64,000 bases of DNA. It comes from Candidatus Bathyarchaeota archaeon. GTDB taxonomy: Archaea > Thermoproteota > Bathyarchaeia > Bathyarchaeales > Bathycorpusculaceae. Positions 1 through 64,000 of this stretch are shown here, piece by piece. Each line of letters starts with the position of its first letter. The stretch's first letter is position 1. The position numbers were made by a program, and so were the translations under genes. The notes under the pieces were generated by a model that was not told where the DNA came from, did not search any database, and saw only the letters and a list, made by a program, of their open reading frames with translations. The stretch is taken from contig CAWHXY010000004.1 in assembly GCA_963833575.1 (NCBI GenBank), forward strand, positions 320,001-384,000. Direction: 5' to 3'.

Positions 1-1
1 A

Positions 2-226
2 AAGAAGAAGCGATATTATGCCTGCCACTGTCCGTGGGTACGTGAAGCCATAAAGTTAGACACAAAAATTTCACCCAATTTCTGCTATTGTAGCGCAGGA
101 TTTGAGAAACGTGTATGGGACGTTATTTTTGGTCAAGATGTCAAAGCAGATGTTTTAGAAACTGTCCTAAAAGGTGATTCAATCTGCAAATTTGCCATTC
201 ATATTCCCAAAGAACACCTTGTTTAA
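2..226 (+). CDS. 3' end of a Cys-rich V4R/DUF6144-like protein (partial, runs off window start)
   Basis: Manual translation of frame 2: KKKRYYACHCPWVREAIK...NFCYCSAGFEKRVWDVIFGQDVKADVLETVLKGDSICKFAIHIPKEHLV*. CxC, CYC and GDxxCxF are typical of V4R-like metal-binding domains. Confidence 0.7.
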   Translation, partial: KKKRYYACHCPWVREAIKLDTKISPNFCYCSAGFEKRVWDVIFGQDVKADVLETVLKGDSICKFAIHIPKEHLV

Positions 227-422
227 GAAAATGGCGGTGTCTACGGTATGGTAGAAGACCATCATGATAGTGAGATTGCAACCGAGAGACTTTTTCTGAA
301 GCAATTCAGGAAAGAAGACCTTGAGTGCGAGTTAAAAACAAGTAGCGATTAAATTAAAGAAAAGGGCAGCCTGGTGGTTTTGAGCCACTCATGCGTGCAA
401 TGTAGTTTTTAGTGTTTTAGGC

Positions 423-1346
423 TTATTCTACGATCTTTTCCCAACTTGTGACTAAGTCGAGAACTTCTTGGCCTGCTTTGCCGCCGTAGCTCTTTAGGCG
501 TTCGCGTGCGTCTTTCTGTGCAATCATTTGTTTTTGGAATTCTACCATTTGGTAAGCTTTGTCTGTTAAGTATAGGAGTCCGTCAACGCCTGCTCTTGCC
601 ATGCGAACTGAAACTGTTAGTAGTTCACTTGGGGTTGGACATTCTCTTGGATCGTCTCCGGGCCCAATGACATAGAGTGCAATGTTTAGTTTTACGTCTT
701 TGAAGAGTTTCTTGAAGTTGCGAGTAAGCATTTCCCAATACCAAGGTGTTGCATAGTTTTTGCTAAACATAACAACTAGGAATTCATCAGTGAGTGGTGC
801 GAGATCGTCGAAGTTGACGCCGAAGCGTTCATAGTTTGTAACTGGGTCTGGAAGTACACCTATAACGAATTGGCTTTTTGCTCTGTCACGTACGCGTTCG
901 CTTGTTGCCGCCATGTATTCAGTGATTTCTTTTCGTCTCCATTCATACCAGCTTAAGCCGCTTTTTTCATGGAGTGCTTTGCAGCGTGGGCATATGCAGT
1001 GTCCGTGGTCTGCGAAGTGGATGCTGTTTAGCCAGATACCTGGGCTTTTTCTTGCTACGTCTTCCATGTAATCTAGTTGTTCTGCGCGGTGTTCAGGTTG
1101 AGTTGCGCATAGAACGTCCCATCTGACGTTAAAGTTGTCGTTTGTTCGCCATGCTGGACCTAAAGCTGATTGAGAAATCCAATCTGGGTGATTGCGTGCA
1201 GTTACGTTGTCTCCGAAAATAGCGATGTTGCTGTACATATCGGGTTGCGGTGGCATTCGCCTTCCAACTTCCGGTTTAACGCGGAAAAGGTCAAAGTCAA
1301 AGCCTGGAACTTTCTTTGCTTCAAACATGTATGTGCCGAATTTCAT
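423..1346 (-). CDS. Hypothetical glycoside-hydrolase-like TIM-barrel protein with HCxCxxC motif
   Basis: 307-aa ORF. The LCATQPEHR..GIWLNSIHF...HCICPRC...W..WR pattern resembles GH42/GHL-like barrels; substrate unknown. Confidence 0.55.
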   Translation of the reverse strand: MKFGTYMFEAKKVPGFDFDLFRVKPEVGRRMPPQPDMYSNIAIFGDNVTARNHPDWISQSALGPAWRTNDNFNVRWDVLCATQPEHRAEQLDYMEDVARKSPGIWLNSIHFADHGHCICPRCKALHEKSGLSWYEWRRKEITEYMAATSERVRDRAKSQFVIGVLPDPVTNYERFGVNFDDLAPLTDEFLVVMFSKNYATPWYWEMLTRNFKKLFKDVKLNIALYVIGPGDDPRECPTPSELLTVSVRMARAGVDGLLYLTDKAYQMVEFQKQMIAQKDARERLKSYGGKAGQEVLDLVTSWEKIVE

Positions 1347-1630
1347 CTTGCTTCTACCTTTTTAGAAACCAAAACGTTCGGCGATGTTATAAAGTTTTGC
1401 ATAAGTAGCCTAAAATTGTTTGGAAAGCACAAAATGCAAATTGGCGATTGCTTACAATGCATAATCACACCGCTAAACTTGTTTCGGCTGTGTTAAATCA
1501 TCTGTTTTGGGACATAAACAGTGAAAAACCAAACAAGCAAGCATTCTAAATTTTAGTGATTATCTACGCAAGCTTTTTAGGGCAAAATCCCTTCGCAACA
1601 ATACCAACTTAGCCTCCTTAAGGTGCTGCA

Positions 1631-4261
1631 ATGAGCCAATGGCACACGAAAGAAACACAAGAGCTAATTCATGAACTAGGTGTTAACCCTGAAAGAGGCT
1701 TAGCTGATCAGGAGGCAGCACAGCGGCTAAACAAATACGGTAAAAACGTGTTAGTTAAGCCGAGAGAAATACGGTTTTTTAGTATTTTTAAAGAAGAAGT
1801 AACTGAACCCATGATACTGCTCCTAATCGCGATAGGAGTAATCTATGCTTATTTAGGAATTACAACTGGCAACGGGTTAACGGATGCCTTGACAATTATA
1901 GTTATAATTATTGTGTTGGTTTTTGCGGAAGTTTGGAACGAGTATAGAGCCAAACGTTCAATCGCCTCCCTTAAAAAACTGGCGCCTCCAACAGCGCTGG
2001 TTCTCAGAAATGGGCAACCCAAAGAAATCCAAACAGCCAATCTTGTTCCAGGCGACATTCTTATCCTGAAAACTGGGCAAAGGGTACCTGCTGACGCCCG
2101 ATTGATTGAAGCATTCGGTTTAGAAGTTAACGAGTCCTCTCTCACTGGCGAATCTTATCCGGTAAACAAAGATGCAGCGGCAACACTGCCAGCTGAAACC
2201 AAAATCACTGATCAGTCAAACATGCTGTTCACTGGCACCGTTATTACCAGAGGCAGAGCCAAAGCAGTTATTGTTGCTACAGGCGTGCAAAGTGAACTTG
2301 GAAAAATCGCAGGCATAACAATCGCCGCAAAAGAACCAAAAACTACGTTGCAACTTGCGATGAAGCAACTTTCCAAAACTTTAGTATGGATTGCACTTTT
2401 CTTCAGCATCCTAATCCCTATCTTAAGTTATGTCAGAGGCATCCAACCGAACCCAGGACAAGCATTACTTTATGGATTATCCTTAGCCTTTGTTGTTATA
2501 CCCGAAGAGCTACCAATCATCATTACGATGGTTTTAGGCGTCGGAAGCTATGCACTCTCACGCAAAGGCGCCATTGTGAAACGTTTACGAGCCGCAGAAG
2601 CCCTTGGAAACGTAACAGTCATAGCCACAGACAAAACAGGCACCATAACAGAAAACAAAATGCGGCTAGAACACCTCTACTTCGACGGCTCAATTCACAA
2701 AAGCCAAGACTTCAAAGAAAATGAAAAAGCAGCATTAAAAACCGCGTTCTTAGCCAGCGACACAGTTGGAAACGTGGTAAGTGGCGTAGTTTTGGGCAAT
2801 CCCATGGCGCAAGCAACCTTGGAACGGTTGAGGCAAGATGGAGTCGATGCTCAAAGTGTTTCTAAAGGCTGGGTTCTGAAAGATGAGTTAAGCTTTGATG
2901 TTAAAAGAAAAATGGCATCATACATCTACCAATATGGCAACTCTACAGTTGTTTTATCAAGTGGTGCGCCAGAGAAAATTTTAGCTAACTCTACAAAAAT
3001 CTTGCTGAAAGGCGAAGAAGCCCCCCTCGATGATGCCCTCAGAAGTGAAGCCAGTGAAGCTATGGCGCAGATGGCTCAGTCTGGTGAACGCCTACTCGGC
3101 TTTGGCTACCATAGGCTACAATCTGTCTCAGGGGACGATAGGCAAAATTTTGAAAGCGACATTGTTTTCGTCGGCATCTTGGGATTTATTGATCCCCCAC
3201 GAAAAGAGGTCAAGGGAGCCATCCAAACATGCCAAGAAGCAGGCATAAAAGTCATAATGATTACAGGTGATCACCCAGAAACCGCCAAAGCCATCGCAGC
3301 CCAAGTCGGAATAGATAGCACCTACGTATTAACTGGAAACGAAATCGCAAAAATGACCGACGAAGACCTCAAGAAAGCATTAAAGAACACTTTTGTTTTT
3401 GCACGAGTCACGCCTGAAGACAAACTGCGGCTAGTTCATCTGCTAAAAGAAAACAGCGAAATCGTAGCTGTCACAGGTGACGGAATCAATGATGCCCCAG
3501 CCCTCAAAGAAGCCCACATTGGCATAGCAATGGGCATCCGCGGAACCGACGTTGCCAAAGAAACCGCAGACATGATACTAACTAACGACAATTTCGCAAC
3601 CATCCAAGTTGCCGTGAAAGAAGGAAGAAAACTATTCAGCAACCTACGCAAAGGCGTCCGATACTACTTAGCCTGCAAAGTAGCGCTGGTTTCAATTTTC
3701 CTTGTCCCCATCATTCTGGGAATTCCGTTGCCTTTTGCTCCAATCCAGATTATAGTGTTGGAGTTATTCATGGATTTGGCTGCATCCGCCACTTTTGTTG
3801 CAGAACCCGAAGAAGCAGGCATAATGAATAAGCCGCCGAATGATCCGAAAGAGAAATTCCTAAACCAACGCATGATAAAAACCCTCATTTTAGGTGCTTT
3901 AAGCCTCTTCCTAGCAGTCACCATAACTTTTCTGTTTGCCTGGTACACAACTCACAGCATACCTTTTGCAAGGACAGTGGCGTTTGCGACATGGATGTTT
4001 GGCCACATCTTCCTTGCGCTTAACTTCCGATCTGACAAAGAACCCTTAGTAAGAGAGGGCTTGCTTTCAAACAAGGTTATGCTCCTTTGGGCGCTGCTCG
4101 TGTTTGTAGTTTTGCTCGTAGGCACATCACTTCCAGCTACGCAGACAGCTTTGCAGATCGCGAGTTTAAACCTGCAAGATTGGGTGCTGGTTATTGCTGT
4201 AGCCTTTGCGGCAACGTTCTGGATGGAACTTAAGAAAATCCTGAGGAAAAACCCTGATTGA
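1631..4261 (+). CDS. Cation-transporting P-type ATPase (type II-like)
   Basis: DKTGT phosphorylation motif, TGES, MITGD, GDGINDAPAL, multiple TM segments. Confidence 0.95.
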   Translation: MSQWHTKETQELIHELGVNPERGLADQEAAQRLNKYGKNVLVKPREIRFFSIFKEEVTEPMILLLIAIGVIYAYLGITTGNGLTDALTIIVIIIVLVFAEVWNEYRAKRSIASLKKLAPPTALVLRNGQPKEIQTANLVPGDILILKTGQRVPADARLIEAFGLEVNESSLTGESYPVNKDAAATLPAETKITDQSNMLFTGTVITRGRAKAVIVATGVQSELGKIAGITIAAKEPKTTLQLAMKQLSKTLVWIALFFSILIPILSYVRGIQPNPGQALLYGLSLAFVVIPEELPIIITMVLGVGSYALSRKGAIVKRLRAAEALGNVTVIATDKTGTITENKMRLEHLYFDGSIHKSQDFKENEKAALKTAFLASDTVGNVVSGVVLGNPMAQATLERLRQDGVDAQSVSKGWVLKDELSFDVKRKMASYIYQYGNSTVVLSSGAPEKILANSTKILLKGEEAPLDDALRSEASEAMAQMAQSGERLLGFGYHRLQSVSGDDRQNFESDIVFVGILGFIDPPRKEVKGAIQTCQEAGIKVIMITGDHPETAKAIAAQVGIDSTYVLTGNEIAKMTDEDLKKALKNTFVFARVTPEDKLRLVHLLKENSEIVAVTGDGINDAPALKEAHIGIAMGIRGTDVAKETADMILTNDNFATIQVAVKEGRKLFSNLRKGVRYYLACKVALVSIFLVPIILGIPLPFAPIQIIVLELFMDLAASATFVAEPEEAGIMNKPPNDPKEKFLNQRMIKTLILGALSLFLAVTITFLFAWYTTHSIPFARTVAFATWMFGHIFLALNFRSDKEPLVREGLLSNKVMLLWALLVFVVLLVGTSLPATQTALQIASLNLQDWVLVIAVAFAATFWMELKKILRKNPD

Positions 4262-4415
4262 GACTATCTTATGGGATTCTTTCCTAAATGAAAAGGTAGA
4301 CGTTTCTGTTCTTTAATAATATAGGATAATTTCACGGCAACATTAGTGCTTAAGATTTGTGCTTCATAACGGTTAAGTTATTTTCCACGTAGAATATGCA
4401 TTGGCTTGACAGAAG

Positions 4416-5606
4416 ATGACTAGTCTTCACAAACTCGGAATTTTTGTTGTTTTCCTTGCGCTGATACTTCTTTCTTCCTGCATTTGTGGTGCTTACGCTC
4501 AAAACAATACCAATAGCACTCAAAATAACCAAACTCAAAGTCCAACTGAGACAGGTCAGGTTCCTGCGCCTTCAATAGAAAGCAATCCTGTGAGGCCAGG
4601 CGAAACAGGTTTCGGAATTACAGTAATTAGTGGAGATTTTAATTCCAACTGGTATGCAGTCAGAGGTGACGGTTCCTCAGGTAACAACTTGGAGGGCTTA
4701 TACTCTAACATTCAATACGATATTGGCAACAGTCAAATGTGCTTTGAGACACAACTGGCCTCTAGTAACGATGGTGGTTCGGGAAACTTTGGAGTTGGAC
4801 AACCAAATGCTACCAGCTCATATGCAATTTCTATTGACTGTGATGGCGCAATTATTCCGATAAATCTCTACAATTGTGCCTACTTCAACGAGTCAAGAAC
4901 TAACGTTATCTATGTTGGGGATCTTCCTGAATTTAATAACACTTTTACATTTCATAATGTTTCGCTTGACACTTACGGTCATGGTTCTTCAACCGTTACA
5001 ATATCGTTAACTCAGCAGTTTATCGCTAACTGGACTGAAATGACAGTTAAAATGGATACTGACGTAGATTTTTCCAATATGCAACTGTATTCTCCAATCA
5101 CTCAGCAACCGATTAGTGCTGGAACCCCATTTTCCCTAACACTAATTTACACTGTCGACATGTCAAACTATACAGCTTCACAAGAACTCGGCCACGCAGT
5201 TAACTTTCAACCCACAGTAACCCCAACACAAATCTATTATACTGGCGACAATGGTTTTGGCTACCAGTATGAAATGGCTAATATGAACTTTGGTGATTCA
5301 TACACTGAGGTTCAAGGAAACAATCAAATTCCCAACCAAACACCAGAAACCTACTTCCAGTCCCAGAGGCCGGGAGTTCAAGGAGCTGGAGCTTCATTCG
5401 TTTTATGTTTCCAAACGTTCAATGGCTTAACCTATGGTTTAACTACTGGCTTAAACAGCGACCCAACACTGACGATTCCTCATAAACCCGTTCAGTCCAC
5501 GAATCAAATCCTATTTGTTCTAATATTATTTGCAGTTGTTGCTGTGACAGCAATTTTAGGCGTGGCGCTCTTGGTTCGGCATCGACGGCACCCTATTCAA
5601 CCTTAA
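4416..5606 (+). CDS. Secreted, C-terminally membrane-anchored hypothetical protein
   Basis: Signal peptide, Asn/Thr/Ser-rich body, C-terminal TM helix followed by basic RHRRH. Confidence 0.8.
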   Translation: MTSLHKLGIFVVFLALILLSSCICGAYAQNNTNSTQNNQTQSPTETGQVPAPSIESNPVRPGETGFGITVISGDFNSNWYAVRGDGSSGNNLEGLYSNIQYDIGNSQMCFETQLASSNDGGSGNFGVGQPNATSSYAISIDCDGAIIPINLYNCAYFNESRTNVIYVGDLPEFNNTFTFHNVSLDTYGHGSSTVTISLTQQFIANWTEMTVKMDTDVDFSNMQLYSPITQQPISAGTPFSLTLIYTVDMSNYTASQELGHAVNFQPTVTPTQIYYTGDNGFGYQYEMANMNFGDSYTEVQGNNQIPNQTPETYFQSQRPGVQGAGASFVLCFQTFNGLTYGLTTGLNSDPTLTIPHKPVQSTNQILFVLILFAVVAVTAILGVALLVRHRRHPIQP

Positions 5607-5963
5607 ATGCCCTCTCGATAACGGGGCCAATTGCCTCGCGATTAAATCGGTCTTACCAAGTAAATTTAGTTAGCATTCAAGTGGGTTGGTAGGTCTTCTT
5701 TCCAAATATTTTGCTAAAGTAACTGTTTTTTGCTTGCGTTTCAGCTTTCACAAAAGAAGTCTCTCTGATAGACCAACAACACTTCTTTTTGTATTTTTGT
5801 TCATTGTGTTTTGAGTTTGGGTTTGGTATTAAAATCTAATCCAACCAACATAAAAGAAGGCAACCTATCCTTGAAAAGTTATAGGTGGCAACATTAGGTT
5901 ACTAATTTCTAAAAAATAATAAGGTGTTCACTCGATTCAGGTTACAAGTATCACATAATGTTA

Positions 5964-5987
5964 AGACTAAATTTTAATGCACACCCC
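5964..5987. repeat. Quasi-palindromic module-boundary site S1
   Basis: GACT-AAATTTT-AATGCACACCCC (core 5969-5975); same motif at 7091, 14181, 14529, 15526, 16404. Confidence 0.75.
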
Positions 5988-6016
5988 ATTTATGGAGTTA
6001 AAAATACGATAAGCTG

Positions 6017-6895
6017 TCAAAGTGAGAAGCCCTGTGTCATCGAAGAAACGCCCATAGTACAATTAACTAATATGCTACCGTAAACGCCTTCTCCATACCC
6101 CGTGAAAGTCTCCCAATAGATGGTCACGATGTATCTTTGTTGATTTGGCAAAGAGATGCTGTAAGTTCCTTGCTTTTGCAAAGCATAACTGTAATGTATA
6201 CCAACCGTGAATGTTGACGCAGTACCGGTTGGGCTTGATGCCACAAACTGAATCTGGGTTATCCAAGTATCATTGCTGGAGATATCTTCGACTGTGCCAG
6301 AAACTTGAATTTGAGGGGTTAAGACTGTTAATGTATAGGCGCTGGAGTATGTTTTGCCATTAGCTGCTGTCGATTTGATATCTATTTGATAGATTCCCGC
6401 AGGTGTTGCTGCCAAAGCATTGATTACAAGAATGCTAGTGAATGTGTTATTGCTCGATGGCGTTCCTGATTGTTTGAAGAAAGAGCAGAGAATGCTATTT
6501 GGCTCGGCTACAGCGTTTAAAGTGACAGCTTGGGCAGAGCCCTGCAGGCAGGTTATGTTGATGTTGGTTTGAATGCTGTTTCCTTGCTGGATAGTCCCGT
6601 TGTTTGGATAGACACCAATGTTGTAGTCAAAGGGAATGTATGGAGGTGACGTAACATCTGGAGCCAGAGAAGATTCATGGATTGGCAAAGTCCTTTGTAA
6701 GTATATACCCGCAATCACAGTTATGATTAATATGCCTATTATAGCACTGGCAATTGCTATTTTTCCAGTTTTGTTAAAGTTTTTTGGATTGTGAGCTTGG
6801 ATTTCATTAAGTTTCTTTATTGCGTTGCATAATTTCAAGTCAATTTTGCCGAAACTATGGAAGACTGTTTTTGTTTTCATCAGGCTTTCTATCAA
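6017..6895 (-). CDS. Membrane-anchored hypothetical protein with beta-rich (Ig-like) extracellular domains
   Basis: 292-aa ORF, N-terminal TM helix, TPAGIYQIDI...YTLTV pattern; true start probably downstream of the annotated one. Confidence 0.7.
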   Translation of the reverse strand: MIESLMKTKTVFHSFGKIDLKLCNAIKKLNEIQAHNPKNFNKTGKIAIASAIIGILIITVIAGIYLQRTLPIHESSLAPDVTSPPYIPFDYNIGVYPNNGTIQQGNSIQTNINITCLQGSAQAVTLNAVAEPNSILCSFFKQSGTPSSNNTFTSILVINALAATPAGIYQIDIKSTAANGKTYSSAYTLTVLTPQIQVSGTVEDISSNDTWITQIQFVASSPTGTASTFTVGIHYSYALQKQGTYSISLPNQQRYIVTIYWETFTGYGEGVYGSILVNCTMGVSSMTQGFSL

Positions 6896-7084
6896 AGAGG
6901 TAAAGTGGAGCGGCTTTTAGTTCTATTCTTGGAACATGCTGTTCCCACTCTGGAACAACTCTTGAAATGTACGTCTTAGCCTTAATACCTACATTATTTT
7001 CCTATTGAGCGTGAGTGAAACCTCTTTGGTTACGCTTTAAATTTGATCGCTGAAAAACTTAATCTGCGAACGTAAAAAATAATT

Positions 7085-7105
7085 GTGTGTACTAAATTTT
7101 AATGC
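7085..7105. repeat. Boundary site S2
   Basis: GTGTGTACT-AAATTTT-AATGC (core 7094-7100). Confidence 0.75.
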
Positions 7106-7220
7106 TAGAAAGCCCTAGAATAAGCATTTAACTTTTTTACCTAAACATCATATTTGATTGTAAAGAGAGAGGGTTGAGATACCGATTAAATATTTTGAAG
7201 CGCCTGAAATCAAAAAGCAA
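7094..7220 (+). pseudogene. Decayed duplicate of the promoter and first ~14 codons of the metallopeptidase gene at 16493
   Basis: Aligns along its length with 16406-16534 (e.g. CCGATTAAATATTTTGAAGCGCCTGAAAT identical). ATG changed to ATA, then the frame ends at AGG TAA. Confidence 0.85.
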
Positions 7221-7388
7221 AGGTAAAGATATGACATCAAATTTGGTGTTAGCACAAAAACGCGAACTGATAGAATAAAGAAGCAAATTGACTGACACGC
7301 ATGTAGAGAGAGTTAGTCAAGAAACCTTGACTAATTTTAGTTAAGAGACTTTTACGAATACCCTTTTATCGTAACCCATTTCTAACCA

Positions 7389-10043
7389 ATGTATATGGGT
7401 AATATCAGCAAGAGTTTGGCTTTGTTGCTTACTATAATCTTCTTAACATCTCTAGTTACACTTAGTTCGCATGTTCCACTAATGCCCTTAGTCAAAGGAC
7501 AAAATACTTGGAGCACCCAGACTGTAGCGACTGGCGGATCTTTTGGACCCATCTATATTGCTCTTGACTCGGATAATAATCCACACATCGCCTACAGTGG
7601 AGCAAATGGGTTGCTGTATTATGCTAGTTGGGACGGGTCAAAATGGAACATACAAAGCATCGTTCAAGGAGGCACTCCCAACCAGCTTCTATTAGACACG
7701 CATAACAATCCATATGTCCTCTATAAAGGGTCAAACGGCGTAACCTATTATGCGACTTGGAATGGGCTAAGCTGGGTTTTTCAGGCTGTACCTGAAGGCT
7801 ACGGATACTCTTTTGCCTTGGATTCAACAGGCACCCTACACGTAGCTTATGCGATGCAATTATTAGTTAGTGATTATCCTCAAGGAGTCACCAATGACAT
7901 TGCAATGTTAAAATATGCAAGTTGGACAGGATCAAACTGGATCATCCAAACCATAGACTCACCAATTAGCTACACTGACAGCATTTATCTTGCCTTTGAC
8001 CAACAAGATAACCCACACATAATGTATGGATATGACACTTATTATCCACCGAGCGGCGGTTATATTTCAACAGTTAAGTTTGCAGTTTGGAACGGTTCTA
8101 ATTGGAGTATCCAAACAGCCCTCTCTAATTTGGATTTCTTTGGAAACATGGTTTTAGATTCCAGCGGCGACACACATTTCATTTATGCAATTCACTATCC
8201 GCATGAAACAACTATCAATGCTACGTTGGGATATGCCATTTGGGATGGGGCAATATTGCGTACCCAACCCGTCATTTCGAATGCTGCTTTAGGCATGTTT
8301 GTAGGAGCGAACCTCGTTTTAGACGCTAATAATAATCCACACATCGAATTCTTCAATAGCTCAATAATGTACGCGAGCTTAACGGGCACAAACTGGAATA
8401 TCCAAACCGTTGCACCAAACAACTTTGCATATGGAGAGGGACCCCTGGCGTTGGACTCCAAGAATAACCCGTTTATCTGCTACTGGGTAGATGACATACG
8501 TAACACCACCGCTTTTGTGAGCCAATTACTCATTACCTCACCCACACTCCCGCATAATACTCAAAAGACGAATCCTTCGCCTACAAACCCTAATTCTCCA
8601 CCACCCATTTCAGCCTCTGCTTCCAAACTATGGAACTTCAAACCTGCTTACAGTGAAATCCTTTCTCCCGTTGTCGTAAATGGCTTCATTTATTTTTTGT
8701 CTGGAGACAGTGCATCATCCCCATTAGTCTTGTATTGCCTTGACGCTTCAACTGGCGCTCAAGTTTGGAATCATGCTGGATACCTTAATGGATTCACAGT
8801 TGCCAACGGCTACGTCTATGTTGGCGGCGCTTCTCAAGGGTCTTCTTTCTCTATGCAGGGAGTCATTTCCTGCCTGAATGCCAATAGTGGTGTTCAACTA
8901 TGGAATTATTCCGATGGTACAAGCTTTTCAACTCCTGTAGTTAACGGCGGCATAGTCTATGCTGGCGGATTCGGCTACACCCTATCCACAGGTGTAAACA
9001 TCGGCTTCATCTATGCTTTTAATTCATCAACGGGAGATAAACTGTGGAGTTTCTTAGGTCCAAAAAGTACCCGTTTTGATTCCCAAACCCTTGTTGTGGA
9101 AAACACAAACTTATACGCAATGAGCGCAGCCTACTCAGAACAAGACGCTTCATGGCAAAGCGGCATTTACGCATTCAATGCTTACACAAGTGAAAAACTA
9201 TGGAACTACACATCCCCAGGCCAATTTAGTTCCTTTGTAGCATCCGACCAAAACATATACGTTAGCTCCAATTTTGTGGACACCAGAAATTACATCGATG
9301 CTGAAAAGTCAGGCGGCTACGTTTACGAAGGCGGTGTCCTCGCATTAAATGCACAAAGTGGAACAAGAATCTGGAATTACTCAATCAACAATTCTGTGGG
9401 AATACCTGTTATTACAAATAATATGATTTATGTGGCTTCTGGCGACGGGGTCGTTTACTCTTTTAATGTAACAGACGGCTATGTGATTTGGAATTACACT
9501 TCTGGGACAGGCCTGGGTTCTCTTTTGTCAGCGAACAATTACCTTTATGTGGGTTCCTCCTCAGGCATCTACTGTTTCGACGAAGAGAGTGGCAAAGTTG
9601 TTTGGAATTTTGCAACCAGCGATTTCACTGGTTCTTCAGGCACTAATCCGACATTTGCTGACGGCATAATTTACTTGGGATGGAACGGACCCATGTTTTT
9701 CTCGCCTACAACTCAGCACAACTTTTACGCTCTTGATGCATGGACAGGGCAAAAACTTTGGAACTATACGCTGGGATATACGATATGGTCCTCTCCTGTA
9801 GTTGTAGGTGACATCGTTTACATAGGCTGCAATTTTGTAAGTACCAAAAGCCCAGATTATGAGAGCCCAGGTGCTGTTTATGCCCTCAAATCAAGCGTTG
9901 ACTCTTTACCGTTGGCTTCCCCTTCATCATCCCCAACATCAACACCCATAATCCCAGAGACAATACTTCTGTTATTTGTTATTGCAATAGTTACTATTGC
10001 CGGTTTAGTGGTTTACTTCAAGAAATACAAGGTTAAACATTGA
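7389..10043 (+). CDS. Cell-surface protein with N-terminal propeller-type repeats and PQQ-like beta-propeller, PEF-CTERM-like anchor
   Basis: Repeats ALDSxNNPHIAY/YAxWxGxxW, then PQQ-like repeats (YALDAWTGQKLWNY), IIPET + TM + KKYK. Confidence 0.85.
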   Translation: MYMGNISKSLALLLTIIFLTSLVTLSSHVPLMPLVKGQNTWSTQTVATGGSFGPIYIALDSDNNPHIAYSGANGLLYYASWDGSKWNIQSIVQGGTPNQLLLDTHNNPYVLYKGSNGVTYYATWNGLSWVFQAVPEGYGYSFALDSTGTLHVAYAMQLLVSDYPQGVTNDIAMLKYASWTGSNWIIQTIDSPISYTDSIYLAFDQQDNPHIMYGYDTYYPPSGGYISTVKFAVWNGSNWSIQTALSNLDFFGNMVLDSSGDTHFIYAIHYPHETTINATLGYAIWDGAILRTQPVISNAALGMFVGANLVLDANNNPHIEFFNSSIMYASLTGTNWNIQTVAPNNFAYGEGPLALDSKNNPFICYWVDDIRNTTAFVSQLLITSPTLPHNTQKTNPSPTNPNSPPPISASASKLWNFKPAYSEILSPVVVNGFIYFLSGDSASSPLVLYCLDASTGAQVWNHAGYLNGFTVANGYVYVGGASQGSSFSMQGVISCLNANSGVQLWNYSDGTSFSTPVVNGGIVYAGGFGYTLSTGVNIGFIYAFNSSTGDKLWSFLGPKSTRFDSQTLVVENTNLYAMSAAYSEQDASWQSGIYAFNAYTSEKLWNYTSPGQFSSFVASDQNIYVSSNFVDTRNYIDAEKSGGYVYEGGVLALNAQSGTRIWNYSINNSVGIPVITNNMIYVASGDGVVYSFNVTDGYVIWNYTSGTGLGSLLSANNYLYVGSSSGIYCFDEESGKVVWNFATSDFTGSSGTNPTFADGIIYLGWNGPMFFSPTTQHNFYALDAWTGQKLWNYTLGYTIWSSPVVVGDIVYIGCNFVSTKSPDYESPGAVYALKSSVDSLPLASPSSSPTSTPIIPETILLLFVIAIVTIAGLVVYFKKYKVKH

Positions 10044-10259
10044 CTATTATTTTTCTTTATTTTGGATGTTAAACGTGCGTGTTCACATGCAAACGCGTAC
10101 TCTGTGAGCGCGAAAGTTAGACCCTGAGTCTTCTAAACAAGAAAAGGTACCTCAGCTAATTGTATCAAGCGCACATAGTGCTTATGTTGCGTATGTGTGT
10201 GTTGGCGAAACGATTATACGCTTTCGAGTTGTTGACGCTGGGTTCATAAATCTCTTGTC

Positions 10260-10883
10260 TCACAGCGTTTTTATCAGCGTTTCTATGTTGAAAAATGTGT
10301 TGGCACAACCGTTCTTTAGCAACGGAACAGATTGCCAAGGCATGCCCACACCACTCAACCATTCACCAGACATAAGCACTTCTGCACCGCATGCAACGCC
10401 CACAACACCCTCGTACTTCTTCTGCTTCAAAATATTAGGCATACAAGAACCCCCAGATAAAACGTAAACGTCGTACCCTTTTTCTCTAGCAATGCGTTCT
10501 GCCTTGTTGACACAACAATCAGGTGAGCAATGAGCACAAACGTAAGAGGGCAAGCTCGGCTCGAAAACTGCTTGGCATTGACTATCCATGTATTTTCTAC
10601 AGCAGTGAGGAAGGAAAAGAGCCCTTTTTTTAGTCTGCAGAAATTCCTGTCTCTCCACCAAATTCAAAGTTTGCATATGAAGGAAGTCTCTAATTAGTTC
10701 CACGGAATCTTGGATGTTAAGTCCAGTAATTTCCTGAATTCTGAATTTTCTGATTAAAACCATTAACATCCGTGAGGTTTTTGAGAAAACCTTGTCCATA
10801 CCCGTTTGGTTGGCGATGATGGCGAGTTCTATGAAAAAGTGTTGCGGAGCCTTCGAAATGTCGAAAGTAAACTTGTAGGGCAT
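10260..10883 (-). CDS. DUF116 domain protein
   Basis: LFLPHCCR..C...CAHC..C, YVLSGGS, GVVGVAC, VPLLKNGC motifs. Confidence 0.85.
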   Translation of the reverse strand: MPYKFTFDISKAPQHFFIELAIIANQTGMDKVFSKTSRMLMVLIRKFRIQEITGLNIQDSVELIRDFLHMQTLNLVERQEFLQTKKRALFLPHCCRKYMDSQCQAVFEPSLPSYVCAHCSPDCCVNKAERIAREKGYDVYVLSGGSCMPNILKQKKYEGVVGVACGAEVLMSGEWLSGVGMPWQSVPLLKNGCANTFFNIETLIKTL

Positions 10884-11284
10884 AACTCAAAATAAACAAA
10901 GGGGCCAAACTTAAAAAGAGTATCTTGCCACGGCCAGATGGATTTGAAGTTTTGCTTTGTCGCATGCCTAAATCTCATATTCATAATGCCATTTTCTTGA
11001 GTGACTTCAGTCCCCACAGGAATAGAAAGAGGGGCTACTGGTGCTGACTAAAATAATAATAACAATAGTTAGGTATTGGTATGAGGAGTAAGAAACATAG
11101 TAAAACTTACCCCCTGCTAATTAAACAAAATAATGTTATTAGGGGTAAAAAATAATAGAAAAATTACCCCTCACAAAAACCAATCTAAAGGTAAAACCGA
11201 AACTAAGGGAAATGTCTTTGTTGTTTAATCGCTTTATAGGGAGGGTTGCTCAGTATAAGCGGTAGCGTTATGATTAAATGGTGA

Positions 11285-11578
11285 TTGTATATGTCGGAAA
11301 AATCAAAAATTGTTTTCGTTGGAAATAAAATGCCGATGGATTATGTTATGGCAATTATGACAGGCTTGTCGGCGAATGATTCTAAAGAAATAACTTTGAA
11401 AGCGAGAGGAAAGGCAATAACTACAGCCGTTGACGCAGCCGAAATAGTGAGAAATCGCTTCCTAAAAGACCTGAAAGTACACAAAATCGCGATAGGAACA
11501 GAAGAGATGCCGGCGAGAGAGGGCGAAACCAGAACACGGATGGTTTCAACAATTGAAATAATGCTTACAAAAGCTTAG
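11285..11578 (+). CDS. albA: DNA/RNA-binding protein Alba
   Basis: VFVGNK..MDYV, LKARGKAITTAVDAAE, IGTEE, VSTIEI. Start may be the ATG at 11291. Confidence 0.95.
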   Translation: MYMSEKSKIVFVGNKMPMDYVMAIMTGLSANDSKEITLKARGKAITTAVDAAEIVRNRFLKDLKVHKIAIGTEEMPAREGETRTRMVSTIEIMLTKA

Positions 11579-11691
11579 AATATTTTGCGAAACACACGCT
11601 AAGTAAAACAAAAAGGACGGCATGTTTTGGTCTTCTGCAGTCTGATTGAAAATCACGTTGCAGAACCAAGACAAAATGCTTTCTCAGCTTT

Positions 11692-11901
11692 TTACATATT
11701 TGGGCTATTCTCTGACTTCTCTTTAAACTTCTTTTGCTTTAATTCCTTTCTTTTGACTTTGGCTCCATATCTTTTCCTAACGTAAATTGCCCTACAACTA
11801 TTGGCATGGTACATTTTTTTTGGATCATACGTTTTGAATACAATGCCGCAGGGGCAGGTTACACTGAGAACTTTACTGCTTAGTCTTTCGAAGTTTTCCA
11901 T
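11692..11901 (-). CDS. Small basic putative Zn-binding protein
   Basis: CPCG...YHANSC plus Lys-rich tail; upstream GAGTGA SD-like sequence. Confidence 0.6.
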   Translation of the reverse strand: MENFERLSSKVLSVTCPCGIVFKTYDPKKMYHANSCRAIYVRKRYGAKVKRKELKQKKFKEKSENSPNM

Positions 11902-12267
11902 ATCACTCTACCCAACAATTTTTACATTCAAGGAACTTGAGAAGAACCGTATCCACAGCATTATACTCAATGATTAAAGATAATAAGTCCTTCTTTTCCT
12001 CTTCAGCACTCCATAGATGCCCTAAAGACTAATTGTTCTAAAGTTACTCTTTTCTTTTTCAATCTTTCCACGCTTCTATTAGGTAGACAAGGCAACGCGA
12101 AAATGGCTCTTTGTAAGGCTATATTTTCTTGTACTGTTATCCCTATATACTCCGCAATGCTATAGCATAGACTTGTCAGAATTTTTTAAGAAGAAGAATA
12201 CAAGCCTATTCCAAGTTACTTTGTTTTCTCAAGACAGTTCTGACAAAAAATATGGAAGAAAATAACT

Positions 12268-12909
12268 TTGAACCATAAAAAACCAATCATAATCGAGCAC
12301 CTCGCCTATATTTCAGTGAAGCACCACGTTTACCTTTCAGAGCTCTATCAGGCTTTAGTTTCGGCAAGAGAAAGTGGAAAATCTACCTGTGAGACTTTAA
12401 CAATCAAGTACCGCGGAAACAAAACCGACCAAGCTATCTTTCTTATCACAAAAAGCAATATCGTCATAGCGCAGTTCCGAGTTGAGGAAGAATTTCTGCT
12501 TAGAAAGAACATAAGTTTTGAGAGCTGGCTGGATACTGACAAAATACGCAGACAAATAACTAAACAAAACCTCAGACTTGATTCGATGTTAATTCAAAAC
12601 TTGCGATACGGAATGAAGAAGGTTAATCTAACGGCGGAAGTTTTGGAAACCGAAAAAACCCACCTAATACACACCCAGTACGGAAACAGCGTCATGCTGA
12701 CTGGGGTCTGGATAGGTGATGAAACTGGAAAAGTCAAGCTTAGTCTCTGGGGCGAACAAGCAAACTTGCCAGTCATAGGTGACATAGTGCAAATCAAGCA
12801 TGCATCAGTACGAACTTTCAGGGGAGAACAACTTCTGAGTTTGGGAAAATTCGGTTCATTCAGCATTCTACGCTCGTTAATTGTTGATAATAGTAATGTG
12901 ACCGCATAA
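12268..12909 (+). CDS. OB-fold single-stranded DNA-binding (SSB/RPA-like) protein with N-terminal extension
   Basis: C-terminal KVNLTAEVLE...IGDETGKVKLSLWG...GDIVQIKHA..FRGEQLLSLGKFG is a crenarchaeal SSB-type OB fold. Confidence 0.85.
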   Translation: MNHKKPIIIEHLAYISVKHHVYLSELYQALVSARESGKSTCETLTIKYRGNKTDQAIFLITKSNIVIAQFRVEEEFLLRKNISFESWLDTDKIRRQITKQNLRLDSMLIQNLRYGMKKVNLTAEVLETEKTHLIHTQYGNSVMLTGVWIGDETGKVKLSLWGEQANLPVIGDIVQIKHASVRTFRGEQLLSLGKFGSFSILRSLIVDNSNVTA

Positions 12910-13890
12910 AAGCTCTCCAATCTCTTTTAGAATTAGTGTCACTATCTAAGAGTGAAGAAGGAATTTTACACTTAACCCTGTCATCGGTCAAGCAATAAGA
13001 AAACTCCGACAAAAAGAGAAAACAGAAGGTTTAGAAAAATGAATTGGAGATTAATTAAAGTGAATTTATTCGCATGTCGGTTCTATTTGTTAAGAGAAAT
13101 TTCACATTTTAAGCATCAATTGCCAAGTTTTCAGATATTTTAGCAAGTTTGGTTTGCTTCTAAGTGCAATTGAAAGCAGTAGCCATTTTTCTTCATCGGA
13201 AAGAGCCCATAATTCAATAACTGACTCCAAAATTTCCTCAGTTATTATTATTCTTTCCGTATTAATTGAGATTTTTCTAGCGCGCCGCGCCCTCCTGAGT
13301 CGAAATGTCCTTTCAACCGATAGGAAGACTTAAAGAAAACAAGCTAACAATACGCATACAGAGCGGAAGAACTTGGAAAAACACAGCGACGACTTATTTA
13401 CTTTTACCTTTTTCGGTTTTGGTGAAAATATATGAAAGATTTTAAATGTCCAATATGTGGTGGACCAACTGAAAAGGTTTGGGAAAATGAAACTAAAACA
13501 AGATACGGAATGAAATGTAGAGATGGTCATAAAAACACCAATACCAAATCGGGTGGTTCACAAGAATACTCCGTGTTTCTTGTTTCAAGTGAAGAACTGG
13601 AATAGTTAGAGTTACTTGTCGAAGAGTCCCGTAGACACAGAGAGCTCAGTAATAAAACAGCAGATACACAAGCGAAAATGTGTCCACTTCTTAATGAAAT
13701 GCAGAACTCTGACGCTGGCAAAAGACATGATTAAGGGCGTATTTAATCCTCTGCTCCTCTCTGCGAAATGCACGAAACCGAAAACTGCTTATACACTACC
13801 CCCTCAGATAAGGATTAAAGGAAACAATGTTTCCATACACGATAAGAAATCAAATTTTTCGAATCAAAAAACTTTAGAGGTAGAAAAGAA

Positions 13891-14040
13891 ATGACAACAA
13901 AAAAATCTAAAAAAAATCGCTTACCACCCAAAACAGACTCCAAACATAGACCCAAAGAGACCCAAAAGAAAAATCAAAACACCAACAAAAGAATTGAGAC
14001 ATTTTTACCCATTTCAAATGAAGAGATGCCCAAAGACTAA
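13891..14040 (+). CDS. Possible small basic protein (49 aa)
   Basis: Manual translation MTTKKSKKNRLPPKTDSKHRPKETQKKNQNTNKRIETFLPISNEEMPKD*; GAGGT upstream. Below the ORF-track cutoff. Confidence 0.35.
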   Translation: MTTKKSKKNRLPPKTDSKHRPKETQKKNQNTNKRIETFLPISNEEMPKD

Positions 14041-14171
14041 CTAACCATGGTAAATAATTGGTGTGCCCTTTTCCCTTAACAGATATGTAAGCTCTGAGTA
14101 TATTCTCTTTTAGGTCTGCTGAGCAGATTCTACTGAGTGTCTAATACTGTACAGTTCCCCAGTAGTAGAAA

Positions 14172-14196
14172 GGGGTGTTCACTAAAATTTAATGCA
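14172..14196. repeat. Boundary site S3 (core reads as the reverse complement)
   Basis: GGGGTGTTCACT-AAAATTT-AATGCA (core 14184-14190). Confidence 0.75.
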
Positions 14197-14208
14197 GGGG
14201 CTTGCAGC

Positions 14209-14427
14209 TTAGAGTCCAAGGTGGTCGTGTAGGGTCTTCTGGCTTATGTCCGTCCACTCATGACCGCAGCTTTTGCACTTGAAAGTTACCCTAAAATTCT
14301 CGATACGTTCCCGCTTGTAGCCGCCCCTGTATCCAGGCTCCATAACCTCATATGGGTTTTCGAGCTGCTCACGTTTTACCTCTTTCGCCTGGAACAACCG
14401 ACCGCATGACGGGCATCTTTTGAACAT
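14209..14427 (-). CDS. Small Zn-ribbon protein
   Basis: CPSCG ... CKSCGHEW; sole gene between S3 and S4. Confidence 0.75.
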   Translation of the reverse strand: MFKRCPSCGRLFQAKEVKREQLENPYEVMEPGYRGGYKRERIENFRVTFKCKSCGHEWTDISQKTLHDHLGL

Positions 14428-14520
14428 GATTCCAGCTTCAATCAGGTATTGGAATTTTATGTCTTAAATGTTTGCCCCGCAATGTACGTTGTAATCGGGC
14501 ATGAAAGCCTTCCAAAATCA

Positions 14521-14550
14521 GTGTGTGTGCATTAAATTTTAATCTTTTTC
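14521..14550. repeat. Boundary site S4
   Basis: GTGTGTGTGCATT-AAATTTT-AATCTTTTTC (core 14534-14540). Confidence 0.75.
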
Positions 14551-14670
14551 CCCTCTGCTTCTAACTAACTCCTACTTACTACTTCTCTTTACTATTACTC
14601 TCTACTCTTTCTCCTTATTTACACACAAGACAGACAAACAAAAAATCAAAAAAGAAAAGAAGATGTTTAG

Positions 14671-15177
14671 CTAAGGTTTCTTGGTGTGCCGCTTTTTTGC
14701 TGCCAATTCAATCGTGCAAAGGGTCACTGCCACTGCTGCAGCCGCAACTAAAATGAGCGCTGCACTGCTGAACTCAGGTACTGTCGGAGTAGAAGTTGCA
14801 GAAGTTGTCGGGCTAACGGAAGCAGATGCAGTTGGGCTTGATGACGCAGACGTAGTTTTAACGTACACGTTTCCTGTTTGAACTGCGGTGAAACCGTTGT
14901 TTGTGATTGTGAAATAATCGTCTTGAGTTATGCCTAGTACGCTATATATGCCTTCGAAAGTGGTTGAGTTGGTTATAGCCCAAGTGCCAGAATGGTTACT
15001 AAATAGTCCTGTGCCATTTTCATAAAGAATTATAGTGTATCCTGTTCCGCTTGAAGTTTGTTCCGCATACGTACCAGCCATACTTGACATAGTAGGTGTT
15101 GCACTTGCGTTGGCTGCTGACAAAGCAAAAATCGCGATGAGCATTAAACCTAGTAGCTTCCAAACTTTGACTTTCAT
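14671..15177 (-). CDS. Small secreted protein with PEF-CTERM sorting signal
   Basis: Signal peptide, S/T/P linker, VPEF + hydrophobic helix + KKRH. Confidence 0.85.
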   Translation of the reverse strand: MKVKVWKLLGLMLIAIFALSAANASATPTMSSMAGTYAEQTSSGTGYTIILYENGTGLFSNHSGTWAITNSTTFEGIYSVLGITQDDYFTITNNGFTAVQTGNVYVKTTSASSSPTASASVSPTTSATSTPTVPEFSSAALILVAAAAVAVTLCTIELAAKKRHTKKP

Positions 15178-15520
15178 GTTTATCCCTTAATGTTTCTTCG
15201 GTAGCACGCTATTGATACGTGCCCTAACTGGCTTAGTTTGTTTCAATAAACATAAAAAACTTTGCTATAAAAGCCTGAAGTAGCCTTATTGCGCGGTAAG
15301 TTAAACTAAATGAAAAGAAGTAGCGAATTGCTTAATATTTTAGACTTTAAACCATGCTTTCTTTCTTCGTTAACCGTCTTTGTTGTGAAAAAACAGAGCC
15401 CCTGCTTGTGAGGGGGTGCCCTTTAGGGTGATGTTCCTCACTAAGCGAGGTGTTTTTGCTTCACTATTTCAGCATGTGTGTTTGTCTTTGTCTGTCTGAC
15501 TTGTGTGTGCTAAAGGAGAG

Positions 15521-15544
15521 AGAAAAAGATTAAATTTTAATCTT
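15521..15544. repeat. Boundary site S5
   Basis: AAGATT-AAATTTT-AATCTT with perfect inverted arms (core 15532-15538). Confidence 0.75.
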
Positions 15545-15558
15545 GGAGGTTCTACGCA

Positions 15559-15604
15559 GGAACCTATAGAGGGCCTATCCTCGCAGGTTCCGTTTTTTCG
15601 TTTT
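15559..15604 (+). terminator. GC-rich hairpin followed by T tract
   Basis: GGAACCT..GAGG/CCTC..AGGTTCC stem, then TTTTTTCGTTTT. Confidence 0.45.
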
Positions 15605-15653
15605 CTCTTCAGATAAGCTTTTACTTTGAAAATAAAAGCAAGTAATTGTAACT

Positions 15654-16205
15654 TTAGTTTAGTCCTTTAATGTTTGTGTCTTTAAGGTTAAATTCTATAT
15701 GGTAGGTTTGATTTTCAAAAATTGTCGTATAAATAATTCTAACGGGCCACAGAAGAACTTTATCTATGTAATATGTAGCGTTAATAGCTTGGTTGGTGTA
15801 ATCGTAGACTATGCAATCTCGGCTTCCTAAGCTTCTGACGGTTATTTTCGTATTATAGGTTCTTGCAAGTGTCATACCTTTAGGCTGAAAGTTGATGTTT
15901 GTTTTATTGACCCACAAAGTAGTTTGGTCGGATAATGTTGGCGCAAAAGATGTGGCAATTGATGAGTTTGTCTTGATTTGCACGTGGGTGGCGTTTAAGT
16001 CAGTAATTTGTATCGTTTCGTTTACGCTACTTGGTATAGAAATGGAGTCTATTTGGCCTTCATATGTTGCATATGCCCCTTTAAACATCCAAGACTCAGC
16101 CATGCTGTGCTGGGAATTATCCATAAGTTGGATTCCAATAATCAAAACTAATGATGAAATGGCTAAAACGATAGCGAACCCAACAATTATCCAACCTTTT
16201 CCCAT
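15654..16205 (-). CDS. Membrane-anchored hypothetical protein
   Basis: N-terminal TM helix; WMFKGAYATY...YYIDKVLLWP...LKDTNI pattern seen in archaeal surface proteins. Confidence 0.75.
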   Translation of the reverse strand: MGKGWIIVGFAIVLAISSLVLIIGIQLMDNSQHSMAESWMFKGAYATYEGQIDSISIPSSVNETIQITDLNATHVQIKTNSSIATSFAPTLSDQTTLWVNKTNINFQPKGMTLARTYNTKITVRSLGSRDCIVYDYTNQAINATYYIDKVLLWPVRIIYTTIFENQTYHIEFNLKDTNIKGLN

Positions 16206-16401
16206 ACTTAGCTAAGGAATGAATTGCGTTAAAAGGGTTATCACGTTTAACAATTTTCCCTCTCCTTTAAGGATATGTCCAGAAACCTCAGCAAACCATT
16301 TTATTTTTTAGGTTAAACCAAAATTGGCAATATGGTGAATAGTCAAAATCAACCGTTAAATTAACCCACGATAAGACCCTTTCAAACGCGAGACAAATCA
16401 T

Positions 16402-16418
16402 GGTAAAATTTTAATGCC
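16402..16418. repeat. Boundary site S6 (putative chromosomal attachment site)
   Basis: GGTA-AAATTTT-AATGCC (core 16406-16412), immediately upstream of the metallopeptidase promoter. Confidence 0.7.
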
Positions 16419-16492
16419 AGAAATCCCTTGAATATGCGCTTAACTTTTTAACCTTAACGACATATTTGCATGTGAAAGAGAGAGGGTTTGGC

Positions 16493-16903
16493 ATGCCGAT
16501 TAAATATTTTGAAGCGCCTGAAATTAAAAAACAAGTAGACCAGCTGGCTGAAGAATGCGAGTTCTACCACGTTGTACCCCAATTCGTTTACTGCATACGC
16601 AGCAGAGGTTCTAAAGCCAGACGCACTATTGCCCGCATTCATGGTTTAGGCAAAGTTTGGCAAGGCGTTCTGAACATGCCGGCGTCGTACACGATTGAAG
16701 TTATCTCGGAAGTTTATGACAGGATGTCACCTGAAGATAAAGAAAGAACATTGATTCATGAACTGATGCATATCCCAGGAGGATTTTCAGGAGGCTTTCG
16801 CCCGCACAAAGGATATGTGGAAAGAAAAAATGTCGAAGCAGTTTACAAGAAGCTTCAGAGTGATAGGGCTGCAAAAAAACAGAAACCGCTTTTTTTCGGG
16901 TAA
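16493..16903 (+). CDS. Putative metallopeptidase (HEXXH)
   Basis: RSRGSKA.RTIARIHGL..VWQ, YTIEVISE.YD, LIHELMHIP. Start moved to the ATG at 16493 after a GAGGG SD. Confidence 0.85.
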   Translation: MPIKYFEAPEIKKQVDQLAEECEFYHVVPQFVYCIRSRGSKARRTIARIHGLGKVWQGVLNMPASYTIEVISEVYDRMSPEDKERTLIHELMHIPGGFSGGFRPHKGYVERKNVEAVYKKLQSDRAAKKQKPLFFG

Positions 16904-17056
16904 ACTCTGCCATTTTCTTAACTTTTTTGAGCTTTGCAAGTAAGATTAAAGTTAGTCTCAAGTTTAACACCGAAAAGTAAAAAAAGCATGTAAAAACAAA
17001 TATTGACAAGACTTAAACGAACAAGTTCTATTCCATGAAATATTGAGGTTTAACAA

Positions 17057-18724
17057 ATGAAACACGTTATGAAAAGTCTGAAGCATAACGGAATATTCGT
17101 TCCAACTTACGATTACAAAGGCTTCACCATCAAAATTAACGGACAACCCGTAAAGTTGACTCCCAAAAGCGAGCAGATGGCGGTTGCCTGGGTACGAAAA
17201 ACCCTCTCAACTGTGTCGCCGCCAGACCAAGTTTTCAAACATAATTTCATGCGTGAATTTCTAAATGAAATCAAAGCTGAAAATCCTTCAGCCACCTTTC
17301 TGAACAATTTTGTTCCAAGTTACCTCCACAATATAGAGCATCCGCCAGCAACCCTAAACAACGGCAGCCAGCCAGCAAACCAGGAAATTGATTTCTCACA
17401 AGTCGCCAACTACATTGAAAGCGAAAAAGCCAAAAAAGAAGCCCTCACCAAAGAAATCAAAAAACAACAGGCTGAAGAACGCAAAGTTAAACGCTTGGAA
17501 TTCAAAGAAAAATATGGCTACGCCGAGGTTGATGGACAAAAGCTGGAGATTGCCAACTGGACATCTGAGCCATCATGCCTTTTTGCTGGTCGAGGAGATC
17601 ATCCGCAACGGGGCAAATGGAAGGATGGCCCAAGCGAATCTGACATTATTCTTAATTTACCTAAAGATGATAAAGGTAAACTCCTGGTTCCAAGGCCAGC
17701 TGGAAACTGGAAGGATATAGTTTGGGAACCTAACAAAATGTATGTTGCCAAATGGGAAGACAAGCTAACAGGAAAAATCAAATATGTCTGGTTTAGCGAC
17801 ACAGCATTTCTCAAACAAAATCGCGAAAAAGAAAAGTTCCAAAAAGCTGAAACATTGGGCAAACAAATCAAAACTATAGAGCAGCACATTTTGCGAAATC
17901 TTAATGATAAAGACGATTTGAGGCGCAAAACTGCAACTGTCGCGTGGCTTATTTTGGTGCCAAACATGAGGGTCGGCGACGAAAAAGACCCAGACGAAGC
18001 CGACACAGTAGGCGCCATAACACTCAGAGCCGAACACATCAAAATAGAAGGCAACATCATCCACTTCGACTTCCTCGGCAAAGACAGCGTCAGATGGATA
18101 AAAGACATACCAGCACCACCCGAAGTCATACGAAACCTACAGCACTACGCCAAAACAAGCAAAGAATACCTCTTCGAAGGCGTCGACTCCAAAATGGTCG
18201 CCCGATTTCTATCTGAAAAAATGCCGAAACTCACCGCTAAGGTTTTCCGTACATGGAGATGCACAAAAACCGTCCGAGAAGAATTAGAGAAAAGCGGAAT
18301 AACAAAAGAAGACCCAGATTACTGCAAGGTTTACGCCGCAAAAATGGCCAATTTCAAAGTCGCCGAAGTCGCAAACCACAAACGCAAAGTTCCACCAACC
18401 TTTGACCAGCGCTTAGAGAAGAAGGAAGCAAACATCAAATCATTAGAGGCGCAGCTTGTGGTGAAGAAGGCGGCTGGCAAAAAAACCGAAACATTAGAAA
18501 CTCGAATAAAGCGGGCCAAGCTTGACTTAGAACTAACCAAACTAACCAAAGAATACAATTTAGGAACATCGCTCAAATCTTACATTGACCCGACAGCTTA
18601 TGTGAAATGGGCTAAAAAAGTCAAGTTCGACGTCGAAAAATTCTACCCCACAACACTCCGAAACAAGTTCAGCTGGGCACTGCAGAGCGGCAAAGCGCAA
18701 GCAGCCGAGTGCATAACTGCATGA
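17057..18724 (+). CDS. top1: DNA topoisomerase IB (eukaryote-like)
   Basis: GRGDHPQRG, MRVGDEKD..EADTVGA.TLR, FDFLGKDS, TAKVFRT, ANHKR, GTSLKSYIDP (catalytic Tyr). Confidence 0.95.
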   Translation: MKHVMKSLKHNGIFVPTYDYKGFTIKINGQPVKLTPKSEQMAVAWVRKTLSTVSPPDQVFKHNFMREFLNEIKAENPSATFLNNFVPSYLHNIEHPPATLNNGSQPANQEIDFSQVANYIESEKAKKEALTKEIKKQQAEERKVKRLEFKEKYGYAEVDGQKLEIANWTSEPSCLFAGRGDHPQRGKWKDGPSESDIILNLPKDDKGKLLVPRPAGNWKDIVWEPNKMYVAKWEDKLTGKIKYVWFSDTAFLKQNREKEKFQKAETLGKQIKTIEQHILRNLNDKDDLRRKTATVAWLILVPNMRVGDEKDPDEADTVGAITLRAEHIKIEGNIIHFDFLGKDSVRWIKDIPAPPEVIRNLQHYAKTSKEYLFEGVDSKMVARFLSEKMPKLTAKVFRTWRCTKTVREELEKSGITKEDPDYCKVYAAKMANFKVAEVANHKRKVPPTFDQRLEKKEANIKSLEAQLVVKKAAGKKTETLETRIKRAKLDLELTKLTKEYNLGTSLKSYIDPTAYVKWAKKVKFDVEKFYPTTLRNKFSWALQSGKAQAAECITA

Positions 18725-18996
18725 GCATCGCTGAGAACAAAGATGGCATAATCATCACAATTTATGTTAAACCCAACTCCCCCAAATTCAAAGTTGAGCT
18801 TGACGGCGACGAAATCATTGTCCACTCAACCGAGGAACCAGTCAAGGGCAAAGTCAACAAGGAAATTTTGAAAGAATTTACCAAACTTTTGCGAGTAAAA
18901 GTTGAGCTTGCCTCAGGCGCCACCTCAAAACAGAAGCAGCTATCTGTAAAAGGCATAAGCAAGAACCAAGCGATGCAGCTTTTGCAGTTACTGTAG
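18721..18996 (+). CDS. DUF167 (YggU-like) protein
   Basis: IYVKPNS...EEPVKGKVNKE...SGATSKQK; ATGA overlap with the topo IB stop codon. Confidence 0.9.
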   Translation: MSIAENKDGIIITIYVKPNSPKFKVELDGDEIIVHSTEEPVKGKVNKEILKEFTKLLRVKVELASGATSKQKQLSVKGISKNQAMQLLQLL

Positions 18997-19291
18997 TTGT
19001 GTACAACAGGATATATTACGAGAATCGAAATATCCCTTATATGCAAAACAAGCCCATGAGTAAGATGGAAAGAAATGTAGTTCAAGGGAAAGGGGCAAAC
19101 CCCCAATCACCTTACCCCAAAAACATTAGCACGAAACAATTTTGATGATTGCCTTTTCTGCAAATACGCTTTATGGTTAGTTTTTAGGTTGATAGCTGTT
19201 AGCAAAAGATTTTTTGCATAACCCATAGGATGCTCTGTCTTTAAGAATCGCAAATGTTTTTAGATTAATCAGGCTATTAGAAGGATCGTTT

Positions 19292-19591
19292 ATGAAAACA
19301 CTTGATGAGATAAAAGTTCAATTGGAGTCTGTTAAACCTGTTCTTCAAGAGAAATTTCAAGTGGAAGCCATCGGTATTTTTGGTTCTTATTCTCAGGGGC
19401 AACAGAAACAAAAAAGTGACGTAGACATCCTTGTTTCCTTTAGACAACCGAATGATATTGACCTTTTGGATTTTATCGCTTTGAAACAGTTTCTAAGCCG
19501 AAAACTCAAAACAAAAGTGGACCTAGTTGAGAAACAAGCTTTGAAGACTCGAATTAAAGATAGAATACTACAAGAGACAATCTATGTATGA
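19292..19591 (+). CDS. Minimal nucleotidyltransferase (MNT) antitoxin
   Basis: GIFGSY...SDVDILV...KVDLV motif. Confidence 0.92.
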
Positions 19592-19926
19592 CAAGAGACA
19601 CAAAACTGTATTTTGAAGACATCTTGAAGTCAATCCAAGAGGTTGAGGACTTTATGAAAAACCTCTCTTGTGACCAATTCTCAAAAGATACCAAAGCAAT
19701 TAGGGCAGTAACAATGGATTTTATTGTAATTGGCGAAGCAGCCAAGCATGTGCCTGCTGAAGTTAGAAAAAGATGCCCGGAAATTCCTTGGTCAAAGGTG
19801 GTTGGAATGAGAAACATTTTAACCCATGACTACCCTGAAACCAACATTGAAATAATATGGAAAACAGCGAAGAAACGCCTACCAGTTTTGAAACCTATAA
19901 TTGAAGAGTTGCTGAATGAACATTGA
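19588..19926 (+). CDS. HEPN/DUF86 ribonuclease toxin
   Basis: [21 protein letters not shown] (Rx4H); ATGA overlap with MNT. Confidence 0.92.
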
Positions 19927-19978
19927 TTTAGGTAATTTTTTTGTCGACTAATTTTGAGTCAGTTGCTTAAAAGATTCT

Positions 19979-21191
19979 TTGTTAAATTTCAACCCTCAAA
20001 CTGACATATTATTGCAATACAGAAAACTTATCAACCAAGCCCAAAATATAGCGAAGCATATGACGGTTCAAAATTCATTGGCTTATCTGGACAAAGCACT
20101 TTCAGAAAATCCACCTTTAAGAAAAATAGTCGTTGAAACCTATCCCGAAGAATACTTGAAAATTCTTGACCGGCTTTTTCAAGAATTGTATTCCAATGGA
20201 TGTAAAGGAATCGAAACTAAATTTTATGAAACCTCACCAGAGTTGTTTAGGTTTCAGGCTACAATATCAGAAATGGATTTTGCGATGTTTTTCATTAAGA
20301 ATAAGATGCCTGTTGAGCTCTTATCTAACAACTTTTTCCAAGGAAGAATGGCTCCAGATATACATGGTATCGGTAAATCGAGAGAATACTATGTGGAAGT
20401 AAAAAAATATAGAACTTGACGAGGAACAGCACAATTTTGGTTGTAAGATTGCAGAATACCTGAATTCTATTAAATTATCATATATGGTCGTATTAAAAGC
20501 AGCCACATGTTTGTCAATGCCAGCATACATAGCGGAAGAACGGAAGAAAAAAGAGATTATTTGTGCAGAAACCTTTGAGGATTTTAAGGAAAAAGTAAAA
20601 GGACTCACCCAAGGTGCCTCAAAAATCTCTATTGAAATGGAAAATGCTGATATTGATTTACATCCCACAAAAAAAGACAACTCCTATCTTGGCATCTCTA
20701 CTATGAAAGAAGCCATATCACAACCGGATAACTATAGCCAAAGAATTAGGTATGATATTACCAGCAAAGCTCAAAAAAGGTCATTTTGGAAAGGCAAAGA
20801 ACTTGACTGCTTATTCATTATCGCATTAAAGGATAATTCGTGGCTTTTTGGTATCGATGAGTATAATGTAGATTTGTTTGGACACTGTCATTATTATATG
20901 CCCCCTCTGAAGCCCCCAAAAATAGAAATTGACACAAAATTGGCACAAGCAATTGCTCGAGGCTGGAAGGATTACATGACAAAAATATGTATACTGAATA
21001 ATAATTCCTCAGTTATAATCGAGAATCAAAGAGGCATGTTTTTCACAGAGCCAATCCTAACTAATGTCACTGCTATTATTGTTGAAAGCAAGCAGCGTCA
21101 TTTTCTATTGGCAAATCCCTTTGCCGATGAGAGAATTAACGCGCCCATTGTACTTCAAGAGGTCGGTAACACAATAACGGGATGGGAATAG
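19979..21191 (+). pseudogene. Frameshifted putative PD-(D/E)XK nuclease-like gene (ORFs 19979-20419 and 20484-21191)
   Basis: Removing one A from A7 at 20401-20407 gives a continuous frame APDIHG..YYVEVKNIELDEEQHNF...SYMVVLK. Confidence 0.7.
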
Positions 21192-21391
21192 GTCAACTTT
21201 GCTTTTCATTTAAAAAGCGAGTATAATCATACTAAGGAAAAGCGAATGGAAAAGAAACAAAAATCTATTTTTTTGGCAAGGATTTTCTTTCGGCAAGAAA
21301 GAACTGAGGGGCTCAATTCCCATACCCAGCTCCAAATGTTCGTTGAAAACAGTTAATGTCAACTGTTTACCGTTCTAATATCCATTGAATT

Positions 21392-22660
21392 TTAGGTTTG
21401 TTGTTTGAATCTAAGCATTGCAGCTATACCGCCAAAGGCATTCTTTAGCATTTGTCCTTCTTCAGTTTCAGTGGAAATAACTTCTACATCAGTGTTCCCA
21501 AGTTCGGCCAACTCAGCTAAGTCGTCGACCACGTCTTTTTTATCTATAACTGTAAAGGAGGGTGCACTGCATTTGGCGCATGGTTTGCCGATGAGACCTT
21601 TCTCGAAATCAGCTACTTGTTCTTTTTTTAGGGTGTGTTGTTCTTCGTAGCCGCATGCGCTGCATTTAACGGTGACACGGATCAAATCTAAGCTTTCTGA
21701 CAGGATAAGTAAACGAACCGCTCCTGATTGCAGTAGCCGCCTTACTTCGGCTTCACCGTAAGTTATCATGCCGGTGTCGTGGCCTACTTCGTAGAGGAAT
21801 TTTTGCATGATTGCTTTTTCTTCGATGTAGCGAACTTTCTTCATGATCTCTGGGGCTTTATCCATTACTTCTTTAACGCCTTGTTCCTCGACGTAAGCGG
21901 TGTCCACGACATCGAGGATTTTGTCTTTTAGTTGGTAGTTTAGGTAGCCTCCTTTCTCAAAATCATATTTTGTCGGTCCAGGACCACCAAGAATAATGCC
22001 TTTTAAATTGTCAAGTGGCAAGAAAGCTTCGTTCGCATGGACCCCAACACGGGTAAAGTACTCGTTTAACTGCATGTCTCTTAAGCGTTCATATCGTCGG
22101 GCTGATTGTCCACCTGCCTTAGTTTTGCCTGTAACACCTGAATGCATCTGGCGAACAATGTCTAGTCGTTTGCCCTGCAATATTGCAATGCTAGCGTTGT
22201 TAGCATCCACCAGCAAGATGCCGTAGCTTTCTTTTTCCCGCAGCATTTCCTGCAGATGTTCAGTGTGGAAACGTGAGTCACATCGATAAAGGAAAATTCG
22301 AATTGGTTCAGGCGGAACAATAACGTAGGCTTCCATGCGTTCTGTACCAGGCGCAGCACCTTCAGCTAAGAGGGCCCCAGTAAAAATTACTATGCCTTTC
22401 TCTCCAGGATCTTTAAACAGTTTGAGTTTTTGCTGGGCTTTAGTGATTGCGTCGAGTACGTTTTTGCGTGTAACGTTTGATTTGATGTTGCTGGCAGTTC
22501 CATATTCGTTGCGAAGAAGGTTTAATGCGTCGCTGATTTGTTTGCCCGGCGGAACATAAACAGTGATTAGTTCTGTGTGGCTGCCTTCTTTGCTGGCTAG
22601 AGAGTTAAGTGTTTTTCTTAGCCTGAATAGTTCAAGGGACGATTTTTTCGCTGTACTCAA
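21392..22660 (-). CDS. prf1: Peptide chain release factor aRF1
   Basis: TASNIKS, YRCDSRF, GGQSARR motifs; Zn-ribbon insert. Confidence 0.97.
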   Translation of the reverse strand: MSTAKKSSLELFRLRKTLNSLASKEGSHTELITVYVPPGKQISDALNLLRNEYGTASNIKSNVTRKNVLDAITKAQQKLKLFKDPGEKGIVIFTGALLAEGAAPGTERMEAYVIVPPEPIRIFLYRCDSRFHTEHLQEMLREKESYGILLVDANNASIAILQGKRLDIVRQMHSGVTGKTKAGGQSARRYERLRDMQLNEYFTRVGVHANEAFLPLDNLKGIILGGPGPTKYDFEKGGYLNYQLKDKILDVVDTAYVEEQGVKEVMDKAPEIMKKVRYIEEKAIMQKFLYEVGHDTGMITYGEAEVRRLLQSGAVRLLILSESLDLIRVTVKCSACGYEEQHTLKKEQVADFEKGLIGKPCAKCSAPSFTVIDKKDVVDDLAELAELGNTDVEVISTETEEGQMLKNAFGGIAAMLRFKQQT

Positions 22661-22742
22661 TTAATTTCACTAAATCTGTCGGTATTGGATAAGTAACGTT
22701 AAAAGGAACAAAATAAAAGTTCCGACTAAAAAATGGAACCTG

Positions 22743-23759
22743 TTACGCTTTTGGCTTGGCTGGGGGTGCCGCTGCTGGTTCAGGCATGGGTGCGCCAATG
22801 GCTTCTCTGAGGTAAGCCTTGAAAGGACCTAATTTTCCACCGTAATTGCCTGAGGAAATCTTTACAACTCCGGGTACGCCTATTGCTGCGGTAACTCCTT
22901 CTTTCATGCCTTTTTTGACAGCGTCCAGTGACAGCCCGTTCATGACTATTTCGTAGACGCATGTTACGCCTTCTGGAACAACACTGTCAGGCACTAATGT
23001 ACGCAAAGTTGGGCAGTAAACATGGTTAGTTGAAGCTTTCAGTTTGTATTTGAGTGAGCCAGCTTTGCTTCCTGCGCGGCAAACTCCTCCTGGAAACTGC
23101 ATAATTACGTCAGGAGCATTTGCGCGGATTGCATCTGCTGCAGCTTCAGCCGCTAAAAGTCCAGATGTCTGATCTTTCGCAAATATCATAAAGTTGCCGC
23201 CTGCAACCGCTTCCATGGCGCCAAACCCGTTTTCAACAAAGAAGTTGCCTTCCATAACGGGGATTTTCCAGCATTTTCTTCCGCCATACATGGCTTTTTT
23301 CTGGAACCCATCGCCGAAATAACGTAGGCTGTTGCCAACATCTAATGTGCGTTTACTCTTGTCTAAGCCGTTGAAGGCTGCAGTTGTCGGGCAAGTTAGA
23401 GTGCATTGGCCGATACGCTGCATTAGTTGGTGCTTGAGTTCAAAGCGGTCTCGGTTATAAATTTGAATAAGTACTCCAGGCCGTTTGTCAGGTGTCTGGT
23501 CTGCAGGAACAGTTCGTTCGACTGCTGCTTCCGCAGTCGCCTCAATTACGCTTGTAGCAAAACCTGTAGTTAAAGATCCGGCAATTAATGCCCATTTTTC
23601 GCTTTGAGCTGTAATTAAGACTCTTCCTGCCCAAAGACCAAACATTTCTGCAAAGGTGTCTTGAACCTGCACAACGTTTCCTTTGGGTGATTTTACGTAA
23701 AACATTTTTTCTTTATCGTCATAGCTTTGGATTTCAAGCGGATTAGTGTTTGAGGACAT
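22743..23759 (-). CDS. ftr: Formylmethanofuran:tetrahydromethanopterin formyltransferase
   Basis: DTFAEMF, TGFATSVI..AEA, TPDKRPG, RIGQCTLTCPTTA, FGDGFQ, FPGGVCRAGSK, SGNYGGKLG. Confidence 0.95.
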   Translation of the reverse strand: MSSNTNPLEIQSYDDKEKMFYVKSPKGNVVQVQDTFAEMFGLWAGRVLITAQSEKWALIAGSLTTGFATSVIEATAEAAVERTVPADQTPDKRPGVLIQIYNRDRFELKHQLMQRIGQCTLTCPTTAAFNGLDKSKRTLDVGNSLRYFGDGFQKKAMYGGRKCWKIPVMEGNFFVENGFGAMEAVAGGNFMIFAKDQTSGLLAAEAAADAIRANAPDVIMQFPGGVCRAGSKAGSLKYKLKASTNHVYCPTLRTLVPDSVVPEGVTCVYEIVMNGLSLDAVKKGMKEGVTAAIGVPGVVKISSGNYGGKLGPFKAYLREAIGAPMPEPAAAPPAKPKA

Positions 23760-23899
23760 TGACTGGACCTTGCAGTTCAGTTGGGAATTGTGTAATTTAA
23801 GAGTTTTCGTGAATGACTGAGACTTTTCCCGTTTTTTAACGCCAATTATTAATGATTTTTACTTCTTCGATGAAGGTTATCGGGTTTTTAGTGTGCGGT

Positions 23900-25918
23900 T
23901 TATTTCTTTTTTCTAAAATAGACTAATACTGTTAGCGAGGCGCCCAAAAAAATCGCTAAGATAATTGGGAAAGTTGGAATCTCGGGAATATTAGTTGTCG
24001 TTGAAGATGTTGGAGATATTGTCCGGGTTGGGGATGGTGTAGGACTTGCAGTTGGAGTTGGGTCTGGAGTAGCTTCAGGGGTTTGTGTTGGTGAAGGTGT
24101 TGGCGAGGGTGTGGGCGTTGGACTTGGGGTAGGCGTTGGGCTGGGAGTGGGAGTAGGAACAGGAGAAGTCGATACTGAGATTATGTGTGATGTTACCACG
24201 TTGGTAAAAGTGTAATTTCCCGTTATAGGTTGTTGAGAGCCGTCAACTAAGACTTGGGTTATTACATAGCCGTCGTTGGCTGAGTAATTGAATGTTTGAT
24301 TATCGCCGTAGTTGACATTGATTGAGCCTGAAGGGGTTATGTTGCTGAAAGAATCGCTTGAGGAAGAAATTGTTGTGTTGCTTGTTGTTCCGATATAAAG
24401 TCGTGAGCTTGGAAGTTCAGATATAAGGGTTTCAGAGGTAATGCTGTTCCAATCATCTGCGAAAGTTAACCGCCAAACACCGGAACTGTTTAGATTATAC
24501 TCAAAAATATTGGTTCCGAACATTGATTGGAACGTTCCAGGGGAACCTACACTTAAAGTCAAGGTATGGCTTGTGAGATTTATGTTGCATAGACCACCGT
24601 CAATTACGTTATTAATATCCTCATATGTGCAATCCTGTAAAGGCACAGCCAATGAACCCGTTACTGGGACGGTAGAAAGCAGCAATAATAGAACTGCTCC
24701 GTCTGCCGTAGCTTCTACACTAACCGGAACATCAGAATGCATCCTAAACATGTTGGTGGAATTATCAAATAATTTGCTTTGCAGCGTTAAATTCCAGGCT
24801 GGGGCTGGGCCTGCTGAGCCACCTAATAATCCCTGCACTTGACTCTGCATAGAACTGTTCATGCTACCGTAAAATCCAAGCATTGCAGCCCAAGATACAA
24901 TGGTGTTCTCAAGCCTCTCCTGAGGGTTACCGCTAGAACCATTAACACCCGTTGCATGAACAACAACGTAGTCTTTCCATTGAGGACTACTCCAATTTTG
25001 GTTAAGCGCTCTGGTTTCCATGTCAGCAAGCAAATTACTTGCATTTGAGATCGATGGGGCATAATACTGAAGTTTCCAAATAACCTGATCCATTGAACCA
25101 GCTTCACATTCGAAACAAGCCCAATCAATAGCATATTTGTAAAAGTTCCCGCCTGAATAATCCCAGTTATCCCAAAGATTGGAATTAGTCCAATTCCACC
25201 AATATTGAGCCTGTGTCAGCCCATCAGGCATACCCAGTAACCAAAAGGTCAAGTACATATCAATTGTCTCTGAGGCTTCATCATAATATCTAGGTCCGTA
25301 CCCTATGCCCCAACCCACAAGATTGGAGCCGACGCAAAGAACTGGTTTACCATAAGCGGTAACACTTTTATTAAATACTGAATATGCCGTCGAAAGGTTC
25401 CATTTAGATGTTTCATAACCTAATTGGGCAGCCCATTGATAGGCGTACAAATCGTATCTATTATAGACAAGAAAAGAAGCAAGTCCAGAGTTAGAATAAT
25501 CAAATGGTAACCCGCCAACATTAGGCAACATCGGCATTTTATCTAATGCTGATTCTACCGTTGTTGCATTGATGCTGACTTCGAATTTGCTTAGTTCAAA
25601 ATACCAATAAAACACTTCTTCAGCTGCGGAAACTGAAGTTATGTTAATAGAATCAACTGCCGTTTGAAGTTGATTGATTGTAGTTTGCCCTAATGCAATT
25701 CCATCGTAAATTGTTTGGAGGCTAGAATTCCAACCGACATTAGTGCTTATACTGTTTTCCAAAGATGCTATCATCGAATCTGAACCTGCTGACTGAGAAG
25801 AAATAGTGGTCACTTCACCACCAGCAAAAACTAATGCTCCAACAAAGCAGCTAAAAACTAAAAGGGTCACAAGACACAAAGTCGAAATCTTTGTCATTTC
25901 CGAAGTTTTTTTGGTCAT
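23900..25918 (-). CDS. Secreted protein: aromatic-rich catalytic-like domain, InlB-B/Flg_new-type repeat, PT linker, PE-CTERM-like anchor
   Basis: [34 protein letters not shown] repeat domain, (PT/PS)n linker, IPEIP + TM + RKKK. Confidence 0.75.
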
Positions 25919-26138
25919 GCATCGTCAGCTAACATCATAGTTTTTCCAGGACTGAAATTGGCTGTTGCTTGATGCGAGTTAAGAGCCACTCTGCGCCTGT
26001 ATAGCAACCGAGAGATACCCAATACCAATCGCTCATAAGCTTCTCATCTAAACTTCATCATTAAGTTTACGCATTTAAAATAAAGACAAAAACTAGAATT
26101 TACATTTAATTACGTTGAAGCCTATCTTAAAAAATATT

Positions 26139-26843
26139 TCATGGCTCAACTTTGATTATTTGTGGGATTTTTCCTGCAGTCCCAACTTGACCCTTATAAA
26201 TTATAAACACACCTAATACACCTTGTATCGCCAATCCTTTGCTTATTCCTTCGTTAATTGCCGCCTGCACGTCTTCGCCTTTAATTACGTTGCCTACCGA
26301 TGTTGCTGCTGCATCGGCTAAAGCAGCGTTTTTGCAAAAAATCGTTGCTACCTCAGCATCACCAAAACTAAATGCATGACTAAAGCGTCCCGAACTAGTT
26401 GCGACGCCAATTGGGAAGTCTATAAGTCGAAAACCGAACTTTTTTGATAGTGGTTCTTCTCCAGCGGCGACAGCTACATCAATTGGGATGTTTGATGTTG
26501 CTGAGATTTCTCCACCGTTTTCTACAACAGCCACTTCACACCCAGTATCGATCATTTCATCTACTGCCAAATCTGCAATAACACCCGCCACTGCCGCCAT
26601 GGGTCCAACGTCTGCCTTTTCTGCGGCTTGAGCCATCAACTTTGCAACAATTGGTTTTTCAGGCGGAGGGATTGGTTTGAGAGAATACAGAAATTTTGGG
26701 TTTGCCATAGTGTAGATTTCGAGTTCTTGTCTGTTGCGTTTGATTGATCCGATAGCGGTTTGAATCGCTCTTTGCTTGTCAGAAATTATGGTACATTGAG
26801 ATTCTTTTAAAACAAAGTTTTCTTTGAAGAGGTTACGGGTCAT
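26139..26843 (-). CDS. UPF0280 / ApbE-like protein (MA1715 family)
   Basis: VGPMAAVAG, VENGGEI, GVATSSG..HAFSFGDA, ALADAAAT. Confidence 0.92.
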   Translation of the reverse strand: MTRNLFKENFVLKESQCTIISDKQRAIQTAIGSIKRNRQELEIYTMANPKFLYSLKPIPPPEKPIVAKLMAQAAEKADVGPMAAVAGVIADLAVDEMIDTGCEVAVVENGGEISATSNIPIDVAVAAGEEPLSKKFGFRLIDFPIGVATSSGRFSHAFSFGDAEVATIFCKNAALADAAATSVGNVIKGEDVQAAINEGISKGLAIQGVLGVFIIYKGQVGTAGKIPQIIKVEP

Positions 26844-27274
26844 TTGTTTTTCCTATTATTCGCTGATTGATCATTGTTATTTGGTTTGACTGATTTTATG
26901 GCTCTTGCTGGGCATGCGTCAACGCAAATACTGCAGGTGCTACCGACGCATTTTTCCTTGTCAAATACTACAGTGGAATCATAGTCTACATGTATAGCTT
27001 CGACAGGGCAGAGAGCGACACATGAGCCGCAGCTAAAACATTTCTCTGAGTCAACTTCGATGAGTTTAGGCACTGTTACTGAGATGCCTCTTTCTCTGAA
27101 AGCTTTCACTATTGTTTCTTGTTGCTCGTCTGGGATTTCAGCGAGAATTTCTCCGCCTTTTGAGTTCATGTGTGCGGACAAAATGATCATTGGCACTTTG
27201 TATTCTATGATTATTTGGGATGCTATAGGCTGGGATACTTGTTCTTCTGAGAATCTGATTAGAATACGTGCCAT
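26840..27274 (-). CDS. NIL-domain 2x[4Fe-4S] ferredoxin (MA1822-like)
   Basis: N-terminal NIL-like domain; CFSCGSCVALCP and CVGSTCSICVDACP. Confidence 0.9.
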   Translation of the reverse strand: MARILIRFSEEQVSQPIASQIIIEYKVPMIILSAHMNSKGGEILAEIPDEQQETIVKAFRERGISVTVPKLIEVDSEKCFSCGSCVALCPVEAIHVDYDSTVVFDKEKCVGSTCSICVDACPARAIKSVKPNNNDQSANNRKNK

Positions 27275-27277
27275 GCT

Positions 27278-28783
27278 TTACCGCCGTCCTAACAGTTTAG
27301 AAACGTCTTCTGAAGTGATTATTCCCAGAACTTTTCGTTCAATATCGACTACTGGTAATGCTGAAATGTTGTGTTGCGCCATACGTTTTGAAGCGACTTC
27401 GAGGGGTTCATCAGGTTTTGCTGTGAAAACATTGTGTGTTTCAATGTCAATTAATGCTTTTTTGCCTTCAGCCATAGCGCGAGTTACATCCCAAGAAGTA
27501 ACTATTCCTTTCAACTTGCCAGTTTCATCAATTACAACTATGTGATTGACGGATTTAGTGACGATCTTGTGAGCTATCGCTTGTATTTCCTCATTTTCTG
27601 TACATGTGACTGCAGAATGCATAACGCTCATGACGAAGGGTATTTCTTCAGTCTGTCTCATAGGTCTAAAGACAGTGTCGTTTGGTAAACGCTCAACAGG
27701 CGAGCTTAAGAAGAATGTTCCTTGTTCGATCCAAGATTTTAGCGTCGCCGAAACTTTCTTAGCCATTTTTATGCTCGACAATGAGCTCACACGTACTTTC
27801 TTATCGTTAATTGTTATTGATCCAGATTTTAGCTCTTTATAACTCACTTGCCTAAGCTTCGGCCTATCCCTACGCGGGACACTATAATCAACCACATCAG
27901 TCATGATTTCGCTGTCACGAATCGCTGTCTTCTTCGCCAAACCCTCATTTAAAATTGGAATCGGAATTCCTAAACCTACATACATTGAAGTACCATACCG
28001 TGTAAAAGCTGCACCCTGCAAAAACTCTGGAGACATTTTTTTAGCGTCCCCTTTTACCATTAGAGTGCCGTTTAGGTTTTTGGGGCTATGCTGGGTGCCT
28101 TCACCAATAACGTATCCTTGTCCTCCTCCAAGGAAGATGCGGGTGCCCATGCCGATGGTTTCGTAATCGGGATCATTCATAAGCGGGTTCAATTCGCCAG
28201 CACCAGAAAAAGTGGCGTTTCGTAATCTGGGCAAAAGTTTGCTCATGTAAGTGTAAATTGTTTCATCGCTGGTATTTACTGCACAGTTATAGCGTTGGTA
28301 ACAGTTGCGAAAATTTAGGAGATAAAATTGGTTTAGATCGTCTTTGGTTATGTTTGTTTTTAGTTGAGTTCTTGGGTAACAGTCTGTTCCGTAGCCTATT
28401 GCTCGGAGTTCAACTTCTTCTCCAGCTACCAATTCTTGGATAACGTGTCCGCCGCCATATTCGAATGGTTGTTTTTCTGACATGTTTGTTGCTCCAACAA
28501 AAAGGTCGACTGCTGCGCCAGGATGGCAAACTTCTACGTCGTTCATCCAGGCTTTGTCAATTTTTATTGGTGGGTCAGAGTGCCCAAGGTTGATAACTGC
28601 ACCAGAGGAACACATGGCACCAAAAGTGCCCGTTGTTACAACATCGACTTCTTTAAAAGCAACTTCAACGCCGCTGCTTTCGACTAGCTTTTTCATTTCT
28701 TCAGCAGTTAAAACTTGAGCGTCGCCGTTCTTAATTTTTTGGTTAATTTCTTCTACTGTCCGAGTATTGGCATGTTTAGACAA
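27278..28783 (-). CDS. DUF39-CBS homocysteine biosynthesis protein (aspartate-semialdehyde sulfurtransferase, MA1821-like)
   Basis: RTVEEINQKI, VDVVTTGTFGAMCSSG, YGGGHVI, TDCYPR, NFRNCYQ, C-terminal CBS pair. Start estimated at the TTG at 28783. Confidence 0.92.
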   Translation of the reverse strand: MSKHANTRTVEEINQKIKNGDAQVLTAEEMKKLVESSGVEVAFKEVDVVTTGTFGAMCSSGAVINLGHSDPPIKIDKAWMNDVEVCHPGAAVDLFVGATNMSEKQPFEYGGGHVIQELVAGEEVELRAIGYGTDCYPRTQLKTNITKDDLNQFYLLNFRNCYQRYNCAVNTSDETIYTYMSKLLPRLRNATFSGAGELNPLMNDPDYETIGMGTRIFLGGGQGYVIGEGTQHSPKNLNGTLMVKGDAKKMSPEFLQGAAFTRYGTSMYVGLGIPIPILNEGLAKKTAIRDSEIMTDVVDYSVPRRDRPKLRQVSYKELKSGSITINDKKVRVSSLSSIKMAKKVSATLKSWIEQGTFFLSSPVERLPNDTVFRPMRQTEEIPFVMSVMHSAVTCTENEEIQAIAHKIVTKSVNHIVVIDETGKLKGIVTSWDVTRAMAEGKKALIDIETHNVFTAKPDEPLEVASKRMAQHNISALPVVDIERKVLGIITSEDVSKLLGRR

Positions 28784-29063
28784 GGAGCTTACCTTAATGT
28801 CAATCGAAAAGGTGCCGCACGTTAATATTTTTTGCGCAAAAACCATGAATATGCTTAATGTGATTACATTTTGAAACAAAATACCGTTGAAGGGCTCATA
28901 GTCTGGGTTCAGAATAAGAGGAATTTTTACGAGACAAGAATAGTCATAAATGGAGGCGAAAATTTTCTAAAGATTGGGCAGAGGGCAACCTGTAATTTTA
29001 AGTAATAGTTCTATTAAAAAGCTGACAAAAAAAGAAGGAAATGGTTTTTTTAGGTTGTATTTT

Positions 29064-31700
29064 TTATGGTCGTTTTCTGAGAACGAGGATGGTTGCTACA
29101 AAACCTATTGCTATTGCAATTATTATTGCGACTGCTGCTATGGTGATGTACATTCCTGTTGGCTGTTCAGCTACTACTGGTGCTGGTGATGCTGTTGCTG
29201 CTGGGGGACTCTCGTAGAATGATGTTTCAGCTGATGATGGCCAATACGCGTTTGTTCCTGCAAAGGTCGCTGTTGCTGTGAAGCTTCCGGAGATTGTCGG
29301 TTTATATGTTAATGTGTACATGCCTTTTGCGTCGGTTGTTGCAGTGCCGATTGGGTATGTGTTGCCGTTAGAGTCAGTCACGCTTATTGTAATTGGTACA
29401 CCTGTGAAGTTGGTTGGCTGTGCTTGTTGCTGGTATATGTAAGCCATCCATTGGGTCATGCTTGAGTCAGATGCTACTGGAACGCCATTTGGAAAGTCAG
29501 CTGCTTGCTCTGTTTGTTTTGTGCCAGCAGAAATGTCTGTAACTGATCCGCTAATAATAATTGAATCGCCGAATGCTTCAGCGTTAGCAGTTGTGGCGCT
29601 TGGTCCTCTGCCTACACCGTAGATTTGGTTATCGTATCCATTATCGAAAACGGTCATTCCGTCTGCCAATGCAAATGCTGTTGAGGAACCTGTGGCTGCT
29701 GAAATCGTCCAGATTTCTTGTCCTGATGTGGCGTTAATTGCGCGTATTAAGGCACCTTTATAGATTGGTGTTTCGAAAGTGTGCTCACTTGTTACGGTGT
29801 ATACTATTCCGTTGGCAATTGCGCTTATGACTGTCGGGTAATTGCGAGCAAATTCAAGACCACTGCTAGTGGTGTTGCCTGCGCCGCCGTTACCGTATGT
29901 CCATAGTAGATTTCCATTTGTCAAATCAAAACAGTATACGAGTCCGCTGTAACCGCCTGCGTATAGTTTGCCGTAAGCCAATGTTGGTCCTTGACCGCCG
30001 TATCCCATTGAGAAGAAGTCAAGTGCTGCTTCTGGTGTTGTTGGTCCCCAAATTTGTTTGCCAGTGTTCATGCTGTACCCTATGTATTGCATAGTTTCCG
30101 CGTAGTATTCAGTGAAAACTCCGACTGATGGATCAGCTCCGTCGTATGATACGGTTAGGTTGCCTGCTGGAGCATTCAGATTATTTGTCCATTCTACAGT
30201 GCCGATTGTGCCGCTAGTTGCGTTAAGGTTTATGCCGAAGTAGGTGTAGGGAGTCCATGATTGTGAACCGAAGATGTTGTTTCCAGCATTTGGCATCGCG
30301 CCAGCTTCGCCGATCAGCATGCCGTTATAGAAGGCGCTTTCTATTGAAGGTGTTGCAGAAAGTGTGTTAAGCGATGGAATTGAAATGTTCCAATCGTACA
30401 AGCTTGGATCATTTCCGCTTAGTATTACTGGGACTACTGGAGGTGTTGTTGATGGACCTGAGTAATTGTTGCCCCAAAGTCTGGATGAGTTCCATTCTTG
30501 CAGATAGTAGTTTGGTTTCGTTGGTGTGCCATAGTTTACTAAGCTTACGATTAAGCGTTCGCCTTCTGGACCCATGAGTGCGGTGCCTGTGGGAACGTTT
30601 GTTATGTTGAATATTGAAGTTCCTGAGTCTGCGTCATAAGCTTGCCATTTTAGCGGTACTGGTGGACCTAGGAAGGATCCTCCAATTGCTGCAATTAAGA
30701 TTGGTGGGTAGACTCCGTGTTCGTTTGGATCTTGGACGTCATAAATATATCCGAATGATAGGGCAGGTATCGTTGTGCTTCTCCATTTTTCTTGGCCTGT
30801 TTGCAAGTCAACGCAGACTGTTGCGCCCGAGCTGGACCCGGCAAAAGATAGCGGTTCAGTGTAGTAGAGCATTCCGTCCATTATTATCGGGTTAGTGAAT
30901 CTAGTTGCGTATGCAGTTCCTTCGAAGTATGTGTCGCCTGCAGTTTGGAAGTCGTTGCCTCCTGTTACTCCTCCGCTTTGAAGGACTTTTGTCCACATTA
31001 TGTGGCTGGTTTGAGATCCTACTGCGTAAGGTTGGAAGGTTGCGCCTAGCATTCCACTGGAGTAGCCTGGTGCGCTTGTTCCTAGCCAGTTTGACGAAAT
31101 TGTCCACCAGTTAGGGTTCAAGCCGTATATTGGGCGTGTCCAGTAAGCCGATGGTAGGGGACTTGTTGGGATTGCTGTTACTTGTGCTTGTTGAACAGTG
31201 AAGGTTGCTGAGGCAGAGCTGGGTAGGAAGGTGTCGTTTGTGTATGCACTCGGAGCAAGACCGAAGAAGCCTGGTGCCATTGTCCATGTGTATAATTGTC
31301 CTGGAAAAGTGAAGTTAGCGGTGTATGTGCCGGTTTGGGTTGGGGTGAAGTAGTAGTTCTGGTTTGATGTTGGGTCTGTGATTACTGGGAAGGTCTGGGT
31401 TGTTGTTGTGCCGTCAGGTGCTTTAATGGTGAGTTCGTAGTTGTGCCAGCGAATGTCATTGCCGAATTCTGCGCCTGGAGCTACCGCGCTAAGCCACATG
31501 CCAATAGTTATCCTTTGGCCAACACCGATTGGATCTGGAGCCGCATTAACGTATGCGTAGGTGGGAATATTCCATGGAGTTCCGCCTTGCCCTGGACCGT
31601 GTGCACTAACATTTGATATTAAAGTCATAGAAGCTGTCATGGAAACTATCAAAAATATTGCGATTGCAATAGTTACCACTTTATTTTTAGAGATGTTCAT
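29064..31700 (-). CDS. Large membrane-anchored PQQ-like beta-propeller surface protein
   Basis: Signal peptide, YWTRP, HIMWTK..GG..GG, PQQ-like repeats, C-terminal TM + RKRP; paralog of 53021-55642. Confidence 0.88.
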   Translation of the reverse strand: MNISKNKVVTIAIAIFLIVSMTASMTLISNVSAHGPGQGGTPWNIPTYAYVNAAPDPIGVGQRITIGMWLSAVAPGAEFGNDIRWHNYELTIKAPDGTTTTQTFPVITDPTSNQNYYFTPTQTGTYTANFTFPGQLYTWTMAPGFFGLAPSAYTNDTFLPSSASATFTVQQAQVTAIPTSPLPSAYWTRPIYGLNPNWWTISSNWLGTSAPGYSSGMLGATFQPYAVGSQTSHIMWTKVLQSGGVTGGNDFQTAGDTYFEGTAYATRFTNPIIMDGMLYYTEPLSFAGSSSGATVCVDLQTGQEKWRSTTIPALSFGYIYDVQDPNEHGVYPPILIAAIGGSFLGPPVPLKWQAYDADSGTSIFNITNVPTGTALMGPEGERLIVSLVNYGTPTKPNYYLQEWNSSRLWGNNYSGPSTTPPVVPVILSGNDPSLYDWNISIPSLNTLSATPSIESAFYNGMLIGEAGAMPNAGNNIFGSQSWTPYTYFGINLNATSGTIGTVEWTNNLNAPAGNLTVSYDGADPSVGVFTEYYAETMQYIGYSMNTGKQIWGPTTPEAALDFFSMGYGGQGPTLAYGKLYAGGYSGLVYCFDLTNGNLLWTYGNGGAGNTTSSGLEFARNYPTVISAIANGIVYTVTSEHTFETPIYKGALIRAINATSGQEIWTISAATGSSTAFALADGMTVFDNGYDNQIYGVGRGPSATTANAEAFGDSIIISGSVTDISAGTKQTEQAADFPNGVPVASDSSMTQWMAYIYQQQAQPTNFTGVPITISVTDSNGNTYPIGTATTDAKGMYTLTYKPTISGSFTATATFAGTNAYWPSSAETSFYESPPAATASPAPVVAEQPTGMYITIAAVAIIIAIAIGFVATILVLRKRP

Positions 31701-31712
31701 TTTCCTTTATTT

Positions 31713-31796
31713 TCTCCTATATTTTTTAGACAAGAAGTAGCGAGATACTTCTTATCCGGCTTCCTCTTTTGTTACCTTTTTACTTAAATAACTTGC
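31713..31796 (-). promoter_or_regulatory. Promoter/5' leader: TATA (TTATTTAAG), 8-bp inverted repeat, AGGAG SD
   Basis: AAGAAGTA-N6-TACTTCTT at 31732-31753; same architecture upstream of the paralog at 55654-55741. Confidence 0.6.
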
Positions 31797-32020
31797 CTAA
31801 TTTGTCTTCAACTTCTGCCCAATTGACTGTAAAACGGTCCTTTTTTTGAAATTTTTCATTCCAAGAAATTTAAAGTGAATACTAACACATCTGAGCGGGA
31901 GAGGCAGGTTAATTCGCCATTAACCAATATCCAAGGGGCAATCTTAAGCCTCATTTAGTTTACGCTACTATGGCTTACAATATGCGTTCCCATTGGAAAG
32001 ACTCTAACAAAGCGAAAGTT

Positions 32021-32671
32021 TCACGCTTCTGCCAGTATATTGATCAGTAAGCGTCGCTCTGCTTTCCGCAAGTGCTCCCCTAACGTTGAACCTCCAATGT
32101 TAAGCTTTTTAGCAAGTTTTTCTGAGTTTATTCTTCGTGGAATGTCATAGTATCCAAGCTTGTAAGCTGCGATCAAGACATCCCTTTGCTTTTGGGTTAG
32201 CTTGCTGAGAGGTGAGTCGGGTGAGAAGTTTGCTTCAGTCAGCGAAACTACTCTATGTCGGATTCCTAATGCCGTTATCTTCTTGACAAATTCGCCAACT
32301 TGTTGTGCACTCCCGAGAAATGAAAAAGTTACTTTTCTCCCTCTGATTTCAAGGGGAGGGAACAAATATCCGCCAATGCCTAAATAATTAAGAATTGAAG
32401 ATAGACTTGGCCCGCCTTTCAAGAAGACTGTGTAGGTTCTGCTGTTTTCTTGTTCAAGAAGCTGTGCTTCAACTAATAAGCCTCCAGCAAGCAGGTCTTC
32501 GATTTTGAATGAGTCGTCCCTAAATTCAATTCTCGATATTACTGCGAACTCTTCACTGTCTTGCCTTAGGAAATGCAGAAAATCCAACGATTTTATTTTC
32601 TGAAAGTCCCCTATTTCTAATCCTAATTTAGAAAGTTCTTTTTCTGAGATTTCTAAAATTAATCGACGCAT
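32021..32671 (-). CDS. Bacterio-opsin-activator-type (HTH_10) transcriptional regulator
   Basis: LTQKQRDVLIAAYKLGYYDIPRRI...LAKKLNI..STLGEHLRKAE. Confidence 0.9.
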   Translation of the reverse strand: MRRLILEISEKELSKLGLEIGDFQKIKSLDFLHFLRQDSEEFAVISRIEFRDDSFKIEDLLAGGLLVEAQLLEQENSRTYTVFLKGGPSLSSILNYLGIGGYLFPPLEIRGRKVTFSFLGSAQQVGEFVKKITALGIRHRVVSLTEANFSPDSPLSKLTQKQRDVLIAAYKLGYYDIPRRINSEKLAKKLNIGGSTLGEHLRKAERRLLINILAEA

Positions 32672-32713
32672 AAACGATATTCGTTTTCGTTTGATTTATT
32701 CTTTGGTGCTGAC

Positions 32714-32727
32714 CCGCATGTATGCGG
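32714..32727. promoter_or_regulatory. Candidate operator palindrome between divergent regulator and MMPL genes
   Basis: CCGCAT-GT-ATGCGG perfect inverted repeat in an AT-rich spacer. Confidence 0.45.
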
Positions 32728-32844
32728 TAGAAAACTAATCCGTCAGCCAGCCCTCTAAAACCCTCTATTAAACAAAGATAAAGTTGGCTCAAAAATGATA
32801 GTGAAAAAATGTCGTATTGACCATTCCGACAGGAGCAGATACTG

Positions 32845-35800
32845 ATGCCTAAGTCTTTCTTCGATTCATTAAACGCGTTTATTCGTAAACGTTACCGATG
32901 GGTTATCATATCGTGGTTAGTTGTTGTGTTGCTTTCGTTGATTCTTGTTCCAAGCTTCTTTTCGGCAGTTTCTTATGATATTGTAGGTAGCGTTCAACCG
33001 CCTTCAAATAGTGAGTCAGATAGGACGCTTAAAATTCTTGATGCTCAGTTTCCAGAATTGAGTAATACTAGTCAAAATATTCTAAGTGTTGTTGTTCAAG
33101 GTACTTCACCTTACTCGGATTCATTGAAAGGTGTTATTCTCAAGTTGAATAGCACAATTTCAAAAGATAAAGATGTCAATAATTTTACTGGGGTAACAAG
33201 CCTTTACTCAGTTGAGGCAAGCTTACTAAATGAGTCTCTACCAGAGATTATTAATCAGACTGCAAACCTACAATCAAACATAACTACCATTAACTCAGGA
33301 CTATACGTTCTGCAAGATAACCTAACAGCACTAAGCACAAATCTATTTCAGCTGCAGAACGGCATCAACCAAACAGCCCAACTAGTATTTGGAGTCCCAT
33401 CGGCGTTCGTCGGCGTATGGCAAGGGGTTGTTCAAGGGTTTAACGCTCAGGGCTTAACAAACCCTGACCCATACATGGTTAATGTTCAAGCAAATTCAAC
33501 AGTGTTCACCGTAACTTCGAATTTTGGAAACAATGCCGAATCTATTGGCTACTACACTGCTTTCTTTAACGCTTGGAACAGCAGTTACGCAACTCTGCCA
33601 ATTAGCACCTTAATTTCTGACCGAGAAGCCTTTGCGATAGGTCAAGCTGTTTCGTCTCTTCTTAGCAGTTCCCAGCTCGACTCACAGACAAGCCAAATGA
33701 TAGGACTTGCAGCGTCAAATCTTACAGTTTCAAATTGGAACCAACTTTCAGCAATAGAAAATCTGACTATTTCAACTGTGGCATTAAGTATTCCTTCAAA
33801 TCTTTCATCTTCACTGGGGGTCTCGGCAACAAGCCTAGTCAATGAATTGTATAGCTTTGGGCCTTCTCCTTCAAACGAAAGTATTGCAAACTACGCCATT
33901 GCCCTTATAGAAACAAACTACTCGAACCAGACAATTCCGGATGTTGGATTTTCTGTTTCTAGCCTAATACAAGCTTCTTATGATCTTGGCCGATCACCTA
34001 GCAATACTCAATCGTGGGATCTATCTTGCGACTTTATTTCAAACGCCACTCAAAATGCTTTTATAGATTCGCCTCTGTTCAAAGTGAACAGCACATCATT
34101 AAGTTATCTTCTTTACACATTGCCCCAGAACACAACAATTGCTGACATAAGTAACGCCGTTGACAACGAGATATCAACTCAATCATATGTAAATTGCCCC
34201 TTTGCACTTCTAACCTCACTAACCAAGAATTTTGTAAACTCAAATAATGATACCATGCTAATTATCCTCAATTTCGCCTCAAGTCCAGAAGCCGACATAG
34301 TCGCGCACATAAGAACCGATATAGATACTACAGGGTTACAAAACTTTGGCACAGTTTATGTAACAGGCGGACCTGCCGTTTCCTTGGATTTGCGAAACAC
34401 CATTCTACCTGTCCTCGATATTACGCTGTTACCAGGAATCATTCTTTCCATCATAATCGTTGGACTTTTGCTTTTTTCGGTAACAGCGGCGGTGATTCCA
34501 ATAATAATGGGGGGTAGCTCCATTGTGGTGTCTCTTGCAGCCATATACCTTGGCATTGTTAAGATAGGGAACGCCAGCTTAACGTTTCTGACGCCAGCGT
34601 TAACACTGCTCTTATTGTTGGGCCTTGCGGTAGATTATGCAGTTTTGCAAATCAGACGCACAAAAGAAGAGCGTCTTCAAGGTAAATCAATCGAAGAAAG
34701 CGTAGGCATCTCAATTAAATGGGCAGGACAAGCTGTACTAACTGCAGGAACCACTGTCATAGTAGCATACGTTGTGATGGCATTAGCCAACGTTCCACTT
34801 TTTAGCACTGTTGGGCTTGCTATAGCAATAGGTGTCTCAGTTCTACTTGTCGCATCAATTACTCTGCTTCCAGCCCTCGAAATTGCGTTAGGTGATAGAC
34901 TTTTCTGGCCAGGTCTAAACAAACGCTTCATGAGAAACTCCAACCATAAGGGAATTTTGAAACGAGTAGTTGAAAGTACGCAAAAAAGGAAAGTTCTTGT
35001 AGTAATCATAATTGGCTTAGTATCTTTAGGCGCCATATTTGTCACTTTTAACACGCCCTTTAACAATGATGTTATGAAACTGATTCCAAACTTTTCAAGC
35101 AACCAAGGACTAAATGTTATATCAGACAACTTTGGAAGCGGAACAATATACCCAACATACATCACAGTCACAATGCCCACGCAGATAACATATGGAGATA
35201 ATCAATTCAACCAAACTCTACTTAACGAAATCGAGCATATCACCGCTACAGCTGCCGATTCAAAAGGCATCACAACTGTTGTAAGTCCAACGAGACCTTA
35301 TGGGAATTCATTCAACTACTCAAACATCGAAAACACGTCTGATGCCCTACGCTTGCAATATGAAAACCAAATGTTTACAGCAATTGGAAAAGACAACAAA
35401 ACCGTCTTAATCACCGTTGGACTCTCAGAATCAATCTTTAGCCAAAATGCGCTTAACTCTTTGTCTCAAATGGAAAAGACAATTAACAATTTAACGATCA
35501 TAAGCGGCACAACAATTCATTTTGGAGGTCAAGCTCAATCAACAAGTGATAGCGTATCATTCATGAATACTCTTGTTCCAGAAATTACAGCAATTCTAGC
35601 CGCTACAATATGCATAATTTTGTTTTTCCAACTAAGATCAGTATTAATGCCTCTTTATCTAATAGCTACGATACTTTGCAGTGTCATTTTATCCTTAGCA
35701 GCAATTTCACTGATATTCCACAGTGGCTTTAACTTGCCTATTGTTGTTTATGTTCCTTTGTTCGTAGTAGTAACAACGATTGGTGTCGGAGTAGACTATG

Positions 35801-36141
35801 GAGTATTTTTCGCTAACAGAGTACGCGAGGAAGCGGAAAACGGCAAAGCAGACAATGAAGCAGTAGTCATGGCTGTAGACAAAGTCTGGACGACCATTCT
35901 TGGACTTGGGCTTGTGTTGGCAGCGGTGTTCGCTTGTTTGCTTATACCTGGAATAGGAATTTTCGACGAACTAAGCATCGCCATTGCTATAGCAGTTTTA
36001 CTAGCAATTACTGTTGGTATCCTATTCTTTGTGCCCGCACTAATGGGACTAACACAAAAACTAAACTGGTGGCCACATAAACGATCCAGTGTAAACAATA
36101 AGAAAACAATAAAGGACAAGGATGTTAAAGACGAACTTTAA
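32845..36141 (+). CDS. MMPL/RND family transporter
   Basis: Two TM bundles with GLAVDYA and GVGVDYG motifs, large extracytoplasmic loops. Confidence 0.92.
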   Translation: MPKSFFDSLNAFIRKRYRWVIISWLVVVLLSLILVPSFFSAVSYDIVGSVQPPSNSESDRTLKILDAQFPELSNTSQNILSVVVQGTSPYSDSLKGVILKLNSTISKDKDVNNFTGVTSLYSVEASLLNESLPEIINQTANLQSNITTINSGLYVLQDNLTALSTNLFQLQNGINQTAQLVFGVPSAFVGVWQGVVQGFNAQGLTNPDPYMVNVQANSTVFTVTSNFGNNAESIGYYTAFFNAWNSSYATLPISTLISDREAFAIGQAVSSLLSSSQLDSQTSQMIGLAASNLTVSNWNQLSAIENLTISTVALSIPSNLSSSLGVSATSLVNELYSFGPSPSNESIANYAIALIETNYSNQTIPDVGFSVSSLIQASYDLGRSPSNTQSWDLSCDFISNATQNAFIDSPLFKVNSTSLSYLLYTLPQNTTIADISNAVDNEISTQSYVNCPFALLTSLTKNFVNSNNDTMLIILNFASSPEADIVAHIRTDIDTTGLQNFGTVYVTGGPAVSLDLRNTILPVLDITLLPGIILSIIIVGLLLFSVTAAVIPIIMGGSSIVVSLAAIYLGIVKIGNASLTFLTPALTLLLLLGLAVDYAVLQIRRTKEERLQGKSIEESVGISIKWAGQAVLTAGTTVIVAYVVMALANVPLFSTVGLAIAIGVSVLLVASITLLPALEIALGDRLFWPGLNKRFMRNSNHKGILKRVVESTQKRKVLVVIIIGLVSLGAIFVTFNTPFNNDVMKLIPNFSSNQGLNVISDNFGSGTIYPTYITVTMPTQITYGDNQFNQTLLNEIEHITATAADSKGITTVVSPTRPYGNSFNYSNIENTSDALRLQYENQMFTAIGKDNKTVLITVGLSESIFSQNALNSLSQMEKTINNLTIISGTTIHFGGQAQSTSDSVSFMNTLVPEITAILAATICIILFFQLRSVLMPLYLIATILCSVILSLAAISLIFHSGFNLPIVVYVPLFVVVTTIGVGVDYGVFFANRVREEAENGKADNEAVVMAVDKVWTTILGLGLVLAAVFACLLIPGIGIFDELSIAIAIAVLLAITVGILFFVPALMGLTQKLNWWPHKRSSVNNKKTIKDKDVKDEL

Positions 36142-36257
36142 CCATTCAGCACTATTGATGTCTTGAAAGGCTATGACAATGAAACCTACTAGTATAGTCC
36201 CGTCCAACGATAAAATGTTATTATAATTAGATCCTCAATATCTTTTGAGGATAATTA

Positions 36258-37169
36258 TTGATTGATTATCTTGTTGGGACAGGTGGATGGAGCTACTTCA
36301 ATGTTCCAAATAAACCCTCTTTGAAAGCCTACAGTGAAATATTCAATTTTGTAGAAGTAAACTACACATTTTATGAGTACCCACCTGTACAAACTGTTGA
36401 AAAATGGAGAAAAACTGTTCCAAAAGACTTCACGTTTTCCGTGAGATGTCATCAAGACTTAACGCACAAAATAGGCTTAAACCCAGTAGATGAAGCCTAC
36501 GAAGTATTCTACAAAATCAAAACCTACGCTAATGTTCTGCAAACCCCTTACGTGGTGTTAGAGACTCCTAAAGGCTATGTAATAGACAACTGTACAAGAG
36601 ATTTTCTGTCTACATTAAACTTGAAAGGCGTCGAGCTTGTCTGGGAATACAGAGCACCCCTAACTGAAGAAGTAACTAACTTGATGCAAGATTTCAACAT
36701 AATACAGAGCGTCGATTTGTCAATCCAGAAACCAAGCTACAACTTGGATGTAACTTATTCAAGATTATTTGGAAAGGGACAAAACAACATCTACCAATTC
36801 ACAGATGATGAACTAGTGGAAATACAACATAATGCTGAAGAGACCAATTCAAAGCAAGTAATTCTAGCTTATCATGGTTTGAGGATGAATGGTGACGCTT
36901 TGAGGTTTCAAAAGCATTTGGAAACTGGGAATTTCTTACCTGTAACTTCTGCTACCGGTGTAGATTCAGCGAAAGCGGTCTTAGCTGAAGACGCTACGTT
37001 CCCAACTTCCAAATCAGAATTAATCAAAAAACAAGGCTGGAAAGTCATAGATGTTAAACAAAACAAAACAGCTCACCTATCCGAATTTCTAAACAGAATT
37101 CCAGACAAAAACTACAGCCACATAAACGAAGTTGTGAAGGAGCTAGAAGTAGTTATTGGACAAAAATAA
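36258..37169 (+). CDS. DUF72 domain protein with C-terminal DUF2795-like extension
   Basis: VGTGGWSY, FVEVNYTFY, WRKTVPKDFTFSV; tail ATFPTSKSELI...IPDKNYSHINEV. Confidence 0.85.
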   Translation: MIDYLVGTGGWSYFNVPNKPSLKAYSEIFNFVEVNYTFYEYPPVQTVEKWRKTVPKDFTFSVRCHQDLTHKIGLNPVDEAYEVFYKIKTYANVLQTPYVVLETPKGYVIDNCTRDFLSTLNLKGVELVWEYRAPLTEEVTNLMQDFNIIQSVDLSIQKPSYNLDVTYSRLFGKGQNNIYQFTDDELVEIQHNAEETNSKQVILAYHGLRMNGDALRFQKHLETGNFLPVTSATGVDSAKAVLAEDATFPTSKSELIKKQGWKVIDVKQNKTAHLSEFLNRIPDKNYSHINEVVKELEVVIGQK

Positions 37170-37983
37170 CATTATTTTAGGAACTTGCGGATGGAGTTAC
37201 AAAGAATGGGAAGGCAACTTCTACCAGATTAAGAGCGGGCAGAGCAAACTTCGAGCTTACTCAAGAGTGTTCAAAACTGCTGAAATAGACTCAACTTTCT
37301 ACCGCAATCCCACTAAAGGAACAGTTATGGGGTGGCTAAAGTATTCACCCAGTGACTTTGTTTTTACTGCTAAACTACCTAAAACAATAACCCATGACAA
37401 CATGCTGGGTTTAAAGAATGATGTTAAGGCAAATCTTGAAGTGTTTTTGGATTTAATGAGACCCCTTCAACTGGGTGGAAAACTTGGGTGTTTACTCATT
37501 CAGTTGCCGCCAAAATACACGTATAATCCGGGGAACCTGGAAGATTTTTTCAAGTTGCTTGACCCCATGTTTAGGTATGCAGTGGAATTTAGAAATGTTA
37601 CATGGTTGCTTCCTGAAACAGTGACTTTTAAGCTCTTAGAGAAATACGAAGTTGCTTATACTATTGTGGATGAGCCGCTTCTTCCGCCAGAAATCCATTT
37701 GACCACTGATTTTGCTTATTTCAGATGGCATGGCAAGGGTGAAGACATCTGGTTTAACTACAGGTACAATGCAGAAGAGCTAGATGCTTGGATTCCGAAA
37801 GTGCAAGAAACCTCAAGCAAAGTCAAGAAAGTCTACGGGTACTTTAACAATCACTACCACGGCTACGCTCCAGAGAACTGCCTTCAATTAATTGAAAAGC
37901 TTGGATTAACAACTGAAGAACAAAAGAGGGCGAAGACGAAAAACACTGTTAAACAATCGCAACTTGGCTCTTTCTTTAGTTAA
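37156..37983 (+). CDS. DUF72 (YecE-like) protein
   Basis: GTCGWSY..W, EIDSTFY, LLIQLPP, AVEFRN, YFRWHG, YFNNHY. Confidence 0.92.
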   Translation: MDKNNIILGTCGWSYKEWEGNFYQIKSGQSKLRAYSRVFKTAEIDSTFYRNPTKGTVMGWLKYSPSDFVFTAKLPKTITHDNMLGLKNDVKANLEVFLDLMRPLQLGGKLGCLLIQLPPKYTYNPGNLEDFFKLLDPMFRYAVEFRNVTWLLPETVTFKLLEKYEVAYTIVDEPLLPPEIHLTTDFAYFRWHGKGEDIWFNYRYNAEELDAWIPKVQETSSKVKKVYGYFNNHYHGYAPENCLQLIEKLGLTTEEQKRAKTKNTVKQSQLGSFFS

Positions 37984-38164
37984 ACTCTTCACATGCATTC
38001 AAAACTTCAAACAGCATGATTAGCTTCTTGAAACCAGTAGATCGAATCTAAAAACAATTCAAACTCTAACCAAAAAACCACTTAAACCACAAAGAAAAAA
38101 AGCACAATAGAGCCAGCAATAACTAGATTTCAGAGTTTCTAAACAAATCTCTTCTGGATTCTGG

Positions 38165-38313
38165 ATTGTCTAAAAATGTCAAATCGCGTCAAATTGTGTC
38201 AATTTATGTCAAATTATGTCAAAAAATGTATCAACCTGCGACTAAATCAAGCCTTAAACCAAAAAAGCAACCCAGAACAAACTGGAAAAAATGGCAAAAA
38301 GGTGTTGTTGTTC
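38165..38313 (+). repeat. Dispersed intergenic element: 10-bp tandem array (AAATTRTGTC-type) + conserved tail
   Basis: GTC recurs every 10 bp from 38168 to 38220, then TCAACCTGCGACTAAATCAAGCCTTAAACCAAAAAAGCAACCC. Inverted copy at 52797-52937. Confidence 0.85.
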
Positions 38314-38321
38314 TACTAATC

Positions 38322-41300
38322 TTACCAGAGTTTCCAGGGTAAGTCGTCCATGTACTCGTTTAGGGAGCGGATGGAGTTGCCGTTTTTGCCTTTTTGCTTT
38401 AGTACATCAACAAGTGCTGCTGCCAACTGCAGGTTTGTTATGACTGGTATGTTGAACTCTACTGCTTGGCGTCGGATAATGTAGCCATCAGTTAGGATGT
38501 CTGAGAAACTGTTCTGTCTATTTGCTATGGGCACGTTAATTACTAAATCTATTTTGCGTTCTTGCAAATAGTCTAAGATGTTGGGGTTGGCTTGGGGTTC
38601 CCTTACTTTGTAGAGGAAAGTTGCATTTACGCCAGCTTGATTGAGAACCTTAGCTGTATGAGCAGTCGCGTAGATTCTAAAACCCATCTCCGCTAAAGCT
38701 TGGGCGATGGGTACTACACGTTTTTTCCGTTCCTCATCGCCGCCTACACTTATGAATACGGCACCGTCTTTGGGCGGTATGGTAAATTCTGCCGACTGCA
38801 AAGCTTTTGAAAAAGCATCCGAAAAGTTTTCGCCTAAACAGGCCACTTCGCCAGTGCTAAGCATCTCAACTCCCAAAACAGGATCTGCACCGCTTAAACG
38901 CATAAAACTAAACTGAGGAACCTTAACACCCACATGAGGCGCAACAGTCATCGGCGACAGCTTAACGCCATCAATTTTCTTACCCAACATTGCTAAAGTG
39001 GCAAGTTCAATGAGGTTGATTCCGCGGGTTTTACTTACAAACGGCATGGAACGTGAAGCTCGCAAATTGCATTCAATCACATTAACTACATCATCTTTTA
39101 CAAGGTACTGAATGTTGTAGGGTCCATGAATGTTGAGAGCTTTGACTATTCTTTGTGTGCAATCCTCTATTTTCTTTTGAACCTCAATCTTTAGGGCTTG
39201 AGGAGGAATAGTCATGGTTGCATCGCCACTGTGGACCCCAGCATTCTCCACGTGCTCCATTATAGCGCCAATCAACACGGTTTCTCCATCAGAAACCCCA
39301 TCAACCTCGACTTCTTTAGCACGATTAATAAATTTACTAATAACAACTGGGTGATCAGGCGAAACCTTCGCCGCTAAATTAAGGAAATTCTCAAGAGACG
39401 TCTCGTTATACGCCACGCGCATTGCTGAGCCTGACAGCACATAGCTTGGACGCACAATAACTGGGAATCCGATTTTTTCAGCAAACCGCTTTGCATCACT
39501 AATAGAGAGGAGTTTGCTCCATGGAGGCTGAGAAATCCCCAACTGATCTAGAAGGGCACTGAATTTTGAGCGGTCTTCAGCCAAATCCACATTCTCAGCC
39601 GATGTGCCCAGAAGTTTTACGCCAGCATTTGCAAGTTTCATAGCTAGATTATTTGGAATTTGACCGCCAACGCTAGCGATGACTCCTAACGGATTCTCTT
39701 TCTCGTAAATATCCAAAATCCGTTCAGTAGATAATTCTTCAAAGTATAGTTTGTCTGAAACATCATAATCGGTTGAAACGGTTTCGGGATTATAATTTAC
39801 CATTATTGCTTCTTTTATGCCGTTTTTCTTTAGTGCCCAGATTGTGTTTACGCCGCACCAGTCAAATTCTACGCTTGAACCTATCCGAAAAACCCCAGCG
39901 CCCAACACAATTACTTTGCTTTCGGTAGTGCTTAATTCGATGTCATCCTCGTCTCCACCGTATGTGAGGTAGAGATAGTTTGTTTTGGCAGGCCATTCAG
40001 CGGCTAAGGTGTCAATTTGCTTTACTGCCGGAATTATGTTAGCTCCTTTTCTATATGCCCTTATTGTAAATTCATCTGTACATTGGCATTGGGCTATTTG
40101 CTTGTCTGAGAAACCTAAGCGTTTAGCTTCACGAATAACTTCTGCAGAACTACTTTCTCCAAGATTTAGCTCACGAAGTTCTGCTTCCATGTTAATTATG
40201 TTCTGAATCTTATGCAGGAAAAACGGATCTACACCGCTTAAACGATAAATTTCATTTATGGATATTCCCAATTTTAATGCTTTAACAAGCTCATAGAGTC
40301 GTTCATCAGTTGGGTTTGCGATTGCATCTCTAATTCTTTCTTCTGATTCAGGCTCAGAATCCTCGGGGTTGCAGACTAATCCTATTTTGCCAATATCCAA
40401 CATTCGCACCGCTTTCTGCAATGCCTCTTCAAAACAGCGTCCAATCGCCATAACCTCGCCCACCGAACGCATCTGAGGCCCCACATGGCGATCAGCATTC
40501 TTAAACTTCTGCAGATCCCAACGAGGAATTTTCACCGTTATATAATCTAATGCTGGTTCGAAGCAGGCGGTTGTGACTTCAGTTACTTTATTTATCAGCT
40601 CGGGAAGCGTGTAACCAAGCGTTAACTTTGTCGCTATATAGGCTAAGGGATAACCTGTAACTTTGCTCGCTAAAGCTGAGCTTCTGGACATACGGGAGTT
40701 AACTTCGATAACCCGGTATTCTTCGGACTTAGGATGGAGAGCCCATTGGATGTTACATTCGCCAACAATACCCAAACTTCTAATCGCATTTATCGAAGTA
40801 GACCGGATCAAATGGTATTCGCGGTTTGACAACGTTTGTGATGGTGCAATAACTATGGAGTCGCCGGTGTGAACGCCCATAGGGTCAAAGTTTTCCATGT
40901 TGCAAACTGTTAAGCAGTTATCGGAGTAGTCACGCATGACTTCATATTCAACTTCTTTCCAGTGACCAACATACTCTTCGATGAGAACCTGTCCAATGCG
41001 GCTTTGAGCTATTCCGCGGGTCGCAATTTCTTTAAGTTCAGCGACGTTGTGAGCAACTCCAGCACCTTTTCCGCCAAGAGTGTAGGCAACACGCACTATG
41101 ACCGGGTAACCGATTTCCTCAGCTACTTCTAAGGCGTGGTTTACGCTTGTGGCTGATTTGCTTTGTAACGGTGGAACACCTGCTTTAAGCATTGCTTGGC
41201 GAAACCGCTCTCGGTCACCCGTGTCTTCTATGGCTTTGACAGGCGTACCTAAAACTTTAACATTATACTTTTGCAGTATGCCTGATTTTTCCAGTTCGAT

Positions 41301-41597
41301 ACCGCAGTTAAGAGCTGTTTGTCCGCCGAATCCTAATAGGATGCCATCGGGGCGTTCTTTTTCTATGACTTTTTCGACGTATTCTGGGGTGACGGGAAGA
41401 AGATAGACCTTGCCTGATAAACGTGGGTCAGTCTGGATGGTGGCTATGTTAGGGTTAATTAGTACTGTTTCAATGCCCTCTTCTTTGAGAGCCTTCAGGC
41501 ATTGGCTTCCTGAATAATCAAATTCGGCTGCTTCACCGATTTTTATTGCGCCGCTTCCAAGAACCATCACTTTTTTTATCCAGTCAAACTTGGGCAT
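38322..41597 (-). CDS. carB: Carbamoyl-phosphate synthase large subunit
   Basis: LGSGAIKIGEAAEFDYSGSQ, duplicated ATP-grasp domains, MGS C-terminus. Confidence 0.98.
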   Translation of the reverse strand: MPKFDWIKKVMVLGSGAIKIGEAAEFDYSGSQCLKALKEEGIETVLINPNIATIQTDPRLSGKVYLLPVTPEYVEKVIEKERPDGILLGFGGQTALNCGIELEKSGILQKYNVKVLGTPVKAIEDTGDRERFRQAMLKAGVPPLQSKSATSVNHALEVAEEIGYPVIVRVAYTLGGKGAGVAHNVAELKEIATRGIAQSRIGQVLIEEYVGHWKEVEYEVMRDYSDNCLTVCNMENFDPMGVHTGDSIVIAPSQTLSNREYHLIRSTSINAIRSLGIVGECNIQWALHPKSEEYRVIEVNSRMSRSSALASKVTGYPLAYIATKLTLGYTLPELINKVTEVTTACFEPALDYITVKIPRWDLQKFKNADRHVGPQMRSVGEVMAIGRCFEEALQKAVRMLDIGKIGLVCNPEDSEPESEERIRDAIANPTDERLYELVKALKLGISINEIYRLSGVDPFFLHKIQNIINMEAELRELNLGESSSAEVIREAKRLGFSDKQIAQCQCTDEFTIRAYRKGANIIPAVKQIDTLAAEWPAKTNYLYLTYGGDEDDIELSTTESKVIVLGAGVFRIGSSVEFDWCGVNTIWALKKNGIKEAIMVNYNPETVSTDYDVSDKLYFEELSTERILDIYEKENPLGVIASVGGQIPNNLAMKLANAGVKLLGTSAENVDLAEDRSKFSALLDQLGISQPPWSKLLSISDAKRFAEKIGFPVIVRPSYVLSGSAMRVAYNETSLENFLNLAAKVSPDHPVVISKFINRAKEVEVDGVSDGETVLIGAIMEHVENAGVHSGDATMTIPPQALKIEVQKKIEDCTQRIVKALNIHGPYNIQYLVKDDVVNVIECNLRASRSMPFVSKTRGINLIELATLAMLGKKIDGVKLSPMTVAPHVGVKVPQFSFMRLSGADPVLGVEMLSTGEVACLGENFSDAFSKALQSAEFTIPPKDGAVFISVGGDEERKKRVVPIAQALAEMGFRIYATAHTAKVLNQAGVNATFLYKVREPQANPNILDYLQERKIDLVINVPIANRQNSFSDILTDGYIIRRQAVEFNIPVITNLQLAAALVDVLKQKGKNGNSIRSLNEYMDDLPWKLW

Positions 41598-42742
41598 TAT
41601 TTAGCCTCCAACGTTTTAGCGAATTTATCAAATAACAACTCAGTGTCGTATGGTCCTGGTGACGCTTCAGGATGCCACTGCACAGCAAAAACAGGCTTAT
41701 TTCTGTGTTTGACGCCCTCTGTCGTCTTGTCGTTGGGATTAACGAACCATGGCTCCAGCGGCGTTTTCTTTAACGATTCTAAATCGATTGCATACCCGTG
41801 ATTTTGAGTGGTAATGTAGCATCGGTTACTGTTTAGGTCAAGGGCAGGTTGGTTTTGGGCGCGATGACCGAATTTTAGTTTGTAGGTGTCTCCGCCCATT
41901 GATAATGCCAATATTTGGGCACCTAAACATATTCCCATAAGTGGAACCTTTTCAACTAATTCCTTGATGCACTGTATTGTGTTAGTGCATTTTTTGGGGT
42001 CTCCTGGACCGTTGCTTAAGAAAACACCGTCAGGATCGTAAGCCATTACTTCGCTAGCGGAGGTATCATAAGGCACTCGAACAACATTGATACCTCGTTT
42101 AAGCAAATTACGAATAATGCTATATTTGACTCCACAGTCTATTAGTACAACGGTTTTTTTACCTTCAACGCTATATTTGACGGGTTTTTTAACTGAAACT
42201 TCTTTGACTAAATCCGTTAAGTTGGGGTCAGCAATGTTTTTGCCGTTACTAAGAATAGCGTTCAAATCAGGTTCTTCACCTGATTCAAAGACTTGCAGAA
42301 TTCCAAGCATGACACCGTGAGTTCTGAGTTTTTTTGTCAGTCGTCTAGTGTCGATTCCATAAATGCCTGGGACACCTTCGTCAAGTAGCCACTTGTCGAG
42401 GGTTCTTGTGGATGCCCAATGAAAAGGTTCGTGGCATAACTCATGAATTACTAAGCCTTGAACTTGGATGTGGTCTGACTCAAAATAGAGCGGAAAACCA
42501 AGATTTAATTGAGTTGAGGGAACGCCGTAGTTACCTACAAGAGGGTAAGTAAACGTTAAAATTTGACCTTTATAGGATGGATCAGTAAGCGCTTCCGGAT
42601 AACCAACCATCTGAGTAGAAAATACTACTTCTCCTGAGATCTTTCCTGTTGCGCCAAAACCTTTGCCGATAAATGACGTTCCGTCTTCAAGAAGCAGAAT
42701 TGCTTTTTTATTTTTGTTGGACGTGCTATGTTGTGGGACCAA
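41597..42742 (-). CDS. carA: Carbamoyl-phosphate synthase small subunit
   Basis: GEVVFST, TDPSYKGQ, SNGPGDP, GICLG, QWHPEASPGP. Confidence 0.98.
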   Translation of the reverse strand: MVPQHSTSNKNKKAILLLEDGTSFIGKGFGATGKISGEVVFSTQMVGYPEALTDPSYKGQILTFTYPLVGNYGVPSTQLNLGFPLYFESDHIQVQGLVIHELCHEPFHWASTRTLDKWLLDEGVPGIYGIDTRRLTKKLRTHGVMLGILQVFESGEEPDLNAILSNGKNIADPNLTDLVKEVSVKKPVKYSVEGKKTVVLIDCGVKYSIIRNLLKRGINVVRVPYDTSASEVMAYDPDGVFLSNGPGDPKKCTNTIQCIKELVEKVPLMGICLGAQILALSMGGDTYKLKFGHRAQNQPALDLNSNRCYITTQNHGYAIDLESLKKTPLEPWFVNPNDKTTEGVKHRNKPVFAVQWHPEASPGPYDTELLFDKFAKTLEAK

Positions 42743-42746
42743 AGCC

Positions 42747-44264
42747 CTATTCTACCTGCATGTTTGAATTTTTAAGTTTTGCGTTTTCAGTTTTTTCTGA
42801 AGTGTAGGTTTCTAAGGTTACGTTGAGTTTCTTTTCAGCATCGGCAAAGCTCTTTTTAAGTTTAGCTGTATCATTTTTTGCTTCTGCCATGGTTTTCTTG
42901 CTTGTTGCGATGGATTTTTCAACCTCAACTGCTGATGGACCGCCTTGCACTTTATACATTTCGACTATTTTACGCGGATTTGTGCATTCACTGATGTCCT
43001 CTTTCTTAACTGTCAATTTGACTCCAGCAGCTTGTAAAGCGACCGTTTGTATCATTTCAGGTGTTGCATATAGTAAAGTCTGATGTGAATCGATAAGTGT
43101 CTTAACAAGAGCGCCAACTATCTTGTGAGATGTGCGGAAAGCTACATTGTATTTTCGTACAAATAAGTTGGCGAGCTCTGTTGCTCCGACGAAACCTACG
43201 GCGGCTTTGCTTTCAACGTTTGATGAAACTTTCAAGTTAGGAATAAGCGTTGAAAATATGTTAAGTGACTGGGATAGGTTGTCTACTTCAGCCCAAAGTT
43301 TCGGGGTTACCTCCTGGAAATCTAGATTATATGTTGAAGGCAAACTTTTCACTGCAGCGGCTGAAGCTACGAAATCGCCTAGTGCATAGCTGGCATGTGC
43401 ACGGATGACTTCAAGCACTTCAGGATTCTTTTTCTGCGGCATAATGCTACTAGTTGAAGTGAAATCGTCGGGTAATTCAACTGTTCCGAACTCTTGAGAA
43501 CTCCAAATTATCAAATCCTCAGCTAAACGACTTAAATTCACGGCAAGCAAAACCAAAGCCGCTTGAGTTTCAAGAATAAAGTCTCTGCCTCCCACCGCAT
43601 CAAGCGAATTCTCCAACACATTATCAAAGCCTAAAAGCTGAGCGGTCCGTTTCCGGTTTATTGGGAAACTTGTAGTTGCTAATGCTCCTGCGCCAAGAGG
43701 ACACAGATTAACACGTTCAAAAGCTCCCTGCAGTCTTCCCAAGTCTCTCTCTAACGCTTGAACCTGAGAAAGCAAATAATGCGCAAATGTAACGGGTTGC
43801 GCCGCCTGCAAGTGAGTGTACTCTAAAATGACTGTGCTCACGTGTTTAGTAGCTGTGTCTAAGAGGCTTTTCTGCATCTCAATGACACCAAGCATCATTT
43901 CGACAAGTTCTTTTCTGAGTTGCATGCGAATGGCGGTTACAACTTGGTCATTTCTGCTTTTTGCGACATGCAGGTTTCCGCCGATTTCAGGTCCCGTTTC
44001 CGCAAGGACAGCCTCTTCAACTGCCATATGAACGTCTTCAGCAGAAGAGTCAAGATTAGCTTTAGACTGTTTAGAGAGGGCTTTTAGGATTTTTGCGCCA
44101 TCTTGCCACTGAATAATTTTCTGCTCCATGAGCATTATTACATGGGCTTTATTGATGCCAATGACAGCGTTGGCTAAGCGCTCATCATCTTTTCGTGAAG
44201 ACGTAAACTTTGCTACATCTTCACGCACGGATGATAATCGTCCGCCATGCAGAATCTTTGACAT
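42747..44264 (-). CDS. argH: Argininosuccinate lyase
   Basis: SRNDQV, YTHLQAAQP, SSIMPQKKNP. Confidence 0.97.
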   Translation of the reverse strand: MSKILHGGRLSSVREDVAKFTSSRKDDERLANAVIGINKAHVIMLMEQKIIQWQDGAKILKALSKQSKANLDSSAEDVHMAVEEAVLAETGPEIGGNLHVAKSRNDQVVTAIRMQLRKELVEMMLGVIEMQKSLLDTATKHVSTVILEYTHLQAAQPVTFAHYLLSQVQALERDLGRLQGAFERVNLCPLGAGALATTSFPINRKRTAQLLGFDNVLENSLDAVGGRDFILETQAALVLLAVNLSRLAEDLIIWSSQEFGTVELPDDFTSTSSIMPQKKNPEVLEVIRAHASYALGDFVASAAAVKSLPSTYNLDFQEVTPKLWAEVDNLSQSLNIFSTLIPNLKVSSNVESKAAVGFVGATELANLFVRKYNVAFRTSHKIVGALVKTLIDSHQTLLYATPEMIQTVALQAAGVKLTVKKEDISECTNPRKIVEMYKVQGGPSAVEVEKSIATSKKTMAEAKNDTAKLKKSFADAEKKLNVTLETYTSEKTENAKLKNSNMQVE

Positions 44265-44280
44265 CTTTTTATCTTCCTAA

Positions 44281-45513
44281 TCACTTTTTAGATATACTTG
44301 CTTTTTTTCCAGCCGATTTCTTACTCGTTTTTTTCAGGGCATTGTACATTCTTGTTTGCAATCCCCACAGTTCAATGAAGCCTTTAGAGTAGGACTGATT
44401 GAAGGAGGTTTTGATGTTGTAGTTAGCCAAGTTTTTGTCATAGAGCGACATAGGTGAGGAGCGACCGATAATCTGCATGCTGCCCTTGTAGAGTTTAAGT
44501 TTTACTTCCCCGTTAACATTTTCTTGGGATTTGTTGATGAATGCGTCCAAGTCATCTTTCAATGGATCAACCCACAGTCCAGCGTATGCAAGGAACACCC
44601 ATTCAGCGTCAACCTGCTGTTTAAATAAGACCTGATGACGAGTCATAACCATTTTTTCAAGGTCTTTATGAGCTTCCAAAATCACTGTTGCCGCTGGGCA
44701 TTCGTAAACTTCACGAGATTTTATACCGACAAGGCGGTCTTCAATGTGATCTATTCTGCCCACACCATTTCTGCCAGCAATTTTATTCATTTCCTCAACA
44801 AGTTCAAGGGGCAACATGGACTCGCCATTAACAGCTACTGGAACTCCTGCTTCAAATTGAATAGTAACGATTTCAGGAGTGTTAGGTGCTTTTTCGCCAG
44901 AAACCGTCCATTCATAAGCGTCCTCTGGAGGCTCTTGACTTGCATCCTCAAGCAGCCCACATTCAATGGCTCTTCCCCAGACGCTTGCATCTATGCTATA
45001 TTTTTTGGCTGCATTAGAGACAGGAATGCCTTTGGTTTTTGCATAAGCGATTTCTTCTTCACGCGTCATACCCCATTCGCGCACTGGAGCAATAATTTTT
45101 CTGTCAGGCGCTAAAGAACCCAACGTCACGTCGAACCGTACCTGATCGTTGCCTCTTCCCGTGCACCCGTGCGCTAACGCGGTAGCGCCTTCTTTTTCGG
45201 CGATTTCAACCATTTTCGCAGCGATTAATGGTCTGGAGAGGCTTGTGCTTATTGGATACTTACCCTCATAGAGCGCGTTTGCTTTTATTGCTGGAAAAAT
45301 GTAGTCTTTCGCAAATTCATCTTTTGCATCAATAGAAAAATGTTTGAGAACGCCCAATTTCTTGGCTTTTTCTTCAGCTGCTTTAAGATCTTCCCCTTGA
45401 CCAACATCAACAGTTACTGTAATTACCTGTGCATCGTATTTTTCTTGAAGATATTTAATTAACACGGATGTGTCTAATCCGCCGGAGTATGCTAATACGA
45501 TTTTTTCTGTTAT
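44281..45513 (-). CDS. argG: Argininosuccinate synthase (start extended to a non-canonical ATA)
   Basis: In-frame upstream ITEKIVLAYSGGLDTS; HGCTGRGNDQVRF; RLVGIKSREVYE. Confidence 0.95.
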   Translation of the reverse strand: MTEKIVLAYSGGLDTSVLIKYLQEKYDAQVITVTVDVGQGEDLKAAEEKAKKLGVLKHFSIDAKDEFAKDYIFPAIKANALYEGKYPISTSLSRPLIAAKMVEIAEKEGATALAHGCTGRGNDQVRFDVTLGSLAPDRKIIAPVREWGMTREEEIAYAKTKGIPVSNAAKKYSIDASVWGRAIECGLLEDASQEPPEDAYEWTVSGEKAPNTPEIVTIQFEAGVPVAVNGESMLPLELVEEMNKIAGRNGVGRIDHIEDRLVGIKSREVYECPAATVILEAHKDLEKMVMTRHQVLFKQQVDAEWVFLAYAGLWVDPLKDDLDAFINKSQENVNGEVKLKLYKGSMQIIGRSSPMSLYDKNLANYNIKTSFNQSYSKGFIELWGLQTRMYNALKKTSKKSAGKKASISKK

Positions 45514-45585
45514 TTTTGCTCCCTCATTTTTTAAGCTAAATTGTTCCCGTTACCTTTAACGCTGTATTTTTAAAGGTTTTGACTT

Positions 45586-45603
45586 TTTTGTTACTTAACA
45601 AAA
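45586..45603. promoter_or_regulatory. Candidate operator between divergent arg and ACT-thr clusters
   Basis: TTTTGTTA-CT-TAACAAAA perfect inverted repeat. Confidence 0.45.
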
Positions 45604-45637
45604 TTTAAATGTACCATTTGATACAAGATGTTCCAAT

Positions 45638-46216
45638 ATGACAATAGCTCAAGATGTCCGAAATTACCTGAGAAACAAACCTTACCTACTGGAAGCCTTA
45701 GAAAAAGGCATAGTAAACCTGAGCGAGCTTTCGCGTCAAATACAAAAAGAAATAAAAACCAATGACACCAGCGCTATAAAAGCTGCACTACGCCGATATT
45801 CAGAGGAACTACAGAAGCACAAACATAAAAGAGAAGAAAAAGTCCTCCTCCTTCTAAAGCGTAGCAGCATATCTGTATACGATCGAAAGGCAGTAATAAT
45901 AACTGCAAAAGAAATTGCCGTTAAAACGGGTATGGGAGTTGATTTAGTTGGCAAATTTGTTTACTTACTCGATAGGAGCGATTTGCCTGAACGCGTAAAC
46001 GCTTTAATTAAGCATGATAATTGTACAATGATTGTCGTTCATTCGCCTGAAGAACTTGAGGCAACCCCGGGAGTTGTCGCGTTCCTAACTGCTCTTCTTG
46101 CAGAGCAAAATGTGAACATAATTGAGTTCATTTCTTGTTGGACAGAAACAATTATTGTCGTTGAGAAAAAAGACAGCCTCAAAACCTATGAGACTTTAAC
46201 CAACATGGTAGGTTAA
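45638..46216 (+). CDS. ACT-domain protein (putative amino-acid-responsive regulator)
   Basis: N-terminal helical/HTH-like GIVNLSELSRQI...AIKAALRRY; C-terminal ACT (TPGVVAFL..LLAEQNVNIIEFISC). Confidence 0.85.
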   Translation: MTIAQDVRNYLRNKPYLLEALEKGIVNLSELSRQIQKEIKTNDTSAIKAALRRYSEELQKHKHKREEKVLLLLKRSSISVYDRKAVIITAKEIAVKTGMGVDLVGKFVYLLDRSDLPERVNALIKHDNCTMIVVHSPEELEATPGVVAFLTALLAEQNVNIIEFISCWTETIIVVEKKDSLKTYETLTNMVG

Positions 46217-46315
46217 GAAGCGTAACCGACAATAATAAAATTAATAATGCTGTGACTGATATTTCAGGTACAACTTCACGATCATTCCAATAATTACTGT
46301 AAAGGAGTTTAAACT

Positions 46316-47566
46316 ATGACACATCAAGAATGCATAAACTGCAAAACACAATATGGTATAGACGAGATTCTTTATTTCTGCAAGAAATGCGGGGACATTC
46401 TTGAAATAAAATTTGACTTCAAAGAACTAGCACAAAGCCTCAAAGAAAGCGACTGGAAAACAAAACCTCTATCCGTTTGGAGATACCGCAACTTCATGCC
46501 TATCCACGAAGCTACGAACGTAGTCACCTTAAACGAAGGGGGTACAGGTCTGCACCGCTCACAAAGGTTAGGCGATGAGCTAGGATTAAAACAGCTTTAC
46601 GTTAAGAATGAAGGCGAAAACCCGACAGGCAGCTTCAAAGACCGAGGTATGACCGTTGGCGTTACCAAAGCTGCTGAGCTTGGCGCAAGACATGTTATTT
46701 GTGCTTCAACAGGTAACACCAGCGCCAGTTTAGCTGCTTACGCTGCAAGGGCTGGATTGAAATGCACTGTTCTTATTCCCTCAGGCAAGATTGCCTATGG
46801 AAAATTGGCACAAGCCATGATTCACGGCGCCAAAGTTTTACAGGTCCGAGGAAACTTTGACCAAGCCTTAGAATTCGTTCTTAAACTTGCTGAAAAGCAC
46901 AAGAGCATTTACCTACTAAACTCAATTAACCCCTTCCGCATTGAAGGACAAAAATCGCTGGGATATGAGATCTGCGAACAGCTAAACAACAAAGCTCCAG
47001 ACAGAATCATAATACCCGTCGGAAACGCAGGTAACATAAGCGCCGTCTGGAAAGGCTTAACTGAATTCCACCAACTTGGGTTTATAAAAACACTCCCAAA
47101 AATGACTGGGATACAAGCTGTCGGCTCAGCGCCCATTGCGCAAGCAATCAAAACAAACAGCGAAAAAATAATTCCAGTTGAAAACCCAGAGACAGTAGCC
47201 ACAGCTATTCGAATCGGCGCCCCAGTAAGCTGGAAGAAAGCAGTAAACGCTATTCACGAATCGCATGGAACCGCGGAAACCGTTACCGACGAGGAAATCT
47301 TAGATGCACAGAAAATGCTTGCTCGCATTGAGGGAATTTTCGTGGAGCCTGCAAGCGCCTCATCCATTGCAGGGTTAAAGAAACTGGTTAACAATGGAGT
47401 TATCGACAAAGACGAAAGGGTAGTATGTATCACGACAGGGCACGGTTTAAAAGATCCTGATACTGCGATTAAGCAAAGCGAAAAACCCATTGAAGTTGAT
47501 GCTGAAATCTCAGCAATCGAACAAGCTTTGGGATTGCAAACTCGAAGGGTCATTTTGGCAAGGTGA
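46316..47566 (+). CDS. thrC: Threonine synthase
   Basis: NPTGSFKDRG PLP lysine, ASTGNTSAS, PVGNAGN, EPASA. Confidence 0.97.
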   Translation: MTHQECINCKTQYGIDEILYFCKKCGDILEIKFDFKELAQSLKESDWKTKPLSVWRYRNFMPIHEATNVVTLNEGGTGLHRSQRLGDELGLKQLYVKNEGENPTGSFKDRGMTVGVTKAAELGARHVICASTGNTSASLAAYAARAGLKCTVLIPSGKIAYGKLAQAMIHGAKVLQVRGNFDQALEFVLKLAEKHKSIYLLNSINPFRIEGQKSLGYEICEQLNNKAPDRIIIPVGNAGNISAVWKGLTEFHQLGFIKTLPKMTGIQAVGSAPIAQAIKTNSEKIIPVENPETVATAIRIGAPVSWKKAVNAIHESHGTAETVTDEEILDAQKMLARIEGIFVEPASASSIAGLKKLVNNGVIDKDERVVCITTGHGLKDPDTAIKQSEKPIEVDAEISAIEQALGLQTRRVILAR

Positions 47567-48618
47567 ATATGAAAATGAGGATTATCTTAGTTGGCTATGG
47601 CGTAGTCGGGAAGGGTGTAACCACTATTCTGGCTCAAAGAAATGTAGAAAAAATTAAAGATTATGGGTTTAACCCAAAAATAGTTGCCATCGCTGATATT
47701 GATGGCGCTGTCATCAGCCCAAAGGGTCTGAGCCCTGAAAAGCTGGAAGCTATTAAGCAACGTGGGTACCCAATTTCTGCAGATCCCGACTTCGGACAAC
47801 CAGGAATCCCAGCGTTAGAGGTTATTGAGTCGGTTGAAGCAGAAGTGGTTGTTGAAGTTACACCTGTAAACATTAAAAACGGTGAACCAGCCCTATCACA
47901 CATCACCACGGCTTTTAAAACGGGAAAACATGTCGTTACAACTAACAAAGGACCATTAGCCCTAGCCATGCCAGCCCTCACAGAACTAGCGGATTATAAC
48001 AATGTTTACCTACGTTTTAGCGGTACCGTTGGGGGTGGAACACCCATGCTGGAGTTTGCTAAACGATGCCTCGCAGGCGACAAAATTCTATCCATACGAG
48101 GAATACTAAACGGTACAACCAATTACATTCTAACTGAAATGTCACAAAACCGCGTTACGTTCCAAGAAGCATTAGCAAATGCGCAGAAACTTGGTTACGC
48201 TGAAAGAGAACCATCAATGGATATTGACGGATTTGATACCGCATGCAAAGTAGTCATTTTAGCAAACTGGATTATGAACAAAAAAATCACCTTAAAAGAC
48301 GTTGACATAACAGGCATCCGAGACGTTTCTTTGCAAGCACTTGACGAAGCTTCAAAAAGAGGCAATACAATCAAGCTCATAGGTTCAATAGATGGCGACA
48401 AACCAGCCGTTAAGCCAACAGAAATACCCAAAAACCACCCCATATGCGTCAGCGGAGTTCTCAATGCAATAACTTTCTCTACTCAATATGCTGCAGAACA
48501 AACTCTCATAGGTAGAGGCGCAGGGGGAATTGAGACTGCGAGTGCAGTTTTAAGAGATCTTCTAGACATAAGACATAAGTTAGCAAACCGGATGCTAAAT
48601 AATAGCTCGGAGTCCTAA
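47563..48618 (+). CDS. hom: Homoserine dehydrogenase
   Basis: GYGVVG, VVTTNKG, VGGGTP, GILNGTTNYIL, GRGAGG.ETASAV. Confidence 0.96.
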   Translation: MNMKMRIILVGYGVVGKGVTTILAQRNVEKIKDYGFNPKIVAIADIDGAVISPKGLSPEKLEAIKQRGYPISADPDFGQPGIPALEVIESVEAEVVVEVTPVNIKNGEPALSHITTAFKTGKHVVTTNKGPLALAMPALTELADYNNVYLRFSGTVGGGTPMLEFAKRCLAGDKILSIRGILNGTTNYILTEMSQNRVTFQEALANAQKLGYAEREPSMDIDGFDTACKVVILANWIMNKKITLKDVDITGIRDVSLQALDEASKRGNTIKLIGSIDGDKPAVKPTEIPKNHPICVSGVLNAITFSTQYAAEQTLIGRGAGGIETASAVLRDLLDIRHKLANRMLNNSSES

Positions 48619-48620
48619 AA

Positions 48621-50027
48621 ATGAAAATCGTAATGAAATTCGGCGGCACAAGCGTTGCTACAGGCGAAAACATACGTCATGTGGTTGATTTGGTTACTAA
48701 GAACGCAAAAAAAGATAGAGTTGCCGTAGTTGTGTCAGCTTTAGCGGGCGTAACTAACAGCTTGATTGAAGTTGCTGAGCGGGCCAAGAAAAGCGATGAA
48801 AAACATATCCAAACTTTTACCAAAGAGTTGATGAACAAACATTTAGAGGCAATTTCGACTGCAATCAAAAGTAAAGAGATTCAGATGGAAGTTACTCAAA
48901 TTACCGAGAAAACTTTAGCCGAGCTAGAGAAAGTTTTAACAGGCATCTGCTATGTTGGCGAGGTTACATCAAAATCTAAAGATTATGTGGTTTCCTTTGG
49001 TGAGCGATTGTCTGCGCCTATTGTTTGGGGAGCCATAAAAGATGCCGGATTTGAAACCCAATGGTTTACTGGCAAAGAAGCAGGTATTGTCACTGACTCC
49101 AACTTTGGTGAAGCTGACCCACTTATGAACTACACGACTCATCTCATCCGAGAACGACTTGTACCACTAATGGAAAAAGGAGTCATTCCAGTTGTTACAG
49201 GCTACATTGCCGCTAATCAAGATGGCATAATCACCACTGTTGGCAGAGGCGGCTCAGACTATACCGCAACTATATTGGGGGTAGCATTAAATGTTGACGA
49301 AGTTTGGATTTGGACTGATGTTGACGGCATAATGACCACAGATCCCAAAATAGTTAAGGCAGCTAAAATGCTTTCACAACTAAGTTATCAGGAAGCGGCA
49401 GAAATGGCGATTTTCGGCGCCAAAGCCATGCACCCCCGCGCGTTGGAACCTGTAATTAAAGAAAACATTCCGGTTAGAATTAGAAGTGTTTTTCATCCAG
49501 AAAACCCGGGGACATTGATTACTAAAGAACCTGACTCGAACACAAAAGAAGCCGTTAAAGCGGTAGCCATGATTAAGGATGTTGCTATGCTCAATGTGGG
49601 CGGAGCAGGAATGGTTGGAGCGCCCGGAAGTTATGCTAAAGTGTTTGATGTTCTTGGAAAAAACAACATTAACGTCATGATGATTTCTACTGCGGCTTCG
49701 GAAGCAAACATTTCAATGATTATTAAACGGGGCTTGTTGGGCAGGGCAATTAGCAACTTGGAGATTGCACTTTTGGACAGAGGCGGATTAGTCAGTGAGG
49801 TTTCTGCGGAAGATGATGTCGCCGTAATAGCTGTTATGGGCGCTAACATGAAGGGGACCTTAGGCGTCGCATCAAAGATATTTTCAACTGTCGCCAAAAA
49901 AGGCATAAACATACGCATGATTGCACAAGGCAGCTCAGAACTAAACATTTCCTTTGTCGTAAAAGAGAAAGATGGAGCAGCAGTTGTTAGAGCCATACAC
50001 GAAGAATTCAACCTAGACAAAATCTAA
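48621..50027 (+). CDS. lysC: Aspartate kinase
   Basis: MKFGGTS, GRGGSDYTA, WTDVDG, two C-terminal ACT domains. Confidence 0.96.
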   Translation: MKIVMKFGGTSVATGENIRHVVDLVTKNAKKDRVAVVVSALAGVTNSLIEVAERAKKSDEKHIQTFTKELMNKHLEAISTAIKSKEIQMEVTQITEKTLAELEKVLTGICYVGEVTSKSKDYVVSFGERLSAPIVWGAIKDAGFETQWFTGKEAGIVTDSNFGEADPLMNYTTHLIRERLVPLMEKGVIPVVTGYIAANQDGIITTVGRGGSDYTATILGVALNVDEVWIWTDVDGIMTTDPKIVKAAKMLSQLSYQEAAEMAIFGAKAMHPRALEPVIKENIPVRIRSVFHPENPGTLITKEPDSNTKEAVKAVAMIKDVAMLNVGGAGMVGAPGSYAKVFDVLGKNNINVMMISTAASEANISMIIKRGLLGRAISNLEIALLDRGGLVSEVSAEDDVAVIAVMGANMKGTLGVASKIFSTVAKKGINIRMIAQGSSELNISFVVKEKDGAAVVRAIHEEFNLDKI

Positions 50028-50100
50028 ATCTGAAAAGGGAAAAGGAAATGGGAGTTCCGTTCCTTCCACAGATTTCTAAAAGGTTTCTTATCCATGTAAA

Positions 50101-50260
50101 GTTTGCGACTGATCTAATCCAAAATAGGCTAAACTAGATTAAAAAAGCTTAAACTAGATTAAACTAGATCAAACTAGATTAAACTAGATCAAAACGCACT
50201 CAACCTGAAAAAAATTCAAGTCTTAAACCAAAGAAGCAACCCAAATCAAGCTGCAAAAAA
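50101..50260 (+). repeat. Dispersed element, (AAACTAGATY)n array + tail
   Basis: About 6 phased 10-mers at 50131-50190, then CACTCAACCTG...TTCAAGTCTTAAACCAAAGAAGCAACCC. Confidence 0.85.
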
Positions 50261-50331
50261 ATTGAAGCACCCTGCACAACGCTTGCTCTTCCCGGCCACA
50301 AATTCGTCAATGGCTCGCTAATCCACATCAT

Positions 50332-50450
50332 GTTTGCGACTAATCTAGCTTAAACTAGCTTGAACTAGCTTAAAAGGGCTTAAATTAGCTTAAACTAGAT
50401 TAAAATGCACTCAACCTGCAAACGATACATACCCTAATTTACAAAAACAT
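50332..50450 (+). repeat. Dispersed element, (TAAACTAGCT)n array + partial tail
   Basis: Near-identical to the reverse complement of 57180-57266. Confidence 0.85.
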
Positions 50451-50530
50451 TGTGAAATAAGCTGTTCAAATTTGCTGTGGATTCCAAATAAGAACAATAT
50501 CGTGGACAGTAAATAGACAAAGCAGGGTAT

Positions 50531-50660
50531 CGGGGACAAAAAGGGACAAATCGCGACATTTTGGGACAATTAGCGACAATACTAGACGAAACCTACACCT
50601 AAATTAAGCTCTAAATCAAAAAAGCAACTTGAAATGCAAAGAAAAAACTGCACAAAAAAA
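50531..50660 (+). repeat. Dispersed element, (GGGACAAWNN)n array + tail
   Basis: GAC recurs with ~10-bp period from 50535 to 50587, then AAATTAAGCTCTAAATCAAAAAAGCAAC. Confidence 0.75.
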
Positions 50661-50685
50661 TCAAAAAAGAAACCACTTGCCTCGC

Positions 50686-52737
50686 TTATTTCGTTCCAAG
50701 TTGCTCAAGCATCACCAATGGATTGTTAGTTGCTGGTAGGCACATTTGGTCTTTGCAGACATAGGCGGTTGCTTTGCCATCGATTTGTCGGTAGCCTAAA
50801 CCCGCTTGGTCTGGACTTTTAAGCATGACAGTAGTGGTTGGCAGGTAATGTTTCCTTAATGCATCAAGCATGTCTACGGTGTCTTTCTGTTTTAGGTCTC
50901 CTACTAAGGTTACAATGTAGGATGGCCCAATCAAAAAGTCAAACGCACAGAGGAAGAAAGTGTAGGCTTCTGGTACGCCTTCGATTTCCTGACCGAATGT
51001 TCTGGTCATTTCTGTTGCCTTCTGGTCGTAAGTGGGTTCGTTGGTTAAGCGGCTAAGCAACATCAAATCCAGTAGCGCTACGGAGTTGCCAGATGGAAGA
51101 GCGCCGTCGTATAGCTGTTTCATTTTTGGCATAGATGCCTCAGCGTTCTGTGCTTGGAAGAATCCGCCGTTCTTGTCATCCCAAAACTTCTTAATCATAG
51201 TTTTCGTTAAAGCGGATGCGGCTTCAAGGTATTTATCTTGGAAGGTTGCTTCGTAGAGCTCAATTAATCCATAAGTGAGAAAGGCGTAGTCGTCAAGGAA
51301 GCCGTTGATGGCGGTTTCTTCTTTTGCGTAGCGGTGATAAAGCGTGTCGTCTTTTAGCATTTTGTTTAAGATGAAGTCAGCTGTTTTCACGGCTTTTGAA
51401 ATATAGTTAGGTTGGTCAAGAATAACTCCGGCTTTAGCCAATGCCGCTACCATTAAGCCATTCCAATCCGTTAACACTTTATCATCTATGGCAGGAGCTA
51501 TACGTTTTTTTCTTATTTCAAAAAGGGTGTGTTGAATTTTGCCAAGCCTCATGATGAGTTCGTCCAGAGTTAAGCCTTTATAGGCTGCAAGTTCATCAAG
51601 CGGTTCGGCGAGGTGGAAAATGTTTTTGCCTTTGCCATTAGGAAAGTTGCCTTCAGCTTTTAACCCAAAAAGGTGCACAGCCAAATCTGCATCCGAAGGC
51701 TGTAACAAATCAAGGACTTCTTGAAGGGTCCACATATAATACTTGCCTTCTTCACCTTCAGAGTCAGCATCTTGAGCTGAATAGAAGCCGCCTTGTGGAG
51801 AAGACAAATCGCGAATGCAGTAATCTATGGTTTCCTTAGCAGTTATTTTGAATTTTCCAGCCCCCGTCACCTGATACGTTTCAACATACGCTAACGTGAG
51901 CAGGGCTTGGTCGTAGAGCATTTTCTCAAAATGCGGCACCAACCATTGATGGTCAGTACTGTAACGATGAAAACCAAGACCGATTTGATCAAATATTCCA
52001 CCAAGTCTCATTCGCCGAAGCGTCTGCTCAACCATACCTAAAGGCTTCTTTTGACCTGTTTTAGCGTAATAGCGCAGAAGATAGAGGAGTTTGTGAGGTG
52101 TGGGAAATTTTGGTGCTGTTCCAAAGCCGCCGTTATCTGGGTCATAATCAAGCGTTAAACGATCGTAAACATCTTGCAATATTTCTTTGCCGAGTTGAGT
52201 TTGGCTTGTTCGTGTTTCTATCGCTTGTATCCGCGCCTTTATATCGGCGCCCACCATCTCCGCCTGTTGACGCTGAATTTTCCACACTTGCATAATTTGG
52301 GGAACAAGATCCAACATACCGACTAATCCTGGTTTACTATATTTTGGGATGTAGCTTGCAGCGAAAAAAGGGTTCAGCTTAGGCGTAAGCATTATGTTGA
52401 GGGGCCAACCGCAGCTTCTGCCCATAGCTTGACATACAGCCATGTACACCGCGTCCAAGTCGGGTCTTTCTTCTCGGTCAACTTTGATGCAAATAAAAGC
52501 TTGGTTTAGGAGGTCTGCAACCAGCTGATCGTTGAAGCATTCCTCTTCCATAACGTGGCACCAATGGCAGCTGGAGTAGCCGATGCTTAGAAAGATTGGT
52601 TTGTCTTCAGCTTTCGCTTTGTCTAGGGCTTCTTGGCTCCAAGGATACCAATCGACTGGGTTGTAGGCATGCTGGAGAAGATACGGGCTTTTTTCTTTAA
52701 TCAGCCGGTTTGATTTTCGATTTTGACTTGACTGCAA
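50686..52737 (-). CDS. Thioredoxin-domain protein (YyaL/SSP411, DUF255)
   Basis: [42 protein letters not shown]. Confidence 0.95.
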
Positions 52738-52796
52738 AAAACAGAAACCTTCTTAACACAGTAATATCGAGGACTTTTTTATTAAGTTGTTTGAAA

Positions 52797-52937
52797 GAAC
52801 AACAACACCTGTGGTGCCATTTTTGTTATTTGTGTCTTGGGTTGCTTTTTTGATTTAGGGCTTGAATTGGTTGCAGGTTAATACATTTTTTGACATTATT
52901 TGACACAAATTGACGTTTTTTGAAATTATCAGACAAT
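52797..52937 (-). repeat. Dispersed element, inverted copy of 38165-38313
   Basis: Reverse complement reads ...GTCAAAAAATGTATTAACCTGCAACCAATTCAAGCCCTAAATCAAAAAAGCAACCC...GGTGTTGTTGTTC. Confidence 0.85.
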
Positions 52938-53020
52938 GAAAATATATGGTCGAAAGTAAACAACACATAGAATTAGTTTCGTTTAAAGCAAAAAAAGAAA
53001 AAGGGTTTTGTTGTGATTTT

Positions 53021-55642
53021 TTATGCACGTTTTCTGAGTAAAACCAATCCGACTACGGCTATTGCAATAATTATAACGATTACTCCAACGACGTTGTATA
53101 TCATGAGGTCTGCTGTTGTTGCTAAGTTTGATGGAGCGGTTGTCGTCATTGGTGTTGCTGCCGGAGAGGTGGCTGTGAAAGATGTTTCTGCAGATGTTGG
53201 ATAGTATGATTCTGAGCCTGCGAAGGTAGCGATGACTTTGTAGTCTCCGGTGATGTCGGGTTTCCAGGTGAATGTGAACATGCCGCTAGTGTCGCTTGTG
53301 GTTGTTCCAACGTTTCTTAGGTTACCGTTTGAGTCAACGACGTCAATTGAGATAGGAACACCGGTTGCGTTTGATGGGGGGGTTTGCTGCATGTAAACGT
53401 ATTCCATCCATGCTGACATGCTTGAATCTGAAACTACTGGAAGGCCATTAGGGAAGTTCTTTGCTACTGCTTGCTGCTGTGCGCCTGCAGAGATATCAGT
53501 TATTGTGCCTCTGATTACTACTGGTGCGCCTGTGGTTGTAACTGTATCAGGTGCGGTAACAGTCATAGCGGTAGGTCCTTGTCCATAGGAGTATAGCTGG
53601 TTGTCATAGGCGTTGAGTACGGTCATTATGCCATCAACTATAGTTGCGCCGTTAGTGACGTCGAAGCCGTTTATGCTCCAGATGAGTTTTCCGTTAGTGC
53701 AGTTAATTGCTAGTTGCTGTGCTCCCCTAAACAACGGCGGGCTGTATTCGTGACCCTCGTTGAGGAACCACACGCCATCTGCAACTGATCCTCCGCTGAA
53801 GACCCAGAGCGGCCAAACACCATATGGAGTATCAGAGCCAGCGAGACCAGTTACTGCGTTAGTGCTTGTGTACCACAAGATGTTTCCGTTCAATATGTTA
53901 ACTGCCCACATGTCTCCACCGAAACCCATTATGTACATTACGCCATTTGCCAGAATAGTTTGGTAACCGCCGATGCTGTCGTATGGGTTTGGAACATCGA
54001 AGATTCCATTGCTGCCTGAAAGCTGTACCGGACCCCATGATAGAACACCTGTATTCATATTATATCCAGTTAGTACTCCTGTGGCTGATTGCAGCTCAAC
54101 AAATATTCCGTATCCTGCAGTCGTAACGCTTACTCTTGTATATGGTGTTAGAGTTCTGTTAGTAACCCATAGCTGTGCTCCAGTGTTGGCATCAAAACCT
54201 GCTTCTATTTGGTAGCCAGTGTTGAAGTATGTTGCGTTTCCTGCAGTGAGCAGAACTACTCCGCTGTTGACAGTGCTTATCGATAGAGGCGCGGGGAACG
54301 GAATGTTTGAGATGTTGGTTGGTAGTTGGTTTGTCCAAACTGTGCCGCGACCAAAGTCAATGAGGCTGCCTAACGCTGGTCTTAGCATCCAGTTCGCGAC
54401 TGTAACACCGGGTGTATATTGGCTGGTAGGATAAAGAATGGCTTGAGTAGAGTTCCACATGTTAAGGGTTGGCTTGCTAGGAACTGTAGTGTTTACGAAG
54501 TAGCCGATCAAGTCTCCGTTTGAGTCTTCTGTTAGGGACATGGAGGTGCCGTTTGCGATGCTTAGAATGTAGTTGCCGGTCATTGCATCATAGATGTTGT
54601 AGGTGAGTCCTGTCAATACGGCTGTTGACGATAGCGAAGCTCCGAGTGGGTTACCAGTTGTCCACAAATATGCGGTAGTTCCATATTGGTTGGGTGATAC
54701 ATATTGGAGTAATTGGCCGCATCTTAAGGTCTGTGTGGAATTGTATGTCCATAGGGTTTGTCCTGTGCGTAAGTCTACTGCAATCCATCCTGCGGGATAT
54801 GTGGATGCTCCTGGGTATAGCTCGTAGTACATGACACCGTTCATGATGATTGGTGCCCATTTTGGTTCGTACTGAGAGGTTGAGTAATAGTTGCTTGTGT
54901 CGGTTCCACCGAATTCTCCGCCCACTAAGCCTCCGAACGCTACTGGTTTTGTCCAGAGGATGTGCGCAGCGTTTGGTGCAGTAGTGTATGGGTTGTAGTC
55001 TCCAGTCAGATTATACTTGCCTGTGTTAGCGAAACTGTGTAGACCTAATCCTAGCCAGTTGCCGGTAATGTTGTACCATAAGCCGTTTGTTGATTGTACT
55101 GGTCGTGTCCAATAGTTTGATGGAAGTGGAGTTGTTGGAATTTGTGGTATTGGCTGTTGTTGTACTGAAAGGATTACAGAGGGACTTGTAGAAGCCATGA
55201 ATGTGTCGTTAATGTATTCATTTGTTTTTGCTGCTCCGTTTTCACCTGTCAATACTTGTCCGGGAAAATTCATTACAAACGTGTAGTTGCCGGTTTGACT
55301 TGGCGTATAATCAGTGTGTGTTCCTCCGGTATCGTCAGTGGTAAACGGACCTAGAGTTTCTGTGGTTCCATCCGGATGAGTGACTGTAACAGTCAAGCCA
55401 TGCCATCTGTCTCCTAATGCGCCGTTAGCAGTAGGCGGCGGTATTTGCAACCAAAAGTTAACATTAACTGTCTGACCAATGCCGCAGGGGTTTGGTGCTA
55501 CATTCATGTAAGCGTATGTTATGATATGATATGGTGGCGTATGTGCACTAGTATTCGGAAATAGCATCATTGAAGCGCCCATAGAAATTATTAATAACAT
55601 CGAGATCGTAATAGCTGCTGTTTTATTCTTACCAATTTGCAT
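53021..55642 (-). CDS. Large membrane-anchored PQQ-like beta-propeller surface protein (paralog)
   Basis: Same architecture and motifs as 29064-31700 (YWTRP, HILWTK, NAYDNQLY, FPNGLP). Confidence 0.88.
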   Translation of the reverse strand: MQIGKNKTAAITISMLLIISMGASMMLFPNTSAHTPPYHIITYAYMNVAPNPCGIGQTVNVNFWLQIPPPTANGALGDRWHGLTVTVTHPDGTTETLGPFTTDDTGGTHTDYTPSQTGNYTFVMNFPGQVLTGENGAAKTNEYINDTFMASTSPSVILSVQQQPIPQIPTTPLPSNYWTRPVQSTNGLWYNITGNWLGLGLHSFANTGKYNLTGDYNPYTTAPNAAHILWTKPVAFGGLVGGEFGGTDTSNYYSTSQYEPKWAPIIMNGVMYYELYPGASTYPAGWIAVDLRTGQTLWTYNSTQTLRCGQLLQYVSPNQYGTTAYLWTTGNPLGASLSSTAVLTGLTYNIYDAMTGNYILSIANGTSMSLTEDSNGDLIGYFVNTTVPSKPTLNMWNSTQAILYPTSQYTPGVTVANWMLRPALGSLIDFGRGTVWTNQLPTNISNIPFPAPLSISTVNSGVVLLTAGNATYFNTGYQIEAGFDANTGAQLWVTNRTLTPYTRVSVTTAGYGIFVELQSATGVLTGYNMNTGVLSWGPVQLSGSNGIFDVPNPYDSIGGYQTILANGVMYIMGFGGDMWAVNILNGNILWYTSTNAVTGLAGSDTPYGVWPLWVFSGGSVADGVWFLNEGHEYSPPLFRGAQQLAINCTNGKLIWSINGFDVTNGATIVDGIMTVLNAYDNQLYSYGQGPTAMTVTAPDTVTTTGAPVVIRGTITDISAGAQQQAVAKNFPNGLPVVSDSSMSAWMEYVYMQQTPPSNATGVPISIDVVDSNGNLRNVGTTTSDTSGMFTFTWKPDITGDYKVIATFAGSESYYPTSAETSFTATSPAATPMTTTAPSNLATTADLMIYNVVGVIVIIIAIAVVGLVLLRKRA

Positions 55643-55653
55643 TTTTGTTTTTT

Positions 55654-55741
55654 CTCCTAAATGTGTTTTTGTGCTGAGAAAAAGTAATGAATACTTTTCC
55701 CAACTCTGGACTTGTTTGTTAATGTTCTTTTAAATAACTTG
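55654..55741 (-). promoter_or_regulatory. Promoter/5' leader homologous to 31713-31796
   Basis: CAAGTTATTTAA TATA region, AAAAGTA-N5-TACTTTT inverted repeat (55680-55698), AGGAG SD. Confidence 0.6.
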
Positions 55742-56011
55742 TGTAATTTTTCTTTCTTGTAACAGTTTAAAAAAAGTTATTTGATGCCAGGTAAATGAGT
55801 TGAATTTGAATTATTCAGAAACATTATCTTCCAAAAAAGTGAGGGAAGACTTGTTACGCAGTCTTATTCGATGTTTTTCATAAATTTTCTGCTATTTGAG
55901 TTGGTTTTTTAGCAAAAACTGCTTTATGCATTAATTCATTTAGTTGTTAGGAGATGAGAATATCATTCGGGGTTGATTTGGAAAAAAATATAAAAGGACT
56001 CCGTGTAATTA

Positions 56012-56956
56012 ATGGTTGAAAGAGAGAGATTAACTTTGAAAAAAACCATCGCCATTCTAATTATAGTATCTCTAATTTTACCTACACTTAGCGTGTTTAC
56101 TGCATTATCAGTTAATGCGCAAACGCAAGGTAGCACTTCCGAAGCGCAAATTATCAGTTACAGGTCATACGCTGCTCCTTCAAACACTGTACTAGCCAGC
56201 GCCGCTGGCGACTTAATTGTCGTCGGTGAAGTTCAAAATGTCGGTTCAAACGTGATAAGCAATATAACCGTTGAAGGTGTGGGCTTAAGTTCTGCTGGAC
56301 AGACTTTAACTACCGTTGTAACTCAAGCTTTTGTTTACGATATGCTTCCTGGGCAGAAGGCACCTTTCTATTTGGATTTAAATGCAGGCAGTACAACCCA
56401 AGGTCAAAACTTGGTGTCCTCAGTTAGCACTTTCAATATTTCAGTGACTTCTGTTACAGACACTTTCGAAAGACAATATACAGGCTTAAAGATCCCAGAT
56501 ACTGGCCTTAGTGGCATTCTTGACCCAACCACAGGCATATACACTGCTGTAGGAACAATAGTGAATAACGGATCTCAAACAACTGGACAGGTTTGGGCTG
56601 TTGTATCATTCTATGACTCTGCAGGTAAACTTTTAAGCTTTAATTTTACAAATTACTTATCCGACTCGCTTAGACCAGGCGACGCAACAAGGTTTTTGGC
56701 AACTCCTGTAGATGACACATCTGACTTATCAAATCAAATTGTGACTTCTACCGCGACCATTGACTCCCTCACCAGTTCTCAATCGACTTCAGGGCAACCT
56801 ACCTCTTCGCCCACCGCCACACCAACATCAAGCGCCCAATTTCCAACGTTGCCAATAATAGTTGTAGTAGTTATTGTTGTGGTTGCAGTCGGTGCTCTGA
56901 TGTTACTGAGAAGACGCCAAAAGTTGCCGCCACCGCCTCCACCATCAACAGAATAA
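56012..56956 (+). CDS. Membrane-anchored protein with two FxLYD-type Ig-like domains
   Basis: VVGEVQNVG...LPGQKAPF and VGTIVNNG...VSFYD...LRPGDATRF; TM helix + Pro-rich tail. Confidence 0.8.
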   Translation: MVERERLTLKKTIAILIIVSLILPTLSVFTALSVNAQTQGSTSEAQIISYRSYAAPSNTVLASAAGDLIVVGEVQNVGSNVISNITVEGVGLSSAGQTLTTVVTQAFVYDMLPGQKAPFYLDLNAGSTTQGQNLVSSVSTFNISVTSVTDTFERQYTGLKIPDTGLSGILDPTTGIYTAVGTIVNNGSQTTGQVWAVVSFYDSAGKLLSFNFTNYLSDSLRPGDATRFLATPVDDTSDLSNQIVTSTATIDSLTSSQSTSGQPTSSPTATPTSSAQFPTLPIIVVVVIVVVAVGALMLLRRRQKLPPPPPPSTE

Positions 56957-57120
56957 GGTTTTGCTTGAAACTCACCCTGTAAGAGCTTTTCTTTTTTCCT
57001 TTTTTCTTATGCTTTTTTTACTTTGATAACCGTTTGAAGAATAATTATTGGATTAAGGGTTGAATGTTATTAGAAATTGCGGGGTTCCAAGGGTAGCTTA
57101 CTAATTTTTTTGAGGGGAAC

Positions 57121-57266
57121 TGGCGTATTTTTCTTACTGTTTGGTTTTGGTTGCTTTTTTGATTTAGGTCTTAAATTGTTTGCAAGTTGAGTGCATTTTA
57201 ATCTTTTTTAAGCTAATTTAAGCCCTTTTAAGCTAGTTCAAGCTAGTTTAAGCTAGATTAATCGCA
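57121..57266 (-). repeat. Dispersed element, (TAAACTAGCT)n array + full tail
   Basis: Reverse complement TAATCTAGCTTAAACTAGCTTGAACTAGCTTAAAAGGGCTTAAATTAGCTT...CACTCAACTTGCAAAC...CCTAAATCAAAAAAGCAACC. Confidence 0.85.
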
Positions 57267-57518
57267 TAATCCCAAATAGCCGCACTAAAAACTGGCGTTG
57301 TAGATTGTAACATTCAGTTGTTTTGGGAGTTGCTTAATTTTGAGAGGCTTTTTCAATTTCCTTTTGCAGTTTTGGTTTTGTTTTGATTGCAAGTTGTGTG
57401 TACTTTTTTGTGCTAGAATTTGATAGGACGTGTTGATATGTGTTGAACACTGCCAAATTGTGCCAAAAAGCATTTATAATGTCTAAGAAAAAACGTGAAA
57501 ACGGGAATAGTTGTTAAT

Positions 57519-58070
57519 TCATTTTGTAGTTCTTTCTTGTGGTTCTTTGTATATTTCTTTTTTCCATTTTTGTTCCCAGCTTGCCCAACCCGTTTTAACC
57601 AGGCTTTCTCGTAAATGAGGGTTTTGAGCTACCCATTCGAGAAAACTCCAGAAACGCCTCTTGTTTAAGAGAAGCTCCCGCGGCACTCCCTTTTCAACAC
57701 ACCACCGAACATAGCCATCATCAACTAGTTGCCTAAGCTCGCCTGTTGCTTCAACTTTTTGGACTTTGAACCCTTGCTTTCGCAAATGTTCAATCATGGA
57801 AGAAAGAACATATTCTGAACAAACATGAAAACAAGTTTCGCTATCAGGCTGTAAAACATCCACAATTTCCTCTGCAATTTTCACTGCGTCAACTAAATAT
57901 TTTTTGTTTCCAAAGTTTGGGGGCTGAAAAGATGATGTGGGAATTCTGCGTTCCATAACCATTCGCCCAGGGGGTTTGAGCGCGCCCACGACCACACCAA
58001 GTAAGAGATCACCCCACCCTGAAGCATCTACCAAAATCATCTTACCTGGAAGATAACAATCCATCGCCAA
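57519..58070 (-). CDS. Hypothetical protein, possible RNase H-like fold
   Basis: N-terminal ILVDASGWGDLLLGVVVG resembles the RNase HII GxDEAGRG..GP strand. Confidence 0.7.
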   Translation of the reverse strand: MAMDCYLPGKMILVDASGWGDLLLGVVVGALKPPGRMVMERRIPTSSFQPPNFGNKKYLVDAVKIAEEIVDVLQPDSETCFHVCSEYVLSSMIEHLRKQGFKVQKVEATGELRQLVDDGYVRWCVEKGVPRELLLNKRRFWSFLEWVAQNPHLRESLVKTGWASWEQKWKKEIYKEPQERTTK

Positions 58071-58480
58071 TCTTCAATCACTTTTCTGTTGTTAACAGTT
58101 CATGACGGTTTAACTTTAACTATTGTATACTTATTTTTAACTCAAAACAAATCGAGCATACTTAAAGGGGTACTCTTTGAAAGGCCGCTGTCCTTCTTGG
58201 AGCATACTCTTAACAAGAGTCGATAAGCCAAGCTATAGAAGTTTTTTCTTTTGTCATATATGCGAAAAGAGCAAATTAGAATTTACTGCTATTTGCCCGT
58301 TTTTGCTTCATGTTTTGCTTTTTTAGCTGCATTCTTCTTTTTCAGAGACGGCATAACAATTTACCAATCTTTATTTCTCCAAACGAAGCTTAAAAGACTT
58401 GTCACCCTTGCCGATTCTACATACACCCTTTTACCCAAGAAAAAACCAGTTCAACTGGTCGGTAAACCTACTGCAAAAGG

Positions 58481-59458
58481 CTAAACAACACTACTATTCT
58501 TTATTGGCTTCTTTGGCGAAAGAGTTTTGGTTATTTGCTTTAATTGATAGTCATTTAACAGAATTTCTGAGTTTTTAAGTCCAATAGTAGCGTTTTGGAG
58601 CATTTCGTAAAATCGGCTGCGCTCAACTAAATAGGTCTTTCTTATTTCGTAAGCAAAATGCAAGTCACCTTGGTCAGTCTCTACTTTACTTTTGTCATAT
58701 ATTTGGGCGAATTCAACAGGTATTTTGATTTGTCTCTTCGTCAAGTTGGCGATAAATGCTAAATCGCCTAGTTTCAGTTGCTTGAAAGAGCTGGGACCAA
58801 TATCAGGCATTACTGCGATTTTGGTTGGCCAATTGGTTTCCTTCTTAATTTTCCGATCAGACTGTTTTGATGTCTGTTCTGGAAGAGCGAAGTACCATGT
58901 GCTAATGTAATCATCTGTCCATTTTTTTATTTGCATCAAGGTTTTAGGTTTTTTTGTGGTCTTGATCGACTCATTCTTTTTTGAAATGCTCCATATTTTC
59001 TTGTAATTCTTTAGATCTCTGATTGGTTTTCCCTTCTCCCAAAGAGTAGTAAAGAAGCTTTTAACTTCGCCAACTTCTGCTCCATCAAGGAGTACTCCAG
59101 CTTCAACATTGTTTTCAAAATCAGTTTTAGTCAGATTTGCTGATGTAAGCAGAGCTGTTTTGTCAAAAATGTAGATTCGAGATTGAAAAGACTCAAGTGA
59201 CTTGACAATAGTGTTCTTAAAATGCTCCATGAAATACTCCACTTCGCAGGGATTAGTACCGCCTCTTTTCACAGCGTCATCAGTAATTGTGAAAATGAAT
59301 CGAATATCTGATGGAGGACTCTTCAGAATCTCTTGGGAAAAGATTTCGTGGGCCTCAAATCCAACTGAGGGAGAGCACACCCACATAACCTCTTTTGCTT
59401 CCCGGGATATTTGCTGAATCGTCTCGTAGAGTTTGACACCTGAAAGAAATGTAGCCAT
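58481..59458 (-). CDS. PLD-like nuclease-domain protein with degenerate HKD motif
   Basis: VCSP..., FQSRIYIFD..ALLTSANLT...NNVEAG. Confidence 0.8.
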   Translation of the reverse strand: MATFLSGVKLYETIQQISREAKEVMWVCSPSVGFEAHEIFSQEILKSPPSDIRFIFTITDDAVKRGGTNPCEVEYFMEHFKNTIVKSLESFQSRIYIFDKTALLTSANLTKTDFENNVEAGVLLDGAEVGEVKSFFTTLWEKGKPIRDLKNYKKIWSISKKNESIKTTKKPKTLMQIKKWTDDYISTWYFALPEQTSKQSDRKIKKETNWPTKIAVMPDIGPSSFKQLKLGDLAFIANLTKRQIKIPVEFAQIYDKSKVETDQGDLHFAYEIRKTYLVERSRFYEMLQNATIGLKNSEILLNDYQLKQITKTLSPKKPIKNSSVV

Positions 59459-59586
59459 AGCTTTAAATTAGCTTAATTGAATAAAAAATTTTCTTATAAT
59501 ACTCTTAGTCCTTATTGAAAACTAGCGGTTCAAAAAAATTGATAGATATTGGGAAAGAATGGCTATCCGCTTGAATCAAAGCACCC

Positions 59587-59742
59587 TTATTCTTTCTTTT
59601 CGCTACCGTGCATCTTCCACATTTCCTGCATTCGCATAGGCATCTTAGATATGGCATCTTTAGCCAAATCCATCAGTTCTTCGTTTACTTCAACTTCTAC
59701 CGTTAGTTTCAATTTGCCTTTCTTTTCGGCCATTTCAGTCAT
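59587..59742 (-). CDS. Small protein (51 aa), missed by ORF track
   Basis: MTEMAEKKGKLKLTVEVEVNEELMDLAKDAISKMPMRMQEMWKMHGSEKKE*, strong SD AGGAGGTG 5 nt upstream, overlaps the upstream gene's stop. Confidence 0.7.
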   Translation of the reverse strand: MTEMAEKKGKLKLTVEVEVNEELMDLAKDAISKMPMRMQEMWKMHGSEKKE

Positions 59743-60052
59743 AGAACCACCTCCTAAACCTGCTTAGTTGACTTGGGAACAAGTTACCTAGAAGATAAAT
59801 CGCCTGTATACAGGTCGTATCCAAATTAATTTCAACCCGATAATGAAACTTACCTAAACGCTTAGTTTTAGTTTTATAATCTCCAATTGTGCCCGTTTCC
59901 TCGAATCTATGCAATTGCTGGTTTGTCAATAGTGTAATCGCAGTCGGCGCCAGAGGTTCAAAAACAAAAACAACTCTTAAAAGAACACGAATAGCACTTT
60001 CAACAAGTGATTCTGACAGAGATTCTCTCTTAGTCAATAATTTATCCTCCAA
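59735..60052 (-). CDS. Hypothetical protein
   Basis: 105-aa ORF, apparently translationally coupled to 59587-59742. Confidence 0.55.
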   Translation of the reverse strand: MEDKLLTKRESLSESLVESAIRVLLRVVFVFEPLAPTAITLLTNQQLHRFEETGTIGDYKTKTKRLGKFHYRVEINLDTTCIQAIYLLGNLFPSQLSRFRRWFYD

Positions 60053-60155
60053 ATAATATTTTGAAGTAGGTAGAATGTAAAAAAGTTTCTCAAGGAGGGC
60101 TTAAGAATTATGCAATCAAGCAATATTCGCGATAATTTCAACGAAGTGTCTTAGT

Positions 60156-60725
60156 TTAGCTTTTGCAAGATTTTATGCATTCAACTAGCGATTTGAGGTT
60201 TCCTATGTCCTTATCTAATGTTATGAAGTTCCCAACATTGCTAATTGCGTAAATGGGAATTTTTACAACTACTTTGCTTACGAGAGGTTTTTTGAAGCCG
60301 AGTTCTGCGGCAGCCTCGTTATTTAAGATAACGTATAAACCTGTGACTTGCCAGTTGTCTGTTTCTATGTCTAAACCTTCCACTTCACCTATGGAAAAAC
60401 CAGTGGTGCCTACAATTTTTTTGCCATCTAACTTAGTGGATCCTATTTGGTTTTCTTTTTCTGCAATGTCTTTTAGATTTCTCACCGGCTCAACAAGTTC
60501 TATGACATCACCAACAACTTTGATCAACTGAGTTGGTAAACATATGACGATTTTGCTTAAGAATGGTTTTTTGAAGCTGAGTTCGTCTGTAGCCTCCTCA
60601 TTTAATCCAACGTAAAAAGCTGTGGCTTTCCAAGTGCTTAAGTCAAAGTATAAACCATCGAATTCCCCTAGAATGTAACCTTCAGATCCAACAACCTTTT
60701 TGCCCTTTAACACATTAGGATTCAT
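60156..60725 (-). CDS. Tandem PRC-barrel protein
   Basis: Two internal repeats L.GKK.VG..G..IGE..GL..D...W. Confidence 0.85.
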   Translation of the reverse strand: MNPNVLKGKKVVGSEGYILGEFDGLYFDLSTWKATAFYVGLNEEATDELSFKKPFLSKIVICLPTQLIKVVGDVIELVEPVRNLKDIAEKENQIGSTKLDGKKIVGTTGFSIGEVEGLDIETDNWQVTGLYVILNNEAAAELGFKKPLVSKVVVKIPIYAISNVGNFITLDKDIGNLKSLVECIKSCKS

Positions 60726-60958
60726 CGTAACTCACTCTTTTGCTAATTTGGATTGTTGAGAATAAATAGATTGCCTCAGTATCAGCTGATCAAACTTATG
60801 ACAAAACATAAGAAACTAAAAGTCAAATAAAAGGAAACTGAGTATCTGCCTTAAAATAGTTTTGCCGCCCTAACTTCAAAAACCAAAAATAACTTTCAAA
60901 GATTAACATAAAGAATTGAAGACTTTAGTAGCAATTCCTTTTCCATGCAGAATAGTGT

Positions 60959-61396
60959 TCAGAGTTTATCGGCGGCTAATGGATATCGACTCATCGCGGC
61001 AAGCATTACTTCACTGAAGGATTTTTTCCCTACGTGCCTCGCAAAATCTGAAGCAGCTATTATACCGACCAACACATCTTCCTTGACGACGGGGAGTCTC
61101 CTAATTCTGTACTTGACCATTTTCCTCGCTGCTTCTCTAAGTGAGGCATCCTCCTCGATTGTTATAAGTGGATTGGACATAATTTCAGAGATTTTAGTAT
61201 CAAGCGGTTTTTTCAGCGCCAATACCCTTCTAACCAAATCTCTTTCAGTAACTATGCCCTTGGCCTCAACGCCGTCCATAACAACAAGATCGCCAACGTC
61301 TTGATTGTGCATTAGTTTTGCAGCGTCAAGCACTGTTTCTTGAATATCAATTGTGATAACATTAGTTGCCATAAAATCTTTTACTGTTGGCATCAT
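60959..61396 (-). CDS. CBS-pair protein
   Basis: VKDFM..NVITI, GIVTERD, IRRLPVV, GII..SD. Confidence 0.92.
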   Translation of the reverse strand: MMPTVKDFMATNVITIDIQETVLDAAKLMHNQDVGDLVVMDGVEAKGIVTERDLVRRVLALKKPLDTKISEIMSNPLITIEEDASLREAARKMVKYRIRRLPVVKEDVLVGIIAASDFARHVGKKSFSEVMLAAMSRYPLAADKL

Positions 61397-61700
61397 TAGA
61401 AAAATCTATAAACTGACGTATAAGAGTTTTGCATAACAAAAATCCGGGTGCCACGCTATGAACTTCCTTAGTTTATGTTGTTTTACAGAATTAGAAGTTG
61501 CCATCTAGCATCCATGAAAATGCATTGCTTTTTCAGCGATCAAGTTTTGACACCTTTTATGTATTCATTATTCTAGTTACAGGTGCTCAGAAAAAAGCTT
61601 GCCACGATAGGATTAAACTGCGTCACGATTTGGAATTGACATTTATTAAAATAAAATGATTTTTGACTGTCATTAGGCTAAAAAAAGAAAGAAGATGTGT

Positions 61701-62264
61701 TTATGTTACTTTGACTTTCCGTTTTTGCTTAGGTATTTTTTTGGGAAGGGAAATTTCCAGAATGCCATCGTTTAAGTTAGCAGTAACTTCGTCGACCTTT
61801 ATTTCTTCAGGCAAATCTATTGTTCTATAGAATGTTTTGCATGCACGTTCTTTACATAAGTATTCGTGTTCTTTCTTGTCGTATTTCCATCCTGCATCGC
61901 CGGTAATTACAACAAAGTTGTCTTGGACGTCGATTTCGATGTTTTCCTTTTTGAAGCCTGGCATTTCCGCTTTTATGAGGAAGTCTTTTCCGCGGTCTTC
62001 AAGATCCATCGTTGGAACTCGAGTTTCTGGCATAAGAGAGAACGTATTAGCCCAAGTTGAGGGAAAAAGGAGGTCTTCAAAATCATTTCTAAATCGCTCA
62101 AAAGTGTCGTCAAACGCTTCATAAAGGTCTGAAGGAGACGTTGGGGTTAAAGTGGACTGTTTTTTAGGTGATTTAGCGATTGCCGCTGGCTTTTTCTTTG
62201 TTATTGCTAACTCAGTTTTTTTAGAAGTAGTGTCATTTTCAACTGGTTTTTTCTTTTCAGTCAT
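61701..62264 (-). CDS. Small heat-shock protein Hsp20
   Basis: DLEDRG..FLIKAEMPGFKKENI, FYRTIDLP, ANLNDGILEISLPK. Start estimated at MTEKKK. Confidence 0.92.
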   Translation of the reverse strand: MTEKKKPVENDTTSKKTELAITKKKPAAIAKSPKKQSTLTPTSPSDLYEAFDDTFERFRNDFEDLLFPSTWANTFSLMPETRVPTMDLEDRGKDFLIKAEMPGFKKENIEIDVQDNFVVITGDAGWKYDKKEHEYLCKERACKTFYRTIDLPEEIKVDEVTANLNDGILEISLPKKIPKQKRKVKVT

Positions 62265-62447
62265 AAAAATTCGCCTATAATATCCATGTTTTCGCAAGAA
62301 TTTATTGTTTACTTATTTACCTAGTTTATCAAATCTTGAAGGATGTAACGCGACAATTCTGTGATCCCAAGTTAGTCCAACTTGACAAGACGGTCATGGA
62401 AAGCTTTTATTAGGAAACAAATACAACTCCATTCGGAGAATTAAATA

Positions 62448-62960
62448 TTGAAAAATCTGGTTGTACATTATTCAAGAACTGAGACTACCAAATTTGGGGC
62501 AGAAACTATTGCTGCTGAGCTAGGTTCAGACATTGAAGAAATTGTTGATTTAAAGAAAAGAGAAAGCAAACTAAACTATATGAGTTCAGCCGGGAATGCT
62601 TCGGGTGGAAAAGAAACTAAGATCAGTCCAATTAACAGAGTTCCTTCAGATTATGACCTGATAATTATTGGGACTCCGATTTGCCTGGAGCCCCACACCA
62701 GCAATCAGAACCTACATAAAAAATAATAATTTGTCTGGAAAAAAGTAGCATTATTCTTCACGTTTGAAAATAATTTGCGTAAAGCTATAGAAAAAACCAA
62801 AGCCTTACTGCCCAACTCAATATTCGCCGGCGAACTCACTTTGGCCAAAGTCTTTAATGACAAAGAAGAGACAGCAAACAGAATCGCTGCTTGGTGCAAC
62901 AGTCTAAAAACCTCTTCAGGCCTTTTATCAAAGACAAACAAAGTTGATAATGACACTTAA
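62448..62960 (+). pseudogene. Flavodoxin pseudogene (two frameshifts)
   Basis: LVVHYSRT..T, YDLIIIGTPI, then a shifted frame AWSPTPAIRTYIKNNNLSGK, then back to VALFFT...IAAW. Confidence 0.8.
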
Positions 62961-63002
62961 TTAAAACGTGAACTTGCCTATCCCAAATACCTGTTTTAAT
63001 GC

Positions 63003-63242
63003 TCAGTAATAAAGTAAAGGATGTTTACGTGCAGTTGAAAAAAACCCGAGCAGCAACAGCAATAATCCAACCAATACTATGAACCCGCCAACAAACAACG
63101 TCGCTGCTGACTCAGGGAGAACCGAAGCTGAACCAAAAGAACCACCATTTTGAACCATGCTTACAGATAAATAGGCTACAACTGTTCCTGCAAGTACAAA
63201 AATTAAGCCAAACACAAGATAATAACCAAACGAACTTGACAT
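63003..63242 (-). CDS. Small two-TM membrane protein
   Basis: Two hydrophobic helices, basic C-terminus. Confidence 0.6.
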   Translation of the reverse strand: MSSSFGYYLVFGLIFVLAGTVVAYLSVSMVQNGGSFGSASVLPESAATLFVGGFIVLVGLLLLLLGFFSTARKHPLLYY

Positions 63243-63461
63243 AGCAGTACATCCACTGACAGATTTTTTGACGCTTCTTTCAGATGTTACAAACCTTGAC
63301 TTATCAAGTTTTTATTGTGCTGGAACATGCTTAAGTTTTATGAATTGAAAAACAAAATAACAAATAGTGTTAATTCCGTAAGAGATGATGCACTCGAAAA
63401 AAGCTCAAATTATGCCTCTACTAAAATGAATTAATAAATGTAAAAAAATGTTTTAGAGAGA

Positions 63462-63998
63462 TCATCCTATGTTTACTGGTTTGGGCTTTCGTTTTACACC
63501 GCATTTGCTGCACTTTTCTTCTGAGAGGTATCCGCTTGTTTTATTCTCATATTTGATTTGACCTTCTGAATACCAAGATGTGTTCTCCGCAAAGCTTTTC
63601 TTGACCGGGATGAATTCGTGAGTAGGTTTTTTGAGAGTGTCTAAAGTTCTTGAGTTCTCTGCGAGTTTGGTGTTAAGTTCTTCGAGTTGTGATAATTCAT
63701 CCTTTTGATAGTTTTCCAGTTGAGATTGAATTTTTCTAAGTTTGTCAAGAGCAGTTTCTAATTGGCGTATTTGGGCGGTAGCCTCTGCTAGCGCTCCGTA
63801 TTTATTGATAGTTTTGTTGATTTTTTCAATTCCAAATGATATGGATACTTGTTGATTTCTTATTTTTGCGTAATTATTCACTATTTTACTAATTTCTTTG
63901 TTTTGTTTACTTAGGTTTTCTATTTGGGTTTTGTAATTAAAGAATTCTTGATCGTAGTTTTGAGGGATTTCACAGCACAGAGGCTGTTTGCCTTCAAT
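63462..63998 (-). CDS. Coiled-coil protein with C-terminal Zn-ribbon-like motif (partial, 5' end beyond window)
   Basis: Frame stays open from 63881 to the window end (IEGKQPLCCEIPQNYDQEFF...); heptad region; HEF...CSKCG. Confidence 0.65.
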   Translation of the reverse strand: MEGKQPLCCEIPQNYDQEFFNYKTQIENLSKQNKEISKIVNNYAKIRNQQVSISFGIEKINKTINKYGALAEATAQIRQLETALDKLRKIQSQLENYQKDELSQLEELNTKLAENSRTLDTLKKPTHEFIPVKKSFAENTSWYSEGQIKYENKTSGYLSEEKCSKCGVKRKPKPVNIG

Positions 63999-64000
63999 TT

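Follow-up and report, generated by a model that had tools for sequence, protein, structure and literature searches.

A 13-bp palindromic repeat connects a modular genomic island of Bathyarchaeia with Cas1-encoding elements

The locus examined here raises the question of how a row of mostly single-gene modules came to lie between copies of one short palindrome at a single chromosomal position in a genome of Bathyarchaeia. A first-pass annotation of the stretch of 64,000 nucleotides analysed (the window) had described an integron-like array with neither integrase nor attC, accreted at one spot and served in trans by a tyrosine recombinase whose inverted core sites enclose an overlap of 6-8 bp. 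Comparison of the sites and modules with relatives, and with Cas1-encoding elements of the same class, supports the accretion and points to a different enzyme.

The repeat and the island that it divides

All six of the annotated sites were located, as 13-mers extending from position 5966 to 16415: S1 (5966-5978) and S2 (7091-7103), both ACTAAATTTTAAT; S3 (14181-14193), ACTAAAATTTAAT; S4 (14531-14543) and S5 (15529-15541), both ATTAAATTTTAAT; and S6 (16403-16415), GTAAAATTTTAAT, which has two mismatches and no tips on either side. The consensus first suggested, GCATT-N7-AATGC, did not survive, matching none of the six sites at up to one mismatch and five places elsewhere against 3.5 expected. 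The repeat unit in the window is the 13-bp AT palindrome AYTAAAWTTTART, which has seven matches with at most one mismatch (1.39 expected), a count reached in none of 100 shuffles. Two further copies extend the series, a seventh, S0, at 5828-5840 (ATTAAAATCTAAT, one mismatch, with GGGTTT and CCAA tips on its flanks) and a disrupted eighth, Sx, at 13730-13747, whose half-sites ATTAA and TTTAAT are separated by seven extra bases. S1 and S2 are identical at 13 of 13 positions in direct orientation and at 10 of 13 when inverted. The 5' side of the repeat is G/T-rich and C-poor and its 3' side is the mirror image, with conservation outside the 13-mer confined to positions -1 (G in 74%) and -2 (R in 94%); the arms beyond are several unrelated simple repeats combined in mix-and-match fashion around one core. 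The central base is A in S0 and S3 and T in the remaining sites, a variation along the array other than that predicted by simple serial duplication. Inserts between the 13-mers of the array range from 125 to 7077 nt.

Across the whole genome the exact 13-mer occurs 15 times, 13 of these intergenic (P = 1.6e-9, taking the ORF share of the genome as ~85% from a crude ORF model), and five of the 15 fall inside one 10.6-kb stretch (Poisson P = 5e-9). The motif is thus rare, intergenic and clustered rather than equally frequent genome-wide or inside genes, and S1 to S6 all lie between ORFs, as first described. Positions 4262-16402 constitute an island with module boundaries at the 13-mer, located between a gene for an 876-aa protein and the metallopeptidase and topoisomerase IB genes. 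In five of 11 relatives 48-54 nt separate these flanking genes, and both the 13-mer and the island are absent; homology blocks shared between loci stop exactly at the 13-mer, which bears out the proposal of mobile modules accreted at one chromosomal spot with breakpoints at the sites. A metagenome contig from another study likewise matches the window only from base 15529 (S5) onward. The public runs searched (four runs from three studies, contigs only, the best containing 0.32 of sampled words) yielded no excision or empty-site forms, at partial coverage and with no contig spanning the array. Two candidate joints, 5850>11262 and 6943>13742, were discounted, the shorter side being just 23-31 letters at 88% likeness, and 200 synthetic queries for empty-site junctions in all fetched loci returned self-matches only, due to the palindromic flanks.

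In the native right flank (16416-16903, plus strand) the PhageMetallopep gene (16493-16903) is preceded by the TATA box CTTAACTTTTTAACC and by what is left of the end of the upstream gene. S6 was considered as the metallopeptidase promoter and rejected, the conserved TATA box being a different sequence ~35 nt downstream of it; S6 is probably the copy nearest to the original chromosomal target. A regulatory signal, whether a bidirectional BRE/TATA promoter, a terminator or a transcription factor operator, would account for an AT-rich, TATA-like palindrome that is intergenic in 13 of 15 copies, several of them 20-50 nt downstream of a stop codon. We nevertheless regard this explanation as highly improbable, since distances to the start codon vary from about 40 to over 350 nt rather than being fixed as for an ordinary operator, relatives retain the metallopeptidase promoter with no 13-mer there, homology blocks break at the 13-mer, and 81 genomes of the genus differ in copy number, between 0 and 33, in step with Cas1 (see below).

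From left to right, the island begins with a segment (4262-5827) that has a GGGTTT-type tip at its right end and no recognisable 13-mer at its left end, a left border that fits poorly with serial insertion. Its gene (4416-5606, plus strand) encodes a 396-aa protein with an N-terminal signal-like segment, a C-terminal membrane segment and no match in Pfam or NCBIfam. Module A (5979-7090, minus strand), between the identical direct 13-mers S1 and S2, carries one gene (6017-6895, minus strand; 292 aa, N-terminal membrane segment) and ends on either side in a short (CA)n-type tip; over its last 190 nt (6916-7105) it shows 77% identity with sequence beside the right 13-mer of a casposon on contig C6 of the same genome. 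The adjoining stretch F' (7094-7220, plus strand) duplicates the chromosomal flank in decayed form: the upstream gene is represented by its final ~24 nt, and the metallopeptidase gene by its promoter, its 5'UTR and its first 14 codons, in which the ATG has been lost. This stretch and 16406-16534 form a direct repeat (129 nt, 85% identity) whose copies begin within S2 and S6 and bracket 7221-16402, and such a repeat is impossible from a 13-bp staggered cut. Block B (7221-13729) is composite, with four genes identified by Pfam as encoding a PQQ/beta-propeller protein (7389-10043, plus strand), DUF116 (10260-10883, minus strand), Alba (11285-11578, plus strand) and an OB-fold protein (12268-12909, plus strand). 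Its sub-blocks reappear at other 13-mer-rich loci, and in the relative G013 a 13-mer adjoins the equivalent of window position 11032.

The remaining modules are smaller. Module X (13748-14180), a unit of ~340-440 nt with sharp ends and no convincing gene, is multi-copy throughout the genus, and its boundary at Sx has a 13-mer with 0-2 mismatches in seven of the ten copies fetched from relatives. Module C (14194-14530, minus strand; 337 nt) contains a zinc-ribbon gene (14209-14427, minus strand) and a (GT)n tip at its right end only. Where the window reads X, S3, C, S4, D, the relative G044 reads X, one 13-mer and a D-type end, so that module C and one 13-mer are missing and the difference between filled and empty site falls at the 13-mer. 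Module D (14544-15528, minus strand), between the identical direct 13-mers S4 and S5, has terminal inverted repeats (~14544-14661 and 15475-15528) and a gene (14671-15177, minus strand) whose translated C-terminus is that of a PEF-CTERM-type surface protein; a 91% copy in the relative G084 begins at a 13-mer. Module E (15542-16402, minus strand) has a membrane-protein gene (15654-16205, minus strand) and no terminal repeats, and its homologues at eight loci of relatives are mostly without nearby 13-mers, the equivalent of S5 being found in one of the eight. The four single-gene modules are, as had been noted, all on the minus strand, and the extra sequence shared by S1, S3 and S4 is real, in the form of inverted repeats. 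Identical direct 13-mers and matching tips occur together in modules A and D only, fewer than serial insertion would lead one to expect, while B, C and E are without matching ends. A possible element spanning S1 to S3 has inverted ends of 23 nt (87%), and it competes with other parsings such as the 129-nt duplication at S2 and S6, so that more than one order of insertion is conceivable. Membrane or secreted proteins are not significantly favoured as cargo (9 of 28 ORF-holding modules against a genome background of 21.5%, p = 0.13). When the island was scanned with Rfam (E<=1) and for tRNAs, the one match was a sub-threshold snoRNA inside gene A, and the island is therefore not a tRNA-targeting integrative element.

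Cas1 elements bounded by the same repeat

Casposons are known from few lineages and are thought to be ancestral to the CRISPR adaptation module. The genome under study contains one on contig C6 (321669-331708), 10 kb in length, with inverted ends of 287 nt (99.65% identity) directly abutted on the outside by identical direct copies of ATTAAATTTTAAT, the 13-mer of S4 and S5. Within it lies the only full Cas1 gene of the genome (C6:324424-325395; PF01867, E = 5e-38; TIGR00287, 135 bits against a cut-off of 71.7), in addition to which there are two Cas1 fragments; Cas2 (PF09827) was not found in the genome, which is 94% complete. The Cas1 protein has weak matches in the PDB to 7cr6 (1.8e-10) and to the M. 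mazei casposase 6opm (2.8e-10). At the position of the ATG start in five homologues its gene reads ACG, and the enzyme may therefore now be inactive.

A survey of Bathyarchaeia gave 79 loci, of which 59 with a near-full Cas1 were kept and 20 with partial Cas1 matches set aside. Seventeen of the 59 have Cas1 between 13-mers that are identical at 12-13 of 13 positions and directly abut inverted tips, and these tips match at 17-40 of 40 positions, with inverted repeats of Cas1 elements reaching 305 nt. Another 11 loci have weak 13-mer pairs only and 31 have no pair; 19 of the 31 have less than 3.5 kb of flank on one side, and the other 12 have at least 6.6 kb on both sides, some using another 13-mer, e.g. 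GATAAAACTTTAC. The direct repeat in 18 Cas1 elements measures 13-24 bp, with the minimum of 13 in three of them (L055, L073 and L101), and odd variants, namely ACTAAATTTTGAT, ATTAAATTTTTAT, ATTAAAAGTTTAT, ACAAAAATTTAAT and GTTAAATTTTAAC, are duplicated exactly and in direct rather than inverted orientation. Because direct duplications abut the inverted ends, include the odd variants and have a minimum of 13 bp, these sequence comparisons identify the 13-mer as a casposon target-site duplication (TSD), and what had been taken for the arms of the site are the ends of casposon elements. Module D shares 80-90% identity at its ends with the two ends of L127, an autonomous Cas1 element, and is, as judged from its sequence, a Cas1-less mini-casposon.

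The distribution of the repeat within the genus is consistent with this identification. The mean number of 13-mer sites is 10.3 in 30 genomes with a Cas1 match and 2.8 in 51 without (Mann-Whitney p = 3e-7, a value that overstates the association because related genomes are not independent), against 1.53 and 1.59 for a reversed-pattern control in the same groups. In five elements of 3.9-12.6 kb no ORF was longer than 362 aa, and 20 ORFs from four elements gave no Pfam match to a polymerase, a search for the family B DNA polymerase of 'self-synthesizing' elements that distant or split polymerases could escape. Among the best 120 of the 1798 relatives that a protein search with Cas1 returned at E<=1e-5, those that bear a name are called only 'Cas1'. 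Together with a search of the full-text literature, in which no description of casposons in Bathyarchaeota or Bathyarchaeia was found, these results point to a large and apparently undescribed family of Cas1 elements in Bathyarchaeia.

The original reading of the palindrome as the core site of a tyrosine recombinase, integron-, dif- or pdif-like, with exchange in a central overlap and cassettes captured or excised as circles, draws on the palindromic half-sites, the single-gene modules between sites, the mix-and-match arm types around one core and the five such genes (PF00589) in the genome. None of these genes is in the island, where the ORFs gave no PF00589 match, or beside any site cluster, and the sole one on the contig is ~316 kb from the window start. 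The site-bounded elements instead carry Cas1 and long terminal inverted repeats, the arms are simple repeats and not the two conserved binding elements of 9-13 bp expected of such a core site, and no attC-like imperfect hairpins of 60-140 nt were seen at the junctions by inspection. Asymmetric variants of the 13-mer are the same on both sides of an insert, which fits target duplication and not hybrid attL/attR sites. A tyrosine recombinase is therefore very unlikely. The description of an array with neither integrase nor attC stands and its integron-like mechanism does not; the observation that the layout is not the classical 11-6-11 was correct, as was the call for an enzyme in trans, since with no recombinase in the island any enzyme must act from elsewhere.

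Assembly of the array

Our preferred reading, to which we assign a probability of roughly three in four, is that the island is a pile of casposons and Cas1-less derivatives inserted serially at a regenerated 13-mer by an enzyme acting in trans. By analogy with the casposases studied, the enzyme would recognise a two-fold symmetric target, AYTAAAWTTTART preceded by R-G and followed by C-Y, and join the 3' ends of a linear element to the 13 bp, one at either end and each on a different strand; repair of the gaps would then leave one 13-mer on each side of the insert. Element tips are of (CA)n, (CT)n, (CCAA)n or (CCCAAA)n type, with C first and G last, so that each insertion would rebuild two good targets and insertions could stack side by side. 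Arrays of the 13-mer hold 7-8 target copies in the window, seven within 5 kb in the relative G013, and four within 2 kb on a second contig of that genome. The pile would contain Cas1-less derivatives, namely A and D, whose tips match and whose TSDs are perfect, and X, present in many copies, as well as pieces without matching ends (B, C and E), and the Cas1 of the C6 casposon, the only one in the genome, is the candidate source of the enzyme.

That the array was built up by serial casposase insertions, and not by other recombination, is our inference. The sites could also be casposon TSDs in an array that arose through homologous recombination, through duplication, or by taking up blocks already assembled in related genomes, for example through Campbell-type integration of a circle carrying a 13-mer and the 129 nt of metallopeptidase flank. 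Several features favour such assembly, including the bracketing of 7221-16402 by the direct repeat, the shuffled order of island sub-blocks at other 13-mer-rich loci of this genome and its relatives, the occurrence of module E elsewhere as an ordinary gene without 13-mers in seven of eight copies, the differing central base and the possible inactivity of the resident Cas1. We consider it unlikely, in view of the perfect direct 13-bp duplications and matching tips at A and D, the location of the C-filled versus C-empty difference at a 13-mer and the shortness of 13 bp for homologous recombination.

A broader and speculative possibility, which we hold to be doubtful, is that the casposase is a general gene-capture enzyme whose substrates extend beyond its own element to Cas1-less units and even to inserts lacking terminal repeats, such as module C and perhaps E; with the palindromic 13-bp target regenerated each time, arrays of single-gene cassettes would result. 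If true, this would represent an archaeal Cas1-based counterpart of integrons and a present-day case of the intermediate that has been postulated to lie between casposons and CRISPR arrays. Serial insertion of casposons and their derivatives would turn the orphan 'integron without integrase' of the window into an explained structure. The 13-mer offers an immediate annotation rule for many 'hypothetical' islands in uncultured Bathyarchaeia, and the elements a natural setting in which to test how a Cas1 integrase began to make repeat arrays.

Comparison with known systems

Among the closest counterparts are the family 1 casposons of Thaumarchaeota, described for Nitrosopumilus koreensis AR1. As far as the available portions of the published accounts extend, both groups have Cas1 without Cas2 or a CRISPR array (PMC8464041, PMC6563490), terminal inverted repeats, sequence-specific insertion and a TSD of exactly 13 bp with A1, T3, A11 and T13, and tandem reuse of one target is documented there too. 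Cas1 is also similar in length: four intact homologues have 344-352 aa and a fifth, as called, has 371 aa, and the N. koreensis enzyme has 347 aa. According to the same portions, the N. koreensis casposase depends on A1, A11 and T13 and can insert DNA of almost any kind (PMC8464041). In contrast to family 1 as there described, the Bathyarchaeia elements are without PolB (largest ORF 362 aa in the five elements), target an AT palindrome in intergenic DNA rather than the end of the ef-2 gene, end in simple-sequence repeats, and form arrays that reach 7-8 target copies, mostly separating Cas1-less modules.

Tandem casposons and solo-TIRs of Methanosarcina provide a second parallel, one target being reused to give adjacent elements that share a TSD, with decayed remnants outnumbering intact casposons in a pattern likened by the authors to Tn7-type island formation (PMC4779613, in the part available). 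Those elements differ in belonging to families 2 and 4, with a 14-bp TSD, PolB and two-element arrays, and the available part of that account does not describe for Methanosarcina the single-gene Cas1-less modules seen in Bathyarchaeia (PMC4779613). The Bathyarchaeia family is accordingly set apart from described casposons by three differences: no polymerase found in the elements examined, a 13-bp palindromic target, and arrays of target copies separating single-gene modules.

Integrons, which have reportedly been found in Archaea, share with the island mostly single-gene modules parted by a repeated site, one chromosomal platform and an enzyme that may act in trans. Their attC sites are imperfect inverted repeats of 60-140 nt with R and L boxes, whereas the island has no IntI-type tyrosine recombinase, attI or attC hairpins, the unit repeated in it is a 13-bp target that has been duplicated, and many of its modules have their own promoters and terminal inverted repeats. 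The pdif modules of the XerCD-dif system are bounded by short inverted-repeat sites served by a host enzyme in trans, and the island resembles them in both respects; it lacks the 11-6-11 layout, and its direct 13-bp duplications and association with Cas1 argue for transposition-type chemistry. In CRISPR arrays, Cas1-Cas2 duplicates the leader-proximal repeat, and the two systems have in common a Cas1-family integrase that duplicates a short, partly palindromic repeat with each insertion, giving a repeat-insert-repeat order. The inserts of the island are 0.13-7 kb and contain genes, and its repeat is 13 bp as against the 23-50 bp of CRISPR, with no Cas2, leader, effector genes or uniform spacer length.

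The 13-bp site and its flanks

A first-pass annotation had read this region as an integron-like array of gene cassettes at six palindromic sites, with a tyrosine recombinase supplied in trans. All six sites are present at the positions it gave, and the four single-gene modules lie on the minus strand (4/4), as described; its consensus, GCATT-N7-AATGC, matched none of the six even with one mismatch allowed. The recurring unit is a 13-mer, AYTAAAWTTTART (with flanking bases, G-ATTAAATTTTAAT-C), found at S1 (5966-5978), S2 (7091-7103), S3 (14181-14193), S4 (14531-14543), S5 (15529-15541) and, with two mismatches, S6 (16403-16415). Further copies with at most one mismatch lie at 5828-5840 (S0) and, outside the island, at 1545-1557, and a disrupted copy at 13730-13747 has its half-sites separated by seven bases. 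S0 and S3 have A as their central base; the other sites have T. At one mismatch or fewer the window holds seven copies against 1.39 expected from shuffles, none of 100 shuffles reaching seven; the occurrence is real and well beyond chance. The genome holding the window (G000; 2.75 Mb, 8 contigs) contains 15 exact copies, five of them inside a 10.6-kb stretch of the window (P = 5e-9) and 13 intergenic, against about 85% of the genome in ORFs (P = 1.6e-9, with a crude gene model). A looser scan gave approximately 22 family members, with clusters on contigs C4, C6 and C7.

Each core carries a left arm drawn from a few simple repeats, (GT)n-GC, (GA)n-AG, (GGTT)n or (GGGTTT)n, with mirror images of these as right arms. 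Based on 226 half-flanks of 113 exact sites pooled from G000 and fetched loci, G occupies position -1 in 74% and a purine occupies position -2 in 94%, and 86% of half-flanks have at most one C within 10 nt of the core, compared with 36% of random positions. Similarity blocks between site-bearing loci stop exactly at the core, including C4 112490-113121 versus C7 538631-538001 (87% identical), the 190 nt to the left of S2 against sequence to the right of C6 331696 (77%), and the 129-nt stretches to the right of S2 and of S6 (85%). Viewed as element ends, these flanks are telomere-like simple repeats, namely (CA)n, (CT)n, (CTT)n, (CCAA)n, (CCCAAA)n, C14 and CA10, nearly free of G and always with C first beside the 13-mer (window S0-S5; loci L030-L053 and L055-L127); they could reflect end requirements of a casposase, the Cas1 of a casposon, or slippage in end replication. 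A conserved element of 50-60 nt, an A-run followed by a GTGTTCACTCGATTCAGGT-like sequence, was also observed less than about 100 nt from 13-mers at three loci (window 5906-5965, G000 C7 534998-535057 and G000 C4 ~215230-215290).

Cas1 elements bounded by the site

The only Cas1 gene of G000 lies inside a 10-kb element on contig C6 (321669-331708; positions 5669-15708 of fetched locus L024) with 287-nt inverted ends that are 99.65% identical, and the same 13-mer in the same orientation adjoins both outer tips. No Cas2 was found in G000. The element is apparently a recent casposon (a Cas1-driven transposon) in which no polymerase was found: it carries Cas1 and about 15 ORFs without Pfam matches, one with a HELAH-type metallopeptidase-like motif and another, of 201 aa, with a DVDD motif reminiscent of primase-polymerases. 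The Cas1 frame is open but has ACG where five homologues have an ATG start, and the resident enzyme may therefore no longer be made. Two C-terminal pieces of Cas1, at C4:205443-205772 (84% identity to the intact gene) and C6:333146-333385 (74%), are decayed casposons; an internal stop interrupts each, and one lies just outside the intact element. Regarding the recombinase of the earlier proposal, G000 has five tyrosine recombinase genes, none of them near a cluster of sites. Three contigs have such genes less than 5 kb from their starts (C1, 827-1237; C2, 778-1311; C4, 4201-4719), a pattern that points to an assembly broken at these places by a repeated integrative element.

Of 81 genomes of the genus, 30 carry full or fragmentary homologues of this Cas1. 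The elements of the first three relatives examined have the order 13-mer, inverted repeat, Cas1, inverted repeat, 13-mer, and their tips are GA-, GGGTTT- or A-run-type. Six aligned Cas1 proteins, used as a query against one genome per species, picked out 79 loci. Almost all come from records titled Candidatus Bathyarchaeota or Bathyarchaeia; the record titles for L098, L099 and L123 are Methanophagales, Candidatus Levybacteria and Candidatus Sulfotelmatobacter, and these three loci could be transfers or contigs binned wrongly. With 1798 proteins at E<=1e-5 the protein family is a large one, and the named proteins among the best 120 listed are all called just "Cas1". Leaving out 20 loci with only partial Cas1 matches, 59 were examined. 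Cas1 lies between two 13-mers identical at 12-13 of 13 positions with adjoining matching tips in 17 of these, a further 11 have weak pairs only, and no pair was found in 31, 19 of which are flanked on one side by under 3.5 kb of sequence. Several well-flanked loci without the pair have a different 13-mer, for example GATAAAACTTTAC. A sister group of elements (L063, L066, L080 and L124) is bounded by a near-palindromic GATAAAACTTTAC-like 13-mer, and these sequences suggest target switching within the family.

Asymmetric variants of the site, such as ACTAAATTTTGAT, ATTAAATTTTTAT, ATTAAAAGTTTAT and ACAAAAATTTAAT, are exact on both sides of their elements and in direct rather than inverted orientation, so the 13-mer is not part of the inverted repeat. 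Direct repeats that are idiosyncratic yet identical, lying beside inverted ends, are the hallmark of a target-site duplication (TSD), and identity over the whole asymmetric site argues against the hybrid attL/attR of a site-specific recombinase. Among 18 elements the direct repeat spans 13-24 bp and is never shorter than 13. Across the 81 genomes the 13-mer occurs 0-33 times per genome, totalling 452 copies versus 127 for a reversed control pattern. It averages 10.3 copies in the 30 genomes with a Cas1 match versus 2.8 in the 51 without (p = 3e-7, overstated by kinship of the genomes), while the control is flat between the two sets. No polymerase was found by Pfam match in 20 ORFs from these elements, and five elements of 3.9-12.6 kb have no ORF longer than 362 aa. 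The site is the 13-bp TSD of casposons of Bathyarchaeia, a family for which the search found no polymerase. Cassette accretion with an enzyme in trans survives from the first-pass annotation; the tyrosine-recombinase class of that enzyme does not.

Modules of the island

The island is flanked by an 876-aa gene (window 1631-4261) and a metallopeptidase gene. In 11 relatives the distance between the two is 48-54 nt (five), a 1.2-kb gene intervenes (two), or the 876-aa gene is not within 20 kb (four), and no 13-mer was found at the metallopeptidase-side locus in any of them. On this comparison window 4262-16402 is an island, an accretion of casposon-derived and other modules at the 13-bp target. 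Module A (S1-S2) lies between identical direct 13-mers that share the asymmetric C at position 2, and its tips are CA-type. In module D (S4-S5) the 13-mers are again identical, and the terminal inverted repeats match both ends of the autonomous Cas1 element L127 at 80-90% identity; the interior has a single gene, for a PEF-CTERM-type protein. Module D is a Cas1-less mini-casposon, and a 91% copy in G084 starts at a 13-mer.

Module X (13748-14180) is found in multiple copies across the genus. At the boundary marked in the window by the disrupted 13-mer, seven of ten fetched copies carry one with 0-2 mismatches. The unit of about 340 nt (window 13748-14080; copies L133-L142) recurs at 81-90% identity in about 30 of 81 genomes, often several times, and has sharp ends, one at a 13-mer. 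It shows no convincing ORF or Rfam match and could be either a non-autonomous miniature element or the gene of a small RNA. Relative G044 lacks module C: it has X, one 13-mer and a D-type end in direct succession, versus X, S3, C, S4 and D in the window. Module C was either inserted with target duplication or deleted between two copies, and the breakpoint is at the site either way. At least eight other genomes have module E as an ordinary gene, and in only one of those eight copies does a 13-mer lie at the S5-equivalent position. Block B is a composite of PQQ-propeller, DUF116, Alba and OB-fold genes, parts of which recur in other 13-mer-rich loci. Its Alba chromatin-protein gene (11285-11578; Pfam E=1e-15) is an extra paralogue, and four more copies, 71-84% identical, lie on G000 C4 (110576-110857, 292699-292989, 705074-705355 and 977781-978065).

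Some features, among them the mixed central base of the 13-mer, are not accounted for by simple serial insertion. Block B and modules C and E lack matching ends, and no 13-mer was found at the left border of the island. The 129-nt direct repeat starting inside S2 and S6 includes, in decayed form, the ~24-nt end of the 876-aa gene, the promoter and the first 14 metallopeptidase codons, and cannot arise from a 13-bp staggered cut; it could stem from Campbell-type homologous integration of a flank-bearing circle, or from aberrant insertion with the second strand transfer ~140 bp off. Public runs yielded only fragmentary contigs of the window. A contig from another study resembles the window from the first base of S5 onwards and differs before it, offering weak support for a boundary at S5.

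Arrays in the genus and known casposons

Modules separated by the conserved site, as first described for the window, are a recurrent structure in the genus: G013 has seven sites in 5 kb on contig C56 and, on C20, four in 2 kb, where each module has one ORF of 117-186 aa; the closed genome G068 has 33 sites, many paired 0.8-8 kb apart. Cargo is diverse, without significant enrichment of membrane proteins (9/28 versus a 21.5% background, p = 0.13). That the casposase itself builds integron- or CRISPR-like arrays of captured genes is conceivable, though we consider it rather doubtful. A literature search with most subscription journals and supplements outside its scope found no description of casposons in Bathyarchaeia; one paper names both casposons and Bathyarchaeota without linking them. 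PMC4779613 and PMC6563490 describe a tandem pair of casposons sharing a TSD and solo-TIR remnants in Methanosarcina, as well as tandem integration in Nitrosopumilus adriaticus. Unlike described casposons, the Bathyarchaeial elements show no polymerase. According to PMC8464041, the family-1 casposase of Nitrosopumilus koreensis is 347 aa long, and family-2 enzymes, which carry an additional HTH domain, have 404-405 aa; lengths of 344-352 aa were found for four intact Bathyarchaeial homologues, and the called length of a fifth ORF is 371 aa. By the same account the N. koreensis enzyme generates a 13-bp duplication, ATTGATAAAGAGT, and is strict on its target while tolerating nearly all DNA as insert. 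It relies on A1, A11 and T13 of that target, T3 having also been examined, and the Bathyarchaeial 13-mer likewise has A1, T3, A11 and T13.
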